This document shows positions 1 through 62,920 of a stretch of 62,920 nucleotides of DNA, piece by piece. The position numbers and the translations under genes are program-made. Position 1 is the first letter of the stretch, and each line of letters starts with the position of its first letter. Below the pieces are notes generated by a model. The model saw nothing but the letters and a program-made list of their open reading frames with translations, was not told the origin of the DNA and made no database searches. Source of the stretch: a virus (Duplodnaviria > Caudoviricetes); IMG/VR virus record IMGVR_UViG_3300037808_000193, positions 1 through 62,920 of that record. One strand, written 5' to 3'.

Positions 1-568
1 TGTTCTCATTCCACGAACCCATCTGGTTGGTGACACCAACAGCAACGGTGAGTCCTGTCACTTGAAGTGGAGCCGTGCTATCAGTGGCTGCTACCTGAGT
101 GTCAGTGACCCAATCACTAACGAGGTTGAACGTTGAGATCGAACGCACACCCAGGTCGTAGGTGACCCCGCTCTCCAGACCATTGATTCGGTAGTTGTCC
201 GACGCAGTGGTGGTGGCGTAGGTGTACTCAGAGTCCCCCGACCTCTTCCACCTGACCTCGAACATCGCCACCTTGGCAACAGAGGTGTCTGGGAACGTCC
301 ATGCAAGGTTGATCCAGACGTTGGTGGCATCTGCACCTGTCGTTGGTGTGAGCCCTGTAACGACATCTGGCGTACCTGTGACCAGTGGCAGGCCACCGCC
401 ACCTTCACCAACCTCTGGTCCTCCACCCACGGTGAGAGAGCCGGGGATGTGAACTCCCGATGCACCGATGATGAGGTTTCTGGCCAGATTCGTTTCGAGC
501 TTCTTGAGCCGACGATCCAGGTCCCAAAGGATGTTGTTGGGCTTGGGTGTTTGGTAGACGCTGCTCAT
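1..568 (-). CDS. 5' part (variant allele) of the FN3 tail protein seen complete at 60796-62871
   Basis: ATG at 568 corresponds to 62871, preceded by an AGGAGGTG RBS; the frame is open to the window edge. Confidence 0.9.
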   Translation of the reverse strand, partial: MSSVYQTPKPNNILWDLDRRLKKLETNLARNLIIGASGVHIPGSLTVGGGPEVGEGGGGLPLVTGTPDVVTGLTPTTGADATNVWINLAWTFPDTSVAKVAMFEVRWKRSGDSEYTYATTTASDNYRINGLESGVTYDLGVRSISTFNLVSDWVTDTQVAATDSTAPLQVTGLTVAVGVTNQMGSWNEN

Positions 569-617
569 GTCAACATCACCTCCTTAGTTATTATCATGCC
601 TGGTTAAATTCAGCGGT
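1..617. repeat. Terminal overlap copy 1 (imperfect direct repeat of 62304-62920); indicates a circular or circularly permuted genome
   Basis: Base-by-base comparison gives 617 nt colinear with 62304-62920, 16 substitutions and no indels. Confidence 0.97.
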
Positions 618-2273
618 GTACACTCCGCTCGCACAATCAAGTGTGAGACGAATCAATTTCATAGATCGTGTTGTCCAGTTGATATTTCCCCATGTGCCAT
701 TGATGGTCACTGTGTCACCAGGTAGGAGGTTGCCAGCAATGACAGCAGCGAAGTCACTGTCTGTCAGGGTGCAGGTGAACGTTTCGATGGTGTCCTTCCT
801 GCTGGCCAACTCACCGGCTGCAAACTCATCGAGCTGGTCGATGTCCCATCCAGTAGGTGCCCTGAGAACCTCTTCCCAAGCGATCCCCAAGTCAGTGGTG
901 TCGGAGGCGCCTGCCTCTTCTCGATCAGGCCCAGAGCCATCACCAAGGACAGTGATCGAGTTGGCAACGGGAGCACCATCACGGACGTAGTTGGTGATTG
1001 CAATGATGTTCGAGCTAGCACCATCAATCTGCAGGTTGTAGGTCGTCTTGGCTGAACCCAGCGGTCTACCGAACTTGATGTACCGGATGGTGTCGACACC
1101 ATTCCACGACACTCTGAGGTCTAGGCCGTTCTCGATCTCAGTCAGTGACTTGATGGCCTCCCAGATGTTCTCGTGGTCAGCGTGCTGATAGGCGATGGCC
1201 AGGTCAGTGCCGATGCTGGAGTTTGCAGGGTCACCAGTGATGTTGAGGTCATCTTTGCCAGATGGCCCTGTTTGCCCAAGAACTGTCAGGCCTTGTGCAT
1301 GGTCAACTAGCCCTTCGGCAATGACCAGGATGTCTGACCCTGTTCCCGAGCTTCCGTAGAAACTGAGCGACTCCTCCAGATACAGGCCGATGCTGTCCCA
1401 GTAGATAGCCGAGTTCGGAGAAGCTGAGCCACCTGGCCAGTAGAGCCTGATCTCGACCGTTTCCCCTCCATACACCAAGATCTCGAATTCGACCCTGATC
1501 CACTCATTGCGTGCAGTGGTGTCATCGATGCGGGTGTACCAGTGGCGTCCTGTCCAGACGTTGCTGAGCTGGGTCTGGATGTAGAAGCCTCGGAAGTCGA
1601 AGGGTTTCCCGTTGTAGGTGTAGGTGCCATCGTCACGGATGTAGAACCACGCCTTGCACACCACCACGTGGAAGAAGTTCTCCCCGGTGAACAGAGCCGC
1701 CGTCTCTTGGATGACCTGGTTGTCTGTCCCGTGGTAGTCGTCGGGATCGATGGGAGAGTCGATTGCATCCCCATTGGTCCTGACATCAGCGGCCCTGTTG
1801 TCACCAAGTATTCTCAGGCTCTGGGTGCCCGTCTTGAAATACGTGGTGTCGTAGGACATAACAATGTCAGTACCGGGATCGTTCTCACTCCACCCTGTGC
1901 CCAACTCCATGTCACCGTTGGTGAGCAGGTTGGTCCTGGCTGAGTCACCCACGTACCGCTTCTCGAAGTAGTAGGTGAGGCCCTGGCAGCTGACCATCAG
2001 GTGAGAGGCAGTCAACTGAGTACGGGTGACGATCCCCCAGAACACCGTGGTGCTGTCACGCTCGATGCGGATCTCACTATTGATCGACATCTCGGTGATG
2101 CTGCCAACACTGGCGTGATCGACCGGAATCTTCAGAGTTGCTGCATCATGGTCGTTCAGCACCCAGGTGATCTTGTCAACTTGGGCATCGAACTCACCAC
2201 TGCCGGTATGGATAGTGGCGATCGTGGCTCCGAGGTTGTCCCCGTCCACGACATACACCGTGTACGTGGTCAT
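594..2273 (-). CDS. Minor tail / baseplate hub (Tal-like) protein with an inserted carbohydrate-binding-like domain
   Basis: Follows Dit and tape measure; TNLLTNGDME...YWDSIGL CBM-like insert; ANSITVLGDGSG and LLPGDTVTI motifs typical of siphoviral minor tail proteins. Confidence 0.75.
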   Translation of the reverse strand: MTTYTVYVVDGDNLGATIATIHTGSGEFDAQVDKITWVLNDHDAATLKIPVDHASVGSITEMSINSEIRIERDSTTVFWGIVTRTQLTASHLMVSCQGLTYYFEKRYVGDSARTNLLTNGDMELGTGWSENDPGTDIVMSYDTTYFKTGTQSLRILGDNRAADVRTNGDAIDSPIDPDDYHGTDNQVIQETAALFTGENFFHVVVCKAWFYIRDDGTYTYNGKPFDFRGFYIQTQLSNVWTGRHWYTRIDDTTARNEWIRVEFEILVYGGETVEIRLYWPGGSASPNSAIYWDSIGLYLEESLSFYGSSGTGSDILVIAEGLVDHAQGLTVLGQTGPSGKDDLNITGDPANSSIGTDLAIAYQHADHENIWEAIKSLTEIENGLDLRVSWNGVDTIRYIKFGRPLGSAKTTYNLQIDGASSNIIAITNYVRDGAPVANSITVLGDGSGPDREEAGASDTTDLGIAWEEVLRAPTGWDIDQLDEFAAGELASRKDTIETFTCTLTDSDFAAVIAGNLLPGDTVTINGTWGNINWTTRSMKLIRLTLDCASGVYTAEFNQA

Positions 2274-2276
2274 GTC

Positions 2277-2726
2277 TTAGATACCTGCTTGAAGATCTGG
2301 GTTTGCTGCTATGTAGGTGACTGACCAGCTGAGTGTCGAAGGTGACCCTCTCACAAAGCCGATCTGTGGCTGCTGGCGAAGCCTAACGAGAGCGTGACGA
2401 GTGCCAGCAGGCTCGTACACGATGACCTTGCCATCAGCAGAGACTGCATCGGTGATGTTCTCGAACATCTGCATGGCTTCCCACCAGTCAGAGCCCGATG
2501 CAATGACAACTATGCCTGCAACAGTGATCGAGCGGGAAGCGTAAGTGGCATTGGTGATAACCGAACCATCGGTTGCCATCCTCTTCACCAAACGAACATC
2601 AGGAGCTTTGGAGCCCCAGCCTCGGATCTCACGTACCCACCAGATGTTGCCATCAGAGTCAGCCGTGTCATCGTTCGTGCGAAGGGTCGTAGGAGTGCTG
2701 TTCACCAGATCGATTCGAGTACCCAT
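2277..2726 (-). CDS. Distal tail (Dit-like) protein
   Basis: Immediately after tape measure; IRGWGS...DG...SRSITVAG...IAANP pattern of actinophage Dit. Confidence 0.7.
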   Translation of the reverse strand: MGTRIDLVNSTPTTLRTNDDTADSDGNIWWVREIRGWGSKAPDVRLVKRMATDGSVITNATYASRSITVAGIVVIASGSDWWEAMQMFENITDAVSADGKVIVYEPAGTRHALVRLRQQPQIGFVRGSPSTLSWSVTYIAANPDLQAGI

Positions 2727-5443
2727 CAGTTGCCATTCCTCGGTGAAACGATGTCCCCGTAGACAATGTTCGGGTCGACACCGTTGAAGACGAACTGATC
2801 ACCAGTGCTCTGTGGGCCGCCCACTGGGAAGTTAGGCTCGAAGTCCTCGTAGGGAACATCTCTAGGGCCTGGTGCAGGTGGAAGGCTACCCTTACCGAAC
2901 CAGCTGTAGCTGAACACCAGCGGGTTGGCATCAATATCGGCAACAAGCTTCAGCCATGAAGGGAAAAGCTCTTCATCGAAGAAGACAGATAGATCATCGA
3001 GTTTGGACTGTGGGACGCCCAACCTCTCAGCCAACTCCTCAGCGGTCAGCCCCCAGTTGCTGGAAATCAGCTCCTGCTTTGCTTGAGCTGCCAAGAACGC
3101 TTCTTCTAGCCCAAGACCTTCTACTGACAAGGCCAGCGCCAAGTTCTCAGCGAGGGCCATCTGTTGCAGCTGGAACTTGGCAAGCTCTCTTTCACCCATG
3201 TTCAGAGCCTCAACCATGGTTCCGGTGGAGTCCTTGACCACTGCACCGAGGAGAGTCCCTGCTGCCTCTGGTCCCGCCATGATGATCTCCGAGACCGTCT
3301 TGGCATTGAGGCCCATCGACAGGGCCGTCTTGATGTTGTCGGTGAAGCTAGTGAACTCACCGATGGTGCCACCGAACAGCTTGCTGATCCCACCGGCTGT
3401 CGGGTTCTCCAGCTCGAACAGACCTGGGGCCACAGAGCCTGTAGCGCCAATGCTCCCTGCTACAGCGGCAGTTGCTTCGAGAAGATCCTTCTTCCAGTCA
3501 GCACCCGCCGCCGTGATGTAGTCAGCCATCCTCTGAGCGTGGAACATTGCATCCTTGGTGTACCGAGAAAGCTGGTTCCCTCCCTCGGCGAGATCATCAC
3601 CAACAGCTGGTCCGAAGACTGCGTTGTCCCTCATCTCCTGCTCCAGCTTCAGACGATCAATGTTGCCCCTGGCTTGCTGGCCCTTCTCGAATTCGATCAT
3701 CTGGTTGATGAAGGAGGCGGTTCCGTCACCTTCCAGCTTGAAGGACTGTCCACCCTCACCAGTGGTTATAACACCACTATCGTCATCACCGAACCTCAAG
3801 CTCTTACCACCAACGGCAAGCCTCAGGCCGGTATCGAAGTTGTAACCAGTTCCGTTAGCTCCAACGTTGGCGAACTGGTCGATGAACTTGTCGAGAGGGA
3901 TACCGTTGGCAATTAGCTGCTCTTGGAAACCAAGGTTCTGCCCGAGCTGGTTCTCGATGAACTCTCGACGCTGAGCGATTCGGTTGTCGTCATTCCTGAA
4001 GAGGCCAGATGCTTCAGGACCTATCTGCTGTCCCAGTCCTGGGTTGAATACACCTTGAGTAGTGAGAGCAAACCGGATGTTGTCCTGTGTGAGCTTACGA
4101 ATCTCGTACAGAGGGTTGGCCTTGGCAGCTGCAGCTCCAGCAGCATTGGCATCATCCGAGTGGCGGTCAAATACAGATACGGCCTGAGAGCTAGAGCTAG
4201 CACCACCAAGGAATGGTGCAGCAACAGCCGACAAAGCCAAGAGTTGACCAAACCCGAACCCTCCACCACCAGCAAGCATCGACAGGTTGCTGATTGCGTT
4301 GGCGAACTTGGCACCAGTCAGCAGGAGGATCACCGTGTTGAGAACTGGTGGGGCATCTGCCAACACCTGCATCAATGCAGTAAGCGCTTCAATCAGCGGG
4401 TTGAGGATGGTGATTGCCCCTTGGATGCCAACCATGGTCAGAAGCTGCAATGCTGGCTCGGCTGCTTCATAGAGGCTCATGAACGATTCGACCAGATCGA
4501 GGATATTCTCACCAAAGGTAGAAAGATCAGCATTCCTGGTCAGGTCGATGAAGAAGTCGATCATCCTCTCTGCTGCATCACCCATGCGCCCGATGATCGG
4601 GTAGAGAGCACCACCCTCTTCTGTGGCCTTGCGGAGCCCCTTGATGAGGATCTCCTGAAGGTCAACCCACTTGCCGTATGCCGGTAGCAACTGTTCACCT
4701 ACAGCTAAGTAGGTCTCCTGCACATGTCTATTGAGAGATCTCTGTCTCTTGCCTGCTGATTCCAGCGAGGCCTCGTAGGTGCCGGTGATGGTCGTTGCCT
4801 GTTCGAGGACGGCATTGACGATGGCCTGGGTCTTCTCGGTCTCGGTCAGAGCCTTGACCGTCTTGCCAAGCTCCTCTGCGTACTTCTTCATGGCGTTCTC
4901 AGGGGTGACCTGGACACCAGCGGTACGCAGGACTTCTGACTGCCTGGTGACAACGCCATAGAGGATGCGTTGCAGGGTGTCAGATGAATCCTTGCCCGAG
5001 AGCACAGCGAAGTCCTGTGATGCACGAGCCAGCTTCGGGAGTGAGTCGAGGTCAAGCCCCATCCTCAATCCCTGAGAAACGGTGGACTGAGCAACTGCTG
5101 TCGTGATGCCCAGATTCTTGATGGCTTCCACATAGCCCTGGATCTCAGCTACCCGCCTGCCATTCTGTTTCGACAGGTTCTCAAGCACGATGTCCATCTC
5201 TTGGACTCGTGACGCCACACTGATCGACTGCCGAGCAATGTTGGCAAGACCAGATGCCACCTTCTCGAACACACGGGCAGCAATGATGCCCCCGGCGATG
5301 TCTTTCATCCTGCTGAGGGCACCGTTGGCACGCCTGTTGTTGGACTCCATGCTCTTCATCGACCTGTCGATGGAGCCAACCTTGCGGTCCAGGTCTCGGA
5401 TGTCAGCACGGAAGGTGACTAGAACATCTTCGATTGTTGCCAT
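2726..5443 (-). CDS. Tape measure protein
   Basis: 905 aa, Ala/Gly-rich and helical with central hydrophobic segments; downstream of the tail chaperones. Confidence 0.9.
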   Translation of the reverse strand: MATIEDVLVTFRADIRDLDRKVGSIDRSMKSMESNNRRANGALSRMKDIAGGIIAARVFEKVASGLANIARQSISVASRVQEMDIVLENLSKQNGRRVAEIQGYVEAIKNLGITTAVAQSTVSQGLRMGLDLDSLPKLARASQDFAVLSGKDSSDTLQRILYGVVTRQSEVLRTAGVQVTPENAMKKYAEELGKTVKALTETEKTQAIVNAVLEQATTITGTYEASLESAGKRQRSLNRHVQETYLAVGEQLLPAYGKWVDLQEILIKGLRKATEEGGALYPIIGRMGDAAERMIDFFIDLTRNADLSTFGENILDLVESFMSLYEAAEPALQLLTMVGIQGAITILNPLIEALTALMQVLADAPPVLNTVILLLTGAKFANAISNLSMLAGGGGFGFGQLLALSAVAAPFLGGASSSSQAVSVFDRHSDDANAAGAAAAKANPLYEIRKLTQDNIRFALTTQGVFNPGLGQQIGPEASGLFRNDDNRIAQRREFIENQLGQNLGFQEQLIANGIPLDKFIDQFANVGANGTGYNFDTGLRLAVGGKSLRFGDDDSGVITTGEGGQSFKLEGDGTASFINQMIEFEKGQQARGNIDRLKLEQEMRDNAVFGPAVGDDLAEGGNQLSRYTKDAMFHAQRMADYITAAGADWKKDLLEATAAVAGSIGATGSVAPGLFELENPTAGGISKLFGGTIGEFTSFTDNIKTALSMGLNAKTVSEIIMAGPEAAGTLLGAVVKDSTGTMVEALNMGERELAKFQLQQMALAENLALALSVEGLGLEEAFLAAQAKQELISSNWGLTAEELAERLGVPQSKLDDLSVFFDEELFPSWLKLVADIDANPLVFSYSWFGKGSLPPAPGPRDVPYEDFEPNFPVGGPQSTGDQFVFNGVDPNIVYGDIVSPRNGN

Positions 5444-5466
5444 CCCCGTCTACCTTCCGTACTGAG

Positions 5467-5706
5467 TCATCTGATTATTGTCGCCGGTCTCTGTCCTAGC
5501 TTCCCCGGCTTGTTCTGTGCTGTCTTGTTCTCACGTGACTTGATGTCACGATGCTCTTCGATCTTCTCCTGTTCGACCTTCAGGAAGACCATCCACTCTT
5601 GAAGCTTGGTCGAGGGCAAGGCCAGGATCTCGTCTACATCCACGATTCCCAGTTCCTTCGCCAGTGAGTAGGCGAAGTACCTCAGCCCCCGTTCCCTCAG
5701 TTTCCC
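5467..5706 (-). CDS. -1 frameshift extension of the tail assembly chaperone (gpGT-like)
   Basis: Slippery G GGA AAC at 5706-5700 just before the stop; the -1 frame (KLRERGLRYFAYSLAKELGIVDVDEILALPSTKLQEWMVFL...) is open to TGA at 5467. Confidence 0.85.
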   Translation of the reverse strand, partial: GKLRERGLRYFAYSLAKELGIVDVDEILALPSTKLQEWMVFLKVEQEKIEEHRDIKSRENKTAQNKPGKLGQRPATIIR

Positions 5707-6098
5707 TCAAGAGTCTCGACCTCCTCGTCCGTCATGCCCGAGAGGATCATGCCCTTCTCATACACACGGTCAAGAGCACGGCCGCTCTTGCGACCAAGGG
5801 CTTCGACATCACCTGGCTTGAAGAGGGTCTCCCCCTCCTCATCGACCATCACCCGAGCACAGAACTTGGCCCGAGTGTTGTCACTGTCGATGCGGGCAGT
5901 CTTGCCACGCCCCTTGATCATCGAGGCCTCGAAGGCGTCTCGATCTTTGCCGGTCAGCCCCTTGATCCAGACAGTGCCACCCCATTCAGGAACATCGATG
6001 AGTTCCATCTGGGTGTCGTCTGAAGCAAGGATGCTCTCAGCGGTGAGGGTCATTGGTGCCGGTGGCACCGTCTCCTCGTTAGTCGTTGTCTCCGTCAT
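5697..6098 (-). CDS. Tail assembly chaperone (gpG-like)
   Basis: IDVPEWGGTVWIKGLTGKDRDAFE motif; ends LEGN on a slippery site; start refined to MTETT. Confidence 0.88.
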   Translation of the reverse strand: MTETTTNEETVPPAPMTLTAESILASDDTQMELIDVPEWGGTVWIKGLTGKDRDAFEASMIKGRGKTARIDSDNTRAKFCARVMVDEEGETLFKPGDVEALGRKSGRALDRVYEKGMILSGMTDEEVETLEGN

Positions 6099-6363
6099 CG
6101 GCTTCGTCAGCCCCTTCAAGTGTGACCTCAATTGCGAGGTCGTCCGTGGTTACCACGTCACCATGAAGGTGAAGCTCTTCAGCTTCGTTCGACAGAGATG
6201 AAACGAATTCCTTCTCAGTCTTCATGCTGCATTCGATCTTCACCTTGGTCACGTTGTCACCTTTCGACCATGACAGGTCGACCTTGGTGACGGACTTCAG
6301 CTTACGTCCATCGGCGATACAGATGAGGTGACCATCTGCCCCGGTGTCAAAGATGAGTCTCAT
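6079..6363 (-). CDS. Hypothetical protein
   Basis: ORF filling the gap between tube-like gene and chaperone; start refined to MRLIFD. Confidence 0.5.
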   Translation of the reverse strand: MRLIFDTGADGHLICIADGRKLKSVTKVDLSWSKGDNVTKVKIECSMKTEKEFVSSLSNEAEELHLHGDVVTTDDLAIEVTLEGADEADDGDND

Positions 6364-6364
6364 A

Positions 6365-6976
6365 TCAGGGTCCAAACGAGAAGGATCGGCCATTGGCATC
6401 TGCAGCACCAGCAAACTGGATCTGCTCGATGACCAGTGAGTCCCAGTCACCCGAGTTGGTGACCTCGGAGATGTAGGCCCACATGGCACAGTCGGGTGTA
6501 CCGCTATACAGCTCGTAGAACGAGAGCACCACTTGGGTGTCGGCTACGAACTCGTCTTGGAAGTACTCGTCCCAGTTCTGCAGACGATCGATTGTGGCGG
6601 AGCAGTCCTTCACCACGGGGAGCCGGGACATGAATGCTGTGGATGCAGCACCCTGGATCAGCGTCGTGGAGTCTTCGTTCTGCCCCCTCAAGCTCCGTGA
6701 GTAGCCACGAGCCGAGGCGATCGATGTCATGGGCAGGTAGGTGCCGGTGCAAGTGGGAGCCACCACAACACCTGTGAAGGTGATCGTCCCGAAGAGACGG
6801 TCCACGGTGGAGATGGTGCCAGTGCTGGCAGTGATTGTTGCTGTCGGCGACCAGACACGCTTTGAGGTGTCAGTGATCTGCCAGACGTTGGACCCCAGGT
6901 CCGTCATTGCCTCCGTAGTGAAGGCAGCCGGTGTACCAGGAAGGTCCACATCTACGTTGTAGCCAACAGAAGTCAT
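6365..6976 (-). CDS. Second tail-tube-like protein with N-terminal beta insertion
   Basis: C-terminal half (EDSTT...MSRLPVVKDCSATI...IQFAG) parallels the adjacent tube protein (DISE...MQRLAGIKDASYQI...ISLEG). Confidence 0.65.
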   Translation of the reverse strand: MTSVGYNVDVDLPGTPAAFTTEAMTDLGSNVWQITDTSKRVWSPTATITASTGTISTVDRLFGTITFTGVVVAPTCTGTYLPMTSIASARGYSRSLRGQNEDSTTLIQGAASTAFMSRLPVVKDCSATIDRLQNWDEYFQDEFVADTQVVLSFYELYSGTPDCAMWAYISEVTNSGDWDSLVIEQIQFAGAADANGRSFSFGP

Positions 6977-6988
6977 GATGAACTCCTA

Positions 6989-7393
6989 TCAGACGAGGGC
7001 GACAGCGCCGGTACCTTCGAGAGAGATGGAAACCTCGACAGCCCCGTCGTAGGTGACGTTGGTGTCGAAGGTGGCGACCACGACTTGCTGCTTGAAGCCG
7101 TTGGTGCCATCAGGGAGCCACTGAGCCCACAACTCGGTGTAGCTGATCAACTCACCACGAATGGCAACCTGACCATTGGTGTCACCGGAGTCGTAGAAGC
7201 CCTGGATCTGGTACGACGCATCCTTGATGCCAGCGAGCCGCTGCATGTAGGTGTTGCCGATTTCGGAGATGTCGATGGTGCCACCACGCCAAGACATCGA
7301 TGCCGAACGAATCTCATCGACTGCGTAGTAGGTACCAGCTCCACCGGCGACTACCGAGACGTTGAATAGTGACGTGCTACCTGCAACTGCCAT
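6989..7393 (-). CDS. Major tail tube protein
   Basis: Size and position; RLAGIKDASYQIQGFYD...GQ...VEVSISLEGTG tube pattern. Confidence 0.8.
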   Translation of the reverse strand: MAVAGSTSLFNVSVVAGGAGTYYAVDEIRSASMSWRGGTIDISEIGNTYMQRLAGIKDASYQIQGFYDSGDTNGQVAIRGELISYTELWAQWLPDGTNGFKQQVVVATFDTNVTYDGAVEVSISLEGTGAVALV

Positions 7394-7396
7394 GGG

Positions 7397-7639
7397 TCAG
7401 CTCCCTGCTGCTTCCAAGAGGCCGTGGTACTCGTAGTCACAGAGCTTGCACATCCAGTGCTCGCCTTTCCTGTCACCAAGCACCCCAAGATCGAATCGAT
7501 CGTTCGAGGGATGACTGCACTCGGTCTCTTCTTCCGGTTCTTCCTGCTCTGGAACGAGCATCGACGCCAGCTCTTCGATCTCTGCATCGAGCATGTCTCG
7601 AAGGGCAACAAGGCGTCGGTAATGGGCTCGCACATCCAC
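7397..7639 (-). CDS. Small protein with coiled coil and C-x-H...CxxC zinc-ribbon-like end
   Basis: ECSHP...WMCKLCDY. Confidence 0.6.
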   Translation of the reverse strand: MDVRAHYRRLVALRDMLDAEIEELASMLVPEQEEPEEETECSHPSNDRFDLGVLGDRKGEHWMCKLCDYEYHGLLEAAGS

Positions 7640-7677
7640 AGGAAGATTGTCTCACAGGGTCACAGCGGATCTTGGAA

Positions 7678-8100
7678 CTACGCAGGCACCTTCATCACGC
7701 TGAAGTTCACGACATAGAGGGTCCGTTGCTTGTCATCTTGATCGACGACCGATGGAACACCCGTCGGCAACATCGAATGCCAGAGAGTCGAGCCCAACGT
7801 TGCCTCACGAACAGCAGCGGGTATCTCGGTATACAGCTCCCACACGTCGGTGTGTGCCTCGGCTGGGAACTTGGACCGACAGATGATCTGGATACCCAGA
7901 AGCTCCATGATTGCAGTGGCTCGACCGCCAAGTCCCCAAACTGGAGCTCCACCTGGGGTCTCTCGGATGAAACACCCTCTGTTGGGTGTCCCGGCCCACT
8001 CGGGAGAGCTGTTCCCGAAGATGTTGTGCCCCGTACCAGACTTGATCCACTGCGAGTACGTGGTGTCTATGTGATCAACGATCTCTTCGATGGTGCTCAT
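7678..8100 (-). CDS. Tail terminator / tail completion protein
   Basis: Synteny; ETPGGAP...IQIICRS...DQDDKQRTLYVVNF pattern; start refined to MSTIEE. Confidence 0.75.
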   Translation of the reverse strand: MSTIEEIVDHIDTTYSQWIKSGTGHNIFGNSSPEWAGTPNRGCFIRETPGGAPVWGLGGRATAIMELLGIQIICRSKFPAEAHTDVWELYTEIPAAVREATLGSTLWHSMLPTGVPSVVDQDDKQRTLYVVNFSVMKVPA

Positions 8101-8495
8101 GATCCGAATGTTCCTGACATCTGCTGAGTCATGCTTGCCGACCATGAACGGCCCAACTTGGGCAGCTCTTCACGGAATGGCTTCTCCAGGTACTTGGGTC
8201 CAGTGCCAGGAGTCGTCCAGTTGGATCTCTCAGGCAGCTCGTGGACTCGCCACGCATACCTCGATGCAACACCACCGAACCCGAAGTTGACGACCACCTG
8301 ATGGTTGTTGATCTCGGGTTCCTCCACGAAGTTGGAATCCCTGAGATGACCATCCTTCATCGGGGTGATGGGAATGGCTTTGCCAATGATCACCCAAGCG
8401 GTCGTGGTGAATACCTTCCCGAATGCTTTCGGGGCATCCTTCACGTACTTCCGGCTGTGCTCAAGCAGCTTCGTCTTGACCTCGATGGTTGCCAC
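8097..8495 (-). CDS. HK97 gp10-like neck protein
   Basis: TPMKDGHLRDS, YAWRVHE, GPKYLEKPF motifs. Confidence 0.8.
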   Translation of the reverse strand: MATIEVKTKLLEHSRKYVKDAPKAFGKVFTTTAWVIIGKAIPITPMKDGHLRDSNFVEEPEINNHQVVVNFGFGGVASRYAWRVHELPERSNWTTPGTGPKYLEKPFREELPKLGRSWSASMTQQMSGTFGS

Positions 8496-8860
8496 TAGTC
8501 ACCTCTCACCCGAACTGTCTGGTGGTGGAGCTTCCCGTACTCGTCGTAGGCGATAGTCACCGAAGTGACCTCGAAGCTCACCAGTTCCAGACCGTCGTCT
8601 TGGAAGATCCCTTCCACAGTGATTCGATCACTCTCGTGGATAGGGACGTCATCGAGAAGGATGACCGATGCTGAGTGATGTCTATCCTCACCCGTGGCAC
8701 TGCGAGTCCTGCTCGGTGTGCTGTAGGAGAACCGGCACCTGAACGTGGCACTTGGTGACTCAGTGACCGTGCCCTGCCAGTCGGCATCGGACTTCGGGTA
8801 CTGGTGACCAATGAACACCAGCAGGTCTCCCCATTCAGCGAGAGCCTGTGCGTTGGTCAT
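8495..8860 (-). CDS. Head closure / stopper protein
   Basis: Synteny and beta-rich pattern (RSATGED...IHESDRITV...YDEYG). Confidence 0.7.
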   Translation of the reverse strand: MTNAQALAEWGDLLVFIGHQYPKSDADWQGTVTESPSATFRCRFSYSTPSRTRSATGEDRHHSASVILLDDVPIHESDRITVEGIFQDDGLELVSFEVTSVTIAYDEYGKLHHQTVRVRGD

Positions 8861-9354
8861 ATGTCAGCTCGAAGCTCGTTCGGGTTGTCCATGCCACCGG
8901 GGTTGTCGTGCATCCCCTTCGAGAAAGCACCTTGCTCGATCGACGTGTCGTTCGTGTAGGTCTCTTTCCGGCTCACCTTGTGAGCGGCCATCCATGGAAC
9001 ACCCGTGCTCTTGGCAGCCTCGGAACGAAGGTTGGCCGAAGTGTTTCTCAGGGTGTTGACCAGCTCCCCGTAATTGATGGTCAGGTCGTTGATCGTTCTC
9101 GACGCCATCCCAGCAAACCTGTTGGCGAGGGTGTCTGCAGCAAGGGCACCAGCCAGGTACTCGTTGTCTCCAGCCTCACTCAGGAAGTAAGCAATCTCCT
9201 GGTCACCCATGAGAGGGCGGGCCTCGTTGGTATCACCCAGATGCAGACGTGTACGGGCAAGCCTTCCGTCTGCCGAATCTGTCTGCAGAAGGTCGGGATC
9301 GTAGTTCCAGTTCACGCCTGCATCTAGTGACATTCTCAGCCACCTCCCGTTCAA
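8857..9354 (-). CDS. Head-tail adaptor
   Basis: WNYDP...RLHLGDT...MGDQEIAYFL...INDLTINY...FSKGMHDNP pattern; real start may be 9333. Confidence 0.75.
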   Translation of the reverse strand: MNGRWLRMSLDAGVNWNYDPDLLQTDSADGRLARTRLHLGDTNEARPLMGDQEIAYFLSEAGDNEYLAGALAADTLANRFAGMASRTINDLTINYGELVNTLRNTSANLRSEAAKSTGVPWMAAHKVSRKETYTNDTSIEQGAFSKGMHDNPGGMDNPNELRADI

Positions 9355-9843
9355 CTACGAGAGCATGGACTGTAGGCCGCTCACGAGGGTTGGCCTGTTG
9401 CTGTCCAGCTCTTCTGCCTGCATTACAGCCTCGATCGTATCGCTGTCTTGGCCCTCCATAGCAGACAACACCTCTTTGACGCTCAGATCGAGGAGAGATT
9501 CGATCGTCATCTCCTCCTGAGACTCTTCCTCAGGCCCTTCTGGCCCCACAGGCTCTACCTGGGGCTGGATGGGCTCTTGCACTGCCACAGCGGCCTGCTG
9601 TGGGGCGTTGGCCTCCTGAATCTCCCTGAGCTGTTGCTCTCGGTAGGCAGTGTGAGGGTTCAGAACATCTGGGTCGATCTCTGGGACGACGTAGCCCTCT
9701 GGGTATGCCCCTTCTCGAACCAAGCGGGAACGCAGCAGTGCATCGAGGTTGGGGAAGAACTCTGCCTCTGGGACAGGCTCACCCGGCTCTCTCCACTCTT
9801 CCCCGACCTTGATCCTCTTGTTTGCAATGAAGCCCATGACCAT
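9355..9843 (-). CDS. Hypothetical head-region protein
   Basis: Small N-terminal domain, P/Q/E linker and a C-terminal helical domain (LSVKEVL...AEE...RPTLV). Confidence 0.65.
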   Translation of the reverse strand: MVMGFIANKRIKVGEEWREPGEPVPEAEFFPNLDALLRSRLVREGAYPEGYVVPEIDPDVLNPHTAYREQQLREIQEANAPQQAAVAVQEPIQPQVEPVGPEGPEEESQEEMTIESLLDLSVKEVLSAMEGQDSDTIEAVMQAEELDSNRPTLVSGLQSMLS

Positions 9844-9880
9844 CTCCTCAACGGTTACCCGCTCATCTTATCCCAGAGAC

Positions 9881-9910
9881 AGAAGAAGCCGGGACCCGAA
9901 GGCCCCGGCT
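9881..9910 (-). terminator. Intrinsic terminator after the capsid/decoration genes
   Basis: AGCCGGGGCC-TTCG-GGTCCCGGCT followed by TCTTCT on the minus strand. Confidence 0.75.
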
Positions 9911-9936
9911 CAATCAGTGATCCCTCGGCAAAGGGG

Positions 9937-10410
9937 TCAGTCGGCTACGTCGTAGTCGATGTGAAGCACACCGACGAACTCAGCCCAGTCAGCCGAAGCA
10001 GCAGTGGTCACAACCGACACAGCGGTAGTGGCCAGAGCAGTTCCGACGAGAGCACCACCACCGGGGAAGATCCCGGTAGCAGCACAGCTCTGTGCAGCGT
10101 GGAAGCCATCAGCGTCACCGCCCGTTTCACCGACAGCAATGCCAGTGTTCAGGGTCTTGGTGCCACCAGTGGCCTCGGCAGTGGTGACCTCAAGGGTCAC
10201 CTCCCGCACGATGCAGCCTGCAGGCAGGTTCTCGGTGGTGTCCGTCTCTGAACCGTCTGCATTGGCAGTCAGAGCAATCGAGAGACGACCAGCCGTGAGG
10301 CCAATCTCCTCGGTCGCTTCGAGCGAGTCCAGACGAGTGTCGAACGCCTCGGTGTTGGCTGCAGCCTCAACGGTTGCAAGCTTGGCACGTTGGTAAAGCA
10401 GGACGTTCAT
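9937..10410 (-). CDS. Putative capsid decoration/spike protein
   Basis: Directly after the major capsid gene; short coil plus a beta-rich domain (LPAGCIVREV...G...DADGF). Confidence 0.55.
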   Translation of the reverse strand: MNVLLYQRAKLATVEAAANTEAFDTRLDSLEATEEIGLTAGRLSIALTANADGSETDTTENLPAGCIVREVTLEVTTAEATGGTKTLNTGIAVGETGGDADGFHAAQSCAATGIFPGGGALVGTALATTAVSVVTTAASADWAEFVGVLHIDYDVAD

Positions 10411-10422
10411 GACAGGCTCCTA

Positions 10423-11397
10423 TCAGGCCACGGCCGAGGTGAAGAAGTAACCAAGGTCACTCGCAATCACCTTCATGTCGTATGCCATCTCACCCTCAAC
10501 ACGATCTGCCTTGAGGTTCTGCTGACGGAACCGGCTGATGCGGGTACCGAAGGCAGATGCCCCGAGGAGACCACCCCAGGTGAACACGTAGCCAGCTGAG
10601 GGCTGCATGATGCCTGGGTTGGGGTTGGCGTAGCACAGGAGTGCGGACTTGCCGACGATGAACGCCATCGAGGCAGTAGCACCCTCGTTGGCAGTGTTCT
10701 TGATGGCGTCGGCAACGACGATCCGGCTCACTCCGAAGAGACCAGCCAGAAGATCCTCGGTCATCAGGCCACGCTGGGTGTACTTGATGCGGTCGAGGAT
10801 GTCTGCATGGTTCCGAAGGGTGGCAAAGACCTCATGGCCCATGACCAGCACGTTGGGCTTGTAGCCCGTGTTCTGCTGGACTCGGGTGAGGCCGTTCTGC
10901 ACATCCTGAATCGGATCGCTGGACACGTTGTCCCACTGAAGGAACTGGTCTCCAGTCGGGCCAGACGAAACGCCGGTCATGTCCTTCTCCCACACAGAGG
11001 TGGTCATGAAGGTCGAGGTCCAGTCCAGGTCCCGCTTCAGCATGAGCTGCTGAGTCACGAACTGGGTGGCCTCACGATCGACGTTGATCGGGTTGTCAGC
11101 ATTGGCACGAGTCTGGTCATCCACGTCCTTGTGCAGGGCGAAGACATCGCAGTAGTACGTGCCAGTGGTGAGGGTGTAACCCGAACCAGCAGACTCAGTG
11201 CCTGGGGCACGGAGAGCTGCATCGGTCCGATACCACTGGTCCTTGTCATAGCTGAAGTACTGATCAGCCTGCTTCTGGACGGTGATACGGGGGAACACCC
11301 GATCGGCGATGAAGTTGCGACCTTGGGTGTACGCAACAGAGATGGTGGTGAGCGGCCTACTGACGTGAACGTCAGATGGCGTAGGGGACGAAGGCAT
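10423..11397 (-). CDS. Major capsid protein (HK97 fold)
   Basis: PTPSDVHV.RPLTTISVAY, FIADRVFP, KPNVLVMG, DLGYFFTSAVA. Confidence 0.92.
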   Translation of the reverse strand: MPSSPTPSDVHVSRPLTTISVAYTQGRNFIADRVFPRITVQKQADQYFSYDKDQWYRTDAALRAPGTESAGSGYTLTTGTYYCDVFALHKDVDDQTRANADNPINVDREATQFVTQQLMLKRDLDWTSTFMTTSVWEKDMTGVSSGPTGDQFLQWDNVSSDPIQDVQNGLTRVQQNTGYKPNVLVMGHEVFATLRNHADILDRIKYTQRGLMTEDLLAGLFGVSRIVVADAIKNTANEGATASMAFIVGKSALLCYANPNPGIMQPSAGYVFTWGGLLGASAFGTRISRFRQQNLKADRVEGEMAYDMKVIASDLGYFFTSAVA

Positions 11398-11409
11398 GGT
11401 TCAGATCTC

Positions 11410-11784
11410 CTAGGCCAGTGCCACTGGATCGGGATTGACGAACATGGTGATGACTTCCCCATCGGCACCAGCACTACGTGCCTGACCGATCACAAAGTCA
11501 GCTGAGGCTGCGACCTCTGCCCGACCATCAGCACCTGCAGTCAAGTTCTGACCGATGGTGATGGTAGCACCTGCGTACACCTTGCAGACCCCGAACGTGC
11601 AGACCGAAGCAGCTTTGCCAGCTGCATCAGGCTTGTTCTGGAGGATGCCGATGCACAGCTCTCCTTGAGAGGCTGCCACAGAGACATCGCCTGCCGTCTC
11701 CAACACCATGAACTCACGGTAGTTGGCCGACAGGTCGGCATCTGCTGGGAACGTCTCACAATGGTTCCAGTTGTCGGATGCCAT
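11410..11784 (-). CDS. Capsid cement/decoration protein (DUF2190-like)
   Basis: IGILQNKP...GVCKVYAGATITIGQNLTAGADGRA. Confidence 0.8.
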   Translation of the reverse strand: MASDNWNHCETFPADADLSANYREFMVLETAGDVSVAASQGELCIGILQNKPDAAGKAASVCTFGVCKVYAGATITIGQNLTAGADGRAEVAASADFVIGQARSAGADGEVITMFVNPDPVALA

Positions 11785-11785
11785 G

Positions 11786-12703
11786 TCAGTTCACCTCCGA
11801 GGCGACGTGCTGTGCGTACAGGCTAGGGTTCTCGACGATGATCTCGTCGTATGCCTGGGCGTAGGAGATCTCACGCTCTTCGGACCGACGCTTGGCCAGA
11901 CCTTCCAGCTGATCTTCTGCCTTGGACACTTCTCCACCGAAGGAGTCGTTGCCCACGGTGCTGAAGAGCTTGCCAGCGAGGACCTGCTCATCGGCTGCCT
12001 TGAGAACCGTGTCGATGGCTTCCCACTCAGCAGTGTCGAGCTTGGCCTGTGCCGACTTCACGACGGGACCGAACTGATCGGCCTCCACCGGGAGGTTGGC
12101 GTAGTCCGAGCGGACCTTGCTGATGGCTTCCTTGATCAGTTGCTGGTCGTGCATGGCCTTGGTGATCTTCACTGCCTCAGCAGCATCACTCTTGGCCTTG
12201 CTCAGCTCCTGCTTCTGGGCCTCGAAAGCAGCTCGGACCGCAGGATTGGACTTCATGATCTTCTCCAGATCATCCGTCTCTTCCACGGTCTCTTCGTCAC
12301 TCTCTTCGGAATCTTCGTAGTACTCAGACTTGCTCACAGCGTCACGAGCATCACGGTCAGCAAGGAGATCGGCGACGCTCTTTTCGAGAGTGTCCTGATC
12401 CTCTTCGTCCGTAGTCAACTCATCGATGACGTCGAGAGCTGTGTCCAAGTCCTTCTGAAGGTCCTCGAAGTGAGCGAACTGCTCCTCCGTAAGGCCATCC
12501 AGATTGATCTGGGGCATAGCTTCCTCCTGGTCGTTGCTGGTGATCGTATCGCCAGTTTCGTCCTCACTTGAGAACTTCTCCAGCTCTTCGGTGTCATCTC
12601 TACTCTTGCTGAGAATGACATTTGCATCCTGGTTGGCACCAGCACCAACCAGAGAAACCTCGTCGTACTCCATTTCGGAGAGTTCTGTTTGTTCGTCAGG
12701 CAT
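11786..12703 (-). CDS. Capsid scaffolding protein
   Basis: EVSLVGAGAN N-terminus, acidic coiled coil, ISYAQAY...NPSLY C-terminus; many hydrophobic-x-K sites. Confidence 0.8.
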   Translation of the reverse strand: MPDEQTELSEMEYDEVSLVGAGANQDANVILSKSRDDTEELEKFSSEDETGDTITSNDQEEAMPQINLDGLTEEQFAHFEDLQKDLDTALDVIDELTTDEEDQDTLEKSVADLLADRDARDAVSKSEYYEDSEESDEETVEETDDLEKIMKSNPAVRAAFEAQKQELSKAKSDAAEAVKITKAMHDQQLIKEAISKVRSDYANLPVEADQFGPVVKSAQAKLDTAEWEAIDTVLKAADEQVLAGKLFSTVGNDSFGGEVSKAEDQLEGLAKRRSEEREISYAQAYDEIIVENPSLYAQHVASEVN

Positions 12704-14069
12704 TCTTCAAGCCTCCAGATGGGTCGATATCAAACCCACCAGTTCCCTTGCGAGCAGCATCAATCAAAGCCTGCCCTGTCTTGCCTTCGCCCACAGCCCT
12801 CATAACACTTGGCTTCCACCGAACTTGGCCAGACCTGGTGACCTCACCAAGACGCACTCCATCTTTGGTGCTGATCTTCCTGCCCTCAACCTTTGTTCCA
12901 CCAGGAATAGCGACTCTTCGCACCTTTCCACCAGGCATCCGGTACGAAACAGTGCTTGTCCCAGCAGTGCCACCACCACGTTTGATATTGCCACCCTTGC
13001 CACCGCTAGCGGCCCTTCCACCACCTGAACCCGAGGTGAACCGACCATCAGAGCCATGGTTCATGTTGTACTTACGAAGCAGGACATGGGCCTTGCCCAG
13101 TGCAATCTTCTTCTGACGTCTGGTCACTTCATCATCTTCCGGTACGGTACTGACATGAACGTCAGACGGGGTGGGCGAGGTCTTCCTGAGACTGTTGCGC
13201 TGGCGAAGCTGAATCACCCTGAGAGCAGATGACGCCTTGTGAGGGAGTGATCCGATCTTCTTCTTGCGTGGCTTCTTCCTCCCACCACCAGCGTTGATCT
13301 TCTTGGCATGACGGACCGATGAGCGGGACAGGTGAGTGCTTGCCGGTGAGGAAGAGCTGAAGCCCCGGCTCACACCCTTGGGCAAGGCCTTGTTGACGTT
13401 GAGCTTCATCTGACGATCATGCATGGAATTCGAGATGCGAGCCGCCTTCTCTTTACTCATTCCCTTCCTCCGAAGTGCTTCGTAGATGTGGGGGTACTTG
13501 ATCGAAGGACCATGATCCCCTCCAGGATTCTTTCGACCTTTGCGCTTGCCACTGATGGTGATGGAATCACCTCTGACGTTTCCACGTCCATCAACTGTGA
13601 AGCCTGAATCGTCAGACTTGGCCACCTTGGCGGCCACGGTGGGAGGAGCTTGCCGACGACGGCCCTTCCCATGGACGGAGAACATCTTGTATCGGCCACT
13701 CTTCACGCCCTTCCAGACCGAATCGTCGTGGACCTTGTACCCCACCCACCAGCCTTCAGGCACAGTCCCTTCCTTGATTCCAAGAGCGGCCATCTTCTCC
13801 TTGGTGAAGACCACACTCTCGACCAGAGTGGCAACACCCTTCTGAACATGCTCAACGCCTCCGTCACGGCTCTTCAGTACGAAGTCATAGGCGGCACGCT
13901 CAAGATCGTCCTCATGCCGGATGTAGTCACCATCATGATCTACAAGGAGCTTGCCTTCCTTGTCCTTGTAGACCTGAGCCCAGCCAAAGACAAGCTGGCG
14001 GTCATCGTTGGTCTTGATGATCTCACAGTCAGTCACTTCATCACCATCTTGTTCTTGTGTAGTTCCCAC
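12696..14069 (-). CDS. XkdF-like prohead protease with long basic C-terminal extension
   Basis: RQLVFGWA, VDHDGD, LERAAYDFV, EH...LVESVVFT, GWWVGYKV.D..VW..VKSG.Y.MFSVHG. Confidence 0.85.
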   Translation of the reverse strand: MGTTQEQDGDEVTDCEIIKTNDDRQLVFGWAQVYKDKEGKLLVDHDGDYIRHEDDLERAAYDFVLKSRDGGVEHVQKGVATLVESVVFTKEKMAALGIKEGTVPEGWWVGYKVHDDSVWKGVKSGRYKMFSVHGKGRRRQAPPTVAAKVAKSDDSGFTVDGRGNVRGDSITISGKRKGRKNPGGDHGPSIKYPHIYEALRRKGMSKEKAARISNSMHDRQMKLNVNKALPKGVSRGFSSSSPASTHLSRSSVRHAKKINAGGGRKKPRKKKIGSLPHKASSALRVIQLRQRNSLRKTSPTPSDVHVSTVPEDDEVTRRQKKIALGKAHVLLRKYNMNHGSDGRFTSGSGGGRAASGGKGGNIKRGGGTAGTSTVSYRMPGGKVRRVAIPGGTKVEGRKISTKDGVRLGEVTRSGQVRWKPSVMRAVGEGKTGQALIDAARKGTGGFDIDPSGGLKNA

Positions 14070-14374
14070 CCTCTGGACAGGTGACGGAACCGCTCATCCC
14101 TGGTCATAGTAGGCACTGCACCCTCGGTCTCCGTGATCTTCAGGAATCTGAGAGCCACGATCCACACAGCCAGTGGGTCTGAATGATCGATGAGTACAGG
14201 GGTTCCTTCATATCTGATAAGGGACCCTTGACAGTCAGAGAACACGTTCCTGAAGCCTCGATCGCCCTCAATCTTGCCAGGACGACGGAAGAGAACCTCG
14301 ACCGGGGTGTCATAGGGAGCCTTCTTCCACCGACCCTTGAAGGCGAACCTCTGGGGGTGTGGAGGCCGAGCCAT
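14033..14374 (-). CDS. Hypothetical protein
   Basis: ORF coupled between neighbouring genes. Confidence 0.5.
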   Translation of the reverse strand: MARPPHPQRFAFKGRWKKAPYDTPVEVLFRRPGKIEGDRGFRNVFSDCQGSLIRYEGTPVLIDHSDPLAVWIVALRFLKITETEGAVPTMTRDERFRHLSRGWELHKNKMVMK

Positions 14375-14547
14375 CAGGCCAACATCCTGTGCTCATCACA
14401 CAGATAGCGGACTACATCGTTCCCAGTGTGCTGTCCCTTCACCACGTACCTCCTGGCAGGTGCCCTACACAGCGGTGAGCGGCAATCGAAGAAGGACCCG
14501 TCGTCATGGACGGGAAAGTCACCGAATAGCTCCGTGGAGGCTGACAT
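14374..14547 (-). CDS. Small putative zinc-binding protein
   Basis: CRSPLC...LCDEH; start refined to MSASTEL to limit overlap with MuF. Confidence 0.45.
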   Translation of the reverse strand: MSASTELFGDFPVHDDGSFFDCRSPLCRAPARRYVVKGQHTGNDVVRYLCDEHRMLA

Positions 14548-16798
14548 CCACAGCTTCTCGATCTGCTGTGAATCTGATTCGGTCGACGTTGAAGTACTCC
14601 CGTCGTCGTGTGAATCGAGGCTCTTCTGGTCGCTGTCCCTCTGGGAGGTAGTCGATGGTGACGTGTGGTGTCCATCGGAAGTTCTTGGAGCACTCGATTC
14701 CATGCTTCTCCAGTCCAGCAACCAGAACTCGTCGGATCTCACTCAGGTTCCTAACCACGGGCTTCCGCCACCATGGAATCATCCCCTCTGAGTTGGGGCC
14801 AGGCTCGAATGTCCCGTAGTCCTGCTGAAGGAAGCCGAACGATGGTCCGAAGAGCATCCCGATTGCTTCCATCACCGACTCAATGTTCTTGCGGTCTTCT
14901 TCACTCAGTGTCGAGGCATCGTTGGTGAGAAACGCCAAGGTGATGTGATGATCACCAGGCTCTGTGCCACCTTCAACAGCGATCTGCTGAGACAGGCTCT
15001 CGGGAATGGGCACTGAGATCATGGCCCCACCATGGCTGGCCTTGTCCTCTTTGGTGATCGTCACCTTCAGAGCGTCTCGAACTTCCTTCCAGAATCCCAC
15101 GTCGTCCTTCTCCAGAGCAGCAGGGTTGTCACGCATCCAGCGGTTGATCACCTTCACAGCATCAGCAATGGACTTGCTCAGGGTGTTGGTGCTCTTGGTC
15201 CCGTTCCAAGCCACGTCCTCAGTCATCAGGAACTTGTCGAACCCACGAATGCTGGTGATGCCGGGGAGCAAGCTGTCACCGAACTTCGCCACGTAGTCAG
15301 AACCTGACATGAACGGTGGGTCGATGCTGCCCTGGCTGGAATTGAGGAACTTCTGAGCTACCCGAGCGGTCTCACCAGGACTTGGGGTGTAGCCGTACCT
15401 GGCCCAGACGTAGGCACCGTTGAAGTTGCCACCAGATGAAGCATTAACCTCCATGGTGTGGAAGCCAGACCGAGCATAGGAATCCTCCCACTCAGCCATC
15501 ATCTTGGTTCCCGCTCCTCTGCCCTGCAGCTCGGAGTTGACCTCGAAGAACTCGTTGACCACTACACCATCGTTTGGCCGAAGGGTTCGAGTGAACGAAC
15601 CAGCTTGACCACCATCCTGGTAGTAGAGCGTGCCTTCCACTGAGATCTCACTGTCGCCCCAGTCGTAGACAGAATCGACCTCAGCACGGATGACCTCACC
15701 ATTGGCAGTCTTGATCTCCCCCTCGAAGATGGCTGCAGCTTGAGCTTCAAGCTCCTCCTGCTCCAAGTTGCTGGCGGACCTAGACATGTCAGCAACCAAC
15801 AATCCACCACCTGGGCCACTAGTGAAACGACCATCAGACCCGTGGTAGGGGTTGAACTTACTAATGGTGACAAGCTCATTCTCAGTGAATGACTTAGCCA
15901 CATCGGTCGCCCTCACCAGACCAACAGCGCAACGGCAGTTTGGGTGGGCTGGGGGTCCTGGGTAGTTGACACTGTTGGTCGGTGAGGTGAAATCCATCCC
16001 GATAGCCCTGGTTTGCAGGTTCATCGGGGCACAGATCTTGCAGAGCCGCTCGTCAGCACCAGTGTGCCACTGCTGGACCAGCTCATTGGCGTCGATGTAC
16101 CCGTCGTTGATTGCCTGCTCCCAGGCGGCTCTTCGGCCGATGTTGGCAGCAGTGTGCAACTCAGTACGGGCAATGGTCTTGGCTCGACGGACAAGGTGAC
16201 GCTCAGCTGCAGCATCAGCCACCTTTCTGGCTACAGCAGCGGGATCACCGGCCCTGATCCTGGCGTTGTACAGGTTGGTGACAGCTTGAGCATCCCGAGG
16301 TGTGAGACCAATCATCGGCTTGATGATCTTGGCAGTCTCAGCGGTCGTAACGCCTTGGGTCCACGACGTTTCCATGGCCCTGGTGATTGCATCACGTGTG
16401 TTTGAAGAGATCCCGATCACCGTAAGAGCTGCATGGTTCCTGAGCTGAGTCACCACACGAGGGTCGTAGCCATCGAAGTGAGCTGACATTCTCACTGGTG
16501 TCTGGCGGAACTGCCGATCAGCCCAGGCATCGAAGTCCTTGGCAGTCTGCTGACCAGCACGAGCTTCCACCTCGGTGCTCACATTGCCAAGGAGCACCTG
16601 AAACCTGTTGAGCGGTGTTGCACCGATGTTGTTCTCGATGGAATCGAGGAAGGCACCGAGATCCTGACCTCTGAACGAGTTCTTCCATGCATTGATGAGG
16701 TTGAGGAATCCCTCGATGATGCGTCGTTCAGGGCGAGAGGGTCGGTTGGCAGGTGTTGGCCTCGTGCCCAGAACCGTGGGCTTCCGACGAAGAGGCAT
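14519..16798 (-). CDS. MuF (phage Mu F-like) minor head protein fused to GNAT acetyltransferase and 2H phosphoesterase domains
   Basis: RAKTIARTE, CKIC, PPAHPNCRC (MuF); ELQGRGAGT and GAYVWARYGY (GNAT); HITL and PHVTI (two HxT motifs). Confidence 0.88.
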   Translation of the reverse strand: MPLRRKPTVLGTRPTPANRPSRPERRIIEGFLNLINAWKNSFRGQDLGAFLDSIENNIGATPLNRFQVLLGNVSTEVEARAGQQTAKDFDAWADRQFRQTPVRMSAHFDGYDPRVVTQLRNHAALTVIGISSNTRDAITRAMETSWTQGVTTAETAKIIKPMIGLTPRDAQAVTNLYNARIRAGDPAAVARKVADAAAERHLVRRAKTIARTELHTAANIGRRAAWEQAINDGYIDANELVQQWHTGADERLCKICAPMNLQTRAIGMDFTSPTNSVNYPGPPAHPNCRCAVGLVRATDVAKSFTENELVTISKFNPYHGSDGRFTSGPGGGLLVADMSRSASNLEQEELEAQAAAIFEGEIKTANGEVIRAEVDSVYDWGDSEISVEGTLYYQDGGQAGSFTRTLRPNDGVVVNEFFEVNSELQGRGAGTKMMAEWEDSYARSGFHTMEVNASSGGNFNGAYVWARYGYTPSPGETARVAQKFLNSSQGSIDPPFMSGSDYVAKFGDSLLPGITSIRGFDKFLMTEDVAWNGTKSTNTLSKSIADAVKVINRWMRDNPAALEKDDVGFWKEVRDALKVTITKEDKASHGGAMISVPIPESLSQQIAVEGGTEPGDHHITLAFLTNDASTLSEEDRKNIESVMEAIGMLFGPSFGFLQQDYGTFEPGPNSEGMIPWWRKPVVRNLSEIRRVLVAGLEKHGIECSKNFRWTPHVTIDYLPEGQRPEEPRFTRRREYFNVDRIRFTADREAVDVSLHGAIR

Positions 16799-18420
16799 TA
16801 CTCCCCCAGGGTGCTGAAGTCACCAGTGATAATGGCCTTCTTCACTTTGTCCCGACGAGCTTGAGCTTGGGATGCACTTTGCTGGCGGGATGCCTGCTCA
16901 AAGTCCTCTTTCCTTCGTCGGTCAGTGTCTTCCCGATCTTCCTTACGGTGACCTTCGGACGCCTCAGAATCCTCCCCACGTCTACGATCCGTATCGTCAC
17001 GATCCATGAGGTCTCGTACATTGGTGTCGTCCTGAGCTTCCTGTTGTTGAAGCAACGGCGATGTCGGCTCTGCGTCTAGGTCCTTCTCTGGGAGCCCAGC
17101 AATCTCTCGAAGCCATGCTTCCAGAGTGTCATCGGGGAACAGAGGCATTCCGATCCCCGAGAGCGTCTGCATGTAGGCCGCCATCTTCTGGAGGTCTGGT
17201 GACTCGATGTCACCATGCATGATCTTGGGTGGGTCTTCAACGTTGATGCCGTTGAGCCGTAGAAGGCGGGGAACTGCCTGTCGGTTGAGGATGGCAGCAA
17301 TGCTGTCCAGCCATGCACCAGTAGCCACGGCAAACAGGTCGGTCTTGTCATCGTGGAGGGCAAACGAGCCAGTGCTGTTGTGACCAACGAGGAGAAAGTC
17401 AGCAAGAGCAGCCATTGTGATCCGCTGGTCGTACCTCTGGATGATCGAGTTGGTGTCGAACTGACGAGCACCACCAGTGGACATCAGGGAGAGGTCGAAC
17501 ATCTTGTTGCCGTGTTCGTCATAGGCGAGAGGGAACATCACGCCCTCTTGCTCATCCCTACGGATGTTGACGATGATCTCCTGCATTGCGTTGAAGACGG
17601 CCTTCTTGTCAGCGGAGGCGTTGGCGTCGAAGAACTCGGGTGGTGCATAGCCCACCGGCAGACCTGCAAGGTCACGTTCGATGCCTGTGGCCTCGATCTC
17701 CTCGATCCTCTTCTTGAAGTACCAGGGCCGATAGGCACCCCGAAGCAGTGACCGCCCCTCTGGGTTGTTCTTGTGGCTCATCGTCCTGAACAGCAGAGCC
17801 TTCTCCATCGGGATGAAGGACATCTTGTAGAACGGAGGAGCTTGCTGCCACGCACCGAGGATCTCGCCACTTTCGGCATCAATGGCCCACGAGATGATGG
17901 TGTCCTGAGAACGGATGGAGAGACGGTGCCATCCGATCTTGCCGTCCTTGAAGCGGCTGTCGGGCTTGGAGTCGATCCTGCCCACCTCGTTCACGGAGAG
18001 GGATTGCTCCCCTTCACGCTTCTTGTAGACGATCTCGTGGAAGCTGTAGCCGAAGACCAGCATGGACAACACCTCGGAGATGAAGTCCTCCCAGGAATCG
18101 GCCATGTCCTGCATACATTCTTCGATGAACTCAGCGGCCTCTTCGGACCCATCACCCTCACCAGGGTCAACGTGCCACTCAGCCTGACGAATCAGCATGT
18201 CGATGACATGGAGCATCCCGCTCACCACGGGATCGTTGGTGCTCATCTCCCGGTAGACCTCGACGGCCCTTTGGCCCATCAGGGTGACCAGGAACTCCTC
18301 TGAGATGATGCCACCGAACCGCTTCAGGCCTGTCTGGCCCAGCTCAGTCATCTCGTCGTAGTTGAAGTCTTCGGTTCTAACACCAGCTTCGTGGAAGAGG
18401 TTTGCACCTGTGTCCGTCAT
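16798..18420 (-). CDS. Portal protein
   Basis: VYREM..DPVV, LVFGYSFHEIVY, NNPEGRSLLR.AY.PW, ERDLAGLPV. Confidence 0.92.
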   Translation of the reverse strand: MTDTGANLFHEAGVRTEDFNYDEMTELGQTGLKRFGGIISEEFLVTLMGQRAVEVYREMSTNDPVVSGMLHVIDMLIRQAEWHVDPGEGDGSEEAAEFIEECMQDMADSWEDFISEVLSMLVFGYSFHEIVYKKREGEQSLSVNEVGRIDSKPDSRFKDGKIGWHRLSIRSQDTIISWAIDAESGEILGAWQQAPPFYKMSFIPMEKALLFRTMSHKNNPEGRSLLRGAYRPWYFKKRIEEIEATGIERDLAGLPVGYAPPEFFDANASADKKAVFNAMQEIIVNIRRDEQEGVMFPLAYDEHGNKMFDLSLMSTGGARQFDTNSIIQRYDQRITMAALADFLLVGHNSTGSFALHDDKTDLFAVATGAWLDSIAAILNRQAVPRLLRLNGINVEDPPKIMHGDIESPDLQKMAAYMQTLSGIGMPLFPDDTLEAWLREIAGLPEKDLDAEPTSPLLQQQEAQDDTNVRDLMDRDDTDRRRGEDSEASEGHRKEDREDTDRRRKEDFEQASRQQSASQAQARRDKVKKAIITGDFSTLGE

Positions 18421-18461
18421 GCCTCAGTCCTTAGGTCTCGTGGTCAGATGGTACTTCCTCA

Positions 18462-18581
18462 CTAAGGCTTCGCCCGAGACCGGAGCCACATCAGAGCAAA
18501 GATGACTGCTACGGGGAGTACGACCCACTTGGCGTACATCCCCAGCACCCACCACATCAGTTCTCGCTGGACCTCATCCAT
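18462..18581 (-). CDS. Small membrane peptide (39 aa, not in ORF track)
   Basis: MDEVQRELMWWVLGMYAKWVVLPVAVIFALMWLRSRAKP fills the terL-portal gap. Confidence 0.5.
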   Translation of the reverse strand: MDEVQRELMWWVLGMYAKWVVLPVAVIFALMWLRSRAKP

Positions 18582-18585
18582 GGCC

Positions 18586-19995
18586 CTACATGTTGGACCA
18601 GTAGTTGGCCTTCCCCAGAGACTCCGGCATGGTGATCATGATCTGACGTTGACGACCCGCCCAGCACATAGCACCAGCCACCACACTGTCAGGTGGGTGA
18701 GCCTTGCCGAACAGAGCGTCGATCGACACGTACTTGTGCTCAGCAAAGGCGAAGTCGATCATGGGTGAGGTCATCTCATCACTCTCGATTGCAGTGATGT
18801 AGTTGCTGAACAGATCAGTTCTACGTCGACCCGTCATGACAATCGGGGTCACCTTCGGCACGTCCAGGTAGTCATGGACCACATTGCCGACACCTGTTGC
18901 ATCGTGAACCAGCGGTGAGTCGAACTTCTGGCACCTACGGTTCACAGCCTCCACCATCATCGGCCATGGTCTACGGCCCATCCTTGACCAGGCAACACGC
19001 TTCCACGGTGTGCAGTCAGTGCGGAACGTATCGATGATGGTCCAGTCCCTCTCCTTGGCCCAGTCCACCCCGGTGACGTAGTAGCCGTGAGGATCAGGCT
19101 TCTCGAAGGTGAACTCCTGGCCTTCCTCGCCATCCACTCGTTTCCTCTTCGGATCACCGAACCCGAACAGGTGGTTCACCGAATCACTGTCGATGGCCCT
19201 TCCCTCGAAGCTTGGCTCCTGAAGGTCGTACTCGGTCTCCCACATGTGGCGGGACACCTCAGACTTCTTCCTCTGCACAGCGTCAATGGGCAGCCACCCG
19301 TGAGGCTCCATCGTCTCCCGATAGCACCATTCGTAGACAGGCCAGCCTTTCTCGTGCGCCCTGTTGAGAATGACGCTCATCGTCTTGTCTGGGTACTGGT
19401 GAGTAGATGACATCACAATCTGTGACGTGAGAGTGCTCGTACTCATCGGCTGGCCCAGAGACGATTCGAGGATGTCGTACTCCATCTCATCAATCTCATC
19501 GAGGCGGAGACGTTGGGGGTGAGGACCACGGACTGACTTCTGGGATGCCATCAGTGCTCGGACGTATCCACCATTGATCAGCTTGGTGTCGAACTTGGTG
19601 GGCTCCTTGGCCAGCATCCCCACTGGAGCTAGCGGTGCATCCCACATCTCACCCATCACCTCGACCACACGGAGGGACTGGAAGGACGATCCACCCAGAA
19701 CAGTCACCCCAGCTCTCAGGAGAGTGCTCTCAGCCATCGCTAGAGCAGCCAGCGTCTGGCTCTTGCCCCCGAACCCACGAGAGGCCTTCCAGACCGTTAC
19801 GGGGTATCTGGCAAAGAATGCATCAGCAAAGGCCTCGAACGGCGCCCTGTGGTTTGGGCACACCCTCTTGCGTGGGATCTCCATCCCGAATAGGGCCTGC
19901 ATGGCAAACCACAGCTCGTCATCAGTCTGTGGAGGACGCCGCATGACCAACGATGGTGTGGTCGGTCCTGTCCCCTGAGTTGCAAGGTCAGTCAT
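18586..19995 (-). CDS. terL: Terminase large subunit
   Basis: SRGFGGKS Walker A, LRLDEIDE Walker B, GVDWAKERD, DATGVG and PPDSVVA nuclease motifs. Confidence 0.93.
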   Translation of the reverse strand: MTDLATQGTGPTTPSLVMRRPPQTDDELWFAMQALFGMEIPRKRVCPNHRAPFEAFADAFFARYPVTVWKASRGFGGKSQTLAALAMAESTLLRAGVTVLGGSSFQSLRVVEVMGEMWDAPLAPVGMLAKEPTKFDTKLINGGYVRALMASQKSVRGPHPQRLRLDEIDEMEYDILESSLGQPMSTSTLTSQIVMSSTHQYPDKTMSVILNRAHEKGWPVYEWCYRETMEPHGWLPIDAVQRKKSEVSRHMWETEYDLQEPSFEGRAIDSDSVNHLFGFGDPKRKRVDGEEGQEFTFEKPDPHGYYVTGVDWAKERDWTIIDTFRTDCTPWKRVAWSRMGRRPWPMMVEAVNRRCQKFDSPLVHDATGVGNVVHDYLDVPKVTPIVMTGRRRTDLFSNYITAIESDEMTSPMIDFAFAEHKYVSIDALFGKAHPPDSVVAGAMCWAGRQRQIMITMPESLGKANYWSNM

Positions 19996-20004
19996 GCCCT
20001 CACC

Positions 20005-20298
20005 CTACAGGAGCAATTTCTTCCTCTTCGCCTGCACCATGATGTCGGCCAGTGCTTCAGCCGTCTTGCCATGGAACTTGGCTTGGTAGTCCCAGTAGTC
20101 GATGACCTTCAGCTCACACAGCATCTCGATGAGGACTTCAAGCCGGATCTGCGGGATCAGTTGCTCCCAACCCGTGGCCCCCATGCTGACCAGCTCTTGC
20201 ATCTTCGAGTGAGTGCTTGACTCCAGCTCCTCAATGCCATCTGGCGCTGGGCCGAACTTCTCGATCATCGGGCTGATGACTTCTTCATCCTGGGTCAT
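20005..20298 (-). CDS. Hypothetical protein, first gene of the late operon (possibly leaderless)
   Basis: TATGAT (-10-like, 20310-20305) lies 6 nt before ATG at 20298, with no SD. Confidence 0.55.
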   Translation of the reverse strand: MTQDEEVISPMIEKFGPAPDGIEELESSTHSKMQELVSMGATGWEQLIPQIRLEVLIEMLCELKVIDYWDYQAKFHGKTAEALADIMVQAKRKKLLL

Positions 20299-20313
20299 CC
20301 CGTGATCATAACG

Positions 20314-20357
20314 CAGAAAGCCCCACCCCTGGTTCTGCAACGGGGGTGAGGCTTCTG
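20314..20357 (-). terminator. Terminator-like hairpin
   Basis: CAGAAGCCTCACCCCC...GGGGTGGGGCTTTCTG. Confidence 0.6.
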
Positions 20358-20388
20358 GCTTGATGTCTGAGTTGCGAAGTTCAGGTGA

Positions 20389-20805
20389 TCAAGACACACG
20401 ATCCATGTCAACGATGTACCCGGCTCCCACACCAGCGTCTGTCAGCTGCCCGTAGGCCGCCTCAGCATCGTCGGTGAAGGTGGTGACACCATTGATTGTT
20501 GACATGAACCGATCTTCTCCGTTCCACAGAACACGAATGGCTTGAGCCATCGAGTACATGTTCTCGTGGGACACGTTCATCTTGAGGTCCCGGCGAAGCA
20601 GACAGGCCACACGGGCCACGACGACCTCTCGGCCTTCAATGAACTGAGTCATGTTCCCCTGGCCACTGTTCAAGTGATCGTGTGGAGACTGGTCGATGTG
20701 CAGCTTCGTAGCTCGGATGTAGCCACGCTCGCACCATCCGTGGAGGGTCGAGGCTGGGATGCCGTACTTGGCATCTAGTTCGTTCAGGGTCATGACAGCA
20801 TTCAT
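20389..20805 (-). CDS. MerR/excisionase-like HTH DNA-binding protein
   Basis: MTLNELDAKYGIPASTLHGWCERGYI. Confidence 0.75.
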   Translation of the reverse strand: MNAVMTLNELDAKYGIPASTLHGWCERGYIRATKLHIDQSPHDHLNSGQGNMTQFIEGREVVVARVACLLRRDLKMNVSHENMYSMAQAIRVLWNGEDRFMSTINGVTTFTDDAEAAYGQLTDAGVGAGYIVDMDRVS

Positions 20806-20811
20806 TCTGTT

Positions 20812-20866
20812 TCACCTCCTCAGGTGATTAGTTCACCATGGTAGCTCAGTGAGTGATTGGTGACAA
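20812..20866 (-). promoter_or_regulatory. Sigma70-type promoter and SD-occluding hairpin of the HTH gene
   Basis: TTGTCA-17nt-TACCAT (20866-20838); TCACCT-GAGG-AGGTGA hairpin covers the SD. Confidence 0.6.
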
Positions 20867-20936
20867 CATCTTTGGGAATTCGACTCTCACCGCACCAGAC
20901 GCAGATAGCTCAGCCTTGAGTTTCGGAGGCAACGTC

Positions 20937-21881
20937 TCACGCCTCGTCTTCTGTTGGTCTGTCGCTGGTTCCTGCTGCATGGTCACGTCTTGTACCCCTT
21001 GGATCTGGGATGGTTACTTTACCCCGTCTCCCCTCTCGGGTAGGAGTTTCAGATGCCTCCAACATGGAGAGGTAGATGGGCTCGTGAATCTGCACCCACT
21101 TCTGCGGTGGATCATCGGGATCGTGGTTGATGTCGGCAGTGCTGTCCCACCCCAAGGTGACATCTACCTCCCAACCAGCTGCATAGTCACCGTCTGGCTC
21201 AGCGGTCACACCAGCAGGCAGATCGAGATCCACCTCGATCATCAGCTTCCCGTCCACCACCTCTAGACGAGTGGTGTTCAGGGGTCTGGACATCTGTGGC
21301 TCATCTTTGCGGATGGTGATGGGGGGTTGACTGTTGAAGTTGTCGTTGGTGCTATCGGAGGTAACGATCTGGGACCACTGTGGCATCGACATGCCCTGGG
21401 CATTGACGTTCTCGTCGAAAGTAACCGGAGGAGGTGCAGACTGGCTCAGGCTCGCTTGTTTCTCGTAGTGCTGCCTGGCCTTCTCCAACTCTCGGGCCGG
21501 TGCCCCTATAGCTTGGGCATCAGCAGCCCGTCTCTCTTGCCGAGCACCTACAGTCACAGTACTAGCGGTAGTGATGACATCAGCTCTGCTGACCATGCCA
21601 TTGGCAACCCCGGCCATCCACGTTTGCTCAGGGGTTCTGCCCGTTGGCCCGTACTGATCGTTCAGGATTTCCAAAGCAAGGTGGAATCTGTCCTGCCTGT
21701 TCCGTTCGGCAGCATCGTTGTGACTGAACGAGCGGTGCATGGTGAGAATGTCATCGTCTGTGATGACACCATTGGCCACCTTCCGTACTACCTCTGGATC
21801 GTGATACCCACTCTCAGGTCCGAATGCTTGGTAGAGGAACTTCTTGGCCTCCAGGATTCGCCGTAGCCTAATTGCGTCCAT
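20937..21881 (-). CDS. Hypothetical protein
   Basis: Long ORF; start refined to MDAIRL. Confidence 0.65.
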   Translation of the reverse strand: MDAIRLRRILEAKKFLYQAFGPESGYHDPEVVRKVANGVITDDDILTMHRSFSHNDAAERNRQDRFHLALEILNDQYGPTGRTPEQTWMAGVANGMVSRADVITTASTVTVGARQERRAADAQAIGAPARELEKARQHYEKQASLSQSAPPPVTFDENVNAQGMSMPQWSQIVTSDSTNDNFNSQPPITIRKDEPQMSRPLNTTRLEVVDGKLMIEVDLDLPAGVTAEPDGDYAAGWEVDVTLGWDSTADINHDPDDPPQKWVQIHEPIYLSMLEASETPTREGRRGKVTIPDPRGTRRDHAAGTSDRPTEDEA

Positions 21882-22020
21882 TGAGTGCTCTTTCGATTCG
21901 GGCAGCACCTTCCCGTTCCCGGCTTGCCACCAGCTCTTGGGCCATGTTCTCGTCCATCCCACTGTTGATCAAGCGAGATAGCAGCTCGTCATCAGCTAGG
22001 TCATCCCAGTCATGCAGCAT
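21868..22020 (-). CDS. Small hypothetical protein (50 aa, not in ORF track)
   Basis: MLHDWDDLADDELLSRLINSGMDENMAQELV... preceded by an AGGTG SD. Confidence 0.55.
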   Translation of the reverse strand: MLHDWDDLADDELLSRLINSGMDENMAQELVASREREGAARIERALNGRN

Positions 22021-22054
22021 CTTCGTTCACCTTTCGTTACTAGTGACTGTATCA

Positions 22055-22309
22055 CTAGATGTCAGGGCTGAATACCTCGTCGTAGTAACCACGGTCCAGC
22101 TCGTACTCCAACAGCGACGAGCCTCGATGCTCAATCACCAGTCCGTGCCCCATCAGTCTCTTCAACACCAACCTCTGGCTGGCTTTCGGAATGTTCGTCA
22201 TTGCCGCCACCTGGGTGTTCGTCAGTCTCTTCCCTTGTGATCTTGACAAGAACGCCTTTGTCGTCGTTATGTCTGCCTTCGTCATCTTGCTCAGTACTGA
22301 TGCTATCAC
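22055..22309 (-). CDS. Winged-helix DNA-binding protein overlapping the terS 3' end
   Basis: LTNTQVAAMTNIPKASQRLVLKRLMGHGLV...LLEYEL wHTH pattern; GAGGTGAG SD upstream. Confidence 0.65.
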   Translation of the reverse strand: MIASVLSKMTKADITTTKAFLSRSQGKRLTNTQVAAMTNIPKASQRLVLKRLMGHGLVIEHRGSSLLEYELDRGYYDEVFSPDI

Positions 22310-22979
22310 TCTCGCTCACCTCTTCACTCTCGATGCGTTGTTCAGCTCTTTGTACCATCTCTCGGTCCACAACGGTAGGGACGGGGAGATTGCTGATCGA
22401 CTCCTCACTTATTACTTCGGCATCTACGATCCCCATATCAAGGCCTTCTGCCTCAGCAGCTTTGACTACTTCAGCACGAGCATCCCGCAACGCTTGGATG
22501 TACTCGACACTGTTGCCCTCGATCACCACGGTGTGTCGGGACTCCATCGTCCCCGAAACGTTCATGTCGATCTTCTCTGCGGCATCGGTACCGAGGAACT
22601 TGGCTCGTCGGTCCATGACCAACAGCATCCGGTCCATAGCTCTGAGCTTCTGATCGTAGGAAGCATCCTCATCACGGAAGATGGCGAAACACTGAACCGT
22701 CATCTCGTCGAGACGTGCCAGCTCCAGGTTCACTACGTCTTCAGCCCCGACATCAAGCAGGATCTCCTTCAGACCTCGCTGGACGGCTTGGTGGGCCGAG
22801 GATGGGTCGTTGTAGCCCAGCTCGTCTGCAATCTGCCTGAACGTCAATCCAGCCTTGCGTAGTTCGATGGCATTGGTGGTCCGTTCAGTGACGGCCTCCA
22901 GATGCTTCATCTCATCGTTCTTGCGTTGAGCAGGGGAACGGCGGCTCTTCACAGGCTTCTCTGGTCGATCTGCCACCAT
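22131..22979 (-). CDS. Putative terminase small subunit (HTH)
   Basis: AIELRKAGLTFRQIADELGY...LELARLDEM...AMDRML.VMDRRAKFLGTD, typical of actinophage terS-like proteins. Confidence 0.75.
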   Translation of the reverse strand: MVADRPEKPVKSRRSPAQRKNDEMKHLEAVTERTTNAIELRKAGLTFRQIADELGYNDPSSAHQAVQRGLKEILLDVGAEDVVNLELARLDEMTVQCFAIFRDEDASYDQKLRAMDRMLLVMDRRAKFLGTDAAEKIDMNVSGTMESRHTVVIEGNSVEYIQALRDARAEVVKAAEAEGLDMGIVDAEVISEESISNLPVPTVVDREMVQRAEQRIESEEVSESDSISTEQDDEGRHNDDKGVLVKITREETDEHPGGGNDEHSESQPEVGVEETDGARTGD

Positions 22980-23530
22980 CAGATCCCCTCAATAGTGGTA
23001 CGTCGAGGAATGTCTACAGTCACCCGACTCCGCCCAGTTGGTTGCACTTGATCCTCTTCGTTCATCTTCTGAACCTTCTTCTCCCAATCACTACTGGTGT
23101 GGGGATCACTAGCGAAGATCACCTTCGACTGGTCCTTCGTGAGAATCACCCACTTGGCACCATGAACAGTCCCTTGAGAGGCATCCTTGAATTTCGGGGT
23201 GACATACACATGGGGGTTACGGAAATGAGCTATGTCCCGAGCTTGCCCCGACAAAGGGCCGCCTTCGATGATCAGGACACACGTGCTGAGATACTCATCC
23301 CACTCTTCCCATGTCTTGCCCCTGTAACCATCGGGGAGACGACAGACAACGGCATCCCAATTGCCACTGTCGAGCAGATCCCCGAACTTGTCAAAGCTCA
23401 TCGTCTCGCCTCTTCCCTGAGGCCCACTCGTTATGCCCCACGAAGCACCAAGGGCTACTGTCACGGCTACAGCGGTAGAACTGAGCTTTGGGGCACGCTT
23501 CACACCCTTCGTACACAGGGATGGCGTCAT
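22979..23530 (-). CDS. Hypothetical protein
   Basis: ORF; true start possibly MSFDKF. Confidence 0.55.
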   Translation of the reverse strand: MTPSLCTKGVKRAPKLSSTAVAVTVALGASWGITSGPQGRGETMSFDKFGDLLDSGNWDAVVCRLPDGYRGKTWEEWDEYLSTCVLIIEGGPLSGQARDIAHFRNPHVYVTPKFKDASQGTVHGAKWVILTKDQSKVIFASDPHTSSDWEKKVQKMNEEDQVQPTGRSRVTVDIPRRTTIEGI

Positions 23531-23589
23531 ACCTCTCCCCCTGTTCTCCCTTCCGTCGCTGTCTCAGCTCTGGAATCATGGTGACTCCC

Positions 23590-23838
23590 TCACATGTAGA
23601 TATGAATGACTATACCGTGAGAAAGTGACACGGTTTGGAAGAAGTCCATATGTTCGGGAACATCAGCGGCGTTACCAGTGAAGAGCACGAAGAACTTGGT
23701 GATGGTGTCACCTGGCTCGAACCAAACAACAGGGATACCCGTCTTGCCCTCTTCCCCGAATGACAAGATCCGCTCACACCGGATGGATAACTCCCCCAGT
23801 CCCTCGAACTTCTCCTTGTACACAAGTCGTTCTGTCAT
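23590..23838 (-). CDS. Conserved small phage protein
   Basis: VYK...ILS.G...PVVW...F.V.FTG...P...FFQTV...G.V.HIY pattern. Confidence 0.6.
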   Translation of the reverse strand: MTERLVYKEKFEGLGELSIRCERILSFGEEGKTGIPVVWFEPGDTITKFFVLFTGNAADVPEHMDFFQTVSLSHGIVIHIYM

Positions 23839-24107
23839 GGTGACTTCCTCACTATTGGTACTCCCGCTATTACGAGAGCGTCGTACTCTGCTTCATTGAT
23901 GTTGATTCGGTCAACACCGTCTTCGTCCTCGAAGTTCACTACGTGGCGGCAACCATGCGTCTCTTCCTCGTACTCAAACACCGTCCACTCGAAGTCCACT
24001 CTGAGCAAACGACCGATGGTGAGCAGTCGTAGGTTGGCCAAAGTCGCTGTTTCCAGTGCCAGACGTGCTGTTCGTGCTTCGTCGGGAAACGATTCACCTC
24101 TAGCCAT
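23835..24107 (-). CDS. Hypothetical protein
   Basis: ORF with GAGGTGAG SD, coupled to the next gene. Confidence 0.55.
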   Translation of the reverse strand: MARGESFPDEARTARLALETATLANLRLLTIGRLLRVDFEWTVFEYEEETHGCRHVVNFEDEDGVDRININEAEYDALVIAGVPIVRKSP

Positions 24108-24219
24108 CGGTCATCTCATTCACAACTCACCTCTCATGTCGTTGTGACCGTGAATTTACTACGTGTTCGAGCATGTGTCACAGATACGTAACAAATAGTT
24201 TGGGTGATGTAGTAACCTA

Positions 24220-24462
24220 GTGATCATGTCACCACCAGAAGAACCTGTACCCAATGACCTTTCGTCCCTACCTGATGCGGGACTACCTGGGGATATTCGG
24301 GAGTCAGTAGATGTCCTTGCCCGAAACTACTCACAAGCCATCACAGCCATGATGGAAGCAGGACTCAGCGAAGGTGCTGCCTGCTACATGGTTGCTGTCA
24401 CCTTTGGGAAGATTGGGGTGATCTTGCTGCCACCATCAGCCATTACGGAGAGGGAAGAGTGA
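24220..24462 (+). CDS. Hypothetical protein (small plus-strand island)
   Basis: ORF divergent from 24107 across an AT-rich gap. Confidence 0.55.
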   Translation: MIMSPPEEPVPNDLSSLPDAGLPGDIRESVDVLARNYSQAITAMMEAGLSEGAACYMVAVTFGKIGVILLPPSAITEREE

Positions 24463-24635
24463 TCCCGACCCCGAAACCCGTACCACCCAAGAAGCCATGG
24501 CTCTGTCGTCTCGGCCTTCACAAGATGAGATACACGAGAGACATGGAAGAAGGGAAGCTTCAGCTGTTCTCATGCGAGAGAGCTGGCTGCTTCGTTGGTG
24601 ACATTCACATCAACCGAGAATGGGAGAGACCATGA
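24459..24635 (+). CDS. Small Cys/His protein (58 aa, not in ORF track)
   Basis: GTGA-coupled; WLCRLGLHK...SCERAGC. Confidence 0.5.
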   Translation: MIPTPKPVPPKKPWLCRLGLHKMRYTRDMEEGKLQLFSCERAGCFVGDIHINREWERP

Positions 24636-24849
24636 GCCAAGAACGAAGGGATCTTCTCGTTCAACGAAAGCACGAACTCACCAGTGAGCTTGGTGAGCTA
24701 AACATGAAGTTCCCAGTACCGGCGTAGGCCCGATGGCTCACCCGAAAGTGAGTACATCGAATGATCAAACCCGACCATCAAGGCGAGCCATCCTCCACCG
24801 ACACTTGATGCACTTGTGGTCATGAGTACATTCATGGTCAGAACGTAAC

Positions 24850-24875
24850 AAGGACGGTCCCGAAGGACCGCCCCT
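24850..24875 (-). terminator. Terminator hairpin between convergent units
   Basis: AGGGGCGGTCC-TTCG-GGACCGTCCTT. Confidence 0.7.
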
Positions 24876-24947
24876 GCCAGTATTGCTTGGTTCTCTCATC
24901 TGCTCCGTCTCATCTGAGGAGTGATGAGGGTCCACCAGATGAGAGAA

Positions 24948-25166
24948 TTACCGTCGGCCAATGGTGCTGTTGAAGGTGATGGTGCCGTTGCGGATGGTGC
25001 CGACGCTGTTGCCTCGACCACGACCTGCCAGGCTCACTCGGTTGCCCGAGATGCTGACCTGATGAAGCGTTCCGCCTCCACGGACGAAAGTCTTGCCACC
25101 ACGACTAACAGGTTGACGTGACTGACCTGCCAGACCGGAAATGGCTCCACGAGTTACGTTGCCCAT
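24948..25166 (-). CDS. Small Gly/Arg-rich basic protein
   Basis: 72 aa with no acidic residues; AAGGAG SD. Confidence 0.7.
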   Translation of the reverse strand: MGNVTRGAISGLAGQSRQPVSRGGKTFVRGGGTLHQVSISGNRVSLAGRGRGNSVGTIRNGTITFNSTIGRR

Positions 25167-25228
25167 TTGTCTCTCCTTGAGTAGGAACCCCAGGATAGGT
25201 GACGCACCCGCTCATTCCCGATACTTCT

Positions 25229-25417
25229 CTATGAGGTTTGCCCCGTGGTTGCTGGGCTAACCCCACTTTTCATCCAGTGCAACTCTTGGCCCTCTGGTGT
25301 CTTACGAAGGTGCATGATCTTCCAGCCGTTGATAGCTCTGCCCTGCACACCAGGCGGTATCACACGACTCAGTGGGTAGTGGGTCACATGGAGGTGAGTG
25401 ACTTCATCACTTTCCAT
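25229..25417 (-). CDS. Hypothetical protein
   Basis: ORF in operon. Confidence 0.45.
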   Translation of the reverse strand: MESDEVTHLHVTHYPLSRVIPPGVQGRAINGWKIMHLRKTPEGQELHWMKSGVSPATTGQTS

Positions 25418-25568
25418 AGCCTGCCTTCCTCAGTTCGTTTCGGATGTCGAGCAGACGATCCTGAACCTCGTTCAGCGGAAGAGTGGACACACCACTGGCC
25501 TTCCTCTCGACCAACTCCGACAGGTAGTAGTCGACCTCAACGATGAAAACCTTCTTCTTCTCAGTCAT
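25407..25568 (-). CDS. Small hypothetical protein (53 aa, not in ORF track)
   Basis: MTEKKKVFIVEVDYYL..., overlap-coupled on both sides. Confidence 0.5.
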   Translation of the reverse strand: MTEKKKVFIVEVDYYLSELVERKASGVSTLPLNEVQDRLLDIRNELRKAGYGK

Positions 25569-27087
25569 GGTCACCACTCATCTTGTCGAAGTCATCGACC
25601 CCGGCTTCCTCCTGCTTGTGACGATCGAACACAGCACCTCGCCTGATCTCAGCTCGGTTGGCCAGGAAGTGAATCCTCTCCACCCCGAGGCTGGTGTGAT
25701 CGAGTAGCTCCACGATCCGCCTTGCCGGGTTGCCTCCATAGACCAGCAGGTTCTTCGGCTTGAGCTTGCCGATGATCAGCTTCATGGCCTCTGCGTAGTC
25801 AGTCTCCTCACCGATGCCACTGATCGACTGACCTTGGAAGCTCAGCCATGGCAGACCCACTGGGATACCCGCACAGCTCAGGTCGATAGCCCATTCATCG
25901 AGACGGAAGGGCTGAACGTCGGGGATGATCTTGATCCCCACCTCCTGCATGTACCGACCAACCCACTTGGCCCGGTAGGCATTGAAGACGTTGAGAGCAT
26001 CAGGCCCGTTGGTGAACAGCGAGAAGTTGGGTGTGAGTGCTCCCAGCATCCCGACACGCATCATCCGGCTGACGTAGTAGCTCGGGTACTCCCAGAACGG
26101 CTCGAAGTGGCGGTCATGGGTGTAGAAGCCCATGTAGGCACGATCGAACGGAAGACCTGAAGCTGAGTCCACCCCGGTGTTGTAGAGGTAGTGGCTCACA
26201 CCATCATCTGGTGTTGCATCACGTCCCGCCCATGTCGTCAGGTCTTCAGGCAGATCATCGAGGACCATCCCGATGCTCAGCTCTGGGATGTCGAAGATGG
26301 CATTCCCTGGTGGGAAGTTCACATCATCCCGAAGCATGATCATCGACTCTTCGTCACCCTCAACATCATCGAGGCTGGAGATCTTCTTGGTGCCGACAAG
26401 CTTGGGCTCCCGCTCATCCACCACATCAGCTGCCTCGACCTCGTTGTCGAAGTCTTCGTCGTCAAGATCCGTGTCGTCCTTGACTCCGACAGCATCATGC
26501 ACAGAGTCGGGGTCCTTGCTGACAGGGATGTTCGGCATCGAGATCTTGGGTCCCGCACCAGTGTTCCCAATCTCTGGGCCACGAAGAAGGCTGGGGTCGA
26601 TGGGCTTGTTCTCCTTGGCTGCGTCCATGACCCTCTGAGCAGCCGCCTGAGAGAAGCCAGTGCCCTTCAGGTTGGGTACACGGCTCAGCACCTTTGCAAG
26701 GATGTCCTGACGGTACGTGCCTGCATCAGCCAAGGCATTGTCGGCCAACACCATGTTCTCGGCCTGCTCGGGAGTAGCCCTCACCCAGCAGGTGGCTACG
26801 AACTCTCGCTCCCCCGGCTCAATGTGGATGTTCAGGTCGTCATCGTGGAACCCGTTCTCGTTCAGATACACCATGCCCTTGTGGGTGTGGTTGCCAGCAA
26901 GGATCACGTCATCGACCCGGTTGGCCAGGATCGGACGGAATTGACCGTTGACAGCTAGGGACTCTGCGATCCCCTCGACATCTCCGACCCGAGGGTTGTC
27001 CTCGTAGTACTTCAGGTCATCGACGTGGACCATGGTGATTTCATGATCGACCACGATCCCCTCGACGTGCTCTACCTCAGCCATCAC
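25561..27087 (-). CDS. ParB/Srx-like N-terminal domain fused to a DUF4417-like domain
   Basis: NPRVGDV..IAESL...GQFRPI...ILAGNHT, LADN (ParB-N); FYTHDRHFE.FW..P...LTPNFSLF...FNAYRAKWVGRYMQEVGIKIIPDV (DUF4417). Confidence 0.8.
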   Translation of the reverse strand: MMAEVEHVEGIVVDHEITMVHVDDLKYYEDNPRVGDVEGIAESLAVNGQFRPILANRVDDVILAGNHTHKGMVYLNENGFHDDDLNIHIEPGEREFVATCWVRATPEQAENMVLADNALADAGTYRQDILAKVLSRVPNLKGTGFSQAAAQRVMDAAKENKPIDPSLLRGPEIGNTGAGPKISMPNIPVSKDPDSVHDAVGVKDDTDLDDEDFDNEVEAADVVDEREPKLVGTKKISSLDDVEGDEESMIMLRDDVNFPPGNAIFDIPELSIGMVLDDLPEDLTTWAGRDATPDDGVSHYLYNTGVDSASGLPFDRAYMGFYTHDRHFEPFWEYPSYYVSRMMRVGMLGALTPNFSLFTNGPDALNVFNAYRAKWVGRYMQEVGIKIIPDVQPFRLDEWAIDLSCAGIPVGLPWLSFQGQSISGIGEETDYAEAMKLIIGKLKPKNLLVYGGNPARRIVELLDHTSLGVERIHFLANRAEIRRGAVFDRHKQEEAGVDDFDKMSGDHD

Positions 27088-27376
27088 TTCTCCTCTTACG
27101 GATGATTCGTTTGCGATCTGATTCTGTCAGCCCGCCACAGAACCCGAAAGGCTCAGATGAGGTGACATCTTCATATTCTATGATCCACTCACGGCAGTCT
27201 GCGAGCACTGGACAACCATTGCAGATGTCCCTGGCTGTTCTGATCCTCGACCACTTGCCGTTCTCACCACGGGAGTCCTCGAAGTTGTTGCGTGGGAAGA
27301 AGAGATGGGTCAGCCCCTTACAGGCGGCTCGTGTAAGCCACTCTCGCTCCGTGGAAGTAGACACAGGCAGCATCAA
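27077..27376 (-). CDS. whiB: WhiB-family Fe-S transcription factor
   Basis: W..RAAC...LFFP...IC.GCPV..DC...G..GGLTE.DR. Confidence 0.92.
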   Translation of the reverse strand: MMLPVSTSTEREWLTRAACKGLTHLFFPRNNFEDSRGENGKWSRIRTARDICNGCPVLADCREWIIEYEDVTSSEPFGFCGGLTESDRKRIIRKRRSDG

Positions 27377-27806
27377 TCAGATCTTGGTCCTCGTGGATGC
27401 CACCGAAGCCCTCAGTGTGGGCGATGAACCAGTCCGTGACCTTCTCTTTCGATGCATTCCCATTCCCCACTACCGATTTCTTCCACTCAGTATTGGGGAC
27501 CAAGGTTACTTCTGCACCGCTGATATGGAGTGATGCTTGTGTTGACCCACTCACAAACGCCAACGGGAGTACTGAACGAGTGTTCTTCGGATGGATGAAG
27601 GGAGCCTCGATGTAGGCGAGGTGGAGCTGGTCCTGGCAGTACTCGTTGGTGAACTTCCGAGCTGACCTGAATGCCTGAGCTGCCCTCACACCATGGTCGT
27701 CTGACTTCCACTCGTAGGAGATCCAACGGATGGTGTCGTCAGTGTCGGAGTGCCAGACGATGGCTGTCTTGCGGGAGCTGAGGTCCCAACCCGACACGAC
27801 AGTCAT
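27318..27806 (-). CDS. ruvC: RuvC-like Holliday junction resolvase
   Basis: GWDLSS, YIEAPF, WKKSVVGNGNASKE, DLIDA. Confidence 0.88.
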   Translation of the reverse strand: MTVVSGWDLSSRKTAIVWHSDTDDTIRWISYEWKSDDHGVRAAQAFRSARKFTNEYCQDQLHLAYIEAPFIHPKNTRSVLPLAFVSGSTQASLHISGAEVTLVPNTEWKKSVVGNGNASKEKVTDWFIAHTEGFGGIHEDQDLIDAACVYFHGARVAYTSRL

Positions 27807-28015
27807 CCTGCATTGGCCTCTTCCTCTGCATACTCCTCATTGAGGATCATGGCTTCCTGCTCTGCCGACATCTCGGCATGAGGGTGGCCCTTGAGGAACC
27901 TCGCCACCACCTTGTGAGCTGGTGGAGCGTTGTCGAAATACTCAACCTCGTCGGTGTCGTAGACGATCCAAGTTCCATTGGGCAACTCGGTGCATTCATA
28001 TCTCATCTGGTGCAC
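27803..28015 (-). CDS. Hypothetical protein
   Basis: Coupled ORF. Confidence 0.5.
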   Translation of the reverse strand: MHQMRYECTELPNGTWIVYDTDEVEYFDNAPPAHKVVARFLKGHPHAEMSAEQEAMILNEEYAEEEANAG

Positions 28016-28176
28016 TCCTCACACGTGATTAGCGACTCCCAGGATGCAAAGTCAACATCCATCATAGGCACACCCGACTTGACCGTGGCTGTTGCCCCAC
28101 ACCTGGCAGTTAGTTCCCTCTTGCCCTTGCCCGACTTCGAGTCCTTGAGCATGTGAGTCATTCTGCAACTAGCCAT
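28003..28176 (-). CDS. Small zinc-finger protein
   Basis: TH...ARCG...ITCEEC; start refined. Confidence 0.5.
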   Translation of the reverse strand: MASCRMTHMLKDSKSGKGKRELTARCGATATVKSGVPMMDVDFASWESLITCEECTR

Positions 28177-28453
28177 TGGACACGAACTCATATGTCTGGC
28201 TGAAGATCTCGGGCTTGCAGGGGTAGAACTCGCCATGTACCCCCTTGATTATCCAGTCACCAATGTTTGCCACCATGGTCCCTTCAAGAGTGTCAATCTT
28301 GATTCCTCCCTCACGCCTTACCTTCCCGCCACACCACCTAACCAACTCGCCCACCCTCTCATAGGTGACAAGATCAGCTTCGATGATGACTGGCTTCTTC
28401 CGGTACTTAGGCATCTGGGTCCTCGAATCGTGCTTCAAACAACATCTGCTCAT
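28169..28453 (-). CDS. Conserved small phage protein (KYRKKPV.IEA family)
   Basis: KYRKKPVIIEA...IDTLEGTM.A..GDWIIKGV.GEFYPCKP.IF..TYE; likely start at MPKYRK. Confidence 0.8.
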   Translation of the reverse strand: MSRCCLKHDSRTQMPKYRKKPVIIEADLVTYERVGELVRWCGGKVRREGGIKIDTLEGTMVANIGDWIIKGVHGEFYPCKPEIFSQTYEFVSNG

Positions 28454-28871
28454 ACGTCAACCTGCGACTTCCAAGCTCACTGGACCTCTTGCACATCTCG
28501 GTGAACATCCTCAACTCCCCAGTACGAAACTTGTACCCAGGGTCACCTTTGGTGATATGGCCATCAGCTTCCATTCGATGAAGATCAATGGTGATTTCTG
28601 CAGCACGTGAGTAGTAAGCATCCGCCACCTCCTGAAGAGTCATGACACCTTTGTCGATAGGTGGCTCCACCCTCCCCATAAGCACGTCCTTCATCTCATC
28701 CAATTCGTCTCTCAACTGTTGGACGGCCACTGCTCCGTGATCGACCCTGAAGAAACGGAGGGGAGGCCGACGCTTGCGGTTACCTTTCCCCTCTTTCCCT
28801 TTCTTGTTGGCAGATCCACCCGTGACACGGACACGTCTTGGTCCCTCGGCCATTCCTTGCTCCTCTCGCAC
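28407..28871 (-). CDS. Hypothetical helical protein
   Basis: Basic N-terminus and helical body; overlaps the Cas4-like gene. Confidence 0.6.
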   Translation of the reverse strand: MREEQGMAEGPRRVRVTGGSANKKGKEGKGNRKRRPPLRFFRVDHGAVAVQQLRDELDEMKDVLMGRVEPPIDKGVMTLQEVADAYYSRAAEITIDLHRMEADGHITKGDPGYKFRTGELRMFTEMCKRSSELGSRRLTYEQMLFEARFEDPDA

Positions 28872-29614
28872 ACATCTGTGTAGTTGCAGCCCCGATAGGC
28901 ACCGATCTTCTCTTTGCAGTCAGGCAACATTTCGGGGAGTTGCTTTAGTTCTATCACCGACCTCGAACTCTTCACGTACCTCAGAATCTCATCGGTGATG
29001 AGCGGATCACGTTCGATACGGAACTCTTTCCAATCGTTGGTGTCCTTGTTCTCGTACAGCACGTACCAGAGATCCATCCCGGTCAGCAGCATGTAGGCGT
29101 GAACCTGCCAGATGTGATGCTCCAGCGGTCTCTTCATCCTCACGATGATCGTGTACTGGTAGCTGTTGCACCCTTTGATCTCGACGCCAAAGTTCTCGGC
29201 AAAGTTCACACCATCAGCAGTGCCGATCATCCCGTGGTCCTGCATCAGATGTTCGATGGTGTCGATGACCCCACACTCCAGCAGAACGGCTTGCCATCTC
29301 AGGTGTCGCCAGTGACCATCGAGGAACAGGTTGCTGAGGACAGCATTCCTGATCTCGTCACGTCCAGCATTCTGAGTAGCACCCAACCATTGGAAGACCC
29401 CTGCCCGGTAGCAGTGAAGGCTCAACGAGCTAGCAGCAAACGAGCTGTGCCTGATACGTCCAGAGCCCGCCAGCTGGTTGGTGATGATCTCGATGGTCTC
29501 CTCTGAGTAGTAGGGACCAGGGTCGAGCATCATGTACTTGGTGACAGCGGGAGTGATGGCCAGCTTGCCCTGAAGCCCGATCGAGATCTTGCTCAGATTG
29601 GGTGTGGATCTCAT
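28712..29614 (-). CDS. Cas4-like PD-(D/E)xK exonuclease
   Basis: ASS...CYR, GHWRH, GTADG, EIKG, Q..AYM, and C-terminal C...C.Y..VC cluster. Confidence 0.85.
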   Translation of the reverse strand: MRSTPNLSKISIGLQGKLAITPAVTKYMMLDPGPYYSEETIEIITNQLAGSGRIRHSSFAASSLSLHCYRAGVFQWLGATQNAGRDEIRNAVLSNLFLDGHWRHLRWQAVLLECGVIDTIEHLMQDHGMIGTADGVNFAENFGVEIKGCNSYQYTIIVRMKRPLEHHIWQVHAYMLLTGMDLWYVLYENKDTNDWKEFRIERDPLITDEILRYVKSSRSVIELKQLPEMLPDCKEKIGAYRGCNYTDVCERSKEWPRDQDVSVSRVDLPTRKGKRGKVTASVGLPSVSSGSITEQWPSNS

Positions 29615-29763
29615 TCGACCTTCTTCAGCGTGTCTTTGTTGAGCGTGACTGGAGGTGACCCATCTCGGTTGTCAACCTTGACCCACCGCCAGTCTCCCCA
29701 CTCACCAACTATATACCCACTGATAGTAGGACCAGCTGTCACTCTGTCACCAGTATTAGTCAT
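29611..29763 (-). CDS. Small SH3-like protein (50 aa, not in ORF track)
   Basis: ATGA-coupled at both ends; GDRV...GYIVG...WVKVD. Confidence 0.5.
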   Translation of the reverse strand: MTNTGDRVTAGPTISGYIVGEWGDWRWVKVDNRDGSPPVTLNKDTLKKVE

Positions 29764-30188
29764 CTGCGATACACGTACCCTTCAAGGACGATGCCATTGG
29801 CAAACTCCACCACGTAAAGGGCGTCCTTCCCCTCCTTGGCAGACTCACGAAAGTGCTTGGCAAGTTCATCAGCACCCAACGTGTGACTCTTGTTAGCCAT
29901 CTTGAACTCACCTACCTCATCGGCATTTGAGGCATCACCCTTGATCTTTCCAGCACCAGAATTTGGGTGAGGTCTCATGTTGTAGACCTTGGCGGTCGGT
30001 GCCTCGTTCTCCCGGCCCTTCACCTGAGGGGTCTTCTCCTTGTACGGGAAGAGATCGTCCCGATCCACTGACCGACAGTCCTTGCACACCTCGAACCGAA
30101 CGTTGGTGTGGTTGATGCACCGACACTGGCGGATCACCTTGTCACAATCACTACACCTGGTGATCCCATGACCAAGCAAGCTACTCAC
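29760..30188 (-). CDS. Hjc-type resolvase/endonuclease with N-terminal zinc finger
   Basis: CSDC...CRC...CKDC; G...E...PNSGAG.IKGD...EFK. Confidence 0.75.
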   Translation of the reverse strand: MSSLLGHGITRCSDCDKVIRQCRCINHTNVRFEVCKDCRSVDRDDLFPYKEKTPQVKGRENEAPTAKVYNMRPHPNSGAGKIKGDASNADEVGEFKMANKSHTLGADELAKHFRESAKEGKDALYVVEFANGIVLEGYVYRR

Positions 30189-31128
30189 TCAGCTTCTCCC
30201 AAATTCCATCGAGCAACTCTTGGTCGTCTGACATGGCGGCCTTGAAGGCGTCCTTGCCTCTGACCTCAGTGTCCCCAAACTTGTACGTGCCCTTCTTCGG
30301 CTGGGTGATGATCCCTTCGAGCATGGCTGTATCGAAGACGAACCCGAGATCATCCACACCATCCCCGAACATGAAGGTGAACTTCACCTCCTGGTGCGGC
30401 CTGGACAACTTGCTCTTCTCAAGGTGGGCTCGGATCACCTGCCCGATCACCCTCTTGTCTTCCTTCACCTTGGACGACTTGAACATGGCCACCCTCATCG
30501 AGGAGTAGAAGGGCAGAGCCTTCCCGCCTGGCGTAGTTACTGGTGAACCAAAGGTGATTCCGACATTCATCCTCGTCTGATTGATGAAGAGGAGTGCCGT
30601 GTTGTTGTTGTACGTGGTGATCTTACGAAGGGCCTGTGACATGAGAGCCGCCAACCTGGCTGGTTGCACTGGATCTCGGGAAGACTTCTCGGCTTCTGTC
30701 TTCGGGAGAGTGGCAGCTACTGAGTCCCAGACGACCAGGCCTACTCCTGCTCGGACGAGGGCGACTGTTGCGTCGACGGCTTCTTCACCAGTCTCAGGGT
30801 GCATGACGATGAGCTTCTCGGTGTCGACACCAAGGGCGTCAGCCCAGCTCGGGTCGAATGCATTCTCCGTGTCGATGATGGCGGCCGTGAGGTCGTTGTC
30901 TTGGGCAACAGCACATGCACTGAGGCCAACGTATGACTTGAGCGTTGAGAAGTCTCCGAAGATCTCCGTCGCCCTCCCCATCGGAAGCCCGCCACCGAGA
31001 AGATAATCAACAGGAGTAACACCAGTAGGTAGGTAATCGACAACAAGAGAAGGATCTGAACCAAGTTTGATGACATCGCTACCTAGCTCCTTGTTGATCA
31101 CGTTCATCAGCTCTTTGGCTGTCGTCAT
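30181..31128 (-). CDS. recA: RecA/UvsX recombinase
   Basis: PTG...D.LLGGGLP.GR.TEIFGDFSTLKS, IDTENAFD, VVWDSVAA, FINQ, TPGGKALPFYSS.R. Confidence 0.95.
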   Translation of the reverse strand: MTTAKELMNVINKELGSDVIKLGSDPSLVVDYLPTGVTPVDYLLGGGLPMGRATEIFGDFSTLKSYVGLSACAVAQDNDLTAAIIDTENAFDPSWADALGVDTEKLIVMHPETGEEAVDATVALVRAGVGLVVWDSVAATLPKTEAEKSSRDPVQPARLAALMSQALRKITTYNNNTALLFINQTRMNVGITFGSPVTTPGGKALPFYSSMRVAMFKSSKVKEDKRVIGQVIRAHLEKSKLSRPHQEVKFTFMFGDGVDDLGFVFDTAMLEGIITQPKKGTYKFGDTEVRGKDAFKAAMSDDQELLDGIWEKLSE

Positions 31129-31660
31129 GTGATGTGGTCACTTTCATCGTTACCTTCCCACGGCCAGACTTGGCCGGGGACATATCTACAATCTTCTGGG
31201 TGAGTTCGTCGTCAGACAAGCGGAACATCTCACGAACCATCTTCAAGTCACCGAGGTCAAGCTCACAATCGGGGTCTTCATCACCACGGTTCATGTCATA
31301 ACCCAAGTCAGCGATCGTCTCGACTATCCGCACCCACAAGTGCTTCTTCTCTGGTGCCAGAGGGACACCTGCATCGACGCCTGACATGGCGTACTTCTGC
31401 ATGGCAGACCTCACCCTCTCTGCATTACGAGAGTCCTTGGCTCGTGACTTCACTGTCACCCGGCCACCCTCCATCGACATGCGAGTTTCGATGTTGGTCT
31501 GAGTCACAGCCAGAGACTCGAACAACTCCTGTGGGAAGTTGACGATGACCTCGTAGCCGAGAGTCTCTGGATCTTCCGAGATGGTTCCGGTCAGAATCGA
31601 CATGCACATCATGAAGAGTGAGTAGTCGCCCTGTCCGAGCCTCTGCCAGTCCTCAGCCAT
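31079..31660 (-). CDS. Hypothetical protein
   Basis: Coupled between dnaE and recA. Confidence 0.6.
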   Translation of the reverse strand: MAEDWQRLGQGDYSLFMMCMSILTGTISEDPETLGYEVIVNFPQELFESLAVTQTNIETRMSMEGGRVTVKSRAKDSRNAERVRSAMQKYAMSGVDAGVPLAPEKKHLWVRIVETIADLGYDMNRGDEDPDCELDLGDLKMVREMFRLSDDELTQKIVDMSPAKSGRGKVTMKVTTSHDDSQRADERDQQGAR

Positions 31661-34326
31661 CAGAGCCCCAGAGACCCGAGTGCCCCAGCATCTTGCAGCT
31701 TGAGTAGCACTCCGTTGAATTCACCATTGGCTGCATAATTCTTCCCTCCTGATACAGCTCTACTATCCGTATTGTTTATCAGATCATCAATGGTGTCGAA
31801 AGGTGCGTTGGTGAATATCTCACTAGCCGCCTTGATGCCAATCCCATCAATCGAGGACAGGCCCTTTCGGATTCCCCTCCTCTTCTTGTCGATGGTCCAC
31901 ACGTCACCAGAGATGTTGACATCGGGTGGCAGGATTCTGATCCCCAGCCTCCTCGCCTCCCTGACGTAGAGCTTCTCCTTCGGAGTGCCAGCTGTCGTCT
32001 CCAGCACTGCCGTCATGTACTCCAGCGGGTGGTGGGTCTTGAGGTAGGCAGCCTGGTAGCCCATCAATCCGTAGGCAGTGGCGTGAGCTTCGTTGAACCC
32101 GTAGTCGGCAAACCCTTTCATCTGATCCCAAACCCAATCTGCCTCTCGGCTACTCATGCCAGCAGCAACACAGTGAGCCTTGACAGCGCCACTGAACTCT
32201 CGGAACACACCATGGGACATCGTGAGCTGAGATCCCGACGCCTTCACTGCATCGAGGAACTTGTTCATCAGCTCGTAGCCCATGCCAAGATCCCGCAGGA
32301 TGTCCATGACTTGCTCCTGGTAGAGCACCACGCCCTGAGTCGTCTTCAGCGCCTTCTCGATACAGGGGTGAGGGTAGTCAGGGGGTGGGACACGCTTGAA
32401 TCGACGGTCGATGAACGTGTCGGTCTGGCCAGTCTTCATAGCTGCGGGCCTGAAGAGGGCCATGGCGTCGATGCAATCCTTCACCGTCCTCGGCTTGAGC
32501 TTCTTCGTTCCCCAAGCGTTGGCCTTGCCATCGAACTGGAAGATGCCGTTGTTCGGCTCCACCTTGCGGAGTGCCTTGAACGTCTCCTGGTCCTTGAGTG
32601 GAATCCACCCGAGACCATCGAGTGGGTCACGGTCGATCATCTCCAAGCACCGACGCATGGTGGTGAGTGTCCTCAGCCCGAGGAGGTCGAGCTTCACGAA
32701 GCCCAGCGCCTCCACTTCCTTCATCTCATACTGGGTGACGGTGTTCTTGCTCGATGGGATGAGCATGGTCGGCACGTAGTCAGAGATCGGTAGCCCTGGT
32801 GGCTCGATGATGAACCCGGCAGCGTGCGACCCTGGTGCCTTCGAGATGTCCAGGCCACCCAGACTCCTGATGATCAGCTGCTCGTCTTCCGGCAGATCGG
32901 AGATGGTGTCGACCCATCCGTACTTGGCCTTGAAGTCTTCTGGACCCATGTCCCGACGTTTGCGGGAGATGTACTGCACGAACAGTGACCCCCGGTCATA
33001 GTCATCGACACCCATGGAGTTGTAAGTGCCAATCTGACAGATGGTGTACTTGTCACTCAGGTAGTCAACGATGTCCTGACGGCGAGTGTCCTCTACGTCT
33101 ATGTCGATATCTGGTGGCTTGGTCCTGTCTTCGGTCATGAACCGATCGAACCCGACCTTCCATTCGATGGGGTCGATGTTGGTGATGTCGAGCATGTAGC
33201 AGACGAGTGACCCGTTGGCCGATCCTCGAATGTTGAGGAGGATGCCCTGCTTCCTGGCCCAGCGGCACACCTTGGCCACGAAGAGCAGGTAGTCAGCAAA
33301 CCCCGTCTTCTCGAACACCTCGATCTCGTGCTTGAGCCTCTTCATGTACTTCGACGGGATGCTGTCTGGCCACCACTCTGCAGCTGCCTTCCACAACAGG
33401 TTCTCCATCGACCTCTGCGGGTTCTTGGCCACGTGTGGCACTTGGAACCTGTAGTTGTCGATAGCTGGTATGGCCATCTTGTTCAGGTCGATGATGTCTC
33501 TGAAGGACGCCAGAGCTGCGTTGTAGACCCGCTGGGTCGTCCTGGTCTCGGCGTAGTGGTCCTTGATCCACTTCTGCTTGCACAGGTGATAGGCGTCACC
33601 AGGGAAGGCCGCATCGTCGTCTGGGTCCAGGCCATGGATGACCATCCTCTTCATTGCGTCGTGCAACGGGACCTGATCGAGGTGGCAGTAGTGAGAGTCG
33701 TTGGTGATGACCACTGGGATGCCGGTCTTGTTGGCGATCTCCCAAAGTGCCTCGGTGATGCTGACATCATCAGATGAACCATCCGGCTGGATGGTGTTGT
33801 GCATCTGAGTCTCGATGTAGGTGTGAGGGAACCTCTGGGCAAACCACTGGGCGATGCCTATGGCTCTCTGCTCACCATGGTTCAGCAGAGTCTGGATCAG
33901 AATCCCGAAGAAGCAACCTGTGGTGATAAGGACATCAGCACCACAACGCTGGGCAAGAATGTCCAGGTCGTCGAAGTCGATCCTTGGCTTCCGGTGGAAG
34001 GCTGATCTTTGGTGAGAGCGGGACGATAGCTCGACCAATCCCTTGTACCCGTCGAGGTTCAGAGCCAACACACCCATGTGGTAACGCTTGGCGTCCTTGT
34101 CGGCCTTGTCGTGGACGAGGTAGAACTCCTCGCCAGGGAAGGGCGCAAGGTTGTGTTTCTTGCTGGCCTTGTATAGCTCGATCGTTCCCGACATGTTCCC
34201 ATGGTCGGTGAGAGCTATCCCCGGCTGATTGTTACGTGCAGCAGTCTCGACCATCTCAGTCACTGAGCCCATGGCGTCTAGCGATGAGTAGTGGGAGTGT
34301 GCGTGCAGATGAAAGAACGAACCCAT
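31660..34326 (-). CDS. dnaE: Family C DNA polymerase (DnaE alpha; PHP, polymerase and HhH domains, no C-terminal OB)
   Basis: HLHAHSHYS.LD, TDHG, NDSHY, RGSANGS, PDIDID, HAAG, KLDLLGL, YQEQVM, YGFNEAHA. Confidence 0.96.
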   Translation of the reverse strand: MGSFFHLHAHSHYSSLDAMGSVTEMVETAARNNQPGIALTDHGNMSGTIELYKASKKHNLAPFPGEEFYLVHDKADKDAKRYHMGVLALNLDGYKGLVELSSRSHQRSAFHRKPRIDFDDLDILAQRCGADVLITTGCFFGILIQTLLNHGEQRAIGIAQWFAQRFPHTYIETQMHNTIQPDGSSDDVSITEALWEIANKTGIPVVITNDSHYCHLDQVPLHDAMKRMVIHGLDPDDDAAFPGDAYHLCKQKWIKDHYAETRTTQRVYNAALASFRDIIDLNKMAIPAIDNYRFQVPHVAKNPQRSMENLLWKAAAEWWPDSIPSKYMKRLKHEIEVFEKTGFADYLLFVAKVCRWARKQGILLNIRGSANGSLVCYMLDITNIDPIEWKVGFDRFMTEDRTKPPDIDIDVEDTRRQDIVDYLSDKYTICQIGTYNSMGVDDYDRGSLFVQYISRKRRDMGPEDFKAKYGWVDTISDLPEDEQLIIRSLGGLDISKAPGSHAAGFIIEPPGLPISDYVPTMLIPSSKNTVTQYEMKEVEALGFVKLDLLGLRTLTTMRRCLEMIDRDPLDGLGWIPLKDQETFKALRKVEPNNGIFQFDGKANAWGTKKLKPRTVKDCIDAMALFRPAAMKTGQTDTFIDRRFKRVPPPDYPHPCIEKALKTTQGVVLYQEQVMDILRDLGMGYELMNKFLDAVKASGSQLTMSHGVFREFSGAVKAHCVAAGMSSREADWVWDQMKGFADYGFNEAHATAYGLMGYQAAYLKTHHPLEYMTAVLETTAGTPKEKLYVREARRLGIRILPPDVNISGDVWTIDKKRRGIRKGLSSIDGIGIKAASEIFTNAPFDTIDDLINNTDSRAVSGGKNYAANGEFNGVLLKLQDAGALGSLGL

Positions 34327-34369
34327 ACGGACTCACCTCCGTTCTTAGTTTGCCACCTAGAAATGAGTG

Positions 34370-34425
34370 AGGGGTAGGCCCGGTGGGAAGGCCTACCCCT
34401 CTGCCAGGTCGGTGGGTCCCTGACA
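34370..34425 (-). promoter_or_regulatory. Twin hairpins in the dnaE leader
   Basis: TGTCAGG-GACCCACCGA-CCTGGCA then AGGGGTAGGCC-TTCCCACCG-GGCCTACCCCT; both loops contain CCCACCG. Confidence 0.55.
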
Positions 34426-34482
34426 AGAACCACACTACCTGACTATTGGTGAGAACGCAACCCTAGATTAGGATCGCATCTT

Positions 34483-35436
34483 TCAGGTGACGGCATCCTC
34501 GATTGCGTCGATGTAGACCTGACGGTTCTTCGACGACACCTTGAGGCCGATCTCCTTGGCCAAGGTGCGGAGTGCAGTGATCTTCATGTCTGGCAAAGCG
34601 TCGAGGTCAACGGTGATGGACTCTTCGTCATCATCAAGGTCTTCATCATCGTCATCGTCCAGATCGAAGTCATCGTCGTCATCATCGTCTTCGTCATCAT
34701 CGAGGTCTTCGAGGTCGTCGTCATCTTCCTCGTCTTCCTCTTCATCTTCATCTTCATCACGACTTGCCCGGCGAGATCCCTTCCTCGTGGTGGGCTTGGC
34801 TCGTCCCGACTTGTCCTTCGGCTTACGACGTGGCTCCTCTTCTTCCTCGTCATCGTCATCCACATCGTCAATGTCATCGTCGTCGAAGTCGTCCTCTCCC
34901 GAGACCGCCTTCTCCCACTCCTCGTACATGCCGATGAGGAATTCCTCAGTGTCGACGACCTTGTACTTCTTGAGGTTGATCTTCGACTCGTCCATGGGAT
35001 CGAACCGATATCGGGTGTCGGTTCCCTTGCCCCGACGAGTCAGCTCGAAGTCACGGTCCATGATGGTCCCACGCTTCTCGCAACGAGCAAGCAGATCATC
35101 TGCCAGTGACGACGGCAGCTTCATCGGGTAGACCTTCCCCTCCTCAATATCGAGGACACAGGTCATCACCCGCTTTGAAGGACCGAAACGTCCACCGGAT
35201 GCTTCTCCGTCATCACCCTCTACAAGGGGACGGAACATCCTGACCTCTTCATCGAAGACCTCTCGGTAGCCAGTCCAACCATCGGGCTCGGTGAGGAATC
35301 GCACCATCACGTCTTCATCTTCCCCGATGAACTTGACGAAGTGCTCTCCACCTCCCTGCTTCAACCTCTTCTTGGCTTCTTGGATGGAGCCGAATTTGCC
35401 CCCTCCTTGAAGCTTGACCTTCTTCTTCGTTGCCAT
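34483..35436 (-). CDS. gp32-like ssDNA-binding protein with long acidic tract and C-terminal Rho-N/HEH-like domain
   Basis: VRFLTEP...DRDFELTRRGKGTDTRY; D/E tract; LPDMKITALRTLAKEIGL; start refined to MATKKK. Confidence 0.8.
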   Translation of the reverse strand: MATKKKVKLQGGGKFGSIQEAKKRLKQGGGEHFVKFIGEDEDVMVRFLTEPDGWTGYREVFDEEVRMFRPLVEGDDGEASGGRFGPSKRVMTCVLDIEEGKVYPMKLPSSLADDLLARCEKRGTIMDRDFELTRRGKGTDTRYRFDPMDESKINLKKYKVVDTEEFLIGMYEEWEKAVSGEDDFDDDDIDDVDDDDEEEEEPRRKPKDKSGRAKPTTRKGSRRASRDEDEDEEEDEEDDDDLEDLDDDEDDDDDDDFDLDDDDDEDLDDDEESITVDLDALPDMKITALRTLAKEIGLKVSSKNRQVYIDAIEDAVT

Positions 35437-35618
35437 GTTGCTCCCTTGAGCTGATCTTGACACCGCCAGTGACTCACGTACTGACTGGTGATAACCATAT
35501 CACAGAGGTGTGATTCGGTGTTCCATGACCCTACTGACGGGGTGGGACATTACGTTTCACCTGCATCCGAAGGACATATATAGGAGTAACGGTGGTTGCT
35601 GCTCCTGAGTCCAGGCGA

Positions 35619-35658
35619 GAAGAAACCCCGACCCAGTACGTCGGGCCGGGGCTGCTTC
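35619..35658 (-). terminator. Terminator ending the early operon
   Basis: GAAGCAGCCCCGGCCC...GGGTCGGGGTTTCTTC. Confidence 0.7.
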
Positions 35659-35723
35659 CCTAGCAACTCGGAGGTGAGTGGCTCCGAACTTGTCTCTCTA
35701 CTTATAGGAAGGATTGCTGTTAC

Positions 35724-36119
35724 TCACGGTCTCCGCAACTTCCTCTGAGCCTTGACGATCTTGTCGATTTGGTCCTCAGCTTCTGGGGTCAACGGCATCA
35801 GGCCGTTAGCTCTCGCTTCCTCGCCTGAACCGAACACCTCGACACCACTCGGCTCTGGGGGTTCGATCCCATATATACGCAGAGCGAGTAACTCGTGGTG
35901 ATGACCTCTGTTGCTGTGACAATCACCCCAACCACGGCACATCTTCTGTGTCTCACCCAATCCTGACCAGTGGCACAGGAACTTGGCTGGTGGTTGATGC
36001 ATCGTCTCCGCATCGAACTCGACGAGCTTGTCGTACTCGTCTGGGTGCCACACAGCTGGTGGAACGTCCTTGCGGTACGGACACGAGGGACATGGAACGT
36101 CCCTGAACTCCTCAATCAT
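35724..36119 (-). CDS. DUF6283-like Cys-rich protein
   Basis: PCPSCPYRKDVP..VW...EYDKL...F.CH...CRGW; start refined after the GAGGTGAG SD. Confidence 0.75.
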   Translation of the reverse strand: MIEEFRDVPCPSCPYRKDVPPAVWHPDEYDKLVEFDAETMHQPPAKFLCHWSGLGETQKMCRGWGDCHSNRGHHHELLALRIYGIEPPEPSGVEVFGSGEEARANGLMPLTPEAEDQIDKIVKAQRKLRRP

Positions 36120-36138
36120 CTGACTCACCTCACTTTCT

Positions 36139-36190
36139 CCTGCCCTGAGAGCAGGTGGAACCCCACCACCGAAGTGATGGGGAACCATCT
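36139..36190 (-). ncRNA. Conserved two-hairpin intercistronic RNA motif, copy 5
   Basis: AGATGGTT-CCCCATCAC-TTCG-GTGGTGGGG-TTCCA-CCTGCTC-TCA-GGGCAGG. Confidence 0.8.
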
Positions 36191-36194
36191 GGCA

Positions 36195-36641
36195 TCAGAG
36201 TGACGATTCCCAAAGGTTGATCTCTTTGACAATCTGCTTGTCGATCCGAATCGCTCGGAACGGCCACTTCTCGGCCCGAGTGCAGACACGAGCTACATGG
36301 TTGCCCTTGCGTATCGTCCACTGCGTCTCGGTGGTCTTGCCTGTGCGATGTCCGCAGGCAAGCACATCCATCTCGTTGTGATTTGGTGCCTTCGACGCTG
36401 GCTGATCCAGAGCAACGATCACCGTCCAGTGTTTGCATCGGGTACAGAACCCGAGCCACATCCAGTCAATGCCTTTGCCCTTCTGATCGCCGTCGTAGAT
36501 CATCACGTAGGAGTCGGAGGAATCCAACACCTGACGGATGGTCGTCGGTGACGGGCCAATGCCGAACTCCCCAGGGGTTCCGCCCTGGGTGATCAGGATT
36601 CCGTGCATGAGGTCCATTGCTTGCTCGGTATCAGTCATCAC
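36195..36641 (-). CDS. Hypothetical protein with CxxC...CGH
   Basis: FCTRCKH...LACGH. Confidence 0.6.
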   Translation of the reverse strand: MMTDTEQAMDLMHGILITQGGTPGEFGIGPSPTTIRQVLDSSDSYVMIYDGDQKGKGIDWMWLGFCTRCKHWTVIVALDQPASKAPNHNEMDVLACGHRTGKTTETQWTIRKGNHVARVCTRAEKWPFRAIRIDKQIVKEINLWESSL

Positions 36642-37027
36642 TTCACCGTCACTCTCAGGTAGGGCCTCTTGGGCGTTTCGGTTGTTGCTGATTCGATCAA
36701 CTTCTCGTCGATCTCTCCCAGCGCCACCGCTGCTTCGAGGAGCTTGGGGTCGATCACCTTCTTGGTGACCTTCTCCACTACATCCTCTGGCAGATTGTCC
36801 AGAAGCTCTACCGGGTCGATGTTGCGAGTGACTCCTGCCACGAGGGCAATTTGGACATCACCACGTGAGGTCCCCCGAATGAGGTCCCTCTCCATGTCAC
36901 CTTTGACCATCGTTTCGATGATCTGCTCTTGGAAGGATCGGTACTCCGCCTCGGACTCCTCCTTGGACTCCTTGGCATCGAGCATGTTCTCGACCCAACT
37001 CAGCTTGATCTTGGCTGGTTTCGCCAT
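36638..37027 (-). CDS. Conserved hypothetical protein
   Basis: Coiled coil then KVTKKVIDPKLLEAAV..GEI...PYLRVT; start refined to MAKPAK. Confidence 0.7.
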   Translation of the reverse strand: MAKPAKIKLSWVENMLDAKESKEESEAEYRSFQEQIIETMVKGDMERDLIRGTSRGDVQIALVAGVTRNIDPVELLDNLPEDVVEKVTKKVIDPKLLEAAVALGEIDEKLIESATTETPKRPYLRVTVK

Positions 37028-37050
37028 GATCTTCTCACCTCCGTTTGTTT

Positions 37051-37101
37051 CCTGCCGGATGACAGGTGGAAGGGCACCTCCGAAGAGATGCCCAACCATC
37101 T
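37051..37101 (-). ncRNA. Conserved two-hairpin intercistronic RNA motif, copy 4
   Basis: AGATGGTT-GGGCATCTC-TTCG-GAGGTGCCC-TTCCA-CCTGTC-ATCC-GGCAGG. Confidence 0.8.
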
Positions 37102-37103
37102 AC

Positions 37104-37229
37104 CTACCGACTGCCTGACCAGTAGCTCCTAAGCAGCTCGAACTGTCCGTTGGACATCATCGCCACGATCAGAATCACGATCACGACGATGGCTGTCCAT
37201 GTCAGGTTCCTGAACGTTGTCTCAGTCAC
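37104..37229 (-). CDS. Small membrane peptide (41 aa, not in ORF track)
   Basis: MTETTFRNLTWTAIVVIVILIVAMMSNGQFELLRSYWSGSR. Confidence 0.55.
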   Translation of the reverse strand: MTETTFRNLTWTAIVVIVILIVAMMSNGQFELLRSYWSGSR

Positions 37230-37689
37230 GTCGTGCCGAGCTTTGTGTCGGGATGTTCACCTTGACCTTGCCACCACGCCTCGGAGCAGATGGCCTGCCT
37301 GCCGCCAGGAGGGCGTCGACATCCAACTCGTCCAGAGTCTCGATGGTTTCGGTGACCATGGTGATGTAGTCATCAGCATCCTCTTCGGATACGTCAGACG
37401 TGTCGATGCCTGCGTACTTCTGCAGCATCGCCTTGGTCATCAGGTTAAGCACCCCGAGTGTGTTCGGGTCCCAGTCGAGGAACAGTCCGTTCCGCTTGGG
37501 AAGCCACTCTCCCTTACGAGCTGACCAGTACCACTCCCGAAGGTTGACGTGATGCGTGACGGTCGGGCCGTCATACTTCGTCATCTCCACGAGAGTCGCC
37601 ACCAGCTTGCTCTTGTCTTCTACCAGGACGTGCTCGAAGAGCGTCTCAATGTCCTTGTAGTCAGGCTTGGGTGTCGCTTGCTTTGCCAT
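37222..37689 (-). CDS. PC4/YdbC-like single-stranded nucleic-acid-binding protein
   Basis: VNLREWYW....GEWLPKRNGL.L resembles the PC4 signature; start refined to MAKQAT. Confidence 0.6.
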   Translation of the reverse strand: MAKQATPKPDYKDIETLFEHVLVEDKSKLVATLVEMTKYDGPTVTHHVNLREWYWSARKGEWLPKRNGLFLDWDPNTLGVLNLMTKAMLQKYAGIDTSDVSEEDADDYITMVTETIETLDELDVDALLAAGRPSAPRRGGKVKVNIPTQSSARRD

Positions 37690-37709
37690 TGTTCTCACCT
37701 CACTGTTGT

Positions 37710-37765
37710 CCTGCTGAGTAGCAGGTGGAAGCTCACCCCCATGGTTAGGGGATGAGCAACCATCT
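37710..37765 (-). ncRNA. Conserved two-hairpin intercistronic RNA motif, copy 3
   Basis: AGATGGTT-GCTCATCCCC-TAACCAT-GGGGGTGAGC-TTCCA-CCTGCT-ACTC-AGCAGG. Confidence 0.8.
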
Positions 37766-37766
37766 A

Positions 37767-37862
37767 TCACTCAGCCTTGGTGATCTGATCCAACGCAACC
37801 TCGGCAATACGAAGCTTCGCCTTCAGGATCTCGATCTCACGCCGTAGCTGTTTCTTGGTCAC
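37767..37862 (-). CDS. Small coiled-coil peptide (31 aa, not in ORF track)
   Basis: GTGA-coupled; MTKKQLRREIEILKAKLRIAEVALDQITKAE. Confidence 0.45.
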   Translation of the reverse strand: MTKKQLRREIEILKAKLRIAEVALDQITKAE

Positions 37863-38308
37863 TTGCCACCACGAGTCTGAACCTTGACCTTGCCGGTGGC
37901 CTTGGCTACCGGCTTCTTCTTGGCCGTGGCTTTCTTCGTGGTAGGTGCTGTCTTCTTGGCTGCCGCAGCTTTGGGTGTTGCCTTGGTCGGAACCTTGGCC
38001 TTGCCCTTGGGCCGTTCCTGCTTCTTGGCAGAATCGGCCTTGGCTTTGGACTCCCTCCGAGCTTTGCGTGCCGATCGTTCGGCAAACGCTTCCTCAGAGT
38101 TGAGTTCCTTCACCCGTTCCTCGGTGCCTTCGCCTCCGACAAGACCAACTCCAGGGATCTCCATGATCCCGTCTGAATTGATCGTCTCGAAGATCACCAT
38201 GGCCAGAGCGTCGAGAACTTCCTCGACATGCTTCTTGGCGTCCGATGTGCGACACCTCGTCTTCACTGCGTCATAGACAACCGATCCTACGATCTCTTGA
38301 CCTGACAT
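37859..38308 (-). CDS. HU-like N-terminus with Lys/Ala-rich histone-H1-like tail
   Basis: KKHVEEVLDALAMVIFETI..DG.MEIPGVG resembles HU/IHF helices; KA-rich tail; start refined. Confidence 0.55.
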   Translation of the reverse strand: MSGQEIVGSVVYDAVKTRCRTSDAKKHVEEVLDALAMVIFETINSDGIMEIPGVGLVGGEGTEERVKELNSEEAFAERSARKARRESKAKADSAKKQERPKGKAKVPTKATPKAAAAKKTAPTTKKATAKKKPVAKATGKVKVQTRGGK

Positions 38309-38329
38309 GTGATTCTCACCTCCGTTATT

Positions 38330-38380
38330 GGTGCCGGTTAGCACCATGGGATGCACCCTCCCCGAAGAGAGGATGCACCC
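38330..38380 (-). ncRNA. Conserved two-hairpin intercistronic RNA motif, copy 2 (variant)
   Basis: GGGTGCATCCTCTC-TTCG-GGGAGGGTGCATCC-CAT-GGTGCT-AACC-GGCACC. Confidence 0.7.
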
Positions 38381-38386
38381 GAGTTG

Positions 38387-40327
38387 TTAACCGGCCGTTG
38401 CGACGACGCTCCGCATTGCTCGAACAACCATGGCCTTGGTCATGGTCACAACGTCGTCGAAACTCTCGACGTTGCTAGCCACACTGCAGCCATGATCACC
38501 ATGAGACACAGCTCCGTTGATCCCGTACAGGGCAGTAGTCACGCCCGCACGGTTCATCGACTGGATCACTTCATCTCCTCGATTGCTGGCCCAGTGACCA
38601 TCGGTCACCGTGACCATCATCCGAATCGAATCTGAATCCCTCGACAGGAGCCAGTGTGCTGATTTGCTCAAGCAATCGCCTGGGTCAGTGCCTCCCCTCA
38701 TCTTGAAGGAGAGCATCTCACCAGACTTTGCTTTGTCACCCACGTCATAGACGATGAATGACTCGGTGTTGTAGGCGTACACCACACAGTCTCCGCCAAC
38801 CTGGTCGACGGAACGCTTCAGCAGCCAAGCAGCCCGAGCTACTTCACTCGACATCCCGGCCATCGACCCTGAGATATCCAGGGCAACCGCCATGTTGATA
38901 CGAGTTGCGTAGTCATTGTCTTGGAACGAGTCGAACGGTTCCCGAAGGAAGCGTTCGCCAGCTTCAGCTTGCATGATGCGTGAGATGTTGGGCCGACCGA
39001 GACGGTCAGGTTCCCAAGCACCCTCAGCCTGAACACGAAGGTCCCCGAAGACACGAACGATCTTCTTGGAAGCCATACGGTCATCGCCAGTAGCACTCAC
39101 TGGGGAGCCGTCGATCCTTTCGGTATCAACGCCCTTGCCCTGTGACATCACCTGTCGAATCGACTCAAAGATCTCATCGAGATGCTCACTGGCGACTTCA
39201 CTGTCCTGTGCCTCTGATTGAGCCTGGAAGAGTTCCGAGGTGATCTCGTCACTCGTCCAGTCGTTGACATCAGGACTATCACTCCCTGCCGACTCCCCAC
39301 CTGGGGTGTCGCTGGAAGATTCGTCTGTGTTATCCGAACCATGGTCATCACTGGCAGCCTCACCAGAGGTTTCCCCCTGGCCATCCTGCCCGACATCCCC
39401 ATCGTTGCTGTCCACTTGCTCTTGCTCTTCGTCGTTGTCGCCGTCCATGTCGTCATAGTCGACATCGTGGGACTCGATGTGTTGTGCGTCGGCATCTTGA
39501 CTATCTGCCTTCGCACCATCTCGACGCTGACGCCCCGTCTTCTCTGAATCGTCAGGACCACCCCTCTCGGGACGATCCGGCCAGTGACCAACTCCTGATG
39601 CTTGATCACCGTTCGCCATCCTCTCGGAGCCCGAAGGCATACCCGATTCGTTGGATGGCTTGGTGATGATCGTGTGGATACGATCCACAATCACTCTCAC
39701 ATCCGACTCGGAAGACGGAGTGAGTATCAGTCGTTGGTACTGCCTGACCAGAGATTCGATCTCGTCAGCGTGCCCACTTGGCTCGAACATGGCCTTCGCA
39801 CCGTCCCTCAGAGACTGAGGAAGGTAGTGACGGCCACACACGAGAAGCCACAGCCCGTCGTCCACGTTCTGGAGTCCGCCCCTGAGGTTAACCAGGAGGT
39901 CTGTCACCAGATTGGTAAAGAGGTCTTCAGCCACTTCGTAACGACTGACGAACAAACGCTCGATGCGTTGGTCCTCCAGAACGTTGAAGATGAACATCTT
40001 CAGCGTGTCGCCGAAGAAGCTGCCAGCCACCTTGTACCAAAGGTCAAAGGGTGTGTAGAGCACGTGTGCCACTTCGTGGTAGTTCACACCGATCAGGTTC
40101 CGAAGAAGTGATCGGGTGAGATCCGGTGGTGTCCCATCTGCTCGTCGCCCGTACTTGGTTACGTTGAAGGTGATAACACCACCATCGGTCCATGCAGGAG
40201 CATTCGCAAGATGAGCACTGTGTGGATGACCACGAGTGACTCTCAGCTTGGTATGTCCGGTGATGATCTGATCCGTCTTCTGAAGGACCCTCATCGCCGC
40301 ATCAAGCTTACGCTCAATACTTATCAT
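38387..40327 (-). CDS. vWA (MIDAS) protein with N-terminal HExxH zincin-like domain (CobT-like MoxR partner)
   Basis: AWTDG, YHEVAHV, FNVLEDQRIE, acidic linker, LDISGSM, GGT, VTDG. Confidence 0.88.
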   Translation of the reverse strand: MISIERKLDAAMRVLQKTDQIITGHTKLRVTRGHPHSAHLANAPAWTDGGVITFNVTKYGRRADGTPPDLTRSLLRNLIGVNYHEVAHVLYTPFDLWYKVAGSFFGDTLKMFIFNVLEDQRIERLFVSRYEVAEDLFTNLVTDLLVNLRGGLQNVDDGLWLLVCGRHYLPQSLRDGAKAMFEPSGHADEIESLVRQYQRLILTPSSESDVRVIVDRIHTIITKPSNESGMPSGSERMANGDQASGVGHWPDRPERGGPDDSEKTGRQRRDGAKADSQDADAQHIESHDVDYDDMDGDNDEEQEQVDSNDGDVGQDGQGETSGEAASDDHGSDNTDESSSDTPGGESAGSDSPDVNDWTSDEITSELFQAQSEAQDSEVASEHLDEIFESIRQVMSQGKGVDTERIDGSPVSATGDDRMASKKIVRVFGDLRVQAEGAWEPDRLGRPNISRIMQAEAGERFLREPFDSFQDNDYATRINMAVALDISGSMAGMSSEVARAAWLLKRSVDQVGGDCVVYAYNTESFIVYDVGDKAKSGEMLSFKMRGGTDPGDCLSKSAHWLLSRDSDSIRMMVTVTDGHWASNRGDEVIQSMNRAGVTTALYGINGAVSHGDHGCSVASNVESFDDVVTMTKAMVVRAMRSVVATAG

Positions 40328-40357
40328 GTTCTCACCTCTTGTTAGTTGCTAAACCAC

Positions 40358-40413
40358 CCTGCCTGAGAAGCAGGAGGAAGGGCACCCCTTCGCAGAGGGA
40401 TGCCCAACCTTCT
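40358..40413 (-). ncRNA. Conserved two-hairpin intercistronic RNA motif, copy 1
   Basis: AGAAGGTT-GGGCATCCCT-CTGCGA-AGGGGTGCCC-TTCCT-CCTGCT-TCTCA-GGCAGG. Confidence 0.8.
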
Positions 40414-40418
40414 ATCTC

Positions 40419-41303
40419 TCAGTCTTCGTACTCGACTCCGTACTCCCTTTCCAGGTCCGCACGGTTCAGGTCGAACACGTTCTTGACTGCCATCTTCTCG
40501 TCTGCAGAGAACGCATTGACGAAGTTGTCGATCGCACCGTCGAAGCTCACGGCTTGAGCAAGTTGCTCAAACTCCATGAGCTGATTCGTGGCCACGGGAG
40601 TTTCGATGTTCCCCTCGTTGTGCTGAGCCCTGATCTGTCGGGCAATTCGCAGCAACGTATTGGAGAACACCAGCTGCTCCTCGGTCACGTCGTCGTAGTC
40701 GAACGACATCTTCACGGCGAACCGATTCTTGAATGCGTAGTTCAGGGGCCTCGTACCCTCGTAGTCGGGGTTGTAATCGCCGATCACCAGCAGCTTGCTG
40801 TTGGCAATGATGATTTCACCACCGTTCTCCACGAGAGAGATGGTCCGACGTTTGTCAGTCAAGCCGAACATGGTCGCAGCCACCTTGGCAGGGAGGAAGT
40901 TCACCTCGTTGAGGAGGAGAACGCCACCGTGCCTCGCCAGCTTGGTCACAGGTCCGTCTTGCCAGACGTAGCCAGCACCAGTCTTCTTTGGTGCGTAGGT
41001 CCCGAACAGCATCGCCGGATCGGCAGCACCGTTGCATGGAACGCTGTAGACGGGGAAGTTGTTGCGTGCTGCGTAGGCGTATACCGCACTGGTCTTGCCA
41101 GTGCCGGTTGGGCCGTCGATCAACACGCTGTACCCGAGCCGATGGGCTTCGCCGAGGAACTCGAACTCACTCACACCAGATGACACTTCCCGACTGATGT
41201 AGTCGGTGTCGTACCAGCTGGGGGGAATGAGGTCCGCAACCTCTTTGTTCCAGGCCGGGGCCTTCTTCTTCGTCGCAGTCTTGGTTGTTGTAGCAGTAGC
41301 CAT
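40419..41303 (-). CDS. MoxR-family AAA+ ATPase (CbbQ/NirQ/CobS-like)
   Basis: GPTGTGKT, WQDGPVT, LLLNEVN, NPDYEGTRPLNYAFKNRF. Confidence 0.92.
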   Translation of the reverse strand: MATATTTKTATKKKAPAWNKEVADLIPPSWYDTDYISREVSSGVSEFEFLGEAHRLGYSVLIDGPTGTGKTSAVYAYAARNNFPVYSVPCNGAADPAMLFGTYAPKKTGAGYVWQDGPVTKLARHGGVLLLNEVNFLPAKVAATMFGLTDKRRTISLVENGGEIIIANSKLLVIGDYNPDYEGTRPLNYAFKNRFAVKMSFDYDDVTEEQLVFSNTLLRIARQIRAQHNEGNIETPVATNQLMEFEQLAQAVSFDGAIDNFVNAFSADEKMAVKNVFDLNRADLEREYGVEYED

Positions 41304-41433
41304 TTCTGTTCACCTCACGTTGAGTTGCGTAAGGAGGACAAGATGTAGCTAAACACCTCGCCCTCCACAGAAGACACCGAGCAAATTACAAGTTGCTAAG
41401 TGGTCATTAGATCAGTCGCAGCTGACTTTACAG

Positions 41434-41772
41434 TCAGGGTGTGACATCCATCATCGGTGGCCAGGATGCTTGTGAGGGTGTAGGGGCGTCTTCCGCCCCG
41501 GTGAGATCAGCTTCTGACCAGCATTCCCGGTATGCACACTGTGCAGCCCAGGTGATTGCCTTGTAGTAAGCCTTCGCCCAGTCACCCTCGTCATCCCACT
41601 TGAACGTCTTGATGATTGATGGTCGCCGACGGTTTCCCTGTCGGTCATGAGAGGGACCGTGACCAAACACGGTCACTTTGGAGGCTTCCGCATCGGGATC
41701 TTGCAATACCCGATAGGTGCATCCCATCCCTTCGATGGTTGCCATCGTCATCTCTTCGATCGTAAGCGTCAT
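41434..41772 (-). CDS. Hypothetical protein, first ORF of the early operon
   Basis: GGAG SD before MTLTIEEM; the longer track start runs into structured non-coding sequence. Confidence 0.55.
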   Translation of the reverse strand: MTLTIEEMTMATIEGMGCTYRVLQDPDAEASKVTVFGHGPSHDRQGNRRRPSIIKTFKWDDEGDWAKAYYKAITWAAQCAYRECWSEADLTGAEDAPTPSQASWPPMMDVTP

Positions 41773-41779
41773 GGTTACT

Positions 41780-42630
41780 CCGTTCCGCCCGATGTCCTCT
41801 GTGGAGGTGAGGTGAGAATTCTGTTCTGATCGGCATCGCCCGTCACATTGGGCTCGGACCGTATGGATTGCTAGGCACTTCAACAGCTTGGGAACCGCAT
41901 CTCCTGGTCTTCATCTACCTCCAAGAGCCCTTCCACAAACCTCTGTAATCCACAGACGACCATTCGCCACTTCAGAATACTGACTTTATGTCATCCTCTC
42001 ACTAGGTGAGATTCTGACCTCTCAGGCTGCACGTGCGTTCCTAGCTCATGCATCGCCCGAACGGTTACCTATCACTTTCACGGTGGGATACTTGCTCCCA
42101 TCGACAATTACTCGTGATCCCTTGCCATTGTCAGCGTGTCCGAAGGCTTGCTCTATCGCCTGCCGGTTGCTTCTCTGTTGATTGTCAAGATGCGTCTTAG
42201 TCAAGTCTGACCGACACCATCGAAGTAGCTAGGCTCCCGCCCCTCATAAGTGGGCTTTGCAAGATCACGAGACCGGACTACCAAGGGTCGATTCCGTAGG
42301 GTTCTAACCCCTACCTACCCTGCCGAATTACAGAATTCAGAACACTTGCCACTAGGGCCAACAGAGGTTTGATCCTCCGCCATGTTGTTCTCACGGCTTG
42401 TCACTCAGTCGTTCTCACTCTTGCCATGGCACGCATAGTCCAACGATCGGACCGTTCCTAGTTGTCCTAGCCCCGTAGCCGATTGATACGGGGCTAAGTC
42501 CCTGGTCATGCCTAGCGTTCGATTGTCAAGGTGCTAGATCCCTATTGGAACCCATTGGGAGCTGTCACCCAGACTCCCAGTCTGAGCCATCACTCCCGGC
42601 CCGAGTAGACCGAATCACCGACCTACTCAC
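41780..42630 (-). ncRNA. Candidate large structured RNA / leader (~850 nt)
   Basis: No credible ORF; many hairpins, most with G-U pairs favouring the minus strand; long-range helices; two boxA-like boxes; TGTGATAGTGT -10-like element just upstream. Confidence 0.6.
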
Positions 42631-42659
42631 CTAGGACACTATCACAGCTAGTGAGGTTG

Positions 42660-43060
42660 TAACAGGGACCCTAGGGGTCCCCTGTCGGCACCCTGGCACC
42701 CTGGCAGTAGGCCTAGGGTCACCACTAGCACAGAATCGATTCTAAGGCCTCTCAGAGCCGTTCTAAGGCCCTACTAGGATTCTGTGCTATGGGTATAGCC
42801 AAACACCCTGGCAAGCTCTTAGAGAGCCTCTCAGGCACCTCTCCTGGCAAGTGAGGTTTCTAGCACCTAGGCCACATTGACCAGCCCGACCCCTCACTGA
42901 GATCATATGAAAGGTCATGAGATAACCAAAGATTCCATTCTCACCTGTATCATGACTTTCCAGGTATTTCATGCAATTCTAGGGAGGATGTGATTCTGGC
43001 AGAAATTCAGCGACACTCAGCATTTCTGTTTTGGGCTTCTGAGGCAGAAATTCTCTCGTC
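42660..43060. repeat. Cluster of palindromes and short repeats (candidate origin or packaging/control site)
   Basis: ACAGGGACCC-TAG-GGGTCCCCTGT; GGCACCCT tandem; 12-bp inverted repeat 42726-42737/42778-42789 enclosing TTCTAAGGCC x2; GGCAGAAATTC x2. Confidence 0.5.
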
Positions 43061-43161
43061 GCTCAGTACTGGTGATCTCAGCTCGAAATGTGAGAAAGTT
43101 ACCTACCGCATCTTCAGATGATAGAGTGACAATTGCACCACCAGTAACTAGGAGAGAACTG

Positions 43162-43632
43162 ATGGCGGAAGAAGCAGTTGAGACAGTCAAGCTGGACCCT
43201 CTCACAGGGACCACCATTGGCACCCAGTCATGGGTCATCGCTACTGAGATGGCAGCTGGTGGAGAGGGCAAAGGGGAGGTGATCGACCGCATCAAGGCCA
43301 GAGTCCCCGAGACCACACGCTCAGGGACCCCCAACCCGATAGCTCAGAGAGTCAACACAGTGCTCACGCAGCTTCGCCAGAAGGGCTGGACCGTCGAGGA
43401 GTCATGGAAGCTCGTCCCTCCAGCAGAGGGAGAGGCACCCAAGCCCAAGGCACCAGCCAAGAAGCCTGCCAAGAAGGCGGCCTCCAAGACCAAGAAGGCT
43501 CCTGCCAAGAAGACAGCAGCAAAGCCCAAGGTCACTGAGAGGGCAGCGGTGACCAAGGAGGGCAAGGTCGTACCAACCAAGCCCAAGGTGACCGGGAAGC
43601 GTAAGATCGTGAAGAAGAAGGTGACTGCCTGA
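43162..43632 (+). CDS. Lys/Ala/Pro-rich DNA-binding-like protein
   Basis: AGGAG SD; helical N-terminal domain plus KKPAKK tail; the only sizeable plus-strand gene. Confidence 0.75.
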   Translation: MAEEAVETVKLDPLTGTTIGTQSWVIATEMAAGGEGKGEVIDRIKARVPETTRSGTPNPIAQRVNTVLTQLRQKGWTVEESWKLVPPAEGEAPKPKAPAKKPAKKAASKTKKAPAKKTAAKPKVTERAAVTKEGKVVPTKPKVTGKRKIVKKKVTA

Positions 43633-43658
43633 CCCGCCCTTGGGCAATCACTTTCTAG

Positions 43659-43688
43659 GAGGCCGGGGTGTGGAAGCCCCGGCCTTCT
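43659..43688. terminator. Hairpin terminator between convergent genes
   Basis: GAGGCCGGGG-TGTGGAAG-CCCCGGCCTT. Confidence 0.7.
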
Positions 43689-44552
43689 TCATGTGTATCG
43701 GTCCGCAAGAGCACGAAGCTTCTTGGGCTTCATCTCCCCAGGGTCCTTGGCTTTGACCCCATCCTTGCGTCGACCGAACATCTTCCCGTCTACCCGACGT
43801 AGGTTCAGAACGAACTGCTCGTGCTTCAGCCTGTCGTAGATAGCCGCCTCAGCCTCTTGCCCAGCTCTGTCGTTGTCGAGCATGAGGATGATGTCCGTAG
43901 CACCCATCCTCCGCAGCTCACCGACCTGATAGTCACTGATCCTCGAACCCAGGATGGCTACAGCACTCATGCCGAACTGGTCGAGCTTGATTGCGTCGAG
44001 TGACCCCTCACAGATGAAGATCGGCATGTCATACGACCTCCAAGCCCCGAACAGGATCTCGCTGATCTTCGAGCCCTTGGGGTACTTGTACCGGACCCTC
44101 ACGTCATGGTCGAGATACCGACGGATGATTCCCCTCAGCCTTCCCATGTGGTTCCTGTACGGGATGGTTACCGCATTCCTCATGGGGTCGTAGCCGAGAT
44201 CCCACTTCTCCACGATGTTGTTGTCGAACCCACGCTCTCCCCAGTAGGGATGCATCACGCTCTGGCGGTACTTCCTCAGCACGTGCTCAGGTAGAGCTTC
44301 TTCAGGCTCCAGAGACAACCGTTCAAGGATGCTCTTGCCCGACAACATCGAGGTTGCCTCTGGAGCCACACCTATAACGCCACCAAGGTGACCGCCCTTG
44401 CCACAAGCGTGGCAGTAGTACAGCCCCTTCTCGACGTTCACCCTCATAGAGGGATTCGTGTCCTCATGGAAGATGCAGAGGCAATCCCACTCATCACCAG
44501 ACTTAGATCTGATGTCGAGATTACTCTCCGCCCACTGCTCATATTCTCTCAT
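43689..44552 (-). CDS. dnaG: DnaG-like primase (CHC2 zinc finger and TOPRIM)
   Basis: LCIFHEDTNPS...YCHAC; ICEGSLDA; LDNDRAG; KDPGE. Confidence 0.9.
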   Translation of the reverse strand: MREYEQWAESNLDIRSKSGDEWDCLCIFHEDTNPSMRVNVEKGLYYCHACGKGGHLGGVIGVAPEATSMLSGKSILERLSLEPEEALPEHVLRKYRQSVMHPYWGERGFDNNIVEKWDLGYDPMRNAVTIPYRNHMGRLRGIIRRYLDHDVRVRYKYPKGSKISEILFGAWRSYDMPIFICEGSLDAIKLDQFGMSAVAILGSRISDYQVGELRRMGATDIILMLDNDRAGQEAEAAIYDRLKHEQFVLNLRRVDGKMFGRRKDGVKAKDPGEMKPKKLRALADRYT

Positions 44553-44564
44553 GAGATTATGGTA

Positions 44565-45884
44565 TCACCCCAGATTGATGACACCGGCTCCTTGAGTGAC
44601 GGTTCTTGGAACCCTGCCAATCCCACCATGGTTGACCGTCACAACAGGGTGACGGTCAGTAGACGATCCCTTGCACAGAACATCACCCGCAGGCCAGTTA
44701 CCGATGAACTCACACCCCGTCACAGTCACCCGTGGGAACTCACCAGCTGGAACAGTCTGGTAGACCCGCCCTGATCCGGCCATCACTGCTGCATTGACAA
44801 TCGGGTGATCGTGACGCTGATCCCCTGCATCGAAGGTGCATCCGACCACAGTGATCTGATCACTACCGACCACAGGATCAGACTTGGCGATCTCATTGAG
44901 AGAGCTGTTCCTCAACACCTTGACTGGAGTGTGCATCCCTGAGAAGTGACAATCTCTGATGTTGATGTTGCGGGCACCCCACTTGTGGATGACAACACCT
45001 TCACCACCCTGGCTTGTTGACCCAAGAGGTGCAGCACCTGGGTCACTCCAGCTGTAGGGATCGACGCTGTTCCTCGATGGGCCAATGACAGTGCAGTTCT
45101 GAATCACCCAGTTGTCGCCGCCCTTGATGTCAATGAAGTTCTCACCAATCCTCAAGTTGGGTCGACCGGCAATGGTGAACCTCTCACCCGTCCACTCTGC
45201 AGTGCAGTTCTCAATGACCACCCCGTCAGAGTTGTAGCTGTGGATGCAGTCCGCACCGATATCGAGGAAGTCACAGTGGTGGATGTGGATGTTCTTGACT
45301 CCACCACCCATCCAGAAGACCACGGTGTCCCTGTTGATGCTGGTGTGGATGAACCTGCTGCAGCGGACGTTGTAGATCTCGATGTCCTGGGCACCATGCA
45401 TCTGGACGAAGTAGCCAGTGGAGGCTCCCTTGTTCCCAATGTGCTCGATGTCCCTGATGACGACATGCCTGTCGTTCTTGCCCAGGTAGATCATCCCAGC
45501 GACCGTTGCACCTGGCTCGGCCATGATGGTGATCGGTTTGTCTGCTGTCCCCTGGATCGGAGGATGGTTGGCCGGGAGGATGGTGACGTGAGCCCGAGCT
45601 GGGTCAGGGTGAGCCTCCATCACATAGGTGTCCCCAGGCTGAGCCGCCGCCATAGCGCTGGCCAGGTTCTTCACTCCTGCCCGAACCATGATTGCGTCAT
45701 CTGGAACGACACCACCAATGGGGTCAGGGACACCATCTTCACCACTGCCATCATCCGGTGGTTCATCAGTCGGCGGGTCATCTACAGGAGGCACATCACC
45801 AACCTTCAGCCCTTCAGCAATGTTCCAGATGCTCTGGCTGTGAGCCTGGATAGCCGTCATTTCGTCTGTCAGTGACATCATCAC
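44565..45884 (-). CDS. Right-handed parallel beta-helix protein (pectate-lyase-like)
   Basis: LASAMAAAQPGDT, GTADKPITI, repeated I..C / DIK rungs (GADCIH, GENFIDIKGG). Confidence 0.8.
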   Translation of the reverse strand: MMMSLTDEMTAIQAHSQSIWNIAEGLKVGDVPPVDDPPTDEPPDDGSGEDGVPDPIGGVVPDDAIMVRAGVKNLASAMAAAQPGDTYVMEAHPDPARAHVTILPANHPPIQGTADKPITIMAEPGATVAGMIYLGKNDRHVVIRDIEHIGNKGASTGYFVQMHGAQDIEIYNVRCSRFIHTSINRDTVVFWMGGGVKNIHIHHCDFLDIGADCIHSYNSDGVVIENCTAEWTGERFTIAGRPNLRIGENFIDIKGGDNWVIQNCTVIGPSRNSVDPYSWSDPGAAPLGSTSQGGEGVVIHKWGARNINIRDCHFSGMHTPVKVLRNSSLNEIAKSDPVVGSDQITVVGCTFDAGDQRHDHPIVNAAVMAGSGRVYQTVPAGEFPRVTVTGCEFIGNWPAGDVLCKGSSTDRHPVVTVNHGGIGRVPRTVTQGAGVINLG

Positions 45885-46204
45885 TACTTCCGCTTGAGCT
45901 TGACCTTACGAGGTAACTTGATGTCACTACCATATCTCCTCAGCTGCTTTACTTCGTTCTTCCAGCGGAATGGGGTCATTGGCAAGCAGATGTTACAGAT
46001 CCGGTAGAACTTCCCGTGGTCACAAGGGATGCCGTTGCAATGGAGCTTCTCACAGCGGGAGTACTTCAACCGGCACAGCTCACACCGAGCTTCTCCCTTG
46101 GGTTCCGGCTTCTTGCGTGGCGGCTTCTCAGTCGCCTTCCATGCCTGGAGCTTCGGTCTCGTCTTCTGAGATGAGGATGAGGATTTCTTCTCCGTTGGAG
46201 CCAT
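45884..46204 (-). CDS. Basic Cys-rich protein
   Basis: CELC...C...HC...CDHG...CNIC. Confidence 0.55.
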   Translation of the reverse strand: MAPTEKKSSSSSQKTRPKLQAWKATEKPPRKKPEPKGEARCELCRLKYSRCEKLHCNGIPCDHGKFYRICNICLPMTPFRWKNEVKQLRRYGSDIKLPRKVKLKRK

Positions 46205-46526
46205 AGACCATCACCTCTCCCGTCCCGTAGCTAGTGAAGATCTCGATCATGCCGAGCTTAGTTTCCAAGAGGATCATCACATCATCGTCATCATCTGGCT
46301 CGATGGTGACAACAAGATCTCTGCTTTGGTACTCACCCCAGTAGTGGGCGATCGGAACCTCTCCATGGCGTGAAGAGTTGAGCTGTGCTGGCCAATCAGG
46401 CATCTGGGGTCTCCTTGGTACTGCTCCTGGTCGGCTCCGTATGGAGGCAGTCTTCATCCCCGGCATCGTGGTGAGCACACTCACAATTGGGAAAGACATC
46501 AGCTTCCAAGTTCCACCATGCAGCAC
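46128..46526 (-). CDS. Hypothetical protein (start uncertain, likely MPDWP)
   Basis: Acidic beta-rich ORF. Confidence 0.45.
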   Translation of the reverse strand: MLHGGTWKLMSFPIVSVLTTMPGMKTASIRSRPGAVPRRPQMPDWPAQLNSSRHGEVPIAHYWGEYQSRDLVVTIEPDDDDDVMILLETKLGMIEIFTSYGTGEVMVYGSNGEEILILISEDETEAPGMEGD

Positions 46527-46701
46527 CGAGCTTGGTGCTGATGTGGTCGATGCTCCGCTTCATGCCCTTGTGCCAGTTCATGTCGTTCCGGTCAGTGGTT
46601 GGGCAGTTGCTCATCTCCACACTGAACTTCTCACAGGCGATCATAAGAGCATCGTATTGTGATTCTGTCACTCGTAGAACGAGAGTCTTGGTCGTAGTCA
46701 T
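46396..46701 (-). CDS. Hypothetical protein
   Basis: Ribbon-helix-like N-terminus (LVLRVTESQYDAL). Confidence 0.5.
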   Translation of the reverse strand: MTTTKTLVLRVTESQYDALMIACEKFSVEMSNCPTTDRNDMNWHKGMKRSIDHISTKLGAAWWNLEADVFPNCECAHHDAGDEDCLHTEPTRSSTKETPDA

Positions 46702-46805
46702 ATCGTGTACTCGTCGTACACCTGGCTCTGCTCTTCCTCATCTTGGGTGAGAAAGTAAGCAGCAGCAAATGATCCTACGAAGACACCCGCTAAGAACTTG
46801 AACAT
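46698..46805 (-). CDS. Small membrane peptide (35 aa, not in ORF track)
   Basis: GAGGAGG SD; MFKFLAGVFVGSFAAAYFLTQDEEEQSQVYDEYTI. Confidence 0.6.
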   Translation of the reverse strand: MFKFLAGVFVGSFAAAYFLTQDEEEQSQVYDEYTI

Positions 46806-46832
46806 AGTTCCTCCTCACGAGTGATCTTATCA

Positions 46833-47252
46833 CTAATGAGGGTGGGGGTGACACTGCCACTGACGCCACGGGTTTCCGTGTTGGCCATCTCGTGCTGTGA
46901 CATCAGCGGCCAGCTCAATGGCAAGAACAGGGTCGTACCTGTTGGCAGAACGTGTTAGGGGTTCTGACCATCCCGACCTCTCAGCTTCCCGGTTCCAGGT
47001 ACCAGCGAGGAACTGGAAGATTCCTCCTGCTGTGCTGTCGGGGTTCTTGGCTGTCGACTTCCATGTGGACTCACACCCGACGACTATCGAGGCCTTCTCA
47101 GAATCAGTCGTCGCATGGTCATCGAACACGTACTCCAGGTATGGACGAATGTTGTTCTCACATTGATCGGGAGTACCACACTCGCTCCTCGCCACCATCA
47201 TCATCCACACCACTAGTAGCAGCTCTCCCACTCTTCTCTCCCTTGAAGTCAA
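46833..47252 (-). CDS. Lysozyme-fold lytic transglycosylase (SLT/Rpf-like)
   Basis: CES.W...A.N..STAGGIFQF...TW...W.QW.C. Confidence 0.82.
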   Translation of the reverse strand: MTSRERRVGELLLVVWMMMVARSECGTPDQCENNIRPYLEYVFDDHATTDSEKASIVVGCESTWKSTAKNPDSTAGGIFQFLAGTWNREAERSGWSEPLTRSANRYDPVLAIELAADVTARDGQHGNPWRQWQCHPHPH

Positions 47253-47748
47253 GGTCGATCAGCTGCATAGCGACGGCTAAAGCCTGCAATTGCACATAGG
47301 CAAACGTTCGGTACACGTCCTTATGTCCCTGGACGTGGATCGGCTGATGACCAGACCCAGAGAGTACAGCGTCCAACCCTGGAGATACATCCCCAGCGTG
47401 ACAACAGTCGAACCCGATCCACCACACGTTGGTCTCAGTCACGTCGATGACACCAGCAAAGGTGAGGCCGCCATGGCAATACACCTCATCCTCAATATAG
47501 GGGTAGCCAACTCCATATAGAGGATCACCTTCGGTGACACCTGCATACCCACACCAGTGACCAGTCACGTCATGGCGGAGAGCAAAGCACTTCATCGTCT
47601 TGCCCTGGTAGGTCATGTTCCAGAAGGCATAGTCAGGCTCGGTCATCCATGGGCCATCTGCCCAGGTGCTCTTGTCGATGTGCCTGTCTTGCCCCGAAAC
47701 TAGCCCGCTGATGGTGTCAGCCAGCTGCTCAATCGTCTCGGTCATCAT
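47158..47748 (-). CDS. Conserved phage hypothetical protein
   Basis: GHWCGY.GV...HGGLTF...WWIGFDCCHAGD...YRT..YV. Confidence 0.75.
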   Translation of the reverse strand: MMTETIEQLADTISGLVSGQDRHIDKSTWADGPWMTEPDYAFWNMTYQGKTMKCFALRHDVTGHWCGYAGVTEGDPLYGVGYPYIEDEVYCHGGLTFAGVIDVTETNVWWIGFDCCHAGDVSPGLDAVLSGSGHQPIHVQGHKDVYRTFAYVQLQALAVAMQLIDLDFKGEKSGRAATSGVDDDGGEERVWYSRSM

Positions 47749-49012
47749 CTTTGTCCTTCATGTCCTGAGCTTGGTCATACGTGATCTCGCTGAACTCACC
47801 ATCGTTGGGTAGGAACTTCGTCCAGAAGGTGATCCCATCACGTCCGTGCCGATACTTTGCCAGGTTCACCCGGTGAACAGAGCGGGAATACTGCTGCAGC
47901 ATGATCACGGCGTCAGCGTCTTGGCCGATCGAGTCTCCGTAGGCCAGATTCTCTACTCCTGGGATGTCACGCTTTCCTGCCCCGGCCCTGTTCAACTGAG
48001 CAGCTGTGACGATGGGGACCTGATAGCTCATCGCCAGAGTCTTCAGTTCACCCGAGAGTTTCTGCACTGCCCTCCAGTCGTCACCGATCATGGACATCAG
48101 CGTCATGTAGTCGATGAACACCACATCGGGCTTGTTGCGCTCGATGAGGCTGGCGATCTCTAATGGACCTACCTGGCCTCGACCACGGTCAGAAACATGG
48201 AGCCTGCCTGGGTAGTGACCCGGCACCTTCTTGAGCCAATCCCTATATGTAGAGGGACCAACATGACCAGTGGTGAGTTCCTGACTAGTGAACTTCAGGT
48301 GACCCGCTGCCTTGTGCATCTGGTTGCTCATCACGGTGTGAGCCCTGACGAGAATCTGTTCTCGTGGTTGCTCCAACGAACAGAACTGCACTGCGTACCC
48401 GGCTTTGACGGAAGCGACTGCCATGTTGACGAGAGCCCAGGTCTTGCCTTGCCCGAGACGAGCACCGACCACCCAGAGGTGGCCTGGCATGGGTCCACCA
48501 GTCCTTGCGTCGAGCGTGTCGTATCCGGTGGGTGTACCCGATGCCCCGTGCTCTTTGATCCTGGCAGCGAGGCCTCTGATGTACCGATAGGCAGCATCGA
48601 AGTCGGCTATGGCGTCATGATCACCATCGGCTCCATCCAGCTCTGTTCTCAGCCCGACGATGCCGAGGTGAAGCTCACGCAGAACCTCATCGACCATGCC
48701 CCTGTCCTCGATGCCCTCTACACCCCGTTCAAGGAGCCGCTTGAGCACGAACTGGGAGTGCTGGGCATGGACCTCTTCTACTAGGGGCTTGGCCTCTCCT
48801 GCGTCGGTTCTCAGGATCTTGAAGTCTGGGAAGCGGGACTTGAAAGAGTTCTGGCCTGGAGACTTTGCGTACTTGGTGACGAACCTCTCAATCCACACCC
48901 ACTCTTTCTTGTGGATGTGGAAGTGGTTCGAGTTCACCCCATGCTTTGCTGCAGTCCGGTAGTCACGATGCTTGACCACATAGCTGATCAGCACCGATTC
49001 TGGATTCGCCAT
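47729..49012 (-). CDS. dnaB: DnaB-like replicative helicase
   Basis: PTGY..LD..TGG, GARLGQGKT, SLEQ, FIDY, AAQLNR, IGQDAD, KYRHG. Confidence 0.93.
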   Translation of the reverse strand: MANPESVLISYVVKHRDYRTAAKHGVNSNHFHIHKKEWVWIERFVTKYAKSPGQNSFKSRFPDFKILRTDAGEAKPLVEEVHAQHSQFVLKRLLERGVEGIEDRGMVDEVLRELHLGIVGLRTELDGADGDHDAIADFDAAYRYIRGLAARIKEHGASGTPTGYDTLDARTGGPMPGHLWVVGARLGQGKTWALVNMAVASVKAGYAVQFCSLEQPREQILVRAHTVMSNQMHKAAGHLKFTSQELTTGHVGPSTYRDWLKKVPGHYPGRLHVSDRGRGQVGPLEIASLIERNKPDVVFIDYMTLMSMIGDDWRAVQKLSGELKTLAMSYQVPIVTAAQLNRAGAGKRDIPGVENLAYGDSIGQDADAVIMLQQYSRSVHRVNLAKYRHGRDGITFWTKFLPNDGEFSEITYDQAQDMKDKDDDRDD

Positions 49013-49060
49013 CTACTTATCACCTCACGTGTTGTAATCATCAAGGTATCCCAGAAAGGA

Positions 49061-49112
49061 AGAAGGTGCCAGGACCCCTCTCCCCCGACGGGATGAAGTC
49101 CTGACACCTTCT
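49061..49112 (-). terminator. Long hairpin ending the late (structural) transcript
   Basis: AGAAGGTGTCAGGAC...GTCCTGGCACCTTCT followed by TCCTTTCT. Confidence 0.6.
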
Positions 49113-49168
49113 CGCAGTCAAACGTGAGGTGAGTCACTGCTTGATCTACATCATAGGTGATTACAACA

Positions 49169-49501
49169 TCAGATGTCTATCACCGTGCAAGGCCCGTAGG
49201 CGATGGTGTTCGTGAGACCTCCGATGGTCACACGCAATCGGTACCAGTAGATGCCGGGTACCGGGATGTCTGAGTTCGACACGCTGACGATGCATACCCC
49301 ATCGGTGTCGTCACCCGAGACAGAACCTGCCTGGCTGAACTGCAAGTTCTCGTCGCTGTTGTTGTCGTAGACGTAGAGGGTGATGTTTGTCTGGCCGGTG
49401 AAGTCGTACTTGCCACGGGTCCCATCAGCCAGCTTGCGTCGGACGGTGAATGACAGCTGCGGGTCATCACCATGCTGTAGCTCGATCGGGTGACGGCTCA
49501 T
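49169..49501 (-). CDS. BppU-like Ig-fold structural protein
   Basis: GDD..L.FTV...DFTG...G.C.V...D...PG.Y.Y.L.VT. Confidence 0.65.
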   Translation of the reverse strand: MSRHPIELQHGDDPQLSFTVRRKLADGTRGKYDFTGQTNITLYVYDNNSDENLQFSQAGSVSGDDTDGVCIVSVSNSDIPVPGIYWYRLRVTIGGLTNTIAYGPCTVIDI

Positions 49502-49632
49502 TGGCAGGATTCACATCCCTCTGGGTTCTCCAGATCACAGGCTTCGTAGTCGACCTCGATCGGCTCGTCCTCTTCAGCCATCCATTCATCAAGATCGTCA
49601 AGATCCTGCTCGCCCACGTTGATCAAGCTCAC
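49498..49632 (-). CDS. 44-aa acidic peptide ending ACDLENPEGCESCQ (not in ORF track)
   Basis: GTGA/ATGA-coupled on both sides. Confidence 0.75.
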   Translation of the reverse strand: MSLINVGEQDLDDLDEWMAEEDEPIEVDYEACDLENPEGCESCQ

Positions 49633-50333
49633 GTTGTCCTCTTCCCTACCTTCACCCCGATGGTGACCAGGATGACTCCTGCTGACGCCAAGAGTAGTGC
49701 CAGGTATGCAATGGCAGTGGAGCTACTCCCGGTGCAAGCCAAGCCGCCAGGAGGGCACTCATCCTCTGGAGGAGTCGGGATGGTGGTCGTCACCACAGGA
49801 GTAGAGGTGGTGGTGTCGATGTGAGGCCTGGTCGTGGTGGTGATGACGGGAACAGTGGTAGTGGTGCTCGGCGGGGAGCCTGTGCAACCAACGACCGTCA
49901 CCATGGCCAAGACACTGTTGGCTGAGTCAGCAGGGGTATTGCCATGGACAACACGCCACTGGGTCTTCGAGCCCCGTTCGTAGGTACCGAGCGGGATGTC
50001 GATCAGCTCGATCACATCATCGGGAAGATCGGGAGACAGTGCAGTCACTGTCCCATCGTCGAACTCCACGTAGACGTTCTCCCCGGCCTGGATCTTGTCA
50101 GTCGGGTGAGACTCGTAGTCAGCGAGGTGAGTGACGGTGACGATGAACTCATCACCAACGGGGACACTGACCCAAGCAGTAGGTCCATCCCCGGCAACGA
50201 AACGGGCCGACTGAACGGAAGTCGTCTCACAGTAGGGAGCAAAGTAGTCGGGGTCTTCTTGAGCCCCCGCTTCATTGGTCATGCCTACGAGTAGTGAGCA
50301 GATCACCATCGTGACAATGATTCGGAATTTCAT
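49629..50333 (-). CDS. Secreted cell-surface protein with an LAxTG-type sorting signal
   Basis: Signal peptide (AGA-QE), Thr/Pro stalk, LACTG, TM helix and basic tail. Confidence 0.8.
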   Translation of the reverse strand: MKFRIIVTMVICSLLVGMTNEAGAQEDPDYFAPYCETTSVQSARFVAGDGPTAWVSVPVGDEFIVTVTHLADYESHPTDKIQAGENVYVEFDDGTVTALSPDLPDDVIELIDIPLGTYERGSKTQWRVVHGNTPADSANSVLAMVTVVGCTGSPPSTTTTVPVITTTTRPHIDTTTSTPVVTTTIPTPPEDECPPGGLACTGSSSTAIAYLALLLASAGVILVTIGVKVGKRTT

Positions 50334-50465
50334 CTCGCCTCCACGGCCAGGTAATAGGTATGACTTATTACCTTATCACCTTTTGAAATTATGAAAATCC
50401 CTACTAGTTACCTAATCAGCTACTACCAGATACCTCCGGTATCTAGTACTACCTGACATGGCCTG

Positions 50466-53400
50466 TCAAATTTCGTGAGTGATTTCTTGAGAAGCTGTGA
50501 TCTGTTCACCGCTTGTGTCTTCCGCTACTACCTCATGTTCGTAGCTCACAAGAACATCAATCTCTGACTGGTCGAGGGAGACAACTTCTGTTCCCGCTTC
50601 AATTTCGATTCGGTGTTGGAAGTACCTACTTGCCCGGTACAGGAACTCAGTGACGACAGTGCTGAGTGTTCCGGCAAACGTGACAGCGCCAGTGAAGGCC
50701 CTATGCAATGTTGAAGCGTTGGATTCAGTTCCCGATGGTGACAAGGTTCCATCGAGTGATGCACTGACCTTCTTTGTTACCTGGCCAGTACTACTGGTCG
50801 TGCCGGTAGTTGTCTTGCGGGCCTTCTTGACAAGAGCACCAGCCCAAGTCATTGCTCCAGCCATGGCTCGACGGAAGGTACCGGAGGTGGAAACAGCTCC
50901 AGAACTGCTGAGAGAGCCTGAGAGCGGGTGTGAGGTCTTCCTGCTCAAGGTGCTGCTGGAGGACACAGAACCAGTCACCGCTCGTCCTGTGAGATTCTGA
51001 AGCACTCCTGACGGGGTGATGGCACCTACCAGGGACAGGAGCTTCAGCTTGATCGTGCTGATCGTGGCCTCAGGGGTGATGGTCCCCTCAGTCGAGATCT
51101 GGGCTTCCTTCGTGATCCCGCCACTAGAGGCCAAAGACCCAACCTTCGAGGTGAACACCTTCACCTTGAGAAGACCGGCCATGGTGACCGTGCCCACGAC
51201 AGCCAAGAACTCTGCCGAGAGGGTCGCGAGGGTTCCTGCAAAGGTCACCACTCCCGACAGGGTGGTGGAGACACCCTTGATCAGAGTGTTGGTCGGGGTG
51301 ATCGTTCCATCGACCACCTTCCCCACCTTCCTGCTCAGGGTGGCCGAGGAGGAGACAGATCCTGAAGAGGAAATGCCTGGCTTCTTGAGCATGGAGCCCG
51401 CACTGGAAATAGCTCCCAGCACTGAGGTCGAGACACCCTTGGTGATAGCCCCTGCCGAGGTCACAGCTCCGGTCAGAGCAAGGACAGCAGAGCGGACAGA
51501 AGACTGGACACCCGACGGGACAAGACTGCCCCCAAGTAGCACCTTTGCCCTGTTCAGGAGGGTGCCAGCACTGGACATTCCACCGGACATCGAAGTGGAC
51601 GTTCCACGGGCCAAAGTGGCATCAGGAGTGACTGTTCCAGCGACCACCTTCTGGGCCTGATTGGTAAGCACTCCTGAACTACTGGCTGATCCAGTGAGGG
51701 AACGCTGAACCTTCATCACCAAAGAACCAGCAAGACTCATGGTTCCGGCTATTGCCTGCTGGACCAACCCAGCGATGTAGTTGGTGGCCAGGGTGGCGGC
51801 AGAGGTGACTGCTCCCGCCAGTTTCTTCCCTGCCTTGTTGAGCAAGGTTCCCGAGAGAGGACCAATCACCACGATGTCGTCGTAGTAGGTGTCCATCGGG
51901 TTGAGGCTGTCGTCGTAGTCCTCACCAGGACGGAGCGATACACGGATGTTGTCGTAATCGGCAGTAGCTGTACCTGTGATGGTGTGCTTGGTCCAGTCGG
52001 ACTCGATGGTCAGCTCGTTGGTGCCGATGTAGGCGATCCACTCTGAAGCAGTCCACCCATCGTCGTATGCCTGCAGACCCATCCAGCCCTCGGAGTTGGT
52101 GACTCGACCAACAGGCGACCCCGTGTGCTTGACCCAGAACTCCAGAGTGAAGGTGGCCCCTGACTTGATGGGTGAGTGACCGATCCCGGTGGTGGTTGCA
52201 ATGTAGTGGTCTGCAGTAGTCCCGTCTTCGAGGTAGTGGAAGCTCAGGGTGCCGCTGTGGGCCTCAGAACTGGACTCTTCCCACGTGTCGGCACCGATCG
52301 GGTTGTACCAGCCACCGATGTCGTTGGCACCACCCGTGTCATCGGCATTGATGGTGTGTTGATCCCCGAGCTGACCTACCAGCGACTTCTGGGCCTGCTT
52401 GACCAAGGCCCCAGCACTGCTCACAGTTCCTGTGAGGGCACGAGAGATCTGACGCACCAGAGTGCCAGCAGATGTCACGGCACCCGTCAGTGGCTTCTGA
52501 GTCTGCTTCACGAGGGAACCAGCAGATGTCACAGAGCCCGTCAGAGAGCGCACGAAGGCCGAGACAGTGCCCAACACCCCTGAAGAGGTCAGAGAGCCGC
52601 TCAGCGTGGTCTGGGTCTCCTTGACGAGAGTGGAGCCGAAGGTCATGCCGCCTGACAAGGACAGCATCTTCAGGAAACTGGTTGCCAGAGCACCAGCGGA
52701 CGACATGGCTCCGGTGAACGCAAGCTGAGCCTGCTTGACCAGGACACCGGCCGATGTCACTGCACCAGCCAGCACCTTGGAGGGCTTGCGTGCCAGAGTG
52801 CCTGCCGATGAGATTGAGCCCGTGAGTGGCTTCTGAGGTTCCTTGGTGAGCTGACCCACACTGTCGATGTCCCGCATCTGAGCCAGCGTCAGGGCCTGAT
52901 CAGTAATCATCAGGAAGTCGAAGTCGACCTGACTACTGACGACCCCGAGGTCGGGAGAGAACCACGGGTCAGTACCAGCGAGGTGGAAGCCGGTGCCGAG
53001 GGTGTAAGTGTCGTCAACCTCAAACTCACCATCGAGGTACAACGAGCCGGTGCCATCGCTGCGGACAACCCACCCGATGGTGTGCCACTCGTCATCGCTG
53101 ACGTGACCCATCGGCCCGCCGTAGATGGACTGGTTGGCTCCACCCGAACTGTCAATCCTGAGGTACAGCCGGGAATTGGTGCCGTCCTGTGAGATCACCA
53201 ATCCACTCGTGCCGTAGTTCATCCATGAGAACCAAGTCCTGTAGCTGGCGTCGACTTGGTTGCTCTTGAAGCGGAACATGATGGTGGTGTCACCACCCGA
53301 GGCAAAGCCTGCTGGCATGTCGAGCTGGAGCTGTTCGGTCACTGCCTCGGTGTCTCGGAAGCCACGACCAGAGAGGCCGTCGACGAAGGTGGAGATCGTC

Positions 53401-55556
53401 TCTGTCACGATCGCTTCGGTGCCGTAGTTGGTCACCGTGTCGTTGTCGAAGGTGAACATCCACTCGGTGGTGGTGAGGTCCAGGTCGTGAGGGATGAGGT
53501 ATCCCTCCAGCGGTTTCTGAGCCTGCTTGGTCGTGACTCCAGCTGAAGTAGCTGCACCAGCAAGCCCCTTCTGAACCTCCATGGTGAGGGCACCAGCAGA
53601 GGTCATGGTGCCAGCTACTGCCTGGGTCTCACTCCCGGCTGCAGCAAAGGTGATCTTGGCGGTGTTCGTGTAGGTGTCAAGCAGGCTGTCGTCACTCTTG
53701 ACGATCCTGAATTCGATCTGCTCACCTTCAGCATCAGTCGTCCCCTTGATAGCCCAGGCGACCTCTGAATGGTTGTTCGAAGCAAGGTCGATGGCATCTG
53801 TGCCGTTCTCATCATCCCAGACACGGCCTGTGGTGAAGGAGCCAGTGCCACCAGTGATCCGAGCTGAACTGATGGCTTCACCAGAGGCAGTGATGAAGCT
53901 CGATGCCGACATCTTGACCATGACGGCCCGATGCACAGTGACAGCGAACCCGGTCTCGTTAGTGCCGCCCGTGTCGTTGGTTACGTACATCCACAGGCCA
54001 CCGGGGGTCTGAGTTCCGATGTCAACGGTGATGTCGATGGACGTGTCGGCCCACGAGGTGACGGTCTGGGTGGTCTTGGTGGTGGAAGCCGTGTAGGTGG
54101 AGTGACTACCCAGCTCGACCTTGCCTGTGCCCTGAGCGGCCTCGTAGTTCGTGCCAGTCAAGGTGATCAGGGTGTCTTTGTCCCTGAAGTCCTCGTCGGT
54201 CTCGACGTCGGTGATGGTCGGGTCGGCGGGTGGGAACAGACTCGAAATCCGAACGATTGAAATGCCACCGGACTCGTTGACGAGACTGCCCGATGCTGTT
54301 CCGATCCGGTCGTTTCTGAAATACACCGAGTCGTTAGCGGATAACCCGGTCAGTAATGTCGCCGTAGCCAACGCAGCAAAGCCTGCTGTGCCGGTCCCTC
54401 GGTTGTAGGCAGCAGCGCCCGCCGTTTGGTCGTTAGTGGTATTCACTCGGAAATGGGCAGACGGGACAGCTCTAGTCACTGCCTCATAGGTGAGGACCGC
54501 TTGCGAGGCCATCGCCAAATAATCACCGGCGTTATCGACATCAAGATTCGTGTTCCCCGTCGAGTGGGTGAACGCCGCCGTGTCGATGTAGGGGTTCGTG
54601 TCCCACGCAAAGTCCGTGGCCGCAGTGTTGAAGTCGCCGGTCGTCGCTTCCACGATGATCGCTTCGGCACCGGCTGGGAGTTCCACTAGCTGCATAGTGC
54701 ACCCGAGGAAATCTTCGCCGCCATGCTCACGAGAAACGACCTCTAGCGCAGCGTCGTCACCAGATGTCACGTCGAGAAGACAGACGTTCGAGTAGCCACC
54801 CCAATCAGAATTGTCGGTGTCTCGAATATATGTTTGGGAGTACGAACCGGGAACCGGGGTCCCGCCTTGCGTCACCCGGCCCTGATACTCCGAGCGGCTG
54901 ACCGGGTTAACCTCCGTGCTCTTTATCGAGTAGACAGCCAACACCAAATTGTTGGTAGCCATGTCAACATTCACGCCAGTCCGGGTGAACGTCGCATCCT
55001 CTTCGACCGTGGCATCCAGCACCGAGACAGCCGCGTTGTTGGCGGTAGCTGTTACCGCCGACCCCTCATAGCGGCCATAATCCCAAGTGTCATCGAGCTT
55101 GAGGATCGTGATACCGGAACGATCAGCTACCCGGTTCTGCGTCCCCGTAGTCGAGTTGTCTATCCGCTCGCTGCGGACTTGTAACTCGTCGCCGGTGCCG
55201 GTAGTCGTAGAGACGTTGATAATCGCCGCCGAGAACGTGACGTGTTCCTGCGAGCCCGAATTCTTGCGGATGTATCCAGTAGAGAATCCCTCGTCAAGCT
55301 CGGTGCCCGCCAACGTGAACGTCGTCTTCCAGTTCAACCGTTCGTTGTTGGTGGTGTCTGTCGTCCCGCACTGATCCGAGCACAGCACCAGGAAGTGGCC
55401 GGTTTCCCCGAGCGTGAACGTGCCAGCCGAGTAGGTGATACCCGTGCCGACGTTGGCGACTGCGGTGTCCCACAGGAGCAACAGGTCAGAGCCAGCGTCA
55501 GGAATGGTGTCCGTGTTGGACGCATTCCTCATGATCTTGTAGTCACCGGCCGTCAT
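50466..55556 (-). CDS. Giant modular fibre/adhesin (beta-sandwich modules, IPT-like, LamG, CBM-like, ~22-aa repeats)
   Basis: Repeats such as LAGAVTSAGVLVKQAQ; DDEWHTIG...LYLDG (LamG); YYDDIVV (CBM-like); start refined to the ATGA-coupled MTAGD. Confidence 0.8.
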   Translation of the reverse strand: MTAGDYKIMRNASNTDTIPDAGSDLLLLWDTAVANVGTGITYSAGTFTLGETGHFLVLCSDQCGTTDTTNNERLNWKTTFTLAGTELDEGFSTGYIRKNSGSQEHVTFSAAIINVSTTTGTGDELQVRSERIDNSTTGTQNRVADRSGITILKLDDTWDYGRYEGSAVTATANNAAVSVLDATVEEDATFTRTGVNVDMATNNLVLAVYSIKSTEVNPVSRSEYQGRVTQGGTPVPGSYSQTYIRDTDNSDWGGYSNVCLLDVTSGDDAALEVVSREHGGEDFLGCTMQLVELPAGAEAIIVEATTGDFNTAATDFAWDTNPYIDTAAFTHSTGNTNLDVDNAGDYLAMASQAVLTYEAVTRAVPSAHFRVNTTNDQTAGAAAYNRGTGTAGFAALATATLLTGLSANDSVYFRNDRIGTASGSLVNESGGISIVRISSLFPPADPTITDVETDEDFRDKDTLITLTGTNYEAAQGTGKVELGSHSTYTASTTKTTQTVTSWADTSIDITVDIGTQTPGGLWMYVTNDTGGTNETGFAVTVHRAVMVKMSASSFITASGEAISSARITGGTGSFTTGRVWDDENGTDAIDLASNNHSEVAWAIKGTTDAEGEQIEFRIVKSDDSLLDTYTNTAKITFAAAGSETQAVAGTMTSAGALTMEVQKGLAGAATSAGVTTKQAQKPLEGYLIPHDLDLTTTEWMFTFDNDTVTNYGTEAIVTETISTFVDGLSGRGFRDTEAVTEQLQLDMPAGFASGGDTTIMFRFKSNQVDASYRTWFSWMNYGTSGLVISQDGTNSRLYLRIDSSGGANQSIYGGPMGHVSDDEWHTIGWVVRSDGTGSLYLDGEFEVDDTYTLGTGFHLAGTDPWFSPDLGVVSSQVDFDFLMITDQALTLAQMRDIDSVGQLTKEPQKPLTGSISSAGTLARKPSKVLAGAVTSAGVLVKQAQLAFTGAMSSAGALATSFLKMLSLSGGMTFGSTLVKETQTTLSGSLTSSGVLGTVSAFVRSLTGSVTSAGSLVKQTQKPLTGAVTSAGTLVRQISRALTGTVSSAGALVKQAQKSLVGQLGDQHTINADDTGGANDIGGWYNPIGADTWEESSSEAHSGTLSFHYLEDGTTADHYIATTTGIGHSPIKSGATFTLEFWVKHTGSPVGRVTNSEGWMGLQAYDDGWTASEWIAYIGTNELTIESDWTKHTITGTATADYDNIRVSLRPGEDYDDSLNPMDTYYDDIVVIGPLSGTLLNKAGKKLAGAVTSAATLATNYIAGLVQQAIAGTMSLAGSLVMKVQRSLTGSASSSGVLTNQAQKVVAGTVTPDATLARGTSTSMSGGMSSAGTLLNRAKVLLGGSLVPSGVQSSVRSAVLALTGAVTSAGAITKGVSTSVLGAISSAGSMLKKPGISSSGSVSSSATLSRKVGKVVDGTITPTNTLIKGVSTTLSGVVTFAGTLATLSAEFLAVVGTVTMAGLLKVKVFTSKVGSLASSGGITKEAQISTEGTITPEATISTIKLKLLSLVGAITPSGVLQNLTGRAVTGSVSSSSTLSRKTSHPLSGSLSSSGAVSTSGTFRRAMAGAMTWAGALVKKARKTTTGTTSSTGQVTKKVSASLDGTLSPSGTESNASTLHRAFTGAVTFAGTLSTVVTEFLYRASRYFQHRIEIEAGTEVVSLDQSEIDVLVSYEHEVVAEDTSGEQITASQEITHEI

Positions 55557-56905
55557 AAGAGGGGTACGTCTTCCCACTCGGACGCAGGGTCACCAACTAC
55601 TCGCCACTGCAGCTTGAACGTTGTGGAGTCTGGATCGTCCACGGCTTGTATCTGCTGCCTCAGAATGGTGGTGGTCTCAGATGCTCTGCTGCCTTCGTCG
55701 GTGTCTTGTGCTTCGAGTGCCGTGGCAGTTGTGGGGTCAGCGTCATCGTCGTACCACCGGAAGCTGTTCTGCTCCAGGGTCGATCCTGCATCGAGCAACA
55801 GAGCAATCAGCCACGAGCCACCCTCCGTGCCCTCGATCCGGTTGAAGGCAGCGCTCTTGCCCTTGACGTCCATGTCCATCGTTGCCGATGCACCGTCACC
55901 TGTGTAGACGTGAGCACCACCACCACTAGTGGCGAGGTTAGATGCGCCATTCACCATGGCTGTCTGCTCGTGAATAACGGTTCCGTCGATGGTGACCTGG
56001 ACGTACACGCCACCACCCGAGCCGCTGGCGTTGACCTCTGACAGGTAGCTGTTCAGCAACAGCCACTTGTTCGTGCCTCCGCCACCATTGATGGTGATGG
56101 AGTCATGTTCGGTGTAGCTAGTCGATGTCGTCTGAGTTTGGGTGGTGTCGTTGTTGTAGTCGGCGTCCTCGAAGGTGTCGGCATTCAACAACAGGCATTG
56201 CCATCCGTTGCACAGAGCTATGTCTAGAATGTCGTTGTAGTCCAAGTCGATGGTCTGAGACCCGTTCGGTGCGATCCTTGCCACCGAGACGAACGGCTCG
56301 AACTCATCGTTGCTGTTGTACTGCGGGTCCATCTCTGAGATCACAGTTCCACCAAGGGTGATCCTGGAACTGGTCCCGCTGGCTGCTACTGAGTTGGCCA
56401 TCAAGGCCGAAGAGATCATGTAGTAAGTGCCACTGGCAGGAGTGAAGGTGGCGTACTCAGCCCACGCTGCGCCGTTCTGACTCCTGTCAGTCAGGTCTTC
56501 ATGCCAAACATCCCCGGTCTCTTCCTTGAGGGCGATGATGGAGATATTCCTGATGTGAGCAGTGTCAAGAGCAGCGGTTGTCAGGAATTGCATCTTCATC
56601 GTCTTCGAGGTGCCATCACCCTCGAAGGTGGCCAACTGGATGAAGGAGCGGTACCGATAGTCGGTGGTGTCGTCCTGGTGAGGGTTGTGACCGATCAGAT
56701 CCCCATAGCTCGTTCCATCCACCACGGTCTGAGCACGGGTAGTTGCACCATTGTTCTCAGCAGCAAGATCGAAGCTGAAGATGACGTACCACGTGCCAGT
56801 AGAGAAGCTGGCCGTGAGGTGACTGGCGACGTTGGTGTCAGTCAGCGAGGTAGAGGTCGTGTTCTCTTCGGTTGCCCGGTAGACGCTCTCATAGGTGCGT
56901 GCCAT
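55553..56905 (-). CDS. Virion structural/fibre protein
   Basis: Three beta-sandwich repeats (TTSTSLTD, QNGAAWAE, TTSTSYTE); C-terminal QNSFRWYDDD segment. Confidence 0.7.
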   Translation of the reverse strand: MARTYESVYRATEENTTSTSLTDTNVASHLTASFSTGTWYVIFSFDLAAENNGATTRAQTVVDGTSYGDLIGHNPHQDDTTDYRYRSFIQLATFEGDGTSKTMKMQFLTTAALDTAHIRNISIIALKEETGDVWHEDLTDRSQNGAAWAEYATFTPASGTYYMISSALMANSVAASGTSSRITLGGTVISEMDPQYNSNDEFEPFVSVARIAPNGSQTIDLDYNDILDIALCNGWQCLLLNADTFEDADYNNDTTQTQTTSTSYTEHDSITINGGGGTNKWLLLNSYLSEVNASGSGGGVYVQVTIDGTVIHEQTAMVNGASNLATSGGGAHVYTGDGASATMDMDVKGKSAAFNRIEGTEGGSWLIALLLDAGSTLEQNSFRWYDDDADPTTATALEAQDTDEGSRASETTTILRQQIQAVDDPDSTTFKLQWRVVGDPASEWEDVPLL

Positions 56906-56918
56906 GCCGCACCCCTAC

Positions 56919-57338
56919 TCAGTCTGGGGTCGTCGGGATAGACGACCGATCAGGGACGTGCTGGGTACGAATGATCCGACGTTGGATCTGAGCCAAACGC
57001 TTCACGGCCAGCAGCAGATTGTTCCTGCCTGCGCCCGTAGTGAGGTCCAGCCCCTCAACAGACCCGATGATCAGATCGAGCTGACCCAGAGCGTTATCTC
57101 TCAACGAGAGCCTGTCTGGGTCCTTGCCAGCATCTGGGTCGTAGATAACCGAGTTGAGGATGGCCTGAATCTCTTCATCGCTGAAGGTCCCGGTCCCGTC
57201 GAGGATCGAAGAATCATTCGATCCCTGTTCACGTTCCCCCGTAAGCCCCCACCCTTCGGGGAGTTGCCTGGCAGGGTAAGCGGCTGTGAGAGCTTCATGA
57301 ATCTGCTGGAGGTTCACCTGACCAGTAGTCAGGGCCAT
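56919..57338 (-). CDS. Hypothetical protein (possible fibre chaperone)
   Basis: ORF among fibre genes. Confidence 0.6.
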   Translation of the reverse strand: MALTTGQVNLQQIHEALTAAYPARQLPEGWGLTGEREQGSNDSSILDGTGTFSDEEIQAILNSVIYDPDAGKDPDRLSLRDNALGQLDLIIGSVEGLDLTTGAGRNNLLLAVKRLAQIQRRIIRTQHVPDRSSIPTTPD

Positions 57339-57341
57339 GGA

Positions 57342-58076
57342 TCAGCCTCCAGCAGAGATGGTGAGGTCGTAGGTGGTCTCCAGGCTGTCCGAGGATGCCA
57401 GGTTGATCACGGAGAACACAGAGCGGTCCATGAGGATGCCTGAGCCCACGGTGGCCGAGGTGAGAATGCCATGCTCCACAACGGCTGCAGAAGCATCCAC
57501 GGTATTGGTGGCAACCGTCTGGAAGATGTTGGCGGATGCACCTTCGACCTGAGTACCAGTAGCACGGGTGTTGTCGGCCGTGTACTGGGTGGTCAGCTCA
57601 GTGGCAATGTCGGTATTACCAATGGCTTCAGCCGTGCTGGCTGTACCGATGCCGTGGTATATGTAGTCACCCAAGCCAAGGCCATCGACCAGCTCGTCCA
57701 CAACGTCGTTGACGAATGCGGTTGTCACCACCTGCATGGACACCAGGCCAAGGTCGTAGACCTGGCCGAACTGCTCAGTCTTGGGACCCTTGAACACTTT
57801 GATCCAGAGTGAGCCGGTGAGGGTCGGAAGACCGAGCGCCCGAGCGGGTGCCCACTTACGAATGCCCCTCTGGATGTTGACGAGGTTCCTCGTCTTCCAG
57901 CTCCGAATGTCCTTCGGCTGGTTCCGATGGGGAAAGGCGTTCTCCCACACATGCCTCAGGGTGTACGGGTTCCCCGCCTGAGGGTGTGGAAGGGAAGGGT
58001 TCTCGATACGCCCGTTCCCTCGGATGACCCGCATACCAAGCTCACCCGTCGGCTGAGCGTTTCCGTCGTTACGCAT
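57342..58076 (-). CDS. Minor structural protein
   Basis: YHGIGT...L.TE...EHGI...G.LMDRSVF..INL...DSL..TY.LT pattern. Confidence 0.7.
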   Translation of the reverse strand: MRNDGNAQPTGELGMRVIRGNGRIENPSLPHPQAGNPYTLRHVWENAFPHRNQPKDIRSWKTRNLVNIQRGIRKWAPARALGLPTLTGSLWIKVFKGPKTEQFGQVYDLGLVSMQVVTTAFVNDVVDELVDGLGLGDYIYHGIGTASTAEAIGNTDIATELTTQYTADNTRATGTQVEGASANIFQTVATNTVDASAAVVEHGILTSATVGSGILMDRSVFSVINLASSDSLETTYDLTISAGG

Positions 58077-58147
58077 AGCAACTCCCTGCTGATGAGTGCG
58101 TCTTGGGTGACAGAGTAGCCCGCCTAGAGGCTGCTACTCGGAACTGC

Positions 58148-58456
58148 TTACTGTGGCGGGAGTGGGTTGCCACCACGGTCAACTGGCCCGTCATAGGTAG
58201 GAACGGTGCCAAGGCCGGTGTAGGCCTGCAGGGTTCGGATTACGAACCCCACGAAGCCACCCAGAGCAGCCATAGCTGCCGACACAGCAGCAGCCGCCAG
58301 GACAGAGAGATCAGGGAACTCTGCCGAGCCACCCGTCCACTCCTGCACTGCTTGAAGCGCACCAATGACTGAAGTGGCGAAGAGTGCGATGAATGTCCAC
58401 AAGGCAGTGAACAAAGCTGGCTTGAGGCCAGGGAGCTTGGTGAATAGATCACTCAT
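58148..58456 (-). CDS. Putative holin
   Basis: Two TM helices (ALWTFIALF; AAAAVSAAMAALGG) near the endolysin. Confidence 0.7.
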   Translation of the reverse strand: MSDLFTKLPGLKPALFTALWTFIALFATSVIGALQAVQEWTGGSAEFPDLSVLAAAAVSAAMAALGGFVGFVIRTLQAYTGLGTVPTYDGPVDRGGNPLPPQ

Positions 58457-58461
58457 TGGTT

Positions 58462-59004
58462 CTAGTCTTCCTCTATTGGGTCAATGACTTGGACGATGTT
58501 GCTGGTAGCAAAGATGGCTTGGCGCTTGTCTCCAGCTCCAACCTCGCCGACGATCAGGAACTCATAGATTCCTGGGTTCAGTGGGAGGCCATCGACGTGA
58601 TCGAGGACGATGCCCTCAAACGTCTCTGTCTCGCACTGCTCCGAGGCAACGAAGCTGAGAGGAGCGTTTCTGATGAGAAGAGCCACACGAGTGTTGGTCT
58701 CAGGATCAACGAGCCACATGGAACCTACCCCTGCCACGTCTTCGTCGACACACACGTTGCGGATCAACGAATAGGTCCCGTCGATCTCGATGACGTCGGG
58801 CACGATCTCGAACTCGTACACCTCGACCGGATCATAAGGGCCATCACCCCTAGAAACTGCAATGAGGACACCTGTCATGAACACCATGAAGATGATCAAA
58901 GCAGCTACGACACGGCGCCCACACATGACAGCTAAGTCGTCATCCCAGAAGACCCTCTCGAATCTTCCTGAACTGATGTGGCCGGTCTCAACGTCAACTG
59001 ACAC
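58462..59004 (-). CDS. Single-pass membrane protein in the lysis cassette
   Basis: One TM helix plus a beta domain with a Cys pair. Confidence 0.6.
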   Translation of the reverse strand: MSVDVETGHISSGRFERVFWDDDLAVMCGRRVVAALIIFMVFMTGVLIAVSRGDGPYDPVEVYEFEIVPDVIEIDGTYSLIRNVCVDEDVAGVGSMWLVDPETNTRVALLIRNAPLSFVASEQCETETFEGIVLDHVDGLPLNPGIYEFLIVGEVGAGDKRQAIFATSNIVQVIDPIEED

Positions 59005-59321
59005 TACGTGCCTTCCAGAAGCTGCAAGCGATTGTCTTGGCGCTCTTGGTGAGCATCTATCTGTGGCTTCCAGATTGTCACATCTCGGACGTGATCCTTG
59101 ATACTTGTGATCTCGGCCATGACGGTCTCGTGGTTCTCGTCGATCTTCCTGTTGGTCCCCTTGAGGCGATCGGGCACCGTACCGATCGACAGGGCAACAG
59201 GTGACGCAGGGTCGAAGTGCTGGTTGGTGTGAGACACCTTCTGAAACAGCCTCACCACCACAGCCATCAGAGGAGTTGTCCCACCAAGTACGGATAGTGC
59301 TATTGCAAGCCAGTCAGGCAT
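59004..59321 (-). CDS. Membrane-anchored coiled-coil protein in the lysis cassette
   Basis: N-terminal TM helix, C-terminal coiled coil. Confidence 0.65.
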   Translation of the reverse strand: MPDWLAIALSVLGGTTPLMAVVVRLFQKVSHTNQHFDPASPVALSIGTVPDRLKGTNRKIDENHETVMAEITSIKDHVRDVTIWKPQIDAHQERQDNRLQLLEGT

Positions 59322-59404
59322 GTTCAGTCACCAACTTCTTTCTGTACCCCGAACACGTAGTCTGAATATTACTCCCGCACTTCTAGAGACCCCGTTAATA
59401 CTGC

Positions 59405-60391
59405 CTACCGATGGAAGTCAAATACACCACCATCTGATCCGATCATCTGAATCCACGAATCAGTGATCAGTATGGCGGTCACAATGTCACCAACGAGCTT
59501 TGGTGCGTAGTCCTTCATGAACGCCTGATGGTTACCTGGGTACCAAGCATCCCCGAAGGTGAAGATCCCACCATCACTACCGATGAGCCAGTAACCACTG
59601 CCTGTTGAAGTCGGCAACAACTTGGTGATCGGTGCAGCGATGTCATGATATGACAGATCACCATGGAAGGGAGCGTCGAACATGGGGATGACGGTCCCCT
59701 CGGTGTAGTACTTCCACATCGGGTAGCGGTACGTCTCTCGGTTGAACTTCCCAGCCGGAACCATCACGTAGTCGACCAGCTGCCCTCGACCGTCAGAGGT
59801 TTGTGGTGGAGCGTTCACCAACTGCTGGAGACGACGAGCCTCAGCGAGCAGCATCTCGATCTCACGAGCTGAGAAGCCTGGATCGAACCGACGCCATGGG
59901 TCTGCAGCTGCATGAGTGATGAACCCACGAGCACCACCCATGGCTTGCTCCCTGGTGAGTGACACCAGAGGGATATTCATGTCCACTGACCACTCAGCGA
60001 TGACCCTGGCAGCCTGAAGGGCGTACTCACCCTTGCCCTCATCATCGAGGTCCCAGGTCTCATCATCCCGGTACTCCTCGGCCTTGGTAGCCATGGAGAG
60101 GTGAGCCGCGTAGTGGTTGAAGCCGTACCTGCATCCCCACGAACGCATCTTGCGAGGGTTCCACATGTCAACCCTGGAGTCACGGTCAACGACGGTGTGG
60201 TAGCAGCCCGGTGAGCTACGACGCTGAAGGTAAGCGGCCATCTTCTCAGCGTTGTCATCTCCTAACACGTAGTCAGGCATTGACTGGGTGGTGTGAAGCA
60301 TGATGACTCGGAGTTCTTGAGTCAACGGAGCGCCCTGGCTAGAGGCGGGTGGATGCTCTTCGAGGTAGAAGGTGCCTTGTGTGTAGTTCAT
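59405..60391 (-). CDS. Endolysin: N-acetylmuramoyl-L-alanine amidase with C-terminal wall-binding repeats
   Basis: IMLHTT, YH.VVD, ITH...RR.DPG; GYWLIGSDGGIFTFGDA repeat. Confidence 0.88.
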   Translation of the reverse strand: MNYTQGTFYLEEHPPASSQGAPLTQELRVIMLHTTQSMPDYVLGDDNAEKMAAYLQRRSSPGCYHTVVDRDSRVDMWNPRKMRSWGCRYGFNHYAAHLSMATKAEEYRDDETWDLDDEGKGEYALQAARVIAEWSVDMNIPLVSLTREQAMGGARGFITHAAADPWRRFDPGFSAREIEMLLAEARRLQQLVNAPPQTSDGRGQLVDYVMVPAGKFNRETYRYPMWKYYTEGTVIPMFDAPFHGDLSYHDIAAPITKLLPTSTGSGYWLIGSDGGIFTFGDAWYPGNHQAFMKDYAPKLVGDIVTAILITDSWIQMIGSDGGVFDFHR

Positions 60392-60720
60392 GCTTCTGAC
60401 CTCAGCTCTTCGAGTTCTTCCATCAGCTTCGTGATGATCACCTTGCCCTGGACGTTCTCTCTAGTGAGAGCAGCATTGACAAGGAGAAGCTCTTCAACCA
60501 TGCCACTGAGCAGCTCACCCGGCTTGTTGACGTTGATACCGCTCGGCGTTTGCGTCGCAAATGGCATCCTGATCGGCGGCAGCTCGGAGGGCTCCTCTGA
60601 TTGCTCGGAGGTAGTCCTCGTCACTTCCTTTGGGAGCTTCTTTGCCTCTTCCGACATCGGCTCTGGCAGATCCACTCTTGGATGACCTTCCCCAAATTCC
60701 TCTTTGTCTGTCATCGCCAT
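60388..60720 (-). CDS. Hypothetical coiled-coil protein
   Basis: AGGAG SD; ATGA-coupled to the endolysin. Confidence 0.6.
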   Translation of the reverse strand: MAMTDKEEFGEGHPRVDLPEPMSEEAKKLPKEVTRTTSEQSEEPSELPPIRMPFATQTPSGINVNKPGELLSGMVEELLLVNAALTRENVQGKVIITKLMEELEELRSEA

Positions 60721-60795
60721 CGCTTCTCCTCAGATCGGACACCAGTGGTGGCCTTGGTTGCTTTGATCGGAACCTCATGACCAAAGGTTACTTGA

Positions 60796-62871
60796 TCAGA
60801 TTCCTGCCTCGTTCATACGCCTGACTACATCCTGAAGGACTCGCCAGGGAACAGGCGTCAGGTAGTGGTCGTTGATCCCCACCGGAATGTCATCATCATC
60901 TCTGGGTGCTGCAAACGGCATGTGTTCTGCCACGTTCTCAGCGATGAACCCGATTCTGGGGCTACCCGGTGCTTTCTTGTAGCTGAAGTGAACGGGATCA
61001 ATGCTCTCAAGCATCTCGTATGCGTAGTCCAGCGTTAGTGGACGAACATCCTCTTTCACTCTGATGGACGATGAGAGGGTGCCGATGATGTTCCCGTCAG
61101 CAGCACGAGAGCTGTAGAGGGCTCGCTCGTCAGTAGTGGCAGAGACATCCTTGGAGTACCAGGAGGTCCCCAGATCCCACTTGGCGAGGATGGTTGCACC
61201 ACCAATTCCACCCAACAATCTCCCGTAGCTCGTGGAAGATCCGTCATACCAGTTGTCCAGGTGTAGCTCGTTACTCCAGGCATTGCCATGATCAAGCAGG
61301 AGTTCGGCACCCTCTGTAGCGTGATCCGAAGTGACTGTCAGTAGGCCAGCACTAGAGGCCCATGAAAGCGATGCGATCATGTCACCAGTGGGGTCCTCGA
61401 AGTAGATGTTCTCACCTTGCAGGTACACGTCGTCTGCAGCCATGAGGTTCAAGTCGTCCATTGACCTAATGGTGATTGAACCAGCAGTCTTGAAGTTCGG
61501 CGGAACTGCAGCGCCGTAGATAGTCGCTCCGCTCTGGGTGAAGATGTTGATTTGCGGGTATGGAGTAACTCCGCTCGCAGTAATGTTGATGTCATCACTA
61601 ATGGTGATCCCACCGTGGCCTTGACCGTCTAGATACATGGCTGTGTCAAACAAACCAACTCCCCAGGTGAGCTGGCCCGATAGGACACCGCCGTCATAGA
61701 GGGAAACGGACTGGCCAGATATTGATACGTAGTTACCAGATGACCCAGTAGCCAGAGTCCCCTCAATGGTGGCGTTGACTGCACTCAGAACACCAGCGGG
61801 CGTGACCTTGAAGTCAGAGTTCAGGTCACCGAACGCAGCATCACCCGACCACATGTTGCCCGTGCTGTCGATGTGCAGACCGTTGGCTCCACCGATGTTG
61901 AACCCGGTAGTGCCATCGAGGCCGGTGATCTTGATATCTGTGAACTCAGCGGACCCGTCACCCCTAAGGATGAGGGACGTACCATCAAAGCTTTCGATCT
62001 TGGAGTTGACCGAGTTACTGAGTGTGAGGATCTCAGTACCAATCGTTCCAGCCTTGATCTTGTCAGCGGTCAGCTCAACGATGTAGGCCGAGGGAATCAG
62101 GATCGTGTCGTCGTTGGCAGAGGTAGACCATGTGCCAGCGTTGCCTGACTTATCGACTCCTCTTACCCGCCAGTAGTAGGTCGTGTTGTTGTTCAGACCA
62201 TCGACGGTGAGAAGTGAGGCAGTGACTATCTGATCGACTGTCGGTGAGCCGAAGCCCGAGTTGTTGTCGACCTGCACCTGGTAGTGGGCGAGGTCAGCTT
62301 CACTGTTCTCATTCCACGAACCCATCTGGTTGGTGACACCAACAGCAACGGTGAGACCTGTCACTTGAAGTGGAGCCGTGCTATCAGTGGCTGCTACCTG
62401 AGTGTCAGTGACCCAATCACTAACGAGGTTGAACGTTGAGATCGAACGCACACCCAGGTCGTAGGTGACCCCGCTCTCCAGACCATTGATTCGGTAGTTG
62501 TCCGATGCAGTGGTAGTGGCATAGGTGTACTCAGAGTCACCCGACCTCTTCCACCTGACCTCGAACATCGCCACTTTGGCAACAGAGGTGTCTGGGAACG
62601 TCCATGCCAGGTTGATCCAGACGTTGGTGGCATCTGCACCCGTCGTTGGTGTGAGCCCTGTAATGACATCTGGTGTACCCGTGTTCAGTGGCAGGCCACC
62701 GCCACCTTCACCAGCCTCTGGTCCTCCACCCACGGTGAGAGAACCGGGGATGTGAACTCCCGATGCACCGATGATGAGGTTTCTGGCCAGATTCGTTTCG
62801 AGCTTCTTGAGACGACGATCCAGGTCCCAAAGGATGTTGTTGGGCTTGGGTGTTTGGTAGACGCTGCTCAT
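60796..62871 (-). CDS. Tail fibre/tip protein with two FN3 domains and a C-terminal S74-type intramolecular chaperone
   Basis: FN3 motifs (GLESGVTYDLGVRS; YYWRVRGVDKSGN); SSIRVKEDV...GFIAENV. Confidence 0.85.
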   Translation of the reverse strand: MSSVYQTPKPNNILWDLDRRLKKLETNLARNLIIGASGVHIPGSLTVGGGPEAGEGGGGLPLNTGTPDVITGLTPTTGADATNVWINLAWTFPDTSVAKVAMFEVRWKRSGDSEYTYATTTASDNYRINGLESGVTYDLGVRSISTFNLVSDWVTDTQVAATDSTAPLQVTGLTVAVGVTNQMGSWNENSEADLAHYQVQVDNNSGFGSPTVDQIVTASLLTVDGLNNNTTYYWRVRGVDKSGNAGTWSTSANDDTILIPSAYIVELTADKIKAGTIGTEILTLSNSVNSKIESFDGTSLILRGDGSAEFTDIKITGLDGTTGFNIGGANGLHIDSTGNMWSGDAAFGDLNSDFKVTPAGVLSAVNATIEGTLATGSSGNYVSISGQSVSLYDGGVLSGQLTWGVGLFDTAMYLDGQGHGGITISDDINITASGVTPYPQINIFTQSGATIYGAAVPPNFKTAGSITIRSMDDLNLMAADDVYLQGENIYFEDPTGDMIASLSWASSAGLLTVTSDHATEGAELLLDHGNAWSNELHLDNWYDGSSTSYGRLLGGIGGATILAKWDLGTSWYSKDVSATTDERALYSSRAADGNIIGTLSSSIRVKEDVRPLTLDYAYEMLESIDPVHFSYKKAPGSPRIGFIAENVAEHMPFAAPRDDDDIPVGINDHYLTPVPWRVLQDVVRRMNEAGI

Positions 62872-62920
62872 GTCAACATCACCTCCTTAGTTATTATCAT
62901 GCCTGGTTAAATTCAGCGGT
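62304..62920. repeat. Terminal overlap copy 2
   Basis: Matches 1-617 at about 97% identity. Confidence 0.97.

Follow-up and report, generated by a model that had tools for sequence, protein, structure and literature searches.

Locus and gene organization

The window (the whole stretch of 62,920 nucleotides that was analysed) belongs to a record with an estimated completeness of 78%. On its minus strand the portal, the MuF-GNAT-2H gene, the XkdF protease, a scaffold-like ORF and the MCP form one operon, in which the ATG of the MuF-GNAT-2H gene shares one base with the stop codon of the portal gene. The features are:

16798..18420, minus strand: portal protein (Portal_Mu; Pfam PF06074, E 1.3e-35), directly upstream of the MuF gene
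14519..16798, minus strand: ORF of the MuF-GNAT-2H polyvalent head protein, 759 aa plus stop codon
15911..16582, minus strand: MuF (SPP1 gp7-like) head-morphogenesis domain, aa 73-296, stopping just past HPNCRC
15857..15910, minus strand: linker, aa 297-314, which includes ATDVAKS and TISK and lies where MuF proteins end in relatives
15803..15856, minus strand: junction motif of type A, FNPYHGSDGRFTSGPGGG, aa 315-332 of the MuF-GNAT-2H protein
15068..15754, minus strand: GNAT module, aa 349-577, with the fold reaching to about aa 541 and including a helical insert, followed by a conserved helical tail
15029..15067, minus strand: linker, aa 578-590 (VTITKEDKASHGG), which joins the GNAT tail to 2H; pLDDT is low there, where the 2H model begins
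14522..15028, minus strand: 2H phosphoesterase, aa 591-759, LigT/CPDase-like by fold, profile and invariant H/T columns
12696..14069, minus strand: ORF of the XkdF-type prohead protease, 457 aa (PF14550, E 4.5e-19; PF23855, E 1.9e-16)
13017..13070, minus strand: second type A motif, YNMNHGSDGRFTSGSGGG, aa 334-351 of the protease ORF (E 4.8e-5 within the record)

Positions 14400-16900 are covered by contigs from four other seawater runs with 0 differing letters and 0 gaps, and the MuF/GNAT joint as well as the GNAT/2H joint is spanned by single contig pieces in three of these four runs. No RNA run was listed among those that contain the sequence. An assembly artefact or a frameshift fusion is ruled out by these gap-free, identical contigs. 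A preliminary description of this DNA had placed a MuF domain, a linker, a peptide, a GNAT domain and a 2H domain in a single minus-strand ORF at 14519-16798; all of these details were confirmed, and each string it quoted was found at its place in the translation. A terminator-like hairpin lies just past the stop codon (14514-14497); it was dropped as evidence for a terminator, as the scan yielded 2 sites, fewer than the 3.0 expected from shuffles.

Domains of the protein

The MuF domain was said to end at HPNCRC (aa 285-290), and this is borne out by Pfam PF04233 (aa 149-292; 37.7 bits, above the cut-off of 29.6) and by phrog_3517 (aa 73-296; E 4e-35). The stand-alone MuF proteins of relatives terminate 7-10 residues past HP(N/H)CRC. 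Both characteristics of the PF04233 head-morphogenesis family, MuF membership and a portal gene as neighbour, are present. The nearest full-length relative (P0002) shows 61% identity over the MuF part and ends in an ADP-ribosyltransferase (ART) toxin-type domain.

The first module behind the MuF domain is, by its model, a RimI/GCN5-like GNAT acyltransferase that keeps the acetyl-CoA motif. The AlphaFold2 model (pLDDT 89.4) yielded 83 Foldseek matches at E <= 1e-3, all of them GNAT (probability 1.00), and the best match in the PDB was 5trm_C (Z 11.8, rmsd 2.4 over 110 residues). In the structure comparison acetyltransferases accounted for 50 of 50 among the matches listed; toxins of the AtaT/KacT/TacT type were absent among these 50, which does not exclude them, and the chains of the GNAT toxins AtaT and KacT reached profile E values of 0.26-0.5, no better than other GNATs. 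The single sequence scored 16.5 bits with Acetyltransf_10, below the Pfam cut-off of 23.6, and despite this score the GNAT assignment of the preliminary description is upheld by the fold. Homologues align to query residues 15-243, and four of them (P0006, P0007, P0010 and P0011) lie above the Pfam cut-off.

The acetyl-CoA motif QGRGAG occupies aa 425-430 and GAYVWARYGY aa 461-470. In an alignment of 20 sequences G428 was invariant and G426 and G430 were conserved to at least 90%, and the pattern [QRK]xxGx[GAS] was kept in 155 of 179 GNAT copies (93 proteins). The helical tail is conserved as NRWMR..P..LE.DD..FW. Giant proteins carry as many as 9-10 GNAT copies.

The second module is a LigT/CPDase-like 2H phosphoesterase with both HxT catalytic motifs. 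The motifs H618-I-T620 and H712-V-T714 lie in HITL (aa 618-621, nt 14936-14947) and HVTI (aa 712-715, nt 14654-14665) and show no variation across 25 aligned homologues or across a larger set of 63. The AlphaFold2 model (pLDDT 91.3) matched 67 chains at Z >= 8, the best being the D. radiodurans 2',3'-cyclic phosphodiesterase 5h7e (Z 17.7, rmsd 2.8, 159 residues); together with the two motifs, this fold agrees with the 2H domain previously named. The single sequence scored 17.8 bits with 2_5_RNA_ligase2, below the Pfam cut-off of 27, and the same family was matched at E <= 1e-3 by all 63 homologues. No paper was found on the phage BCSR5 phosphodiesterase structure (9q2g).

The preliminary description had further drawn an analogy to Acb1, with LigT as a second fold for comparison. 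The likeness to LigT stood (E. coli LigT, Z 15.1), whereas that to Acb1 did not: 7t26 gave Z 9.4 against 17.7 for 5h7e, the family profile gave E 0.29 for Acb1 against 2.4e-11 for 5h7e (LigT-type CPDase), and the Acb1 Pfam model PF23474 had no match at E <= 1 anywhere in the record. Membership of Acb1 was rejected on these HMM, profile and structure scores. Among the 63 homologues, three matched PF23474 at E <= 1e-3.

Junction motif

The peptide FNPYHGSDGRFTSG (aa 315-328), mentioned in passing in the preliminary description, is a real feature, a putative junction signal. Across the six frames of the window the type A motif has two matches only, one in the MuF-GNAT-2H protein and one in the protease ORF; the two copies have 14 of 18 residues in common and correspond to a 62-nt DNA repeat (D1) of 76% identity. 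The type A consensus is K-F-N-P-Y-H-G-S-D-G-R-F-T-S-G-x-G-G-G, with a wider form K-(F/Y)-N-x-x-H-G-S-D-G-R-F-T-S-G-x-G-G-G. With type A there are five types in all, the others being KH...HDQ..HG, KGDYPGHPFRGNQ, FDP.QPRD..GRW and GH.GRPG..GG.

Searched for the motif, 6718 ORFs gave 112 matches and their reversed sequences 3. None of 163 motifs fell inside a recognised domain envelope, though envelopes make up 19.6% of the residues; in relatives their only places are the boundaries between modules and the early part of cargo genes that stand alone in the head operon. The first motif lies inside the first 80 residues in 83 of 148 ORFs, and the median spacing between motifs is 272 aa. A single type was used per protein in 57 of 62 multi-motif proteins and per locus in 30 of 36, with one type common to as many as nine neighbouring ORFs in relatives. 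The XkdF protease family that goes with type A here is found with type B in relatives; motif type is therefore not dictated by the family of the protease.

Motifs follow the GNAT tail in four relatives (P0020, P0022, P0031 and P0053), at the place taken here by the VTITKEDKASHGG linker. The GNAT-2H joint of the present protein has no full motif, only 'KASHGG', and the two enzymes may therefore stay joined.

Prohead protease and possible cleavage sites

The protease ORF consists of the protease domain, DUF7218, a basic region, SPTPSDVHVS, the second type A motif and a C-terminal module of about 100 aa that belongs to no known family; aa 330-457 had no usable match in the ESM Atlas. Residues D44, H74 and S131 are invariant in 19 aligned sequences, from which the protease looks active. 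Of 80 MCP N-termini, 22 match the strict pattern [ST][DE]VH, as do 26 of 38 protease tails, yet none of 37 loci of relatives has it in both genes; the looser core VH(V/I) is common to MCP and protease tails among the matches listed.

Release of the enzymes by this protease had been proposed from four lysine sites. The strings VAK/S (VAKS, aa 300-303), ISK/F (ISKF, aa 312-315), LSK/S (LSKS, aa 540-543) and ITK/E (ITKE, aa 581-584, in the VTITKEDKASHGG linker) are all present. As evidence of cleavage they were rejected, because they are too short to exceed chance, because the loose pattern (hydrophobic-x-K followed by S, F, Y, E, T, A or G) is common in neighbouring ORFs (11 matches in the scaffold-like ORF and 12 in the protease ORF, as against 6 in MuF-GNAT-2H) and because LSK/S falls where the last GNAT strand ends, within a unit whose fold is predicted with confidence. 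A complex prediction of XkdF aa 1-150 with MuF aa 288-350 scored 0.09 (mark 0.32) and carries no weight in either direction.

Relatives and head association

The scan of 2H homologues took in 63 of the 67 2H-bearing matches, leaving out the four longest. The XkdF protease (Peptidase_S78_2) was found on 16 of the 63, with 2H at the N-terminus of the prohead protease, Peptidase_S78 on three, a portal family on nine (5+3+1) and MuF on three. About half of the homologues are thus fused to a prohead protease, portal or MuF protein, which supports packaging in the head. Neighbours and partners of the 2H clade include domains of conflict type, among them ART and kinase-like ones. P0107 repeats the order MuF-GNAT-2H, as does P0034, whose MuF match is weak.

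The 25 matches to 2H from cultured phages are to Arthrobacter or Streptomyces phages, except for one unannotated record, and in all three cultured phages checked, a gene of the head module holds the match. Kovu gp20 and Shrooms gp18 of Arthrobacter phages are 2H+XkdF fusions right after the MuF gene, with both Pfam domains confirmed, and gp12 of Streptomyces phage YDN12 is MuF+2H. The Arthrobacter 2H+XkdF genes are annotated 'RNA ligase' or 'aldolase class I' in their source. PMC5513430, on Arthrobacter phages, contained no passage with virion proteomics, activity or expression data on the homologues.

In the loci of close relatives the MCP is 53-60% identical. A short MuF ORF is present in seven of the nine such loci that hold a MuF gene; it is 336-339 aa long in six, and in the seventh (L124) it ends at the contig edge. 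Between MuF and the XkdF protease these seven loci have a separate GNAT ORF of 626-876 aa with two to three type B leader motifs. In one locus (L134) an ART gene with the same type B leader adjoins the GNAT ORF.

Proposed role

The preferred reading, of moderate confidence, is that an uncultured tailed phage from seawater uses this gene to make a polyvalent head protein, which is anchored by MuF and delivers its GNAT and 2H enzymes at infection. MuF would bring the two enzymes into the procapsid at low copy number; both would exit with the DNA at infection and act ahead of phage gene expression. The 2H domain would most likely hydrolyse a cyclic-phosphate or 2'-5'/3'-5' linked nucleotide signal or RNA end from host defence, and the GNAT domain would most likely acetylate a host protein or an aminoacyl or nucleotide target, with the junction motif marking head cargo for targeting and/or processing. 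Neither fold reveals the substrate on which its enzyme acts. The 9-10-fold repetition of GNAT in giant proteins is odd for a simple single-target enzyme and counts against this explanation. Of the earlier interpretation, a MuF head protein with GNAT and 2H domains is retained, and packaging of this cargo in the head is favoured on comparative grounds by the repeated fusion of the 2H clade to head-internal proteins; the Acb1 analogy is given up.

Fusion to head proteins indicates co-assembly at best, not ejection. The enzymes might act in the producing cell or the maturing head, or merely be co-expressed, with no role in the next host; the XkdF protease that carries 2H at its N-terminus in the 16 homologues works within the procapsid and is usually degraded there, as would fit such a case. 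However, the same 2H clade also occurs on portal and MuF proteins alongside ART, kinase-like and conflict-type domains, the cargo genes of relatives have typical effector domains such as ART, and a folded domain of 20 kDa would be unlikely to exit a closed capsid except via the portal, so that an uninjected protein is considered improbable. About equally unlikely is RNA repair, in which host anticodon nucleases or toxin RNases cut tRNAs or mRNAs and 2H, delivered early, would heal the resulting 2',3'-cyclic phosphate ends and so save translation. The nearest solved relatives are indeed the LigT/ThpR RNA 2',3'-cyclic phosphodiesterases, at the scores given above for 5h7e and LigT, and source annotations name phage homologues 'RNA ligase'. 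Yet neither an RNA ligase (PF09414) nor RtcB (PF01139) was found in the record, which is about 78% complete, RNA-repair enzymes were found in 0 of 20 large ORFs scanned, and Iyer et al. (PMC5512222) state that no association with RNA ligases occurs among the 2H forms found in polyvalent proteins.

A MuF polymorphic toxin of the Jamet type, with C-terminal domains that are antibacterial on behalf of a lysogen, would make the 113-aa ORF that comes after the gene (14033-14374) its immunity protein. The ART toxin-type end of P0002 and the want of a known family for this small ORF are compatible with such a system, whereas a tyrosine integrase was not found in the record, the genome looks replication-competent (about 63-80 kb, with DnaE, RecA, DnaB and primase), the 113-aa ORF is without a homologue in the loci of relatives, and acetyltransferase and phosphoesterase have 0 occurrences in Jamet et al. 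(PMC5576092). This makes a polymorphic toxin the least probable of the alternatives, and a very improbable one.

Virion-delivered enzymes work before any phage gene expression and are prime candidates for first-strike counter-defence; to our knowledge, almost none have been tested beyond those of T4, P1 and N4. The present gene is a clean, small example, with one anchor, two intact enzymes and independent assemblies in its support, and its clade has cultivable relatives among Arthrobacter and Streptomyces phages in which the prediction is testable.

More tentatively, and with the balance somewhat against it, the motifs may constitute a widespread class of head-cargo signals, such that any segment behind a motif, be it part of a MuF, portal or protease fusion or the product of a separate gene, would enter the procapsid and might be cleaved off there. 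If the motif were such a cargo address or cut site, the label 'polyvalent protein' would give way to a predictable delivery system, and a tool to load chosen proteins into phage heads would be at hand. The set of injected effectors of an uncultured phage would then be readable from its sequence; here, it would comprise GNAT-2H on MuF and the 100-aa module on the protease gene.

Comparison with known systems

Injection of MuF- or portal-fused 2H domains for the destruction of immune (oligo)nucleotides has already been proposed by Iyer et al. (PMC5512222, section 20; PMC9503650, section 3.4.5), who also described RimI-like GNATs in polyvalent proteins. The polyvalent proteins of these authors (2017, 2022) likewise combine a virion-anchoring MuF with several effector domains in a late-gene context, and the present gene is of this kind, with a virion anchor and two effector-type domains between the portal and protease genes. 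The text covered from the two papers has no mention of the junction motif, the 2H-XkdF fusion or the order MuF-GNAT-2H. Nor was a description of the motif or of 2H-XkdF fusions found in the literature by a search outside of which lay the supplementary alignments and architecture lists of Iyer et al. The MuF-GNAT-2H fusion confirms the published ideas and does not change them; of the two, the junction peptide is of greater interest.

The MuF polymorphic toxins (Jamet et al. 2017, PMC5576092) likewise have an N-terminal MuF and a variable C-terminal enzymatic domain. They are tied to temperate phages and immunity genes, whereas here no integrase was seen and the two domains are non-classical as 'toxins'.

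The LigT/ThpR CPDases (5h7e; T. thermophilus 1iuh; E. coli LigT 5ldm) have the fold in common with the present 2H domain (Z 15-17.7, rmsd 2.3-2.9, 151-159 residues) as well as both HxT motifs, but are 15-20% identical to it, and the present domain sits on a phage head protein. Acb1 (7t26) is a phage enzyme of the same 2H superfamily; with an rmsd of 3.7 over 130 residues it is farther from the present domain than LigT, Usb1, AKAP18 and the viral 2',5'-phosphodiesterases. It is a free early protein and is not known as a head fusion.

Kovu gp20 and Shrooms gp18 belong to the same 2H clade (26-30% identity), and their genes directly follow MuF in the head operon. They carry 2H on the N-terminus of the protease, whereas here 2H is on the C-terminus of MuF and the protease gene has other additions (DUF7218 and the C-terminal module).

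The internal proteins of T4 and Alt have a capsid-targeting sequence that is removed by the prohead protease gp21, and these proteins are injected. They offer a comparison of systems that work alike, in that a short signal is likewise common to several head proteins. Packaging of Alt is mentioned in the introduction of PMC5512222. The T4 signal differs in sequence, protease family and phage lineage, all of which are unrelated to those found here, and the present signal lies also between the modules of one polypeptide.

Genome organization and head operon

The record (62,920 bases, IMG/VR) has an estimated completeness of 78%, and the minus strand carries nearly all of its long ORFs. The head operon consists, in order, of the following features:

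18586-19995, terminase large subunit
16798-18420, minus strand, Portal_Mu portal protein
14519-16798, minus strand, MuF-GNAT-2H ORF of 759 residues
14033-14374, minus strand, 113-aa ORF between the MuF and protease genes
12696-14069, minus strand, XkdF-type prohead protease ORF
11786-12703, acidic scaffold-like ORF
124-aa ORF between the scaffold-like ORF and the major capsid protein
10423-11397, major capsid protein (MCP)

The 113-aa ORF and the start of the protease ORF overlap over 37 nt. The 113-aa ORF yielded no match in Pfam, PHROG or NCBIfam, had no counterpart in the loci of relatives, and might encode a protein that inhibits the cargo (the effector modules presumed to be carried inside the head) or confers immunity to it, or be no gene at all. 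The phage also encodes, on the minus strand:

31660-34326, DnaE-type Pol III alpha (PHP, polymerase and fingers)
30181-31128, RecA
47729-49012, DnaB-like helicase
43689-44552, DnaG-type primase

No tyrosine integrase was found in the record. A 1703-aa ORF (50466-55577, minus strand) is followed by a 450-aa ORF; neither had a Pfam match at E ≤ 1e-3, and both lack the junction motif, a short peptide found at module boundaries.

The strings quoted in the preliminary description for the ORF at 14519-16798 were all found where it had placed them. The stretch 14400-16900 is present in many seawater metagenome runs, and contigs from four runs not flagged as a possible source of the record matched it with 0 differences and 0 gaps, both joints, MuF/GNAT and GNAT/2H, being bridged by single contigs. 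Residues 387-759 are 100% identical to a 373-aa protein of a public collection.

Domain assignment

The MuF domain, the anchoring head-morphogenesis domain, scored above the Pfam cut-off and matched phrog_3517 (E 4e-35). Single-sequence matches of the GNAT part (Acetyltransf_10, E 0.008) and the 2H part (2_5_RNA_ligase2, E 0.0036; phrog_14859 'RNA ligase', E 1.7e-9) were weak. HMMER, run exhaustively with aa 335-759 as query, returned 996 proteins at E ≤ 1e-3, 79 of them at ≤ 1e-10. Of these, 150 were listed and served to build alignments of the GNAT part (20 sequences) and the 2H part (25 sequences), both of which were folded.

The GNAT model (pLDDT 89.4) gave 83 Foldseek matches at E ≤ 1e-3, acetyltransferases only, and acetyltransferases made up 50/50 of the VIA matches listed (Z 11.8 to human GCN5, with RimL, NatD and PAT at most 1 Z unit away), which bears out the GNAT domain of the preliminary description. 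The fold contains a helical insert and ends at about aa 541; the conserved helical tail behind it, NRWMR..P..LE.DD..FW, is common to the homologues. The acetyl-CoA motif QGRGAG is conserved across the 20 aligned sequences. The best match of the family profile was RimI, at a weak E value of 0.012, which fits the RimI-like placement of GNATs in polyvalent proteins in the passages of Iyer et al. 2017 (PMC5512222).

The 2H model (pLDDT 91.3) was compared with the structures listed below.

VIA Z values against the 2H model
D. radiodurans 2',3'-cyclic phosphodiesterase, 17.7
T. thermophilus LigT-like protein, 16.9
E. coli LigT, about 15
Usb1, 14.5
AKAP18, 13.9
Rotavirus and coronavirus 2',5'-phosphodiesterases, 12.8
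Burkholderia phage BCSR5 phosphodiesterase, 10.4
Acb1, 9.4
Penguinpox cGAMP phosphodiesterase, 8.9

The family profile gave E 2.4e-11 to the Deinococcus enzyme versus 0.29 to Acb1, the Acb1 Pfam model had no match anywhere in the record, and both HxT motifs were invariant among the aligned homologues. Because of these values the domain is apparently an active LigT/CPDase-like 2H enzyme, and membership in the Acb1 family was rejected. The fold and the HxT motifs proposed earlier therefore stand, whereas the specific analogy with Acb1 is not supported (Z 9.4 versus 17.7): the two share a superfamily and not a family.

Cargo modules in other proteins

The 2H clade is repeatedly joined physically to head-internal proteins. 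Among the 150 matches listed 67 were 2H-bearing, and 63 were scanned, the four longest (P0076, P0091, P0100 and P0129) being left out. All 63 matched 2_5_RNA_ligase2; further matches were to the XkdF protease (Peptidase_S78_2, 16/63), Portal_Mu (5/63), HK97-type Peptidase_S78, Phage_portal, Phage_Mu_F and the Acb1 Pfam family (3/63 each), and Phage_portal_3 (1/63). Among cultured phages the 2H part matched 25 records, one of them unannotated and the others from phages of Arthrobacter (14) and Streptomyces (10). Two of the Arthrobacter proteins, Kovu gp20 and Shrooms gp18, are 2H-XkdF fusions encoded directly after MuF (their source annotations are 'RNA ligase' and 'aldolase class I'), and in YDN12 gp12, a MuF protein of 1190 aa, 2H was matched weakly.

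The GNAT module stands alone in proteins of about 330 aa, is found next to ART domains and behind MuF, and is repeated in giant proteins, with nine GNAT-like copies in P0009 (4416 aa) and ten in P0016 (7601 aa). The CoA motif is retained in 155 of 179 GNAT copies. Most copies in the two giant proteins likewise keep it. The order MuF-GNAT-2H is also found in the homologues P0107 and P0034, the MuF match being weak in the latter. Among full-length relatives P0002 is the nearest, with 61% identity across the MuF part; its last domain is instead an ADP-ribosyltransferase.

Junction motif

The window protein, its catalytic and cofactor motifs intact, carries the motif as FNPYHGSDGRFTSGPGGG (aa 315-332) and the protease ORF as YNMNHGSDGRFTSGSGGG (aa 334-351); a six-frame scan of the window returned these two matches and no others. 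The copies have 14/18 residues in common but only 76% identity over 62 nucleotides; selection therefore acts on the peptide, and a recent duplication does not account for the match. Homologues carry five related types at module ends.

Types of the junction motif
A, NPYHD..GRFT (both window copies)
B, KH...HDQ..HG
C, KGDYPGHPFRGNQ
D, FDP.QPRD..GRW
E, GH.GRPG..GG

In 79 loci found by the GNAT alignment plus the window segment (6718 ORFs), the patterns gave 112 matches versus 3 in reversed sequences. None of 163 matches in all proteins and ORFs lay inside a recognised domain envelope, such envelopes making up 19.6% of residues. A single type was used in 57 of 62 multi-motif proteins and in 30 of 36 loci; the other six loci combined B with C (five loci) or B with A (one locus). 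Median spacing was 272 residues, and the first motif fell within the first 80 residues in 83/148 ORFs; in locus L026 the same type stands at the start of up to nine neighbouring ORFs. Between GNAT and 2H the window protein lacks a full motif, with 'KASHGG' alone at the position of the relatives' motif. Lys nearly always precedes types A, B and C, which fits the cleavage site ISK/F suggested earlier and is no proof of a cut.

Prohead protease

D44, H74 and S131 of the XkdF domain are invariant in 19 aligned sequences, so the protease is probably active. Its ORF is composite: the XkdF domain is followed by DUF7218, a Lys/Arg-rich basic stretch, SPTPSDVHVS and the junction motif, and the ORF closes with a module of about 100 aa that had no family, Atlas or PHROG match. 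The protease ORFs of relatives are only about 250 aa long. SPTPSDVHVS occurs both in the protease ORF (aa 298-307; 13149-13178, minus strand) and at the MCP N-terminus (aa 4-13; 11359-11388, minus strand), the coding DNA being 84% identical over 31 nt. Among relatives, 26/38 protease ORFs have a DVH(V/I)D tail after the protease domain, and MCP N-termini carry (S/D/Q/A)VH(V/I); the element may serve as a site for the protease or as a strand for docking to the capsid.

Close relatives of the phage

Of 318 MCP relatives in IMG/VR the best 80 were examined, and the MuF gene was reached in nine loci. Seven of the nine have a short stand-alone MuF, ending 7-10 residues past HP(N/H)CRC, and a separate 626-876-aa GNAT-module ORF between MuF and the XkdF protease; compared with these loci, the window phage thus has its first cargo gene fused to MuF. 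Between MuF and protease, L134 (2556-7059, plus strand), L097, L117, L122, L124, L152 and L157 have two or three separate cargo genes (one ART, one with the GNAT module, one without a family match), each with a KHG.HDQ..HG.W leader near its start. In L134 the GNAT ORF is flanked by the ART gene (Pfam E 3e-10) and the third cargo ORF. L089 has a short MuF without a GNAT ORF. In the MuF of L090 (3680-7135, plus strand; 1152 aa) the conserved HPxC motif is the exact insertion point of an apparent intein that includes a Vsr/DUF559-type endonuclease, and a weak match to HipA-like kinases lies downstream of it.

Proposed function and comparison with known systems

In the proposed mechanism MuF would bring GNAT-2H into the procapsid, the junction motif being a putative signal for loading, cutting or both. 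The enzymes would enter the next host along with the DNA, where the 2H domain would remove either a nucleotide signal or an RNA end bearing a cyclic phosphate, and a host target would be acetylated by the GNAT. A role of the 2H domain in RNA repair would agree with its nearest solved relatives, which are RNA cyclic phosphodiesterases; it is nevertheless unlikely, as ligase and RtcB are both absent from the record, which is an estimated 78% complete, and, in the passages of Iyer et al. (PMC5512222), 2H versions of polyvalent proteins never accompany RNA ligases.

No description of the junction motif was found in the literature, including the main texts of PMC5512222 and PMC5576092 (Jamet et al.). 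Passages of Iyer et al. 2017 (PMC5512222) report fusions of 2H with MuF or portal as well as GNATs within polyvalent proteins, and those of Iyer et al. 2022 (PMC9503650) give the model of packaging and injection against nucleotide signalling; MuF-GNAT-2H therefore belongs to a kind of polyvalent protein already described. The 2H-prohead-protease fusions, the comparison of fused and unfused cargo inside one phage group, and the junction motif go beyond these passages.

Follow-up and report, generated by a model that had tools for sequence, protein, structure and literature searches.

Between the genes of a minus-strand operon in the window, a 62,920-nucleotide stretch of tailed-phage DNA (IMG/VR record IMGVR_UViG_3300037808_000193), lie several strong potential hairpins, and the question is whether they are copies of one RNA element and what such an element might do in the transcript. 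A preliminary description had read them as five copies of a covarying two-hairpin motif in front of ribosome binding sites. Direct inspection of the region places five minus-strand sites (c1 to c5) where they had been reported, to within 1 nt, all with a stop codon on one side and an A-rich linker, GAGGTGAG and ATG on the other; the UUCG loops at three sites (c2, c4 and c5) and the UU/UU internal loop at four (c1, c3, c4 and c5) are present as described. The sites were scored with model R1, with model R2, which is seeded on c1 and c5 only, and with model R3, which is built from 31 elements of two other records, G002 and L365, and contains no window sequence.

40358..40422, minus strand: copy c1 with its 5' flank (R1 67.2 bits; R2 81 bits, as a seed sequence; R3 42.2 bits)
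37710..37775, minus strand: copy c3 with flank (R2 52.8 bits, outside the seed; R3 31.2 bits)
37051..37106, minus strand: copy c4 with flank (R2 58.2 bits, outside the seed; R3 42.4 bits)
36139..36197, minus strand: copy c5 with flank (R2 72.5 bits, as a seed sequence; R3 52.1 bits)
38330..38380, minus strand: site c2, with a hairpin of 14 bp and, after it, one of 7 bp (MFE -39 kcal/mol, z -5.6)
36124..36131, minus strand: strong Shine-Dalgarno sequence GAGGTGAG of the gene after c5 (sequence scan)
37034-37041, 37694-37701, 38315-38322 and 40331-40338, minus strand: Shine-Dalgarno sites equivalent to that of c5 (sequence scan)
41333..41366, minus strand: 14-bp hairpin, three of its pairs G-U, ahead of the gene for the AAA_5 ATPase (sense fold z -3.6, antisense z -0.8)

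In their narrower extents, the copies span 40358-40414 (c1), 37710-37766 (c3), 37051-37102 (c4) and 36139-36191 (c5) on the minus strand. Reading 5' to 3', c1 consists of a 5' flank strand (P0), the box GAAGG, the UU/UU loop, a 10-bp upper stem, CCU and a second hairpin (hairpin 2), and its P0 strand overlaps the stop codon at 40419-40421. Immediately ahead of c3, a small ORF ends with its stop codon (37767-37769), while c4 follows a TAG (37104-37106) with a gap of 1 nt and c5 a TGA (36195-36197) with a gap of 3 nt. The sequence GAGGTGAG occurs 16 times in the window against an expectation of 5.9 +/- 2.6, five of the 16 occurrences follow the five sites, and the Shine-Dalgarno sequences of the window copies are mostly unpaired in the predicted folds. 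The pattern CATC..GGTGNNNTTCC has five matches in the window where 0.35 would be expected, four of them being c1, c3, c4 and c5; the fifth (35295-35329) lies within an ORF, has no match to any model and is not a copy.

Searches with the models extend the element beyond the window. R2 recovers c4, c3 and a single copy in an unrelated 49-kb phage contig (G001) at 51-58 bits, and in G002 and L365 together it yields 31 elements at E<=0.03, without exception on one strand. R3, in turn, retrieves from the window (E<=1, filters off) exactly c1, c3, c4 and c5 at 31-52 bits, a test that leans towards the structure because the 31 members of R3 were gathered by a window-seeded model. In G002, a 95-kb provirus, R3 detects 37 elements, all on the plus strand and all in a 21-kb block from 43.6 to 64.6 kb, with no element in the rest of the record; the 11-kb contig L365 has at least 12 copies. 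By BLAST, these three lineages have essentially no proteins in common with the window, and apart from two weak hits no protein is common to the window, G001 and G002. All three predicted proteins examined downstream of G002 elements are identical to publicly annotated proteins, and the source names of these proteins place at least one carrier, as a prophage, in the genome of an actinobacterium. Rfam 15 has no match anywhere in the window at the gathering threshold; relaxed searches (E<=10 in 35800-41700, E<=1 in L365, L184 and L003) return only unrelated weak matches, none of them a known cis-regulatory family overlapping an element, and blastn against named phages gives no match.

The copies c1, c3, c4 and c5 are one family: each combines the box, a weak spot in the duplex, a covarying stem, hairpin 2 and the same position, which c2 does not. 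Site c2 has no R1 match at E<=10 and no R3 match at E<=1 and shares only the architecture (a long then a short hairpin, in a similar position), so the family has four members in the window rather than the five originally proposed. The 14-bp hairpin at 41333-41366, which had also been pointed out, is present; it matches neither R1 nor R3 and is not a member of the family. Two features that had been thought characteristic turn out to be local. The CAUC/GGUG core with its U-G wobble occurs in all five sites but does not define the family, as only some of the wider members carry it, and the UU/UU loop of the four window copies is mostly UG/UG or UG/CG elsewhere. Together, c1, c3, c4 and c5 belong to a family of cis-acting RNA structures that had not been described before; its members lie between cistrons and occur in several tailed phages and prophages unrelated to one another.

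Across the family, the box reads 5'-GA(U/A/C)GG ... CC(A/U/G)CC-3', its variable base N pairing with N'; the GG/CC pairs are invariant and an A-C mismatch is retained in 33 of 36 elements. Beyond the box lie the 2x2 weak spot and a GC-rich upper stem that varies and covaries, whereas the apical loops show no conservation across the family. In the alignment of 31 sequences, pairing holds in 99% of 515 cells and two-sided change is seen at 13 of 17 pairs, with 131 compensatory cells against 43.6 +/- 4.5 in shuffles (none of 500 shuffles as high); as the alignment was fitted to the model structure and its members were gathered by a window-seeded model, these counts lean towards structure, and since many elements within one phage are paralogues the cells are not independent events. 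A smaller set of five sequences is paired in all 85 cells. Hairpin 2 covaries as well, its third pair being GC in 12, CG in 8, UA in 8 and AU in 3 of the 31 sequences. The window sites fold better on the sense strand, with predicted energies of -32 to -39 kcal/mol, than on the antisense strand, with -24 to -30 kcal/mol. The preliminary description had held that the motif is an RNA-level, strand-specific and covarying structure outside known families, and had named a known Rfam family, plain terminators or missing covariation as outcomes that would speak against it; the better sense folds, the strong covariation in homologs, the Rfam searches and the lack of any hairpin with a T-run at the sites all uphold it on this point.

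The position of the element relative to translation signals is equally regular. An ORF of at least 40 codons ends no more than 25 nt upstream in all 36 elements (modal gap from stop codon to model start 7-8 nt), and a Shine-Dalgarno sequence with start codon follows within 70 nt in 34 of 36, most often after a gap of 17-19 nt. The element therefore spans from the stop codon, or a few nucleotides past it, to about 7-30 nt ahead of the next start, and leaves the strong ribosome binding site free.

The two-hairpin structure first proposed is only one of two mutually exclusive folds. The segment on the 3' side of the box can pair either with the flank that follows the stop codon, giving one long irregular hairpin, or with itself, giving hairpin 2, which always starts immediately past the box. 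Free folding gives the long hairpin in 30 of 36 elements, and masking of the 5' flank gives hairpin 2 in 35 of the 36. In the window, c5 alone folds freely as two hairpins, while c1 and c3 form the long one. The long fold is an irregular duplex of about 19-30 stacked positions (about 26-30 in G002 and L365); all window copies have 3+1+3+2+9-10 stacked positions, with 6-8 extra pairs in c1 and c3. Flank and 3' segment are matched to each other, the pairing energy being -11.8 kcal/mol for cognate versus -9.6 kcal/mol for non-cognate combinations (none of 2000 permutations as low). The long duplex is not universal, since the flank pairing of the G001 copy is weak (-6.5 kcal/mol) and this copy folds as two hairpins.

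Our preferred, still tentative reading, to which we assign a probability of roughly 0.38, is that the element punctuates the mRNA, marking where it is processed and stabilised, possibly in a translation-sensitive manner. The long fold would be the substrate of a double-strand-specific host endonuclease of the RNase III type, whose cut in the polycistronic transcript would fall at the conserved box. The upstream message would then keep the upper hairpin as a protective 3' end, and the freed 3' segment would refold into hairpin 2 at the extreme 5' end of the downstream message, near the strong Shine-Dalgarno sequence, and act as a 5' stabiliser. Stabilisation in this form would need a cut in one strand, because a two-strand cut removes the 3' hairpin of the upstream message. 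A ribosome terminating at the adjoining stop codon would have to open the flank strand, so that translation of the upstream gene probably influences which fold is chosen. A host rather than a phage factor is suggested by the fact that the carrier lineages share essentially no proteins. The nuclease step at the element is putative throughout; the predicted folds show the irregular helix of roughly two turns, about 20-22 bp, that is expected of an RNase III site, where an internal loop is often present at the cut.

The resemblance to the RNase III sites of phage T7 that had been suggested is still plausible as an analogy. An ideal RNase III substrate has 22 bp, internal loops permit single-strand cuts, and the remaining 3' hairpin is a stability determinant; the polycistronic early precursor of T7 contains five RNase III processing signals, and processing yields monocistronic messages with a protective 3' hairpin (PMC3867540). 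As in T7, related irregular hairpins with internal loops in a duplex of about two helical turns recur from one intercistronic gap to the next in a phage operon that the host polymerase transcribes. The present element differs in that it has no sequence or Rfam relation to the T7 signals, adjoins a stop codon, possesses a second, exclusive local hairpin and is only a candidate for cleavage. It also reaches 37 copies per operon against the five of T7, and its sole identified host, that of G002, is an actinobacterium rather than an enterobacterium. The early RNA of Bacillus phage SP82, with its Bs-RNase III sites, is a comparable system.

A more far-reaching version, which we consider rather unlikely, makes the element a ribosome-sensing RNA switch. 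Termination at the adjoining stop codon would select between the long duplex, nuclease-sensitive or otherwise inactive, and the two-hairpin fold protecting both messages, so that upstream translation would set the stability and stoichiometry of the cistrons. Because the element is common to unrelated phages, such a switch would act through a conserved host factor and spread with gene cassettes.

Intergenic repeats of actinobacteriophages such as SAS/ESAS have been catalogued for more than a decade, in the parts of the reports drawn on here without a mechanism (PMC3203893; PMC7302621; PMC12699233). According to the same sources, the SAS/ESAS of Cluster K mycobacteriophages and the repeats of Microbacterium phages of clusters EC, EF, EG and EI lie in one orientation in short intergenic gaps between non-structural genes, just before start codons, and in those parts their function is given as still unknown. 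Our element follows the same rule of orientation, occupies the same type of gap and is similarly close to start codons. It is not SAS/ESAS, however: the 13-bp SAS consensus, as it appears in PMC3203893, has no match in the window at up to two mismatches, and whereas ESAS consists of 17-bp conserved inverted repeats upstream of SAS, for which the authors, in the portion cited, see little support for an mRNA hairpin (PMC3203893), the present stems vary and covary strongly. This family stands apart through its clear covariation, its two mutually exclusive folds and its constant register relative to stop codon and ribosome binding site, and these properties provide concrete hypotheses that can be tested with ordinary tools. 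Should the element serve in processing or stability, it would reveal how actinobacterial phages split long operons of many small genes into separately tuned messages and would offer a compact, portable insulator for the design of high-GC operons; should it be a switch that senses translation, it would represent a novel type of cis-regulatory RNA.

The same architecture could also serve translation without any nuclease, if a terminating ribosome opened the flank, hairpin 2 closed and the two compact hairpins drew the stop codon near the next Shine-Dalgarno sequence, so that ribosomes or their subunits could reinitiate efficiently. Such coupling is favoured by the closeness of the flank strand to the stop codon, by the switch to hairpin 2 upon masking of the flank and by the tight spacing between hairpin 2 and the start codon (mode 17-19 nt). 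However, the predicted accessibility of the Shine-Dalgarno sequence is nearly equal in both states of the window copies, every downstream gene already has a very strong one, and genes with overlapping start and stop codons in the same operon (36638; 37229) do without the element. We regard coupling as a doubtful alternative to a processing mark.

A further possibility is that the repeats work as DNA, driving gain, loss and exchange of small cassettes by recombination, comparable to PeSL or integron attC sites, with the RNA structure as a by-product. One event speaks directly to this: L387 lacks about 440 bp (one gene and one element) of the 97.6%-identical L365, and the junction lies inside the element. 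This cassette deletion reveals an action of the repeats at the level of DNA as well, and it ties RNA punctuation to modular genome evolution. The flanked genes are small orphans (a PHROG family in none of six), the element is common to phages whose genes are unrelated, and there is a precedent in T4-type phages, where PeSL (promoter-early stem-loop) recurs in intergenic gaps beside small, variable genes and marks the indel junctions of close relatives (PMC4122927). The indel of L387 and L365, with its junction inside the element and its small flanked genes, is alike. PeSL are, however, composite terminator/promoter units (PMC4122927), an identity we reject here, as the elements have no T-run and a scan of 34000-44000 for one promoter type found two sigma-70-like sites on the plus strand and none on the coding minus strand, hence no promoter-like site inside the window elements. 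DNA as the primary level of action is made improbable by the strict single-strand orientation (37 of 37 in G002), by the fixed register relative to stop codon and Shine-Dalgarno sequence, by G-U wobbles, a conserved A-C mismatch and UG/UG pairs that suit the transcript strand only, and by stems that covary rather than keeping their sequence, something that homologous recombination does not call for; that no promoter-like site lies in the window elements also counts against it. REP/BIME sequences, abundant imperfect palindromes in intercistronic and 3' regions of bacterial genomes that can stabilise upstream mRNA, resemble the element in form and location. They are host chromosomal, lie in both orientations and are mobilised by dedicated transposases, whereas the present elements are phage-borne, of single orientation and in register with translation signals.

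We consider it very unlikely that the element is an operator at which an RNA-binding protein of phage or host represses or activates the downstream genes. The conserved non-Watson-Crick features (A-C mismatch, weak 2x2 spot, invariant GG/CC) do resemble a recognition surface, but the apical loops are not conserved and 37 copies in one operon would titrate any regulator. The candidates once named, the PC4-like (37222-37689) and HU-like (37859-38308) proteins, gave no family in Pfam or PHROGs, and with the element present in three other phage lineages that have essentially no proteins in common with the window, an operator for either of them is unlikely.

Weaker still is the reading as intrinsic terminators or attenuators lacking U-tails that would grade operon transcription or be overridden by an antiterminator. 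Plain terminators are unlikely: the predicted stability of the hairpins is very high (-33 to -53 kcal/mol), but no T-run follows the four copies, c2 or the 41366 hairpin, mycobacterial RNA polymerase needs a U-tract (PMC3993855), and with 37 same-strand elements in 21 kb of G002, and no room for a promoter in the 17-19 nt to the next start, simple arithmetic indicates that 10% termination per element would already abolish distal expression. The 13 terminator-like sites that a scan of 34000-44000 gives include none of c1-c5 and not the 41366 hairpin; two other intergenic sites on the minus strand are included. Terminators without U-tails are reportedly found in the early region of the actinophage phiC31. 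The minus-strand intergenic terminator-like sites with a T-run lie at operon ends.

35627..35645, minus strand: canonical terminator, hairpin plus U-run, closing the element-carrying operon (terminator scan)
34369..34401, minus strand: 13-bp GC-rich hairpin with partial U-run, ahead of the gene for Pol III alpha (terminator scan)

Direct reading of the sequence confirms all five sites at which the preliminary description had placed copies of one two-hairpin RNA motif, each lying 0-9 nt after a stop codon and followed by an A-rich linker, GAGGTGAG and ATG. The sites, together with the hairpin at the end of their operon, are as follows:

40358-40414, minus strand, family copy c1
38330-38380, minus strand, c2, the variant copy, which resembles the family in architecture alone
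37710-37766, minus strand, family copy c3
37051-37102, minus strand, family copy c4
36139-36191, minus strand, family copy c5
35645-35627, minus strand, canonical hairpin with a U-run at the operon end

The details of the UUCG loops, the UU/UU loop, the CAUC/GGUG core and the separate hairpin at 41333-41366 were also correctly read. Folding is markedly more favourable on the sense strand than on the antisense strand. That the five sites are copies of one motif holds for c1, c3, c4 and c5, but not for c2. A covariance model seeded on these four copies (R1) scores them, all being seed sequences, at 65-71 bits, with the next match at 13.9 bits, and a model seeded on c1 and c5 alone (R2) recovers c4 (58.2 bits) and c3 (52.8 bits). 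A third model (R3), trained on 31 elements from two other phage sequences, finds c1 at 42.2, c3 at 31.2, c4 at 42.4 and c5 at 52.1 bits and nothing more in the window at E<=1, a test that is not fully independent, since the training sequences were gathered with a window-seeded model. The fifth site, c2, is absent from the match lists of R1 and R3. The Rfam search suggested in the preliminary description returned no family matches. The element is real, and it is wider than first described.

Outside the window, a strict sequence pattern matched one stretch in viral_contigs, located in an unrelated 49-kb phage contig of 65% G+C (G001), which carries one copy on the coding strand between a stop codon and a Shine-Dalgarno sequence (SD); R3 finds one copy there too, and tblastn and blastp comparisons of this contig with the window revealed no common protein. 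A looser pattern gave 27 stretches in viral_contigs, among which that of G001 alone is real; the next best (L024, 24 bits) was rejected because its sequence looks like a gene start in antisense. The 88 stretches found in genome_contigs yielded, among 80 loci scanned, a best score of 35.5 bits for L114, which was rejected since its sequence contains no hairpin, and of four stretches in metagenome_contigs the twin of G001 is the sole real one. When the pattern was loosened at the 2x2 loop, it uncovered G002, a 95-kb provirus of 70% G+C, and further patterns brought up another phage, represented by five near-identical contigs (L276, L365, L382/L383, L385 and L387; 97-99% identity). With filters off, R2 identified 31 elements at E<=0.03, all on the plus strand, in 34 kb taken from G002 and the 11-kb contig L365. 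In G002, R3 detects 37 elements, again all on the plus strand, between 43.6 and 64.6 kb, and none in the other 74 kb. This provirus has one weak protein match with the window and one with G001. Proteins identical to three of its predicted products bear a Micromonospora species name in public sources, so that at least this host is an actinobacterium. The box pattern occurred at chance-like counts in 401 sampled Actinomycetes genomes, the highest being 4+3 and 1+5, and no array like the 37 elements of G002 was found; three of the genomes sampled, G012, G048 and G037, are unpublished, and no claim is built on them. R3 found nothing among the 150 candidates scored, of more than 12,000 per genome, in each of four actinobacterial genomes, and a 103-nt element of G002 matched named phages at E=1 only.

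All lineages have in common a box, 5'-GA(N)GG ... CC(N')CC-3', in which N and N' are paired (UA in 20, CG in 5, AU in 4 and GU in 2 of 31 sequences) and the two G-C pairs are almost invariant across the same 31. An A opposite a C directly below the box is retained in 33 of 36 elements. The 2x2 weak spot directly above the box is UU/UU for the window and G001, the other lineages having UG/UG or UG/CG. The GC-rich upper stem of 8-12 pairs is free to vary in sequence and keeps its pairing: all nine modelled pairs change on both sides, and cognate arms pair at 8 of 8 positions compared to a mean of 4.9 for non-cognate arms. Apical loops are not conserved across lineages. The CAUC/GGUG core, proposed as a constant feature, is present in all window copies but only in some members elsewhere, the others having CACC/GGUG or unrelated sequence instead.

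The segment 3' of the box, which always starts CC(N)(N)(N), can engage in two mutually exclusive pairings. In the first, it forms the second local hairpin of the preliminary description (hairpin 2), of 5-7 bp and with no spacer from the box, which covaries (third pair GC in 12, CG in 8, UA in 8 and AU in 3 sequences). In the second, the nucleotides of hairpin 2 and its loop pair with the flank, the 7-13 nt after the upstream stop codon, so that the main hairpin grows to some 19-30 stacked positions. This flank pairing covaries as well (for example GUG/CAC, GCG/CGC, ACG/CGU and GAG/CUC), and its energy is -11.8 kcal/mol for cognate versus -9.6 kcal/mol for non-cognate flanks, a value that none of 2000 permutations reached; cognate flanks rank no more than moderately, since many flanks resemble one another. 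Free folding predicts the long form in 30 of 36 elements, and with the flank masked hairpin 2 forms in 35 of 36. The two-hairpin fold is one of two mutually exclusive structures, and the long hairpin is the free-fold form of three of the four window copies. The five window-type sequences agree 100% with either fold.

By a simple ORF heuristic, in which some short GTG starts and the '-4' gaps are artefacts, all 36 of 36 elements are preceded within 25 nt by the end of an ORF of 40 or more codons (stop codon TGA in 34), and an SD and start codon follow within 70 nt downstream in 34 of 36, most commonly at 17-19 nt. The modal gap of 7-8 nt between stop codon and model start corresponds to the flank strand, and the SD is predicted to be mostly unpaired in either fold.

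As to function, we propose that the element may direct mRNA processing at the box. A host factor reading duplex geometry and a small conserved box fits better than a phage protein, and RNase III, the best-known host factor of this type, would be a candidate reader. According to excerpts of PMC3867540, an idealised RNase III substrate measures 22 bp, loops or mismatches permit single-strand cuts after which the remaining 3' hairpins are stability determinants, and the T7 early precursor of roughly 7000 nt contains five RNase III signals. In the case of the present element, RNase III would cut the long fold at the box and leave the upper hairpin to shield the upstream message. The freed 3' segment would refold as hairpin 2, which would come to lie precisely at the new 5' end, beside a very strong SD. 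In bacterial mRNA, 5'-terminal hairpins and strong SDs act as stabilisers. Such a cut with subsequent refolding would explain both why the two pairings are conserved and why hairpin 2 follows directly after the box.

Since the flank adjoins the stop codon, a terminating ribosome must open the flank strand, so that which of the folds forms plausibly depends on whether the upstream gene is being translated. The main rival to processing at the box is pure translation coupling, in which no nuclease takes part. An operator read by a phage-encoded protein, as the preliminary description had suggested, is unlikely, because the carrier lineages have essentially no proteins in common. Terminators are likewise improbable: a T-run is lacking at every site, whereas true hairpin and T-run sites stand at operon ends, and even modest termination would be intolerable with 37 elements in a run and no room for promoters. 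Masking of the SD was dropped, its predicted accessibility being similar in both states, as were a self-cleaving ribozyme or CRISPR-repeat mimic (no Rfam match, and the stems differ among copies) and an RNase P or tRNA-like CCA, the CCA being paired since it covaries with UGG (CCU with AGG in c1); an attC site was considered and set aside.

Among actinobacteriophages, repeated intergenic motifs of unknown function are described for Cluster K phages (SAS/ESAS; PMC3203893; PMC12699233) and for the Microbacterium phage clusters EC, EF, EG and EI (PMC7302621). The SAS consensus is absent here, and for ESAS the authors saw little support for an mRNA hairpin, so that the present element is the opposite case. 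Literature and Rfam searches found no description of it; the large phage RNA candidate catalogue PMC10690425 may contain it in its supplements. We call the element undescribed solely because the literature searches found no description, and regard it as a new family among the repeated intercistronic hairpins already known from phage operons, one whose two-fold design is unusual.

At the DNA level, L387 lacks about 440 bp relative to L365, corresponding to one small gene and one element, with the junction inside an element, and six of six genes sampled beside elements have no PHROG family. This deletion and the orphan genes resemble the PeSL cassettes of T4-type phages (PMC4122927), and cassette-like behaviour may be the route of the element between unrelated phages. 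The strict bias to one strand, the presence of wobble pairs and the fixed register with stop codon and SD speak for recombination being a result, and not the function under selection. The L365 phage carries a second repeat family of about 60 nt (L365 4402-4462, 5418-5478 and 7506-7564), which coincides with an insertion of about 290 bp in L276 (3972-4260) relative to L365.

The window itself, an IMG/VR record of 62,920 bases with 53-59% G+C, has at its two ends a 300-bp direct repeat of 98% identity (bases 1-300 and 62304-62603), which indicates terminal redundancy or a circular assembly overlap, giving a genome size of about 62.3 kb. Its DNA is present in sequencing runs labelled seawater metagenome, and no RNA sequencing run containing it is listed. 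Fragments from four DNA runs were identical, with no variant letters, so that no strain-level covariation was found. Blastn against named phages gave no match, and viral_contigs yielded no relative for a 646-aa window protein. By family searches the window belongs to a tailed phage, with portal, head morphogenesis and tail proteins as well as a DnaB-like helicase, a primase, an SSB-like protein, Pol III alpha and an AAA_5 (CobS/MoxR-like) ATPase, and no phage RNA polymerase among 20 window proteins scanned. The closest homologues of the AAA_5 ATPase are 57-70% identical; an alignment of homologues led to 47 loci at no more than 45% identity, of which 13 (L127-L138 and L140) were scanned with R1 and R3, with 0 matches.

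The large ORFs are all on the minus strand, and the operon with the elements starts after a mostly non-coding stretch at about 41.9-43.0 kb. Read on the minus strand, 41884-43016 comprises more than 1 kb without a convincing ORF, with TTGACA-like hexamers and many short hairpins, and is possibly a regulatory region of the phage; beside it lies a divergent plus-strand ORF (43072-43632) with a predicted Lys/Ala-rich product, and in G001 a similar long leader follows a divergent gene. Within the operon, c3 and c4 come not after larger genes but after two tiny ORFs, 37771-37862 (minus, about 31 codons) and 37104-37229 (minus, about 41 codons), which overlap the stop or start codons of their neighbours. 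The HU-like protein (37859-38308, minus) resembles one half of an HU fold with a Lys/Ala-rich tail after it, and the PC4-like protein (37222-37689, minus) has a motif known from PC4; at the thresholds used, sequence searches of Pfam, PHROG and PDB gave no match for either protein. The SSB-like protein gene (34483-35463, minus; PHROG matches at 2e-10) encodes a long acidic Asp/Glu repeat tract, the source of the largest direct-repeat families of the window. Before the Pol III alpha gene, a hairpin at 34369-34401 (minus) has the loop UUCCCACC, like the 3' half of the box, a likeness that may be due to chance. Several further direct-repeat families of 43-54 nt lie in a 1703-aa ORF (50466-55577, minus), which, going by its size, may encode the tape measure protein.

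Follow-up and report, generated by a model that had tools for sequence, protein, structure and literature searches.

Phages typically have compact genomes, and their early control regions can include long leaders with cis-acting RNA hairpins, as in the lambda nut and HK022 put type. Iteron-type replication origins combine at least three regularly spaced direct repeats of ~17-22 bp with an AT-rich element and an adjacent initiator gene. Among large RNAs, GOLLD occurs in phages, often near tRNA genes. As comparisons for the locus described here, we used the ornate large RNAs of bacteria and phages (GOLLD, ROOL, OLE; see PMC12286853) and the long 5´ UTRs of the deep-sea phage SW1 (see PMC4762005).

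We analyzed a 62,920-nt stretch of DNA (the window) from an uncultured marine siphophage. Positions 41773-43161 form a 1,389-nt ORF-free divergent intergenic region, flanked on one side by a plus-strand gene for a Lys-rich protein and on the other by minus-strand genes for a 112-aa ORF, a CobS-like ATPase, a CobT-like protein and DnaE. By layout, not by motif, the region resembles the lambda nut, HK022 put and SW1 regions, given that a hairpin block, which would be promoter-proximal, lies ahead of a long multi-gene run and adjoins a divergent gene for a small DNA-binding-like protein; the leader here, however, would be about 1.1 kb, much longer. With GOLLD, ROOL and OLE the region shares the lack of ORFs over several hundred nt in a phage genome, but only ~220-500 nt here carry any fold signal, those families are widespread whereas no homologues were found in this case, and, unlike for GOLLD, there are no tRNA genes in the window. 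Our preferred reading, which we hold tentatively, is that the region comprises a promoter/operator zone and the long, partly structured 5´ leader of a minus-strand replication-gene run. The features on which the argument draws are:

40419-41303, minus strand: second gene in the downstream run, encoding a MoxR/CobS-like AAA ATPase
41434-41772, minus strand: 112-aa ORF, the first downstream of the region, with an ATG at 41772 and GGAG 8 nt upstream
41773-42394, minus strand: ORF-free DNA, ~620 nt long, whose pieces have the folding z-scores of shuffled sequence and which contains all of the long-range helices
42400-42620, minus strand: predicted multi-branched RNA domain of ~220 nt, with 79 pairs and 4 branch points
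42630-42900, no strand assigned: palindromes and short direct repeats (repeat families D4, D10, D11 and I3; k-mer counts)
42850-43161, no strand assigned: AT-richer zone, GC 0.39-0.49 in 100-nt windows
43162-43632, plus strand: 156-aa gene in divergent orientation, with an ATG at 43162 after AGGAGAG
43657-43688, no strand assigned: GC-rich, terminator-like hairpin (inverted repeat I13; 12-nt arms, 92% complementary)

The longest stop-to-stop frame lying fully within 41910-42990 is 65 aa, the minus-strand codon log-likelihood is negative throughout from about 43160 to 41900, and none of eight stop-to-stop peptides of the region matched PHROGs at E<0.05 (best E 0.074 and 0.18). On these observations we rejected a coding gene or pseudogene. 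They also bear out the preliminary description, which had called an 851-nt interval (41780-42630) ORF-free, though this interval is just the lower two-thirds of ORF-free DNA whose true extent is 41773-43161, with the structured part continuing upstream to about 42900. That the interval heads an operon likewise holds, in that the region sits ahead of a long co-directional minus-strand run (112-aa ORF, AAA ATPase, 646-aa protein, DnaE polymerase). By a crude gene call, the biggest ORF-free gap in the 62.9-kb contig is located here (903 nt, with a runner-up of 485 nt). We rejected the idea that the region is a copy of another part of the genome, such as one member of a template/variable repeat pair, as blastn of the region against the window gave only 13-29-nt chance matches.

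The region is surrounded by a replication module with genes for a primase (43689-44552, minus strand), a DnaB-like helicase (47729-49012) and DnaE (31660-34326). The ATPase, used as the anchor in every synteny comparison, matches Pfam AAA_5 (E 3.9e-18) and PHROG 249 'porphyrin biosynthesis' (E 1.4e-38). The 112-aa ORF has no Pfam or PHROG match and is an orphan, being its own sole match among 5.8 billion proteins. The 156-aa protein, also without a match among Pfam and PHROG families, consists of a ~95-aa N-terminal domain and a Lys/Ala/Pro-rich tail with PAKK-type repeats (repeat families D1-D3). Sub-threshold leads to winged-helix and linker-histone folds (TM <= 0.50) were all that Atlas returned, making this protein a possible candidate for DNA binding. 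Its plus-strand gene and the minus-strand primase gene converge, their ends separated by the hairpin at 43657-43688, whose weak resemblance to the terminator stem in one sRNA model (E 8.3) we did not count as a family assignment. Since the upstream minus-strand genes stop at this hairpin and the converging gene, the run beginning at 41772 probably needs a promoter inside the region.

The whole 851-nt interval gave folding z-scores of -2.29 on the minus and -2.46 on the plus strand (20 shuffles each), compared with -0.53 and -1.16 for two coding controls. With 200 shuffles each, however, z was -0.43 for 41795-42094 and -0.20 for 42095-42394, so ~600 of the 851 nt are indistinguishable from shuffled sequence; in 150-nt windows across 41773-42394, z ranged from -0.8 to +1.5, with a single exception of -2.6. 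The fold signal is restricted to 42395-42900. Folding beyond that of dinucleotide shuffles was seen for 42395-42640 but not for 41795-42394. Since a short part alone beats scrambled sequence, a control region with a long leader looks likelier than a giant folded RNA. The fold signal is not extreme relative to native and neighboring coding windows, a point against the leader model: adjacent coding windows of 150 nt reach z of -3.8 to -4.5, and the MFE of the 851 nt is nothing unusual in this genome (by hand calculation for the minus strand, a residual near -12 kcal/mol and a z near -0.8, from a regression that used 91 native windows, all within 1-39100).

Long-range, mutually exclusive helices had been proposed to form a switch. 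All 7/7 pairings checked are present, with 7-11 contiguous pairs each (the 11-bp perfect helix is inverted repeat I10 as well), and a word said to be repeated, CGGGCGATGC, does occur twice on the minus strand. The long-range helices are nevertheless at chance level. A perfect helix of at least 11 bp arose in 16/200 dinucleotide shuffles of the 851 nt, and a helix of at least 12 bp with G-U allowed, 12 being the observed maximum, in 159/200. Six G-U helices of at least 11 bp were observed against a shuffle mean of 4.2, and perfect helices of at least 9 bp were somewhat enriched (4 versus a mean of 1.04), with local hairpins among these 4. The chance-level pairing is explained by short words such as CAGAAT recurring in both orientations; several copies of CAGAAT/ATTCTG and CTAGG are found in 41773-42394. 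A switch is not borne out by pairings of this kind, located in ~600 nt that fold like shuffles.

The strong local hairpins reported for the upstream end of the interval are present, including the hairpin at 42467-42498 with its 12-bp TAGCCCCGTA stem. In the predicted domain at 42400-42620, a long closing helix encloses this hairpin together with others at ~42557-42597 and ~42435-42455. For 42395-42640 on the minus strand, the MFE is -101.9 with a centroid close to the MFE, and z is -3.89, with 0/200 shuffles equally stable, versus z of -1.77 on the plus strand. The bounds of this 246-nt window were picked after the fold was seen; among random 246-nt minus-strand windows of the genome, 1/74 had z <= -3.89. 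Run against 75 non-window sources, a single-sequence covariance model (R1) made from this fold yielded two marginal matches (18 bits, with E near 0.01 for 656 kb), which we did not accept, as both depend on a single long hairpin in a pair of related contigs.

Adjacent to this domain, 42630-42900 contains an imperfect palindrome (42660-42685), a 17-nt inverted repeat (42721-42737/42778-42794) bracketing two copies of TTCTAAGGCC, three copies of CACCCTGG, and also CCTCTCAG. This stretch folds alike on both strands (z -2.59 minus, -2.37 plus), which fits symmetry at the DNA level. The sole AT-rich stretch of the region, 42850-43150, includes the direct repeat GGCAGAAATTC twice, at 42998 and 43043 (D13), and the AT-richer zone as a whole (42850-43161) is the putative seat of divergent promoters. 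A promoter scan placed one sigma-70-like site in this zone, on the plus strand at 42877-42906 (TTGACC-18-GATCAT), which is weak evidence given that 3 sites were found versus 1.8 expected in the 3.6 kb scanned. The scan gave no consensus promoter on the minus strand, a point against the leader reading. Short words are strongly enriched: CCTAG/CTAGG occurs 19 times in the region versus 19 times in the other 61.5 kb, CTAG 19 times versus 7.05 +/- 2.4 in 1000 shuffles of the region, and AGAAT/ATTCT 12 times versus 1.2 expected. Such enrichment is typical of site-rich DNA.

From this arrangement we infer transcription of the region and a start for the minus-strand RNA in the AT-richer zone (about 43160-42850), where back-to-back promoters would serve the minus-strand run on one side and the Lys-rich gene of the plus strand on the other. 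Going along the minus strand, the transcript would next cover a ~500-nt block (42900-42395) rich in palindromes, hairpins and short repeats; its final 220 nt (42620-42400) would fold into the multi-branched domain on the gene-strand RNA only. An unstructured, untranslated leader of ~620 nt would then reach as far as 41780, where the ribosome-binding site lies. Both palindromes and repeats may be protein-binding sites, with the neighboring Lys-rich protein as the obvious candidate to occupy them, and the strand-biased domain may act in cis on the transcript, affecting stability, processing or termination/antitermination.

An origin of replication, with an initiator-binding array at 42630-42900, an unwinding element at 42850-43160, hairpins that act at the DNA level and the 620 nt as spacer, is unlikely, though several observations would suit it. 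The region lies inside the replication module near the primase and helicase genes, the fold signal of 42630-42900 is symmetric on both strands, and a DNA-binding-like Lys-rich protein is encoded alongside. As in iteron-type origins, short direct and inverted repeats and palindromes adjoin an AT-richer zone, but the repeats here are 10-13 nt long, present in 2-3 copies and irregularly spaced, unlike classical iterons, and no initiator protein or gene was recognized with Pfam and PHROG. The fold signal is also partly strand-specific, and the bias of 42395-42640 would be unexpected of a pure DNA element. The cumulative GC skew has no turn at 42-43 kb, although this evidence is confounded by nearly all genes being on one strand.

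Alternatively, the domain could be part of a free-standing, trans-acting ncRNA of ~250-500 nt (for example, a decoy or regulator) encoded on the minus strand at 42900-42400 and ending past the 42467-42498 hairpin or at the closing helix about 42400, with the promoter of the run nearer 41772. The well-defined, strand-biased fold, whose z is matched by 1/74 genome windows, would agree with such an RNA, and a TATTCT -10-like hexamer noted by eye in an AT-richer patch (~41975-41995) could serve the downstream gene. We nonetheless consider this doubtful, as a scan for a promoter or U-tailed terminator of a free-standing minus-strand RNA found none, the R1 model gave only its two marginal matches on one long hairpin, and no Rfam family was detected. 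Rfam covariance models at the gathering score had 0 matches in the whole window; at E<=10, there were four weak, unrelated matches in 41300-43700 (H19_2, ar35, NsiR4 and sR19) and 0 in 42380-42920. ARAGORN called no tRNA gene and no tmRNA gene anywhere in the window (62.9 kb). With neither a covariance-model match nor an ARAGORN call, we discarded tmRNA, RNase P RNA, group I/II introns and riboswitches; such hallmarks of tmRNA, RNase P RNA and group II introns as can be checked by eye had already been reported missing. GOLLD, ROOL, OLE and other Rfam large RNAs were also discarded, with no match at the gathering threshold and no related match at E<=10 in 41300-43700.

We also searched for relatives of the region. 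The sole blastn match in 50,697 phage records was 86 nt inside the Lys-rich gene, and viral contigs yielded no relatives when queried with DnaE, the ATPase, the 156-aa protein's gene or the 112-aa ORF. An ATPase alignment (A1) retrieved at least 34 loci from viral contigs, 45% being the best identity among the matches listed, and a narrower one (A4) retrieved 58 loci from metagenome contigs (best 52%); the narrower ATPase-based search of genome contigs gave 0 loci. At the protein level, closer ATPase relatives exist: P0003 (70% identity, encoded on an 8.7-kb contig), P0004 (66%) and P0005 (63%). Neither blastn nor nhmmer matched the region to any of the viral and metagenome ATPase-relative loci. 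Pattern scans at the DNA level, run on viral contigs, found one locus for the 42467-42498 hairpin and four for the CACCCTGGCA tandem, none of which is related to the region (for two, the sole similarity is a 32-nt match in another part of the window); by a rough estimate, a single 20-base match is about the chance expectation in a collection of that size. Among the 4 public runs (X7-X10) of 10 that carry the region, we saw 0 differences, and no RNA run turned up among the public runs carrying it.

With a crude ORF caller, 10 of the at least 34 viral loci (L002-L011) had no gap of at least 450 nt upstream of the ATPase, and 10/58 metagenome loci had a gap of 457-725 nt. This caller masks non-coding DNA with spurious ORFs, as at L079, which appears gapless yet is non-coding at 4660-5560. 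The nearest relatives among the retrieved loci, L047 and L048 (ATPase 52% and 49%), have no large gap, and Cantare and DalanDe have only 661 nt and 403 nt at the same position, so the long region is not obligatory for this operon. That relatives have anything between 240 and 1389 nt at this position, that no homologue of the region was found in the phage records and the viral, metagenome or genome contigs searched, that the 112-aa neighbor is itself an orphan, and that 600 nt fold like shuffles would all fit leftover DNA without a dedicated function, derived from decayed small genes or recombination scars between modules, in which hairpins and repeats are incidental. This too we find doubtful, in that the largest ORF-free gap of the contig lies here in a compact phage genome, comparison of stop-to-stop peptides with PHROGs gave no pseudogene trace, and neither the strong word enrichment nor the strand-biased stable domain would be expected.

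We observed non-coding DNA at the same position in other lineages. Gordonia phages (ChisanaKitsune, Chidiebere, Kabocha, Hanem, Gray, Schomber, ScarletRaider, UBSmoodge, FlyingTortilla and, more loosely, GMA6), with about 40% identity to this phage in DnaE and helicase, show, at the equivalent place, a gap of 1.05-1.18 kb that carries no annotation. In both cases, a syntenic divergent gap precedes small ORFs, a CobS-like ATPase, a CobT-like protein and DnaE, and an AT-richer, repeat-bearing part is followed by a GC-richer, ORF-free part that runs up to where the first ribosome is predicted to bind. In the Gordonia phages, the genes diverging from the gap are those of the helicase-primase group, whereas here these are co-directional and only one small gene diverges. 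A consensus promoter, conservation and compensatory changes belong to the Gordonia element: ChisanaKitsune has a TTGACT-17-TATTAT site followed by about 810 ORF-free nt, and the ~0.8-kb ORF-free part is 88-94% identical among 8 phages, on par with the helicase gene. Its substitutions lack codon periodicity (39/35/31), its indels are mostly 1-2 nt, and compensatory changes affect 11/221 predicted pairs versus 0-2 in slid controls, with support for helices at columns 615-623/656-664 and 715-722/773-780 of alignment A3, among others; aligning two internal modules gave a weak consensus and no covariation. A limited search of the Gordonia phage literature found no description of this element; GMA6 palindromes and repeats, listed in S3 and S4 of PMC4524720, might bear on it.

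In a freshwater clade (L079, L101, L078 and L085), the ATPase gene is preceded by a non-coding stretch of about 0.9 kb. The Gordonia and freshwater stretches, 0.8-1.2 kb long, are unrelated in sequence to the region. Against 4 Gordonia gaps, the region gave no blastn match at word size 7, and an nhmmer profile of the 8-phage alignment detected nothing in 41773-43161, though its sensitivity is low, since it missed GMA6 too. The word GAGCTAnGAACG, of which there is one copy here and two in ChisanaKitsune, we dismissed as chance, with ~26 such 11-mers at up to one mismatch expected by estimate. Without sequence or profile similarity, the analogy is positional only. It is quite improbable that the minus-strand RNA from ~42900 to 41773 is a >1-kb non-coding leader, with its first ~500 nt an autonomous folded module, that together with the Gordonia ~0.8-kb and freshwater ~0.9-kb regions constitutes an undescribed class of large cis-acting RNAs heading the CobS/CobT-DnaE operon in a broad group of actinophage-like siphoviruses. 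Such RNAs might work, for example, in timing or in processive antitermination or, alternatively, as an R-loop primer tying early transcription to the start of replication.

Already weakened, and by now very unlikely, is the reading of 41780-42630 as a single ~850-nt, GOLLD/ROOL-like structured RNA, for although its helices exist and its z-scores are lower (more stable) than those of the coding controls, the helices come from repeated short words, z is equal on both strands and due to the upstream 235 nt only, no GOLLD, ROOL or other Rfam model matched at E<=10, and no tRNA gene is nearby.

The main value of this analysis is negative, in that short repeated words can by chance yield a striking network of alternative long-range helices. 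The ~220-nt strand-biased folded domain, which is without a known family, is worth follow-up. If our preferred leader reading is true, this orphan marine phage has an element of an ordinary type, namely a control region combined with a long leader. Also worth follow-up is that three unrelated phage lineages sharing this replication-gene order have all retained non-coding DNA, 0.8-1.4 kb of it, ahead of the operon. The Gordonia element, being present in cultured phages (such as ChisanaKitsune and Chidiebere, on Gordonia rubripertincta), can be tested at the bench now and could reveal the role of such long leaders.

The interval 41780-42630, for which the preliminary description proposed a structured, ORF-free RNA of about 850 nt heading an operon, lies in DNA without a credible ORF from 43161 down to 41773, and therefore corresponds to the lower two-thirds of a 1,389 nt divergent intergenic region. 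The features in and around this region are as follows.

Gene layout around the divergent intergenic region (coordinates, strand, feature)
43689, minus: 3´ end of the primase gene, followed by a GC-rich hairpin
43657-43688: GC-rich hairpin, directly past the primase end in the minus-strand direction
43162-43632, plus: 156-aa gene with a Lys/Ala/Pro-rich tail and a good ribosome-binding site, converging on the hairpin at 43657-43688
41773-43161: ORF-free divergent intergenic region, 1,389 nt
start at 41772, minus: 112-aa orphan ORF, with the ATPase gene next, then a 646-aa protein, and DnaE farther downstream

By a crude gene call, no other ORF-free gap of the contig is as large. The longest stop-to-stop frame entirely within 41910-42990 is 65 aa, the codon-usage score is negative in all three minus-strand frames across the region, and eight stop-to-stop peptides gave no match to PHROG below E 0.07. 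The ORF-free character noted earlier is thus borne out.

Folded as a whole against 20 shuffles, the 851 nt scored z = -2.29 (minus strand) and -2.46 (plus strand), and two equally long coding controls scored -0.53 and -1.16. Against 91 native windows of 850 nt spanning 1-39100, with regression on GC, the interval is ordinary for its genome: a hand calculation from the regression coefficients puts the residual near -12 kcal/mol for the minus strand (z about -0.8) and at +5 kcal/mol for the plus strand. Folding was also carried out piecewise, with 200 shuffles per piece.

Piecewise folding (piece, strand, z, shuffles at least as stable)
41795-42094, minus, -0.43, 74/200
42095-42394, minus, -0.20, 86/200
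42395-42640, minus, -3.89, 0/200
42395-42640, plus, -1.77, 7/200
42630-42900, minus, -2.59, 1/200
42630-42900, plus, -2.37, 3/200

Within the interval, the folding signal is confined to 42395-42640; the other 600 nt carry none, and the proposed length of about 850 nt is not sustained, most of the interval being unstructured. For 42395-42640 on the minus strand, the centroid almost equals the MFE structure, and -3.89 is reached by one of 74 windows of 246 nt drawn at random from the genome's minus strand (mean z -0.68, sd 1.24), the bounds of this window having been set after the fold was seen. Coding windows just downstream gave z values of -3.8 to -4.5 (150 nt, 30 shuffles). We regard a domain of ~220 nt, 42400-42620, as a good candidate for a strand-biased RNA structure. 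DNA-symmetric palindromes abound in the 270 nt upstream of this domain.

All seven of the pairings checked from the preliminary description are present, each with 7-11 contiguous pairs, but they are at chance level. When the 851 nt were dinucleotide-shuffled 200 times, a perfect helix of at least 11 bp arose in 16 shuffles, and a G-U-allowed helix of at least 12 bp, the observed maximum, in 159; six G-U helices of at least 11 bp were observed against a shuffle mean of 4.2. CAGAA/TTCTG occurs at 13 sites in 41700-43200, and short words of the CAGAAT/ATTCTG type are frequent in both orientations. The helices appear mutually exclusive because such words recur in both orientations, so that each copy can pair with several others.

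The region also stands out in composition. CTAG is strongly avoided genome-wide, about three-fold (81 sites versus 237 expected from base composition), and 19 of the 81 sites are in 41773-43161, mostly as CCTAG/CTAGG, compared with 7.05 ± 2.4 (maximum 15) when the region was dinucleotide-shuffled 1000 times. For CCTAG/CTAGG, these 1,389 nt contain as many copies (19) as the remaining 61.5 kb together. Specific binding sites could explain this, as could a relaxation of the avoidance where DNA is untranslated; neither explanation is firm.

Comparison with Rfam, suggested earlier, gave no family match for the window with the covariance models, ARAGORN found nothing, and the region fits no known RNA family. 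No homologue of the region was found in 50,697 phage records, among the IMG/VR matches listed, or in the JGI metagenome contigs or GTDB genomes searched, and two DNA-pattern scans returned unrelated matches only. A search with the 221-nt domain as covariance model gave two marginal matches, both owed to one long hairpin. The closest ATPase relatives (70-63% identity) are on Logan/ENA contigs. The region itself is present in 10 seawater DNA runs, with no differences in the four runs compared.

The IMG/VR record (62,920 nt) is classed as linear, and CheckV puts its completeness at 78%. Since the two contig ends, window positions 1-300 and 62304-62603, match each other at 98% identity, the record may instead be a complete genome of ~62.3 kb, circularly permuted or terminally redundant. 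Nearly all long ORFs are on the minus strand, and recognised genes encode portal, head-morphogenesis and tape-measure-like proteins, a DnaE-like polymerase, a ParB-like nuclease, a DnaB-like helicase, a DnaG-type primase and a MoxR/CobS-like AAA ATPase. Among cultured phages, those of Gordonia and Brevibacterium are most closely related, at 35-40% protein identity for helicase and DnaE. A 439-aa beta-helix, tail-spike-like protein (44565-45884; PHROG 2234) is encoded among the replication genes, in the primase-helicase interval, distant from the tail module. A 1,703-aa ORF (50466-55577) without Pfam or PHROG match is internally repetitive (50817-53624), with imperfect copies at multiples of 54 nt. 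A 326-aa ORF (34483-35463) includes a very acidic repeat, encoded by an extended series of GAT/GAC/GAA-type codons (coding strand, 34611-34897). A second ORF-poor stretch, 24108-25560, of lower GC (0.525), has small ORFs only, on both strands, such as 24220-24462 (plus), 24948-25166 (minus) and 25238-25546 (plus), and shares no sequence with 41773-43161.

We tentatively favor a control region, one that would combine divergent promoters with a cluster of repeats and palindromes resembling binding sites, and that would include a long 5´ leader, its upstream 220 nt folded into a defined domain. An origin of replication is a less probable alternative. A free-standing RNA of 250-500 nt is unlikely, and spacer DNA without function is equally so. 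The 850-nt switching RNA is very improbable, given chance-level helices and a mostly unstructured interval. The kind of element represented by the region, for which a control region is our preferred reading, is not new.

In a freshwater metagenome clade (contigs L079:4660-5560, L101, L078 and L085), ~0.9 kb of non-coding DNA likewise lies ahead of the ATPase gene, without sequence resemblance to the region. It is 83-96% identical among the four contigs, substitutions are distributed 62/61/49 over the three phases, and open frames are not kept. The stretch opens with a ~30-bp perfect palindrome.

Gordonia phage ChisanaKitsune has the same gene order, an unannotated 1,162-nt divergent gap followed by small ORFs, a CobS-like ATPase, a CobT-like protein and DnaE; the gap is alike in position to the region, without sequence resemblance. 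It is common to 11 records (9 differently named phages; 84-100% identity), and corresponding gaps measure 1,054 nt in GMA6, 661 nt in Cantare and 403 nt in DalanDe. No description of it was found in the consulted passages of PMC5559632 or PMC4524720. Eight phages out of the 11 records, including ChisanaKitsune, were compared over the ORF-free stretch within the gap.

ORF-free Gordonia stretch, ~810 nt: L036:10821-11633 (ChisanaKitsune NC_071006 55,820-56,632), with counterparts in Gordonia loci L040-L046

A TTGACT-17-TATTAT site precedes this unannotated stretch, which contains an internal duplicated motif, CACGCGAGCTAYGAACGG ... GCGGCGTWCGCGG, and with which GMA6 shares short motifs only. Its identity among the eight phages (88-94%) equals that of the helicase gene and exceeds that of the flanking small genes. 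The three phases hold 39/35/31 of the 105 substituted columns, without codon periodicity, and indels are of 1 nt (37), 2 nt (19), 3 nt (1) and 4 nt (2). RNAalifold predicted 221 pairs, 11 of them with double compensatory changes. With 99.8% of cells paired, the covariation score was 0.072 versus 0.014-0.022 for slid controls, a value reached by none of 500 shuffles, for a structure drawn from the same alignment and with most changes stemming from one 5:3 phage split. These observations make the ~810-nt stretch, present in cultured phages, a candidate for a large structured leader RNA.
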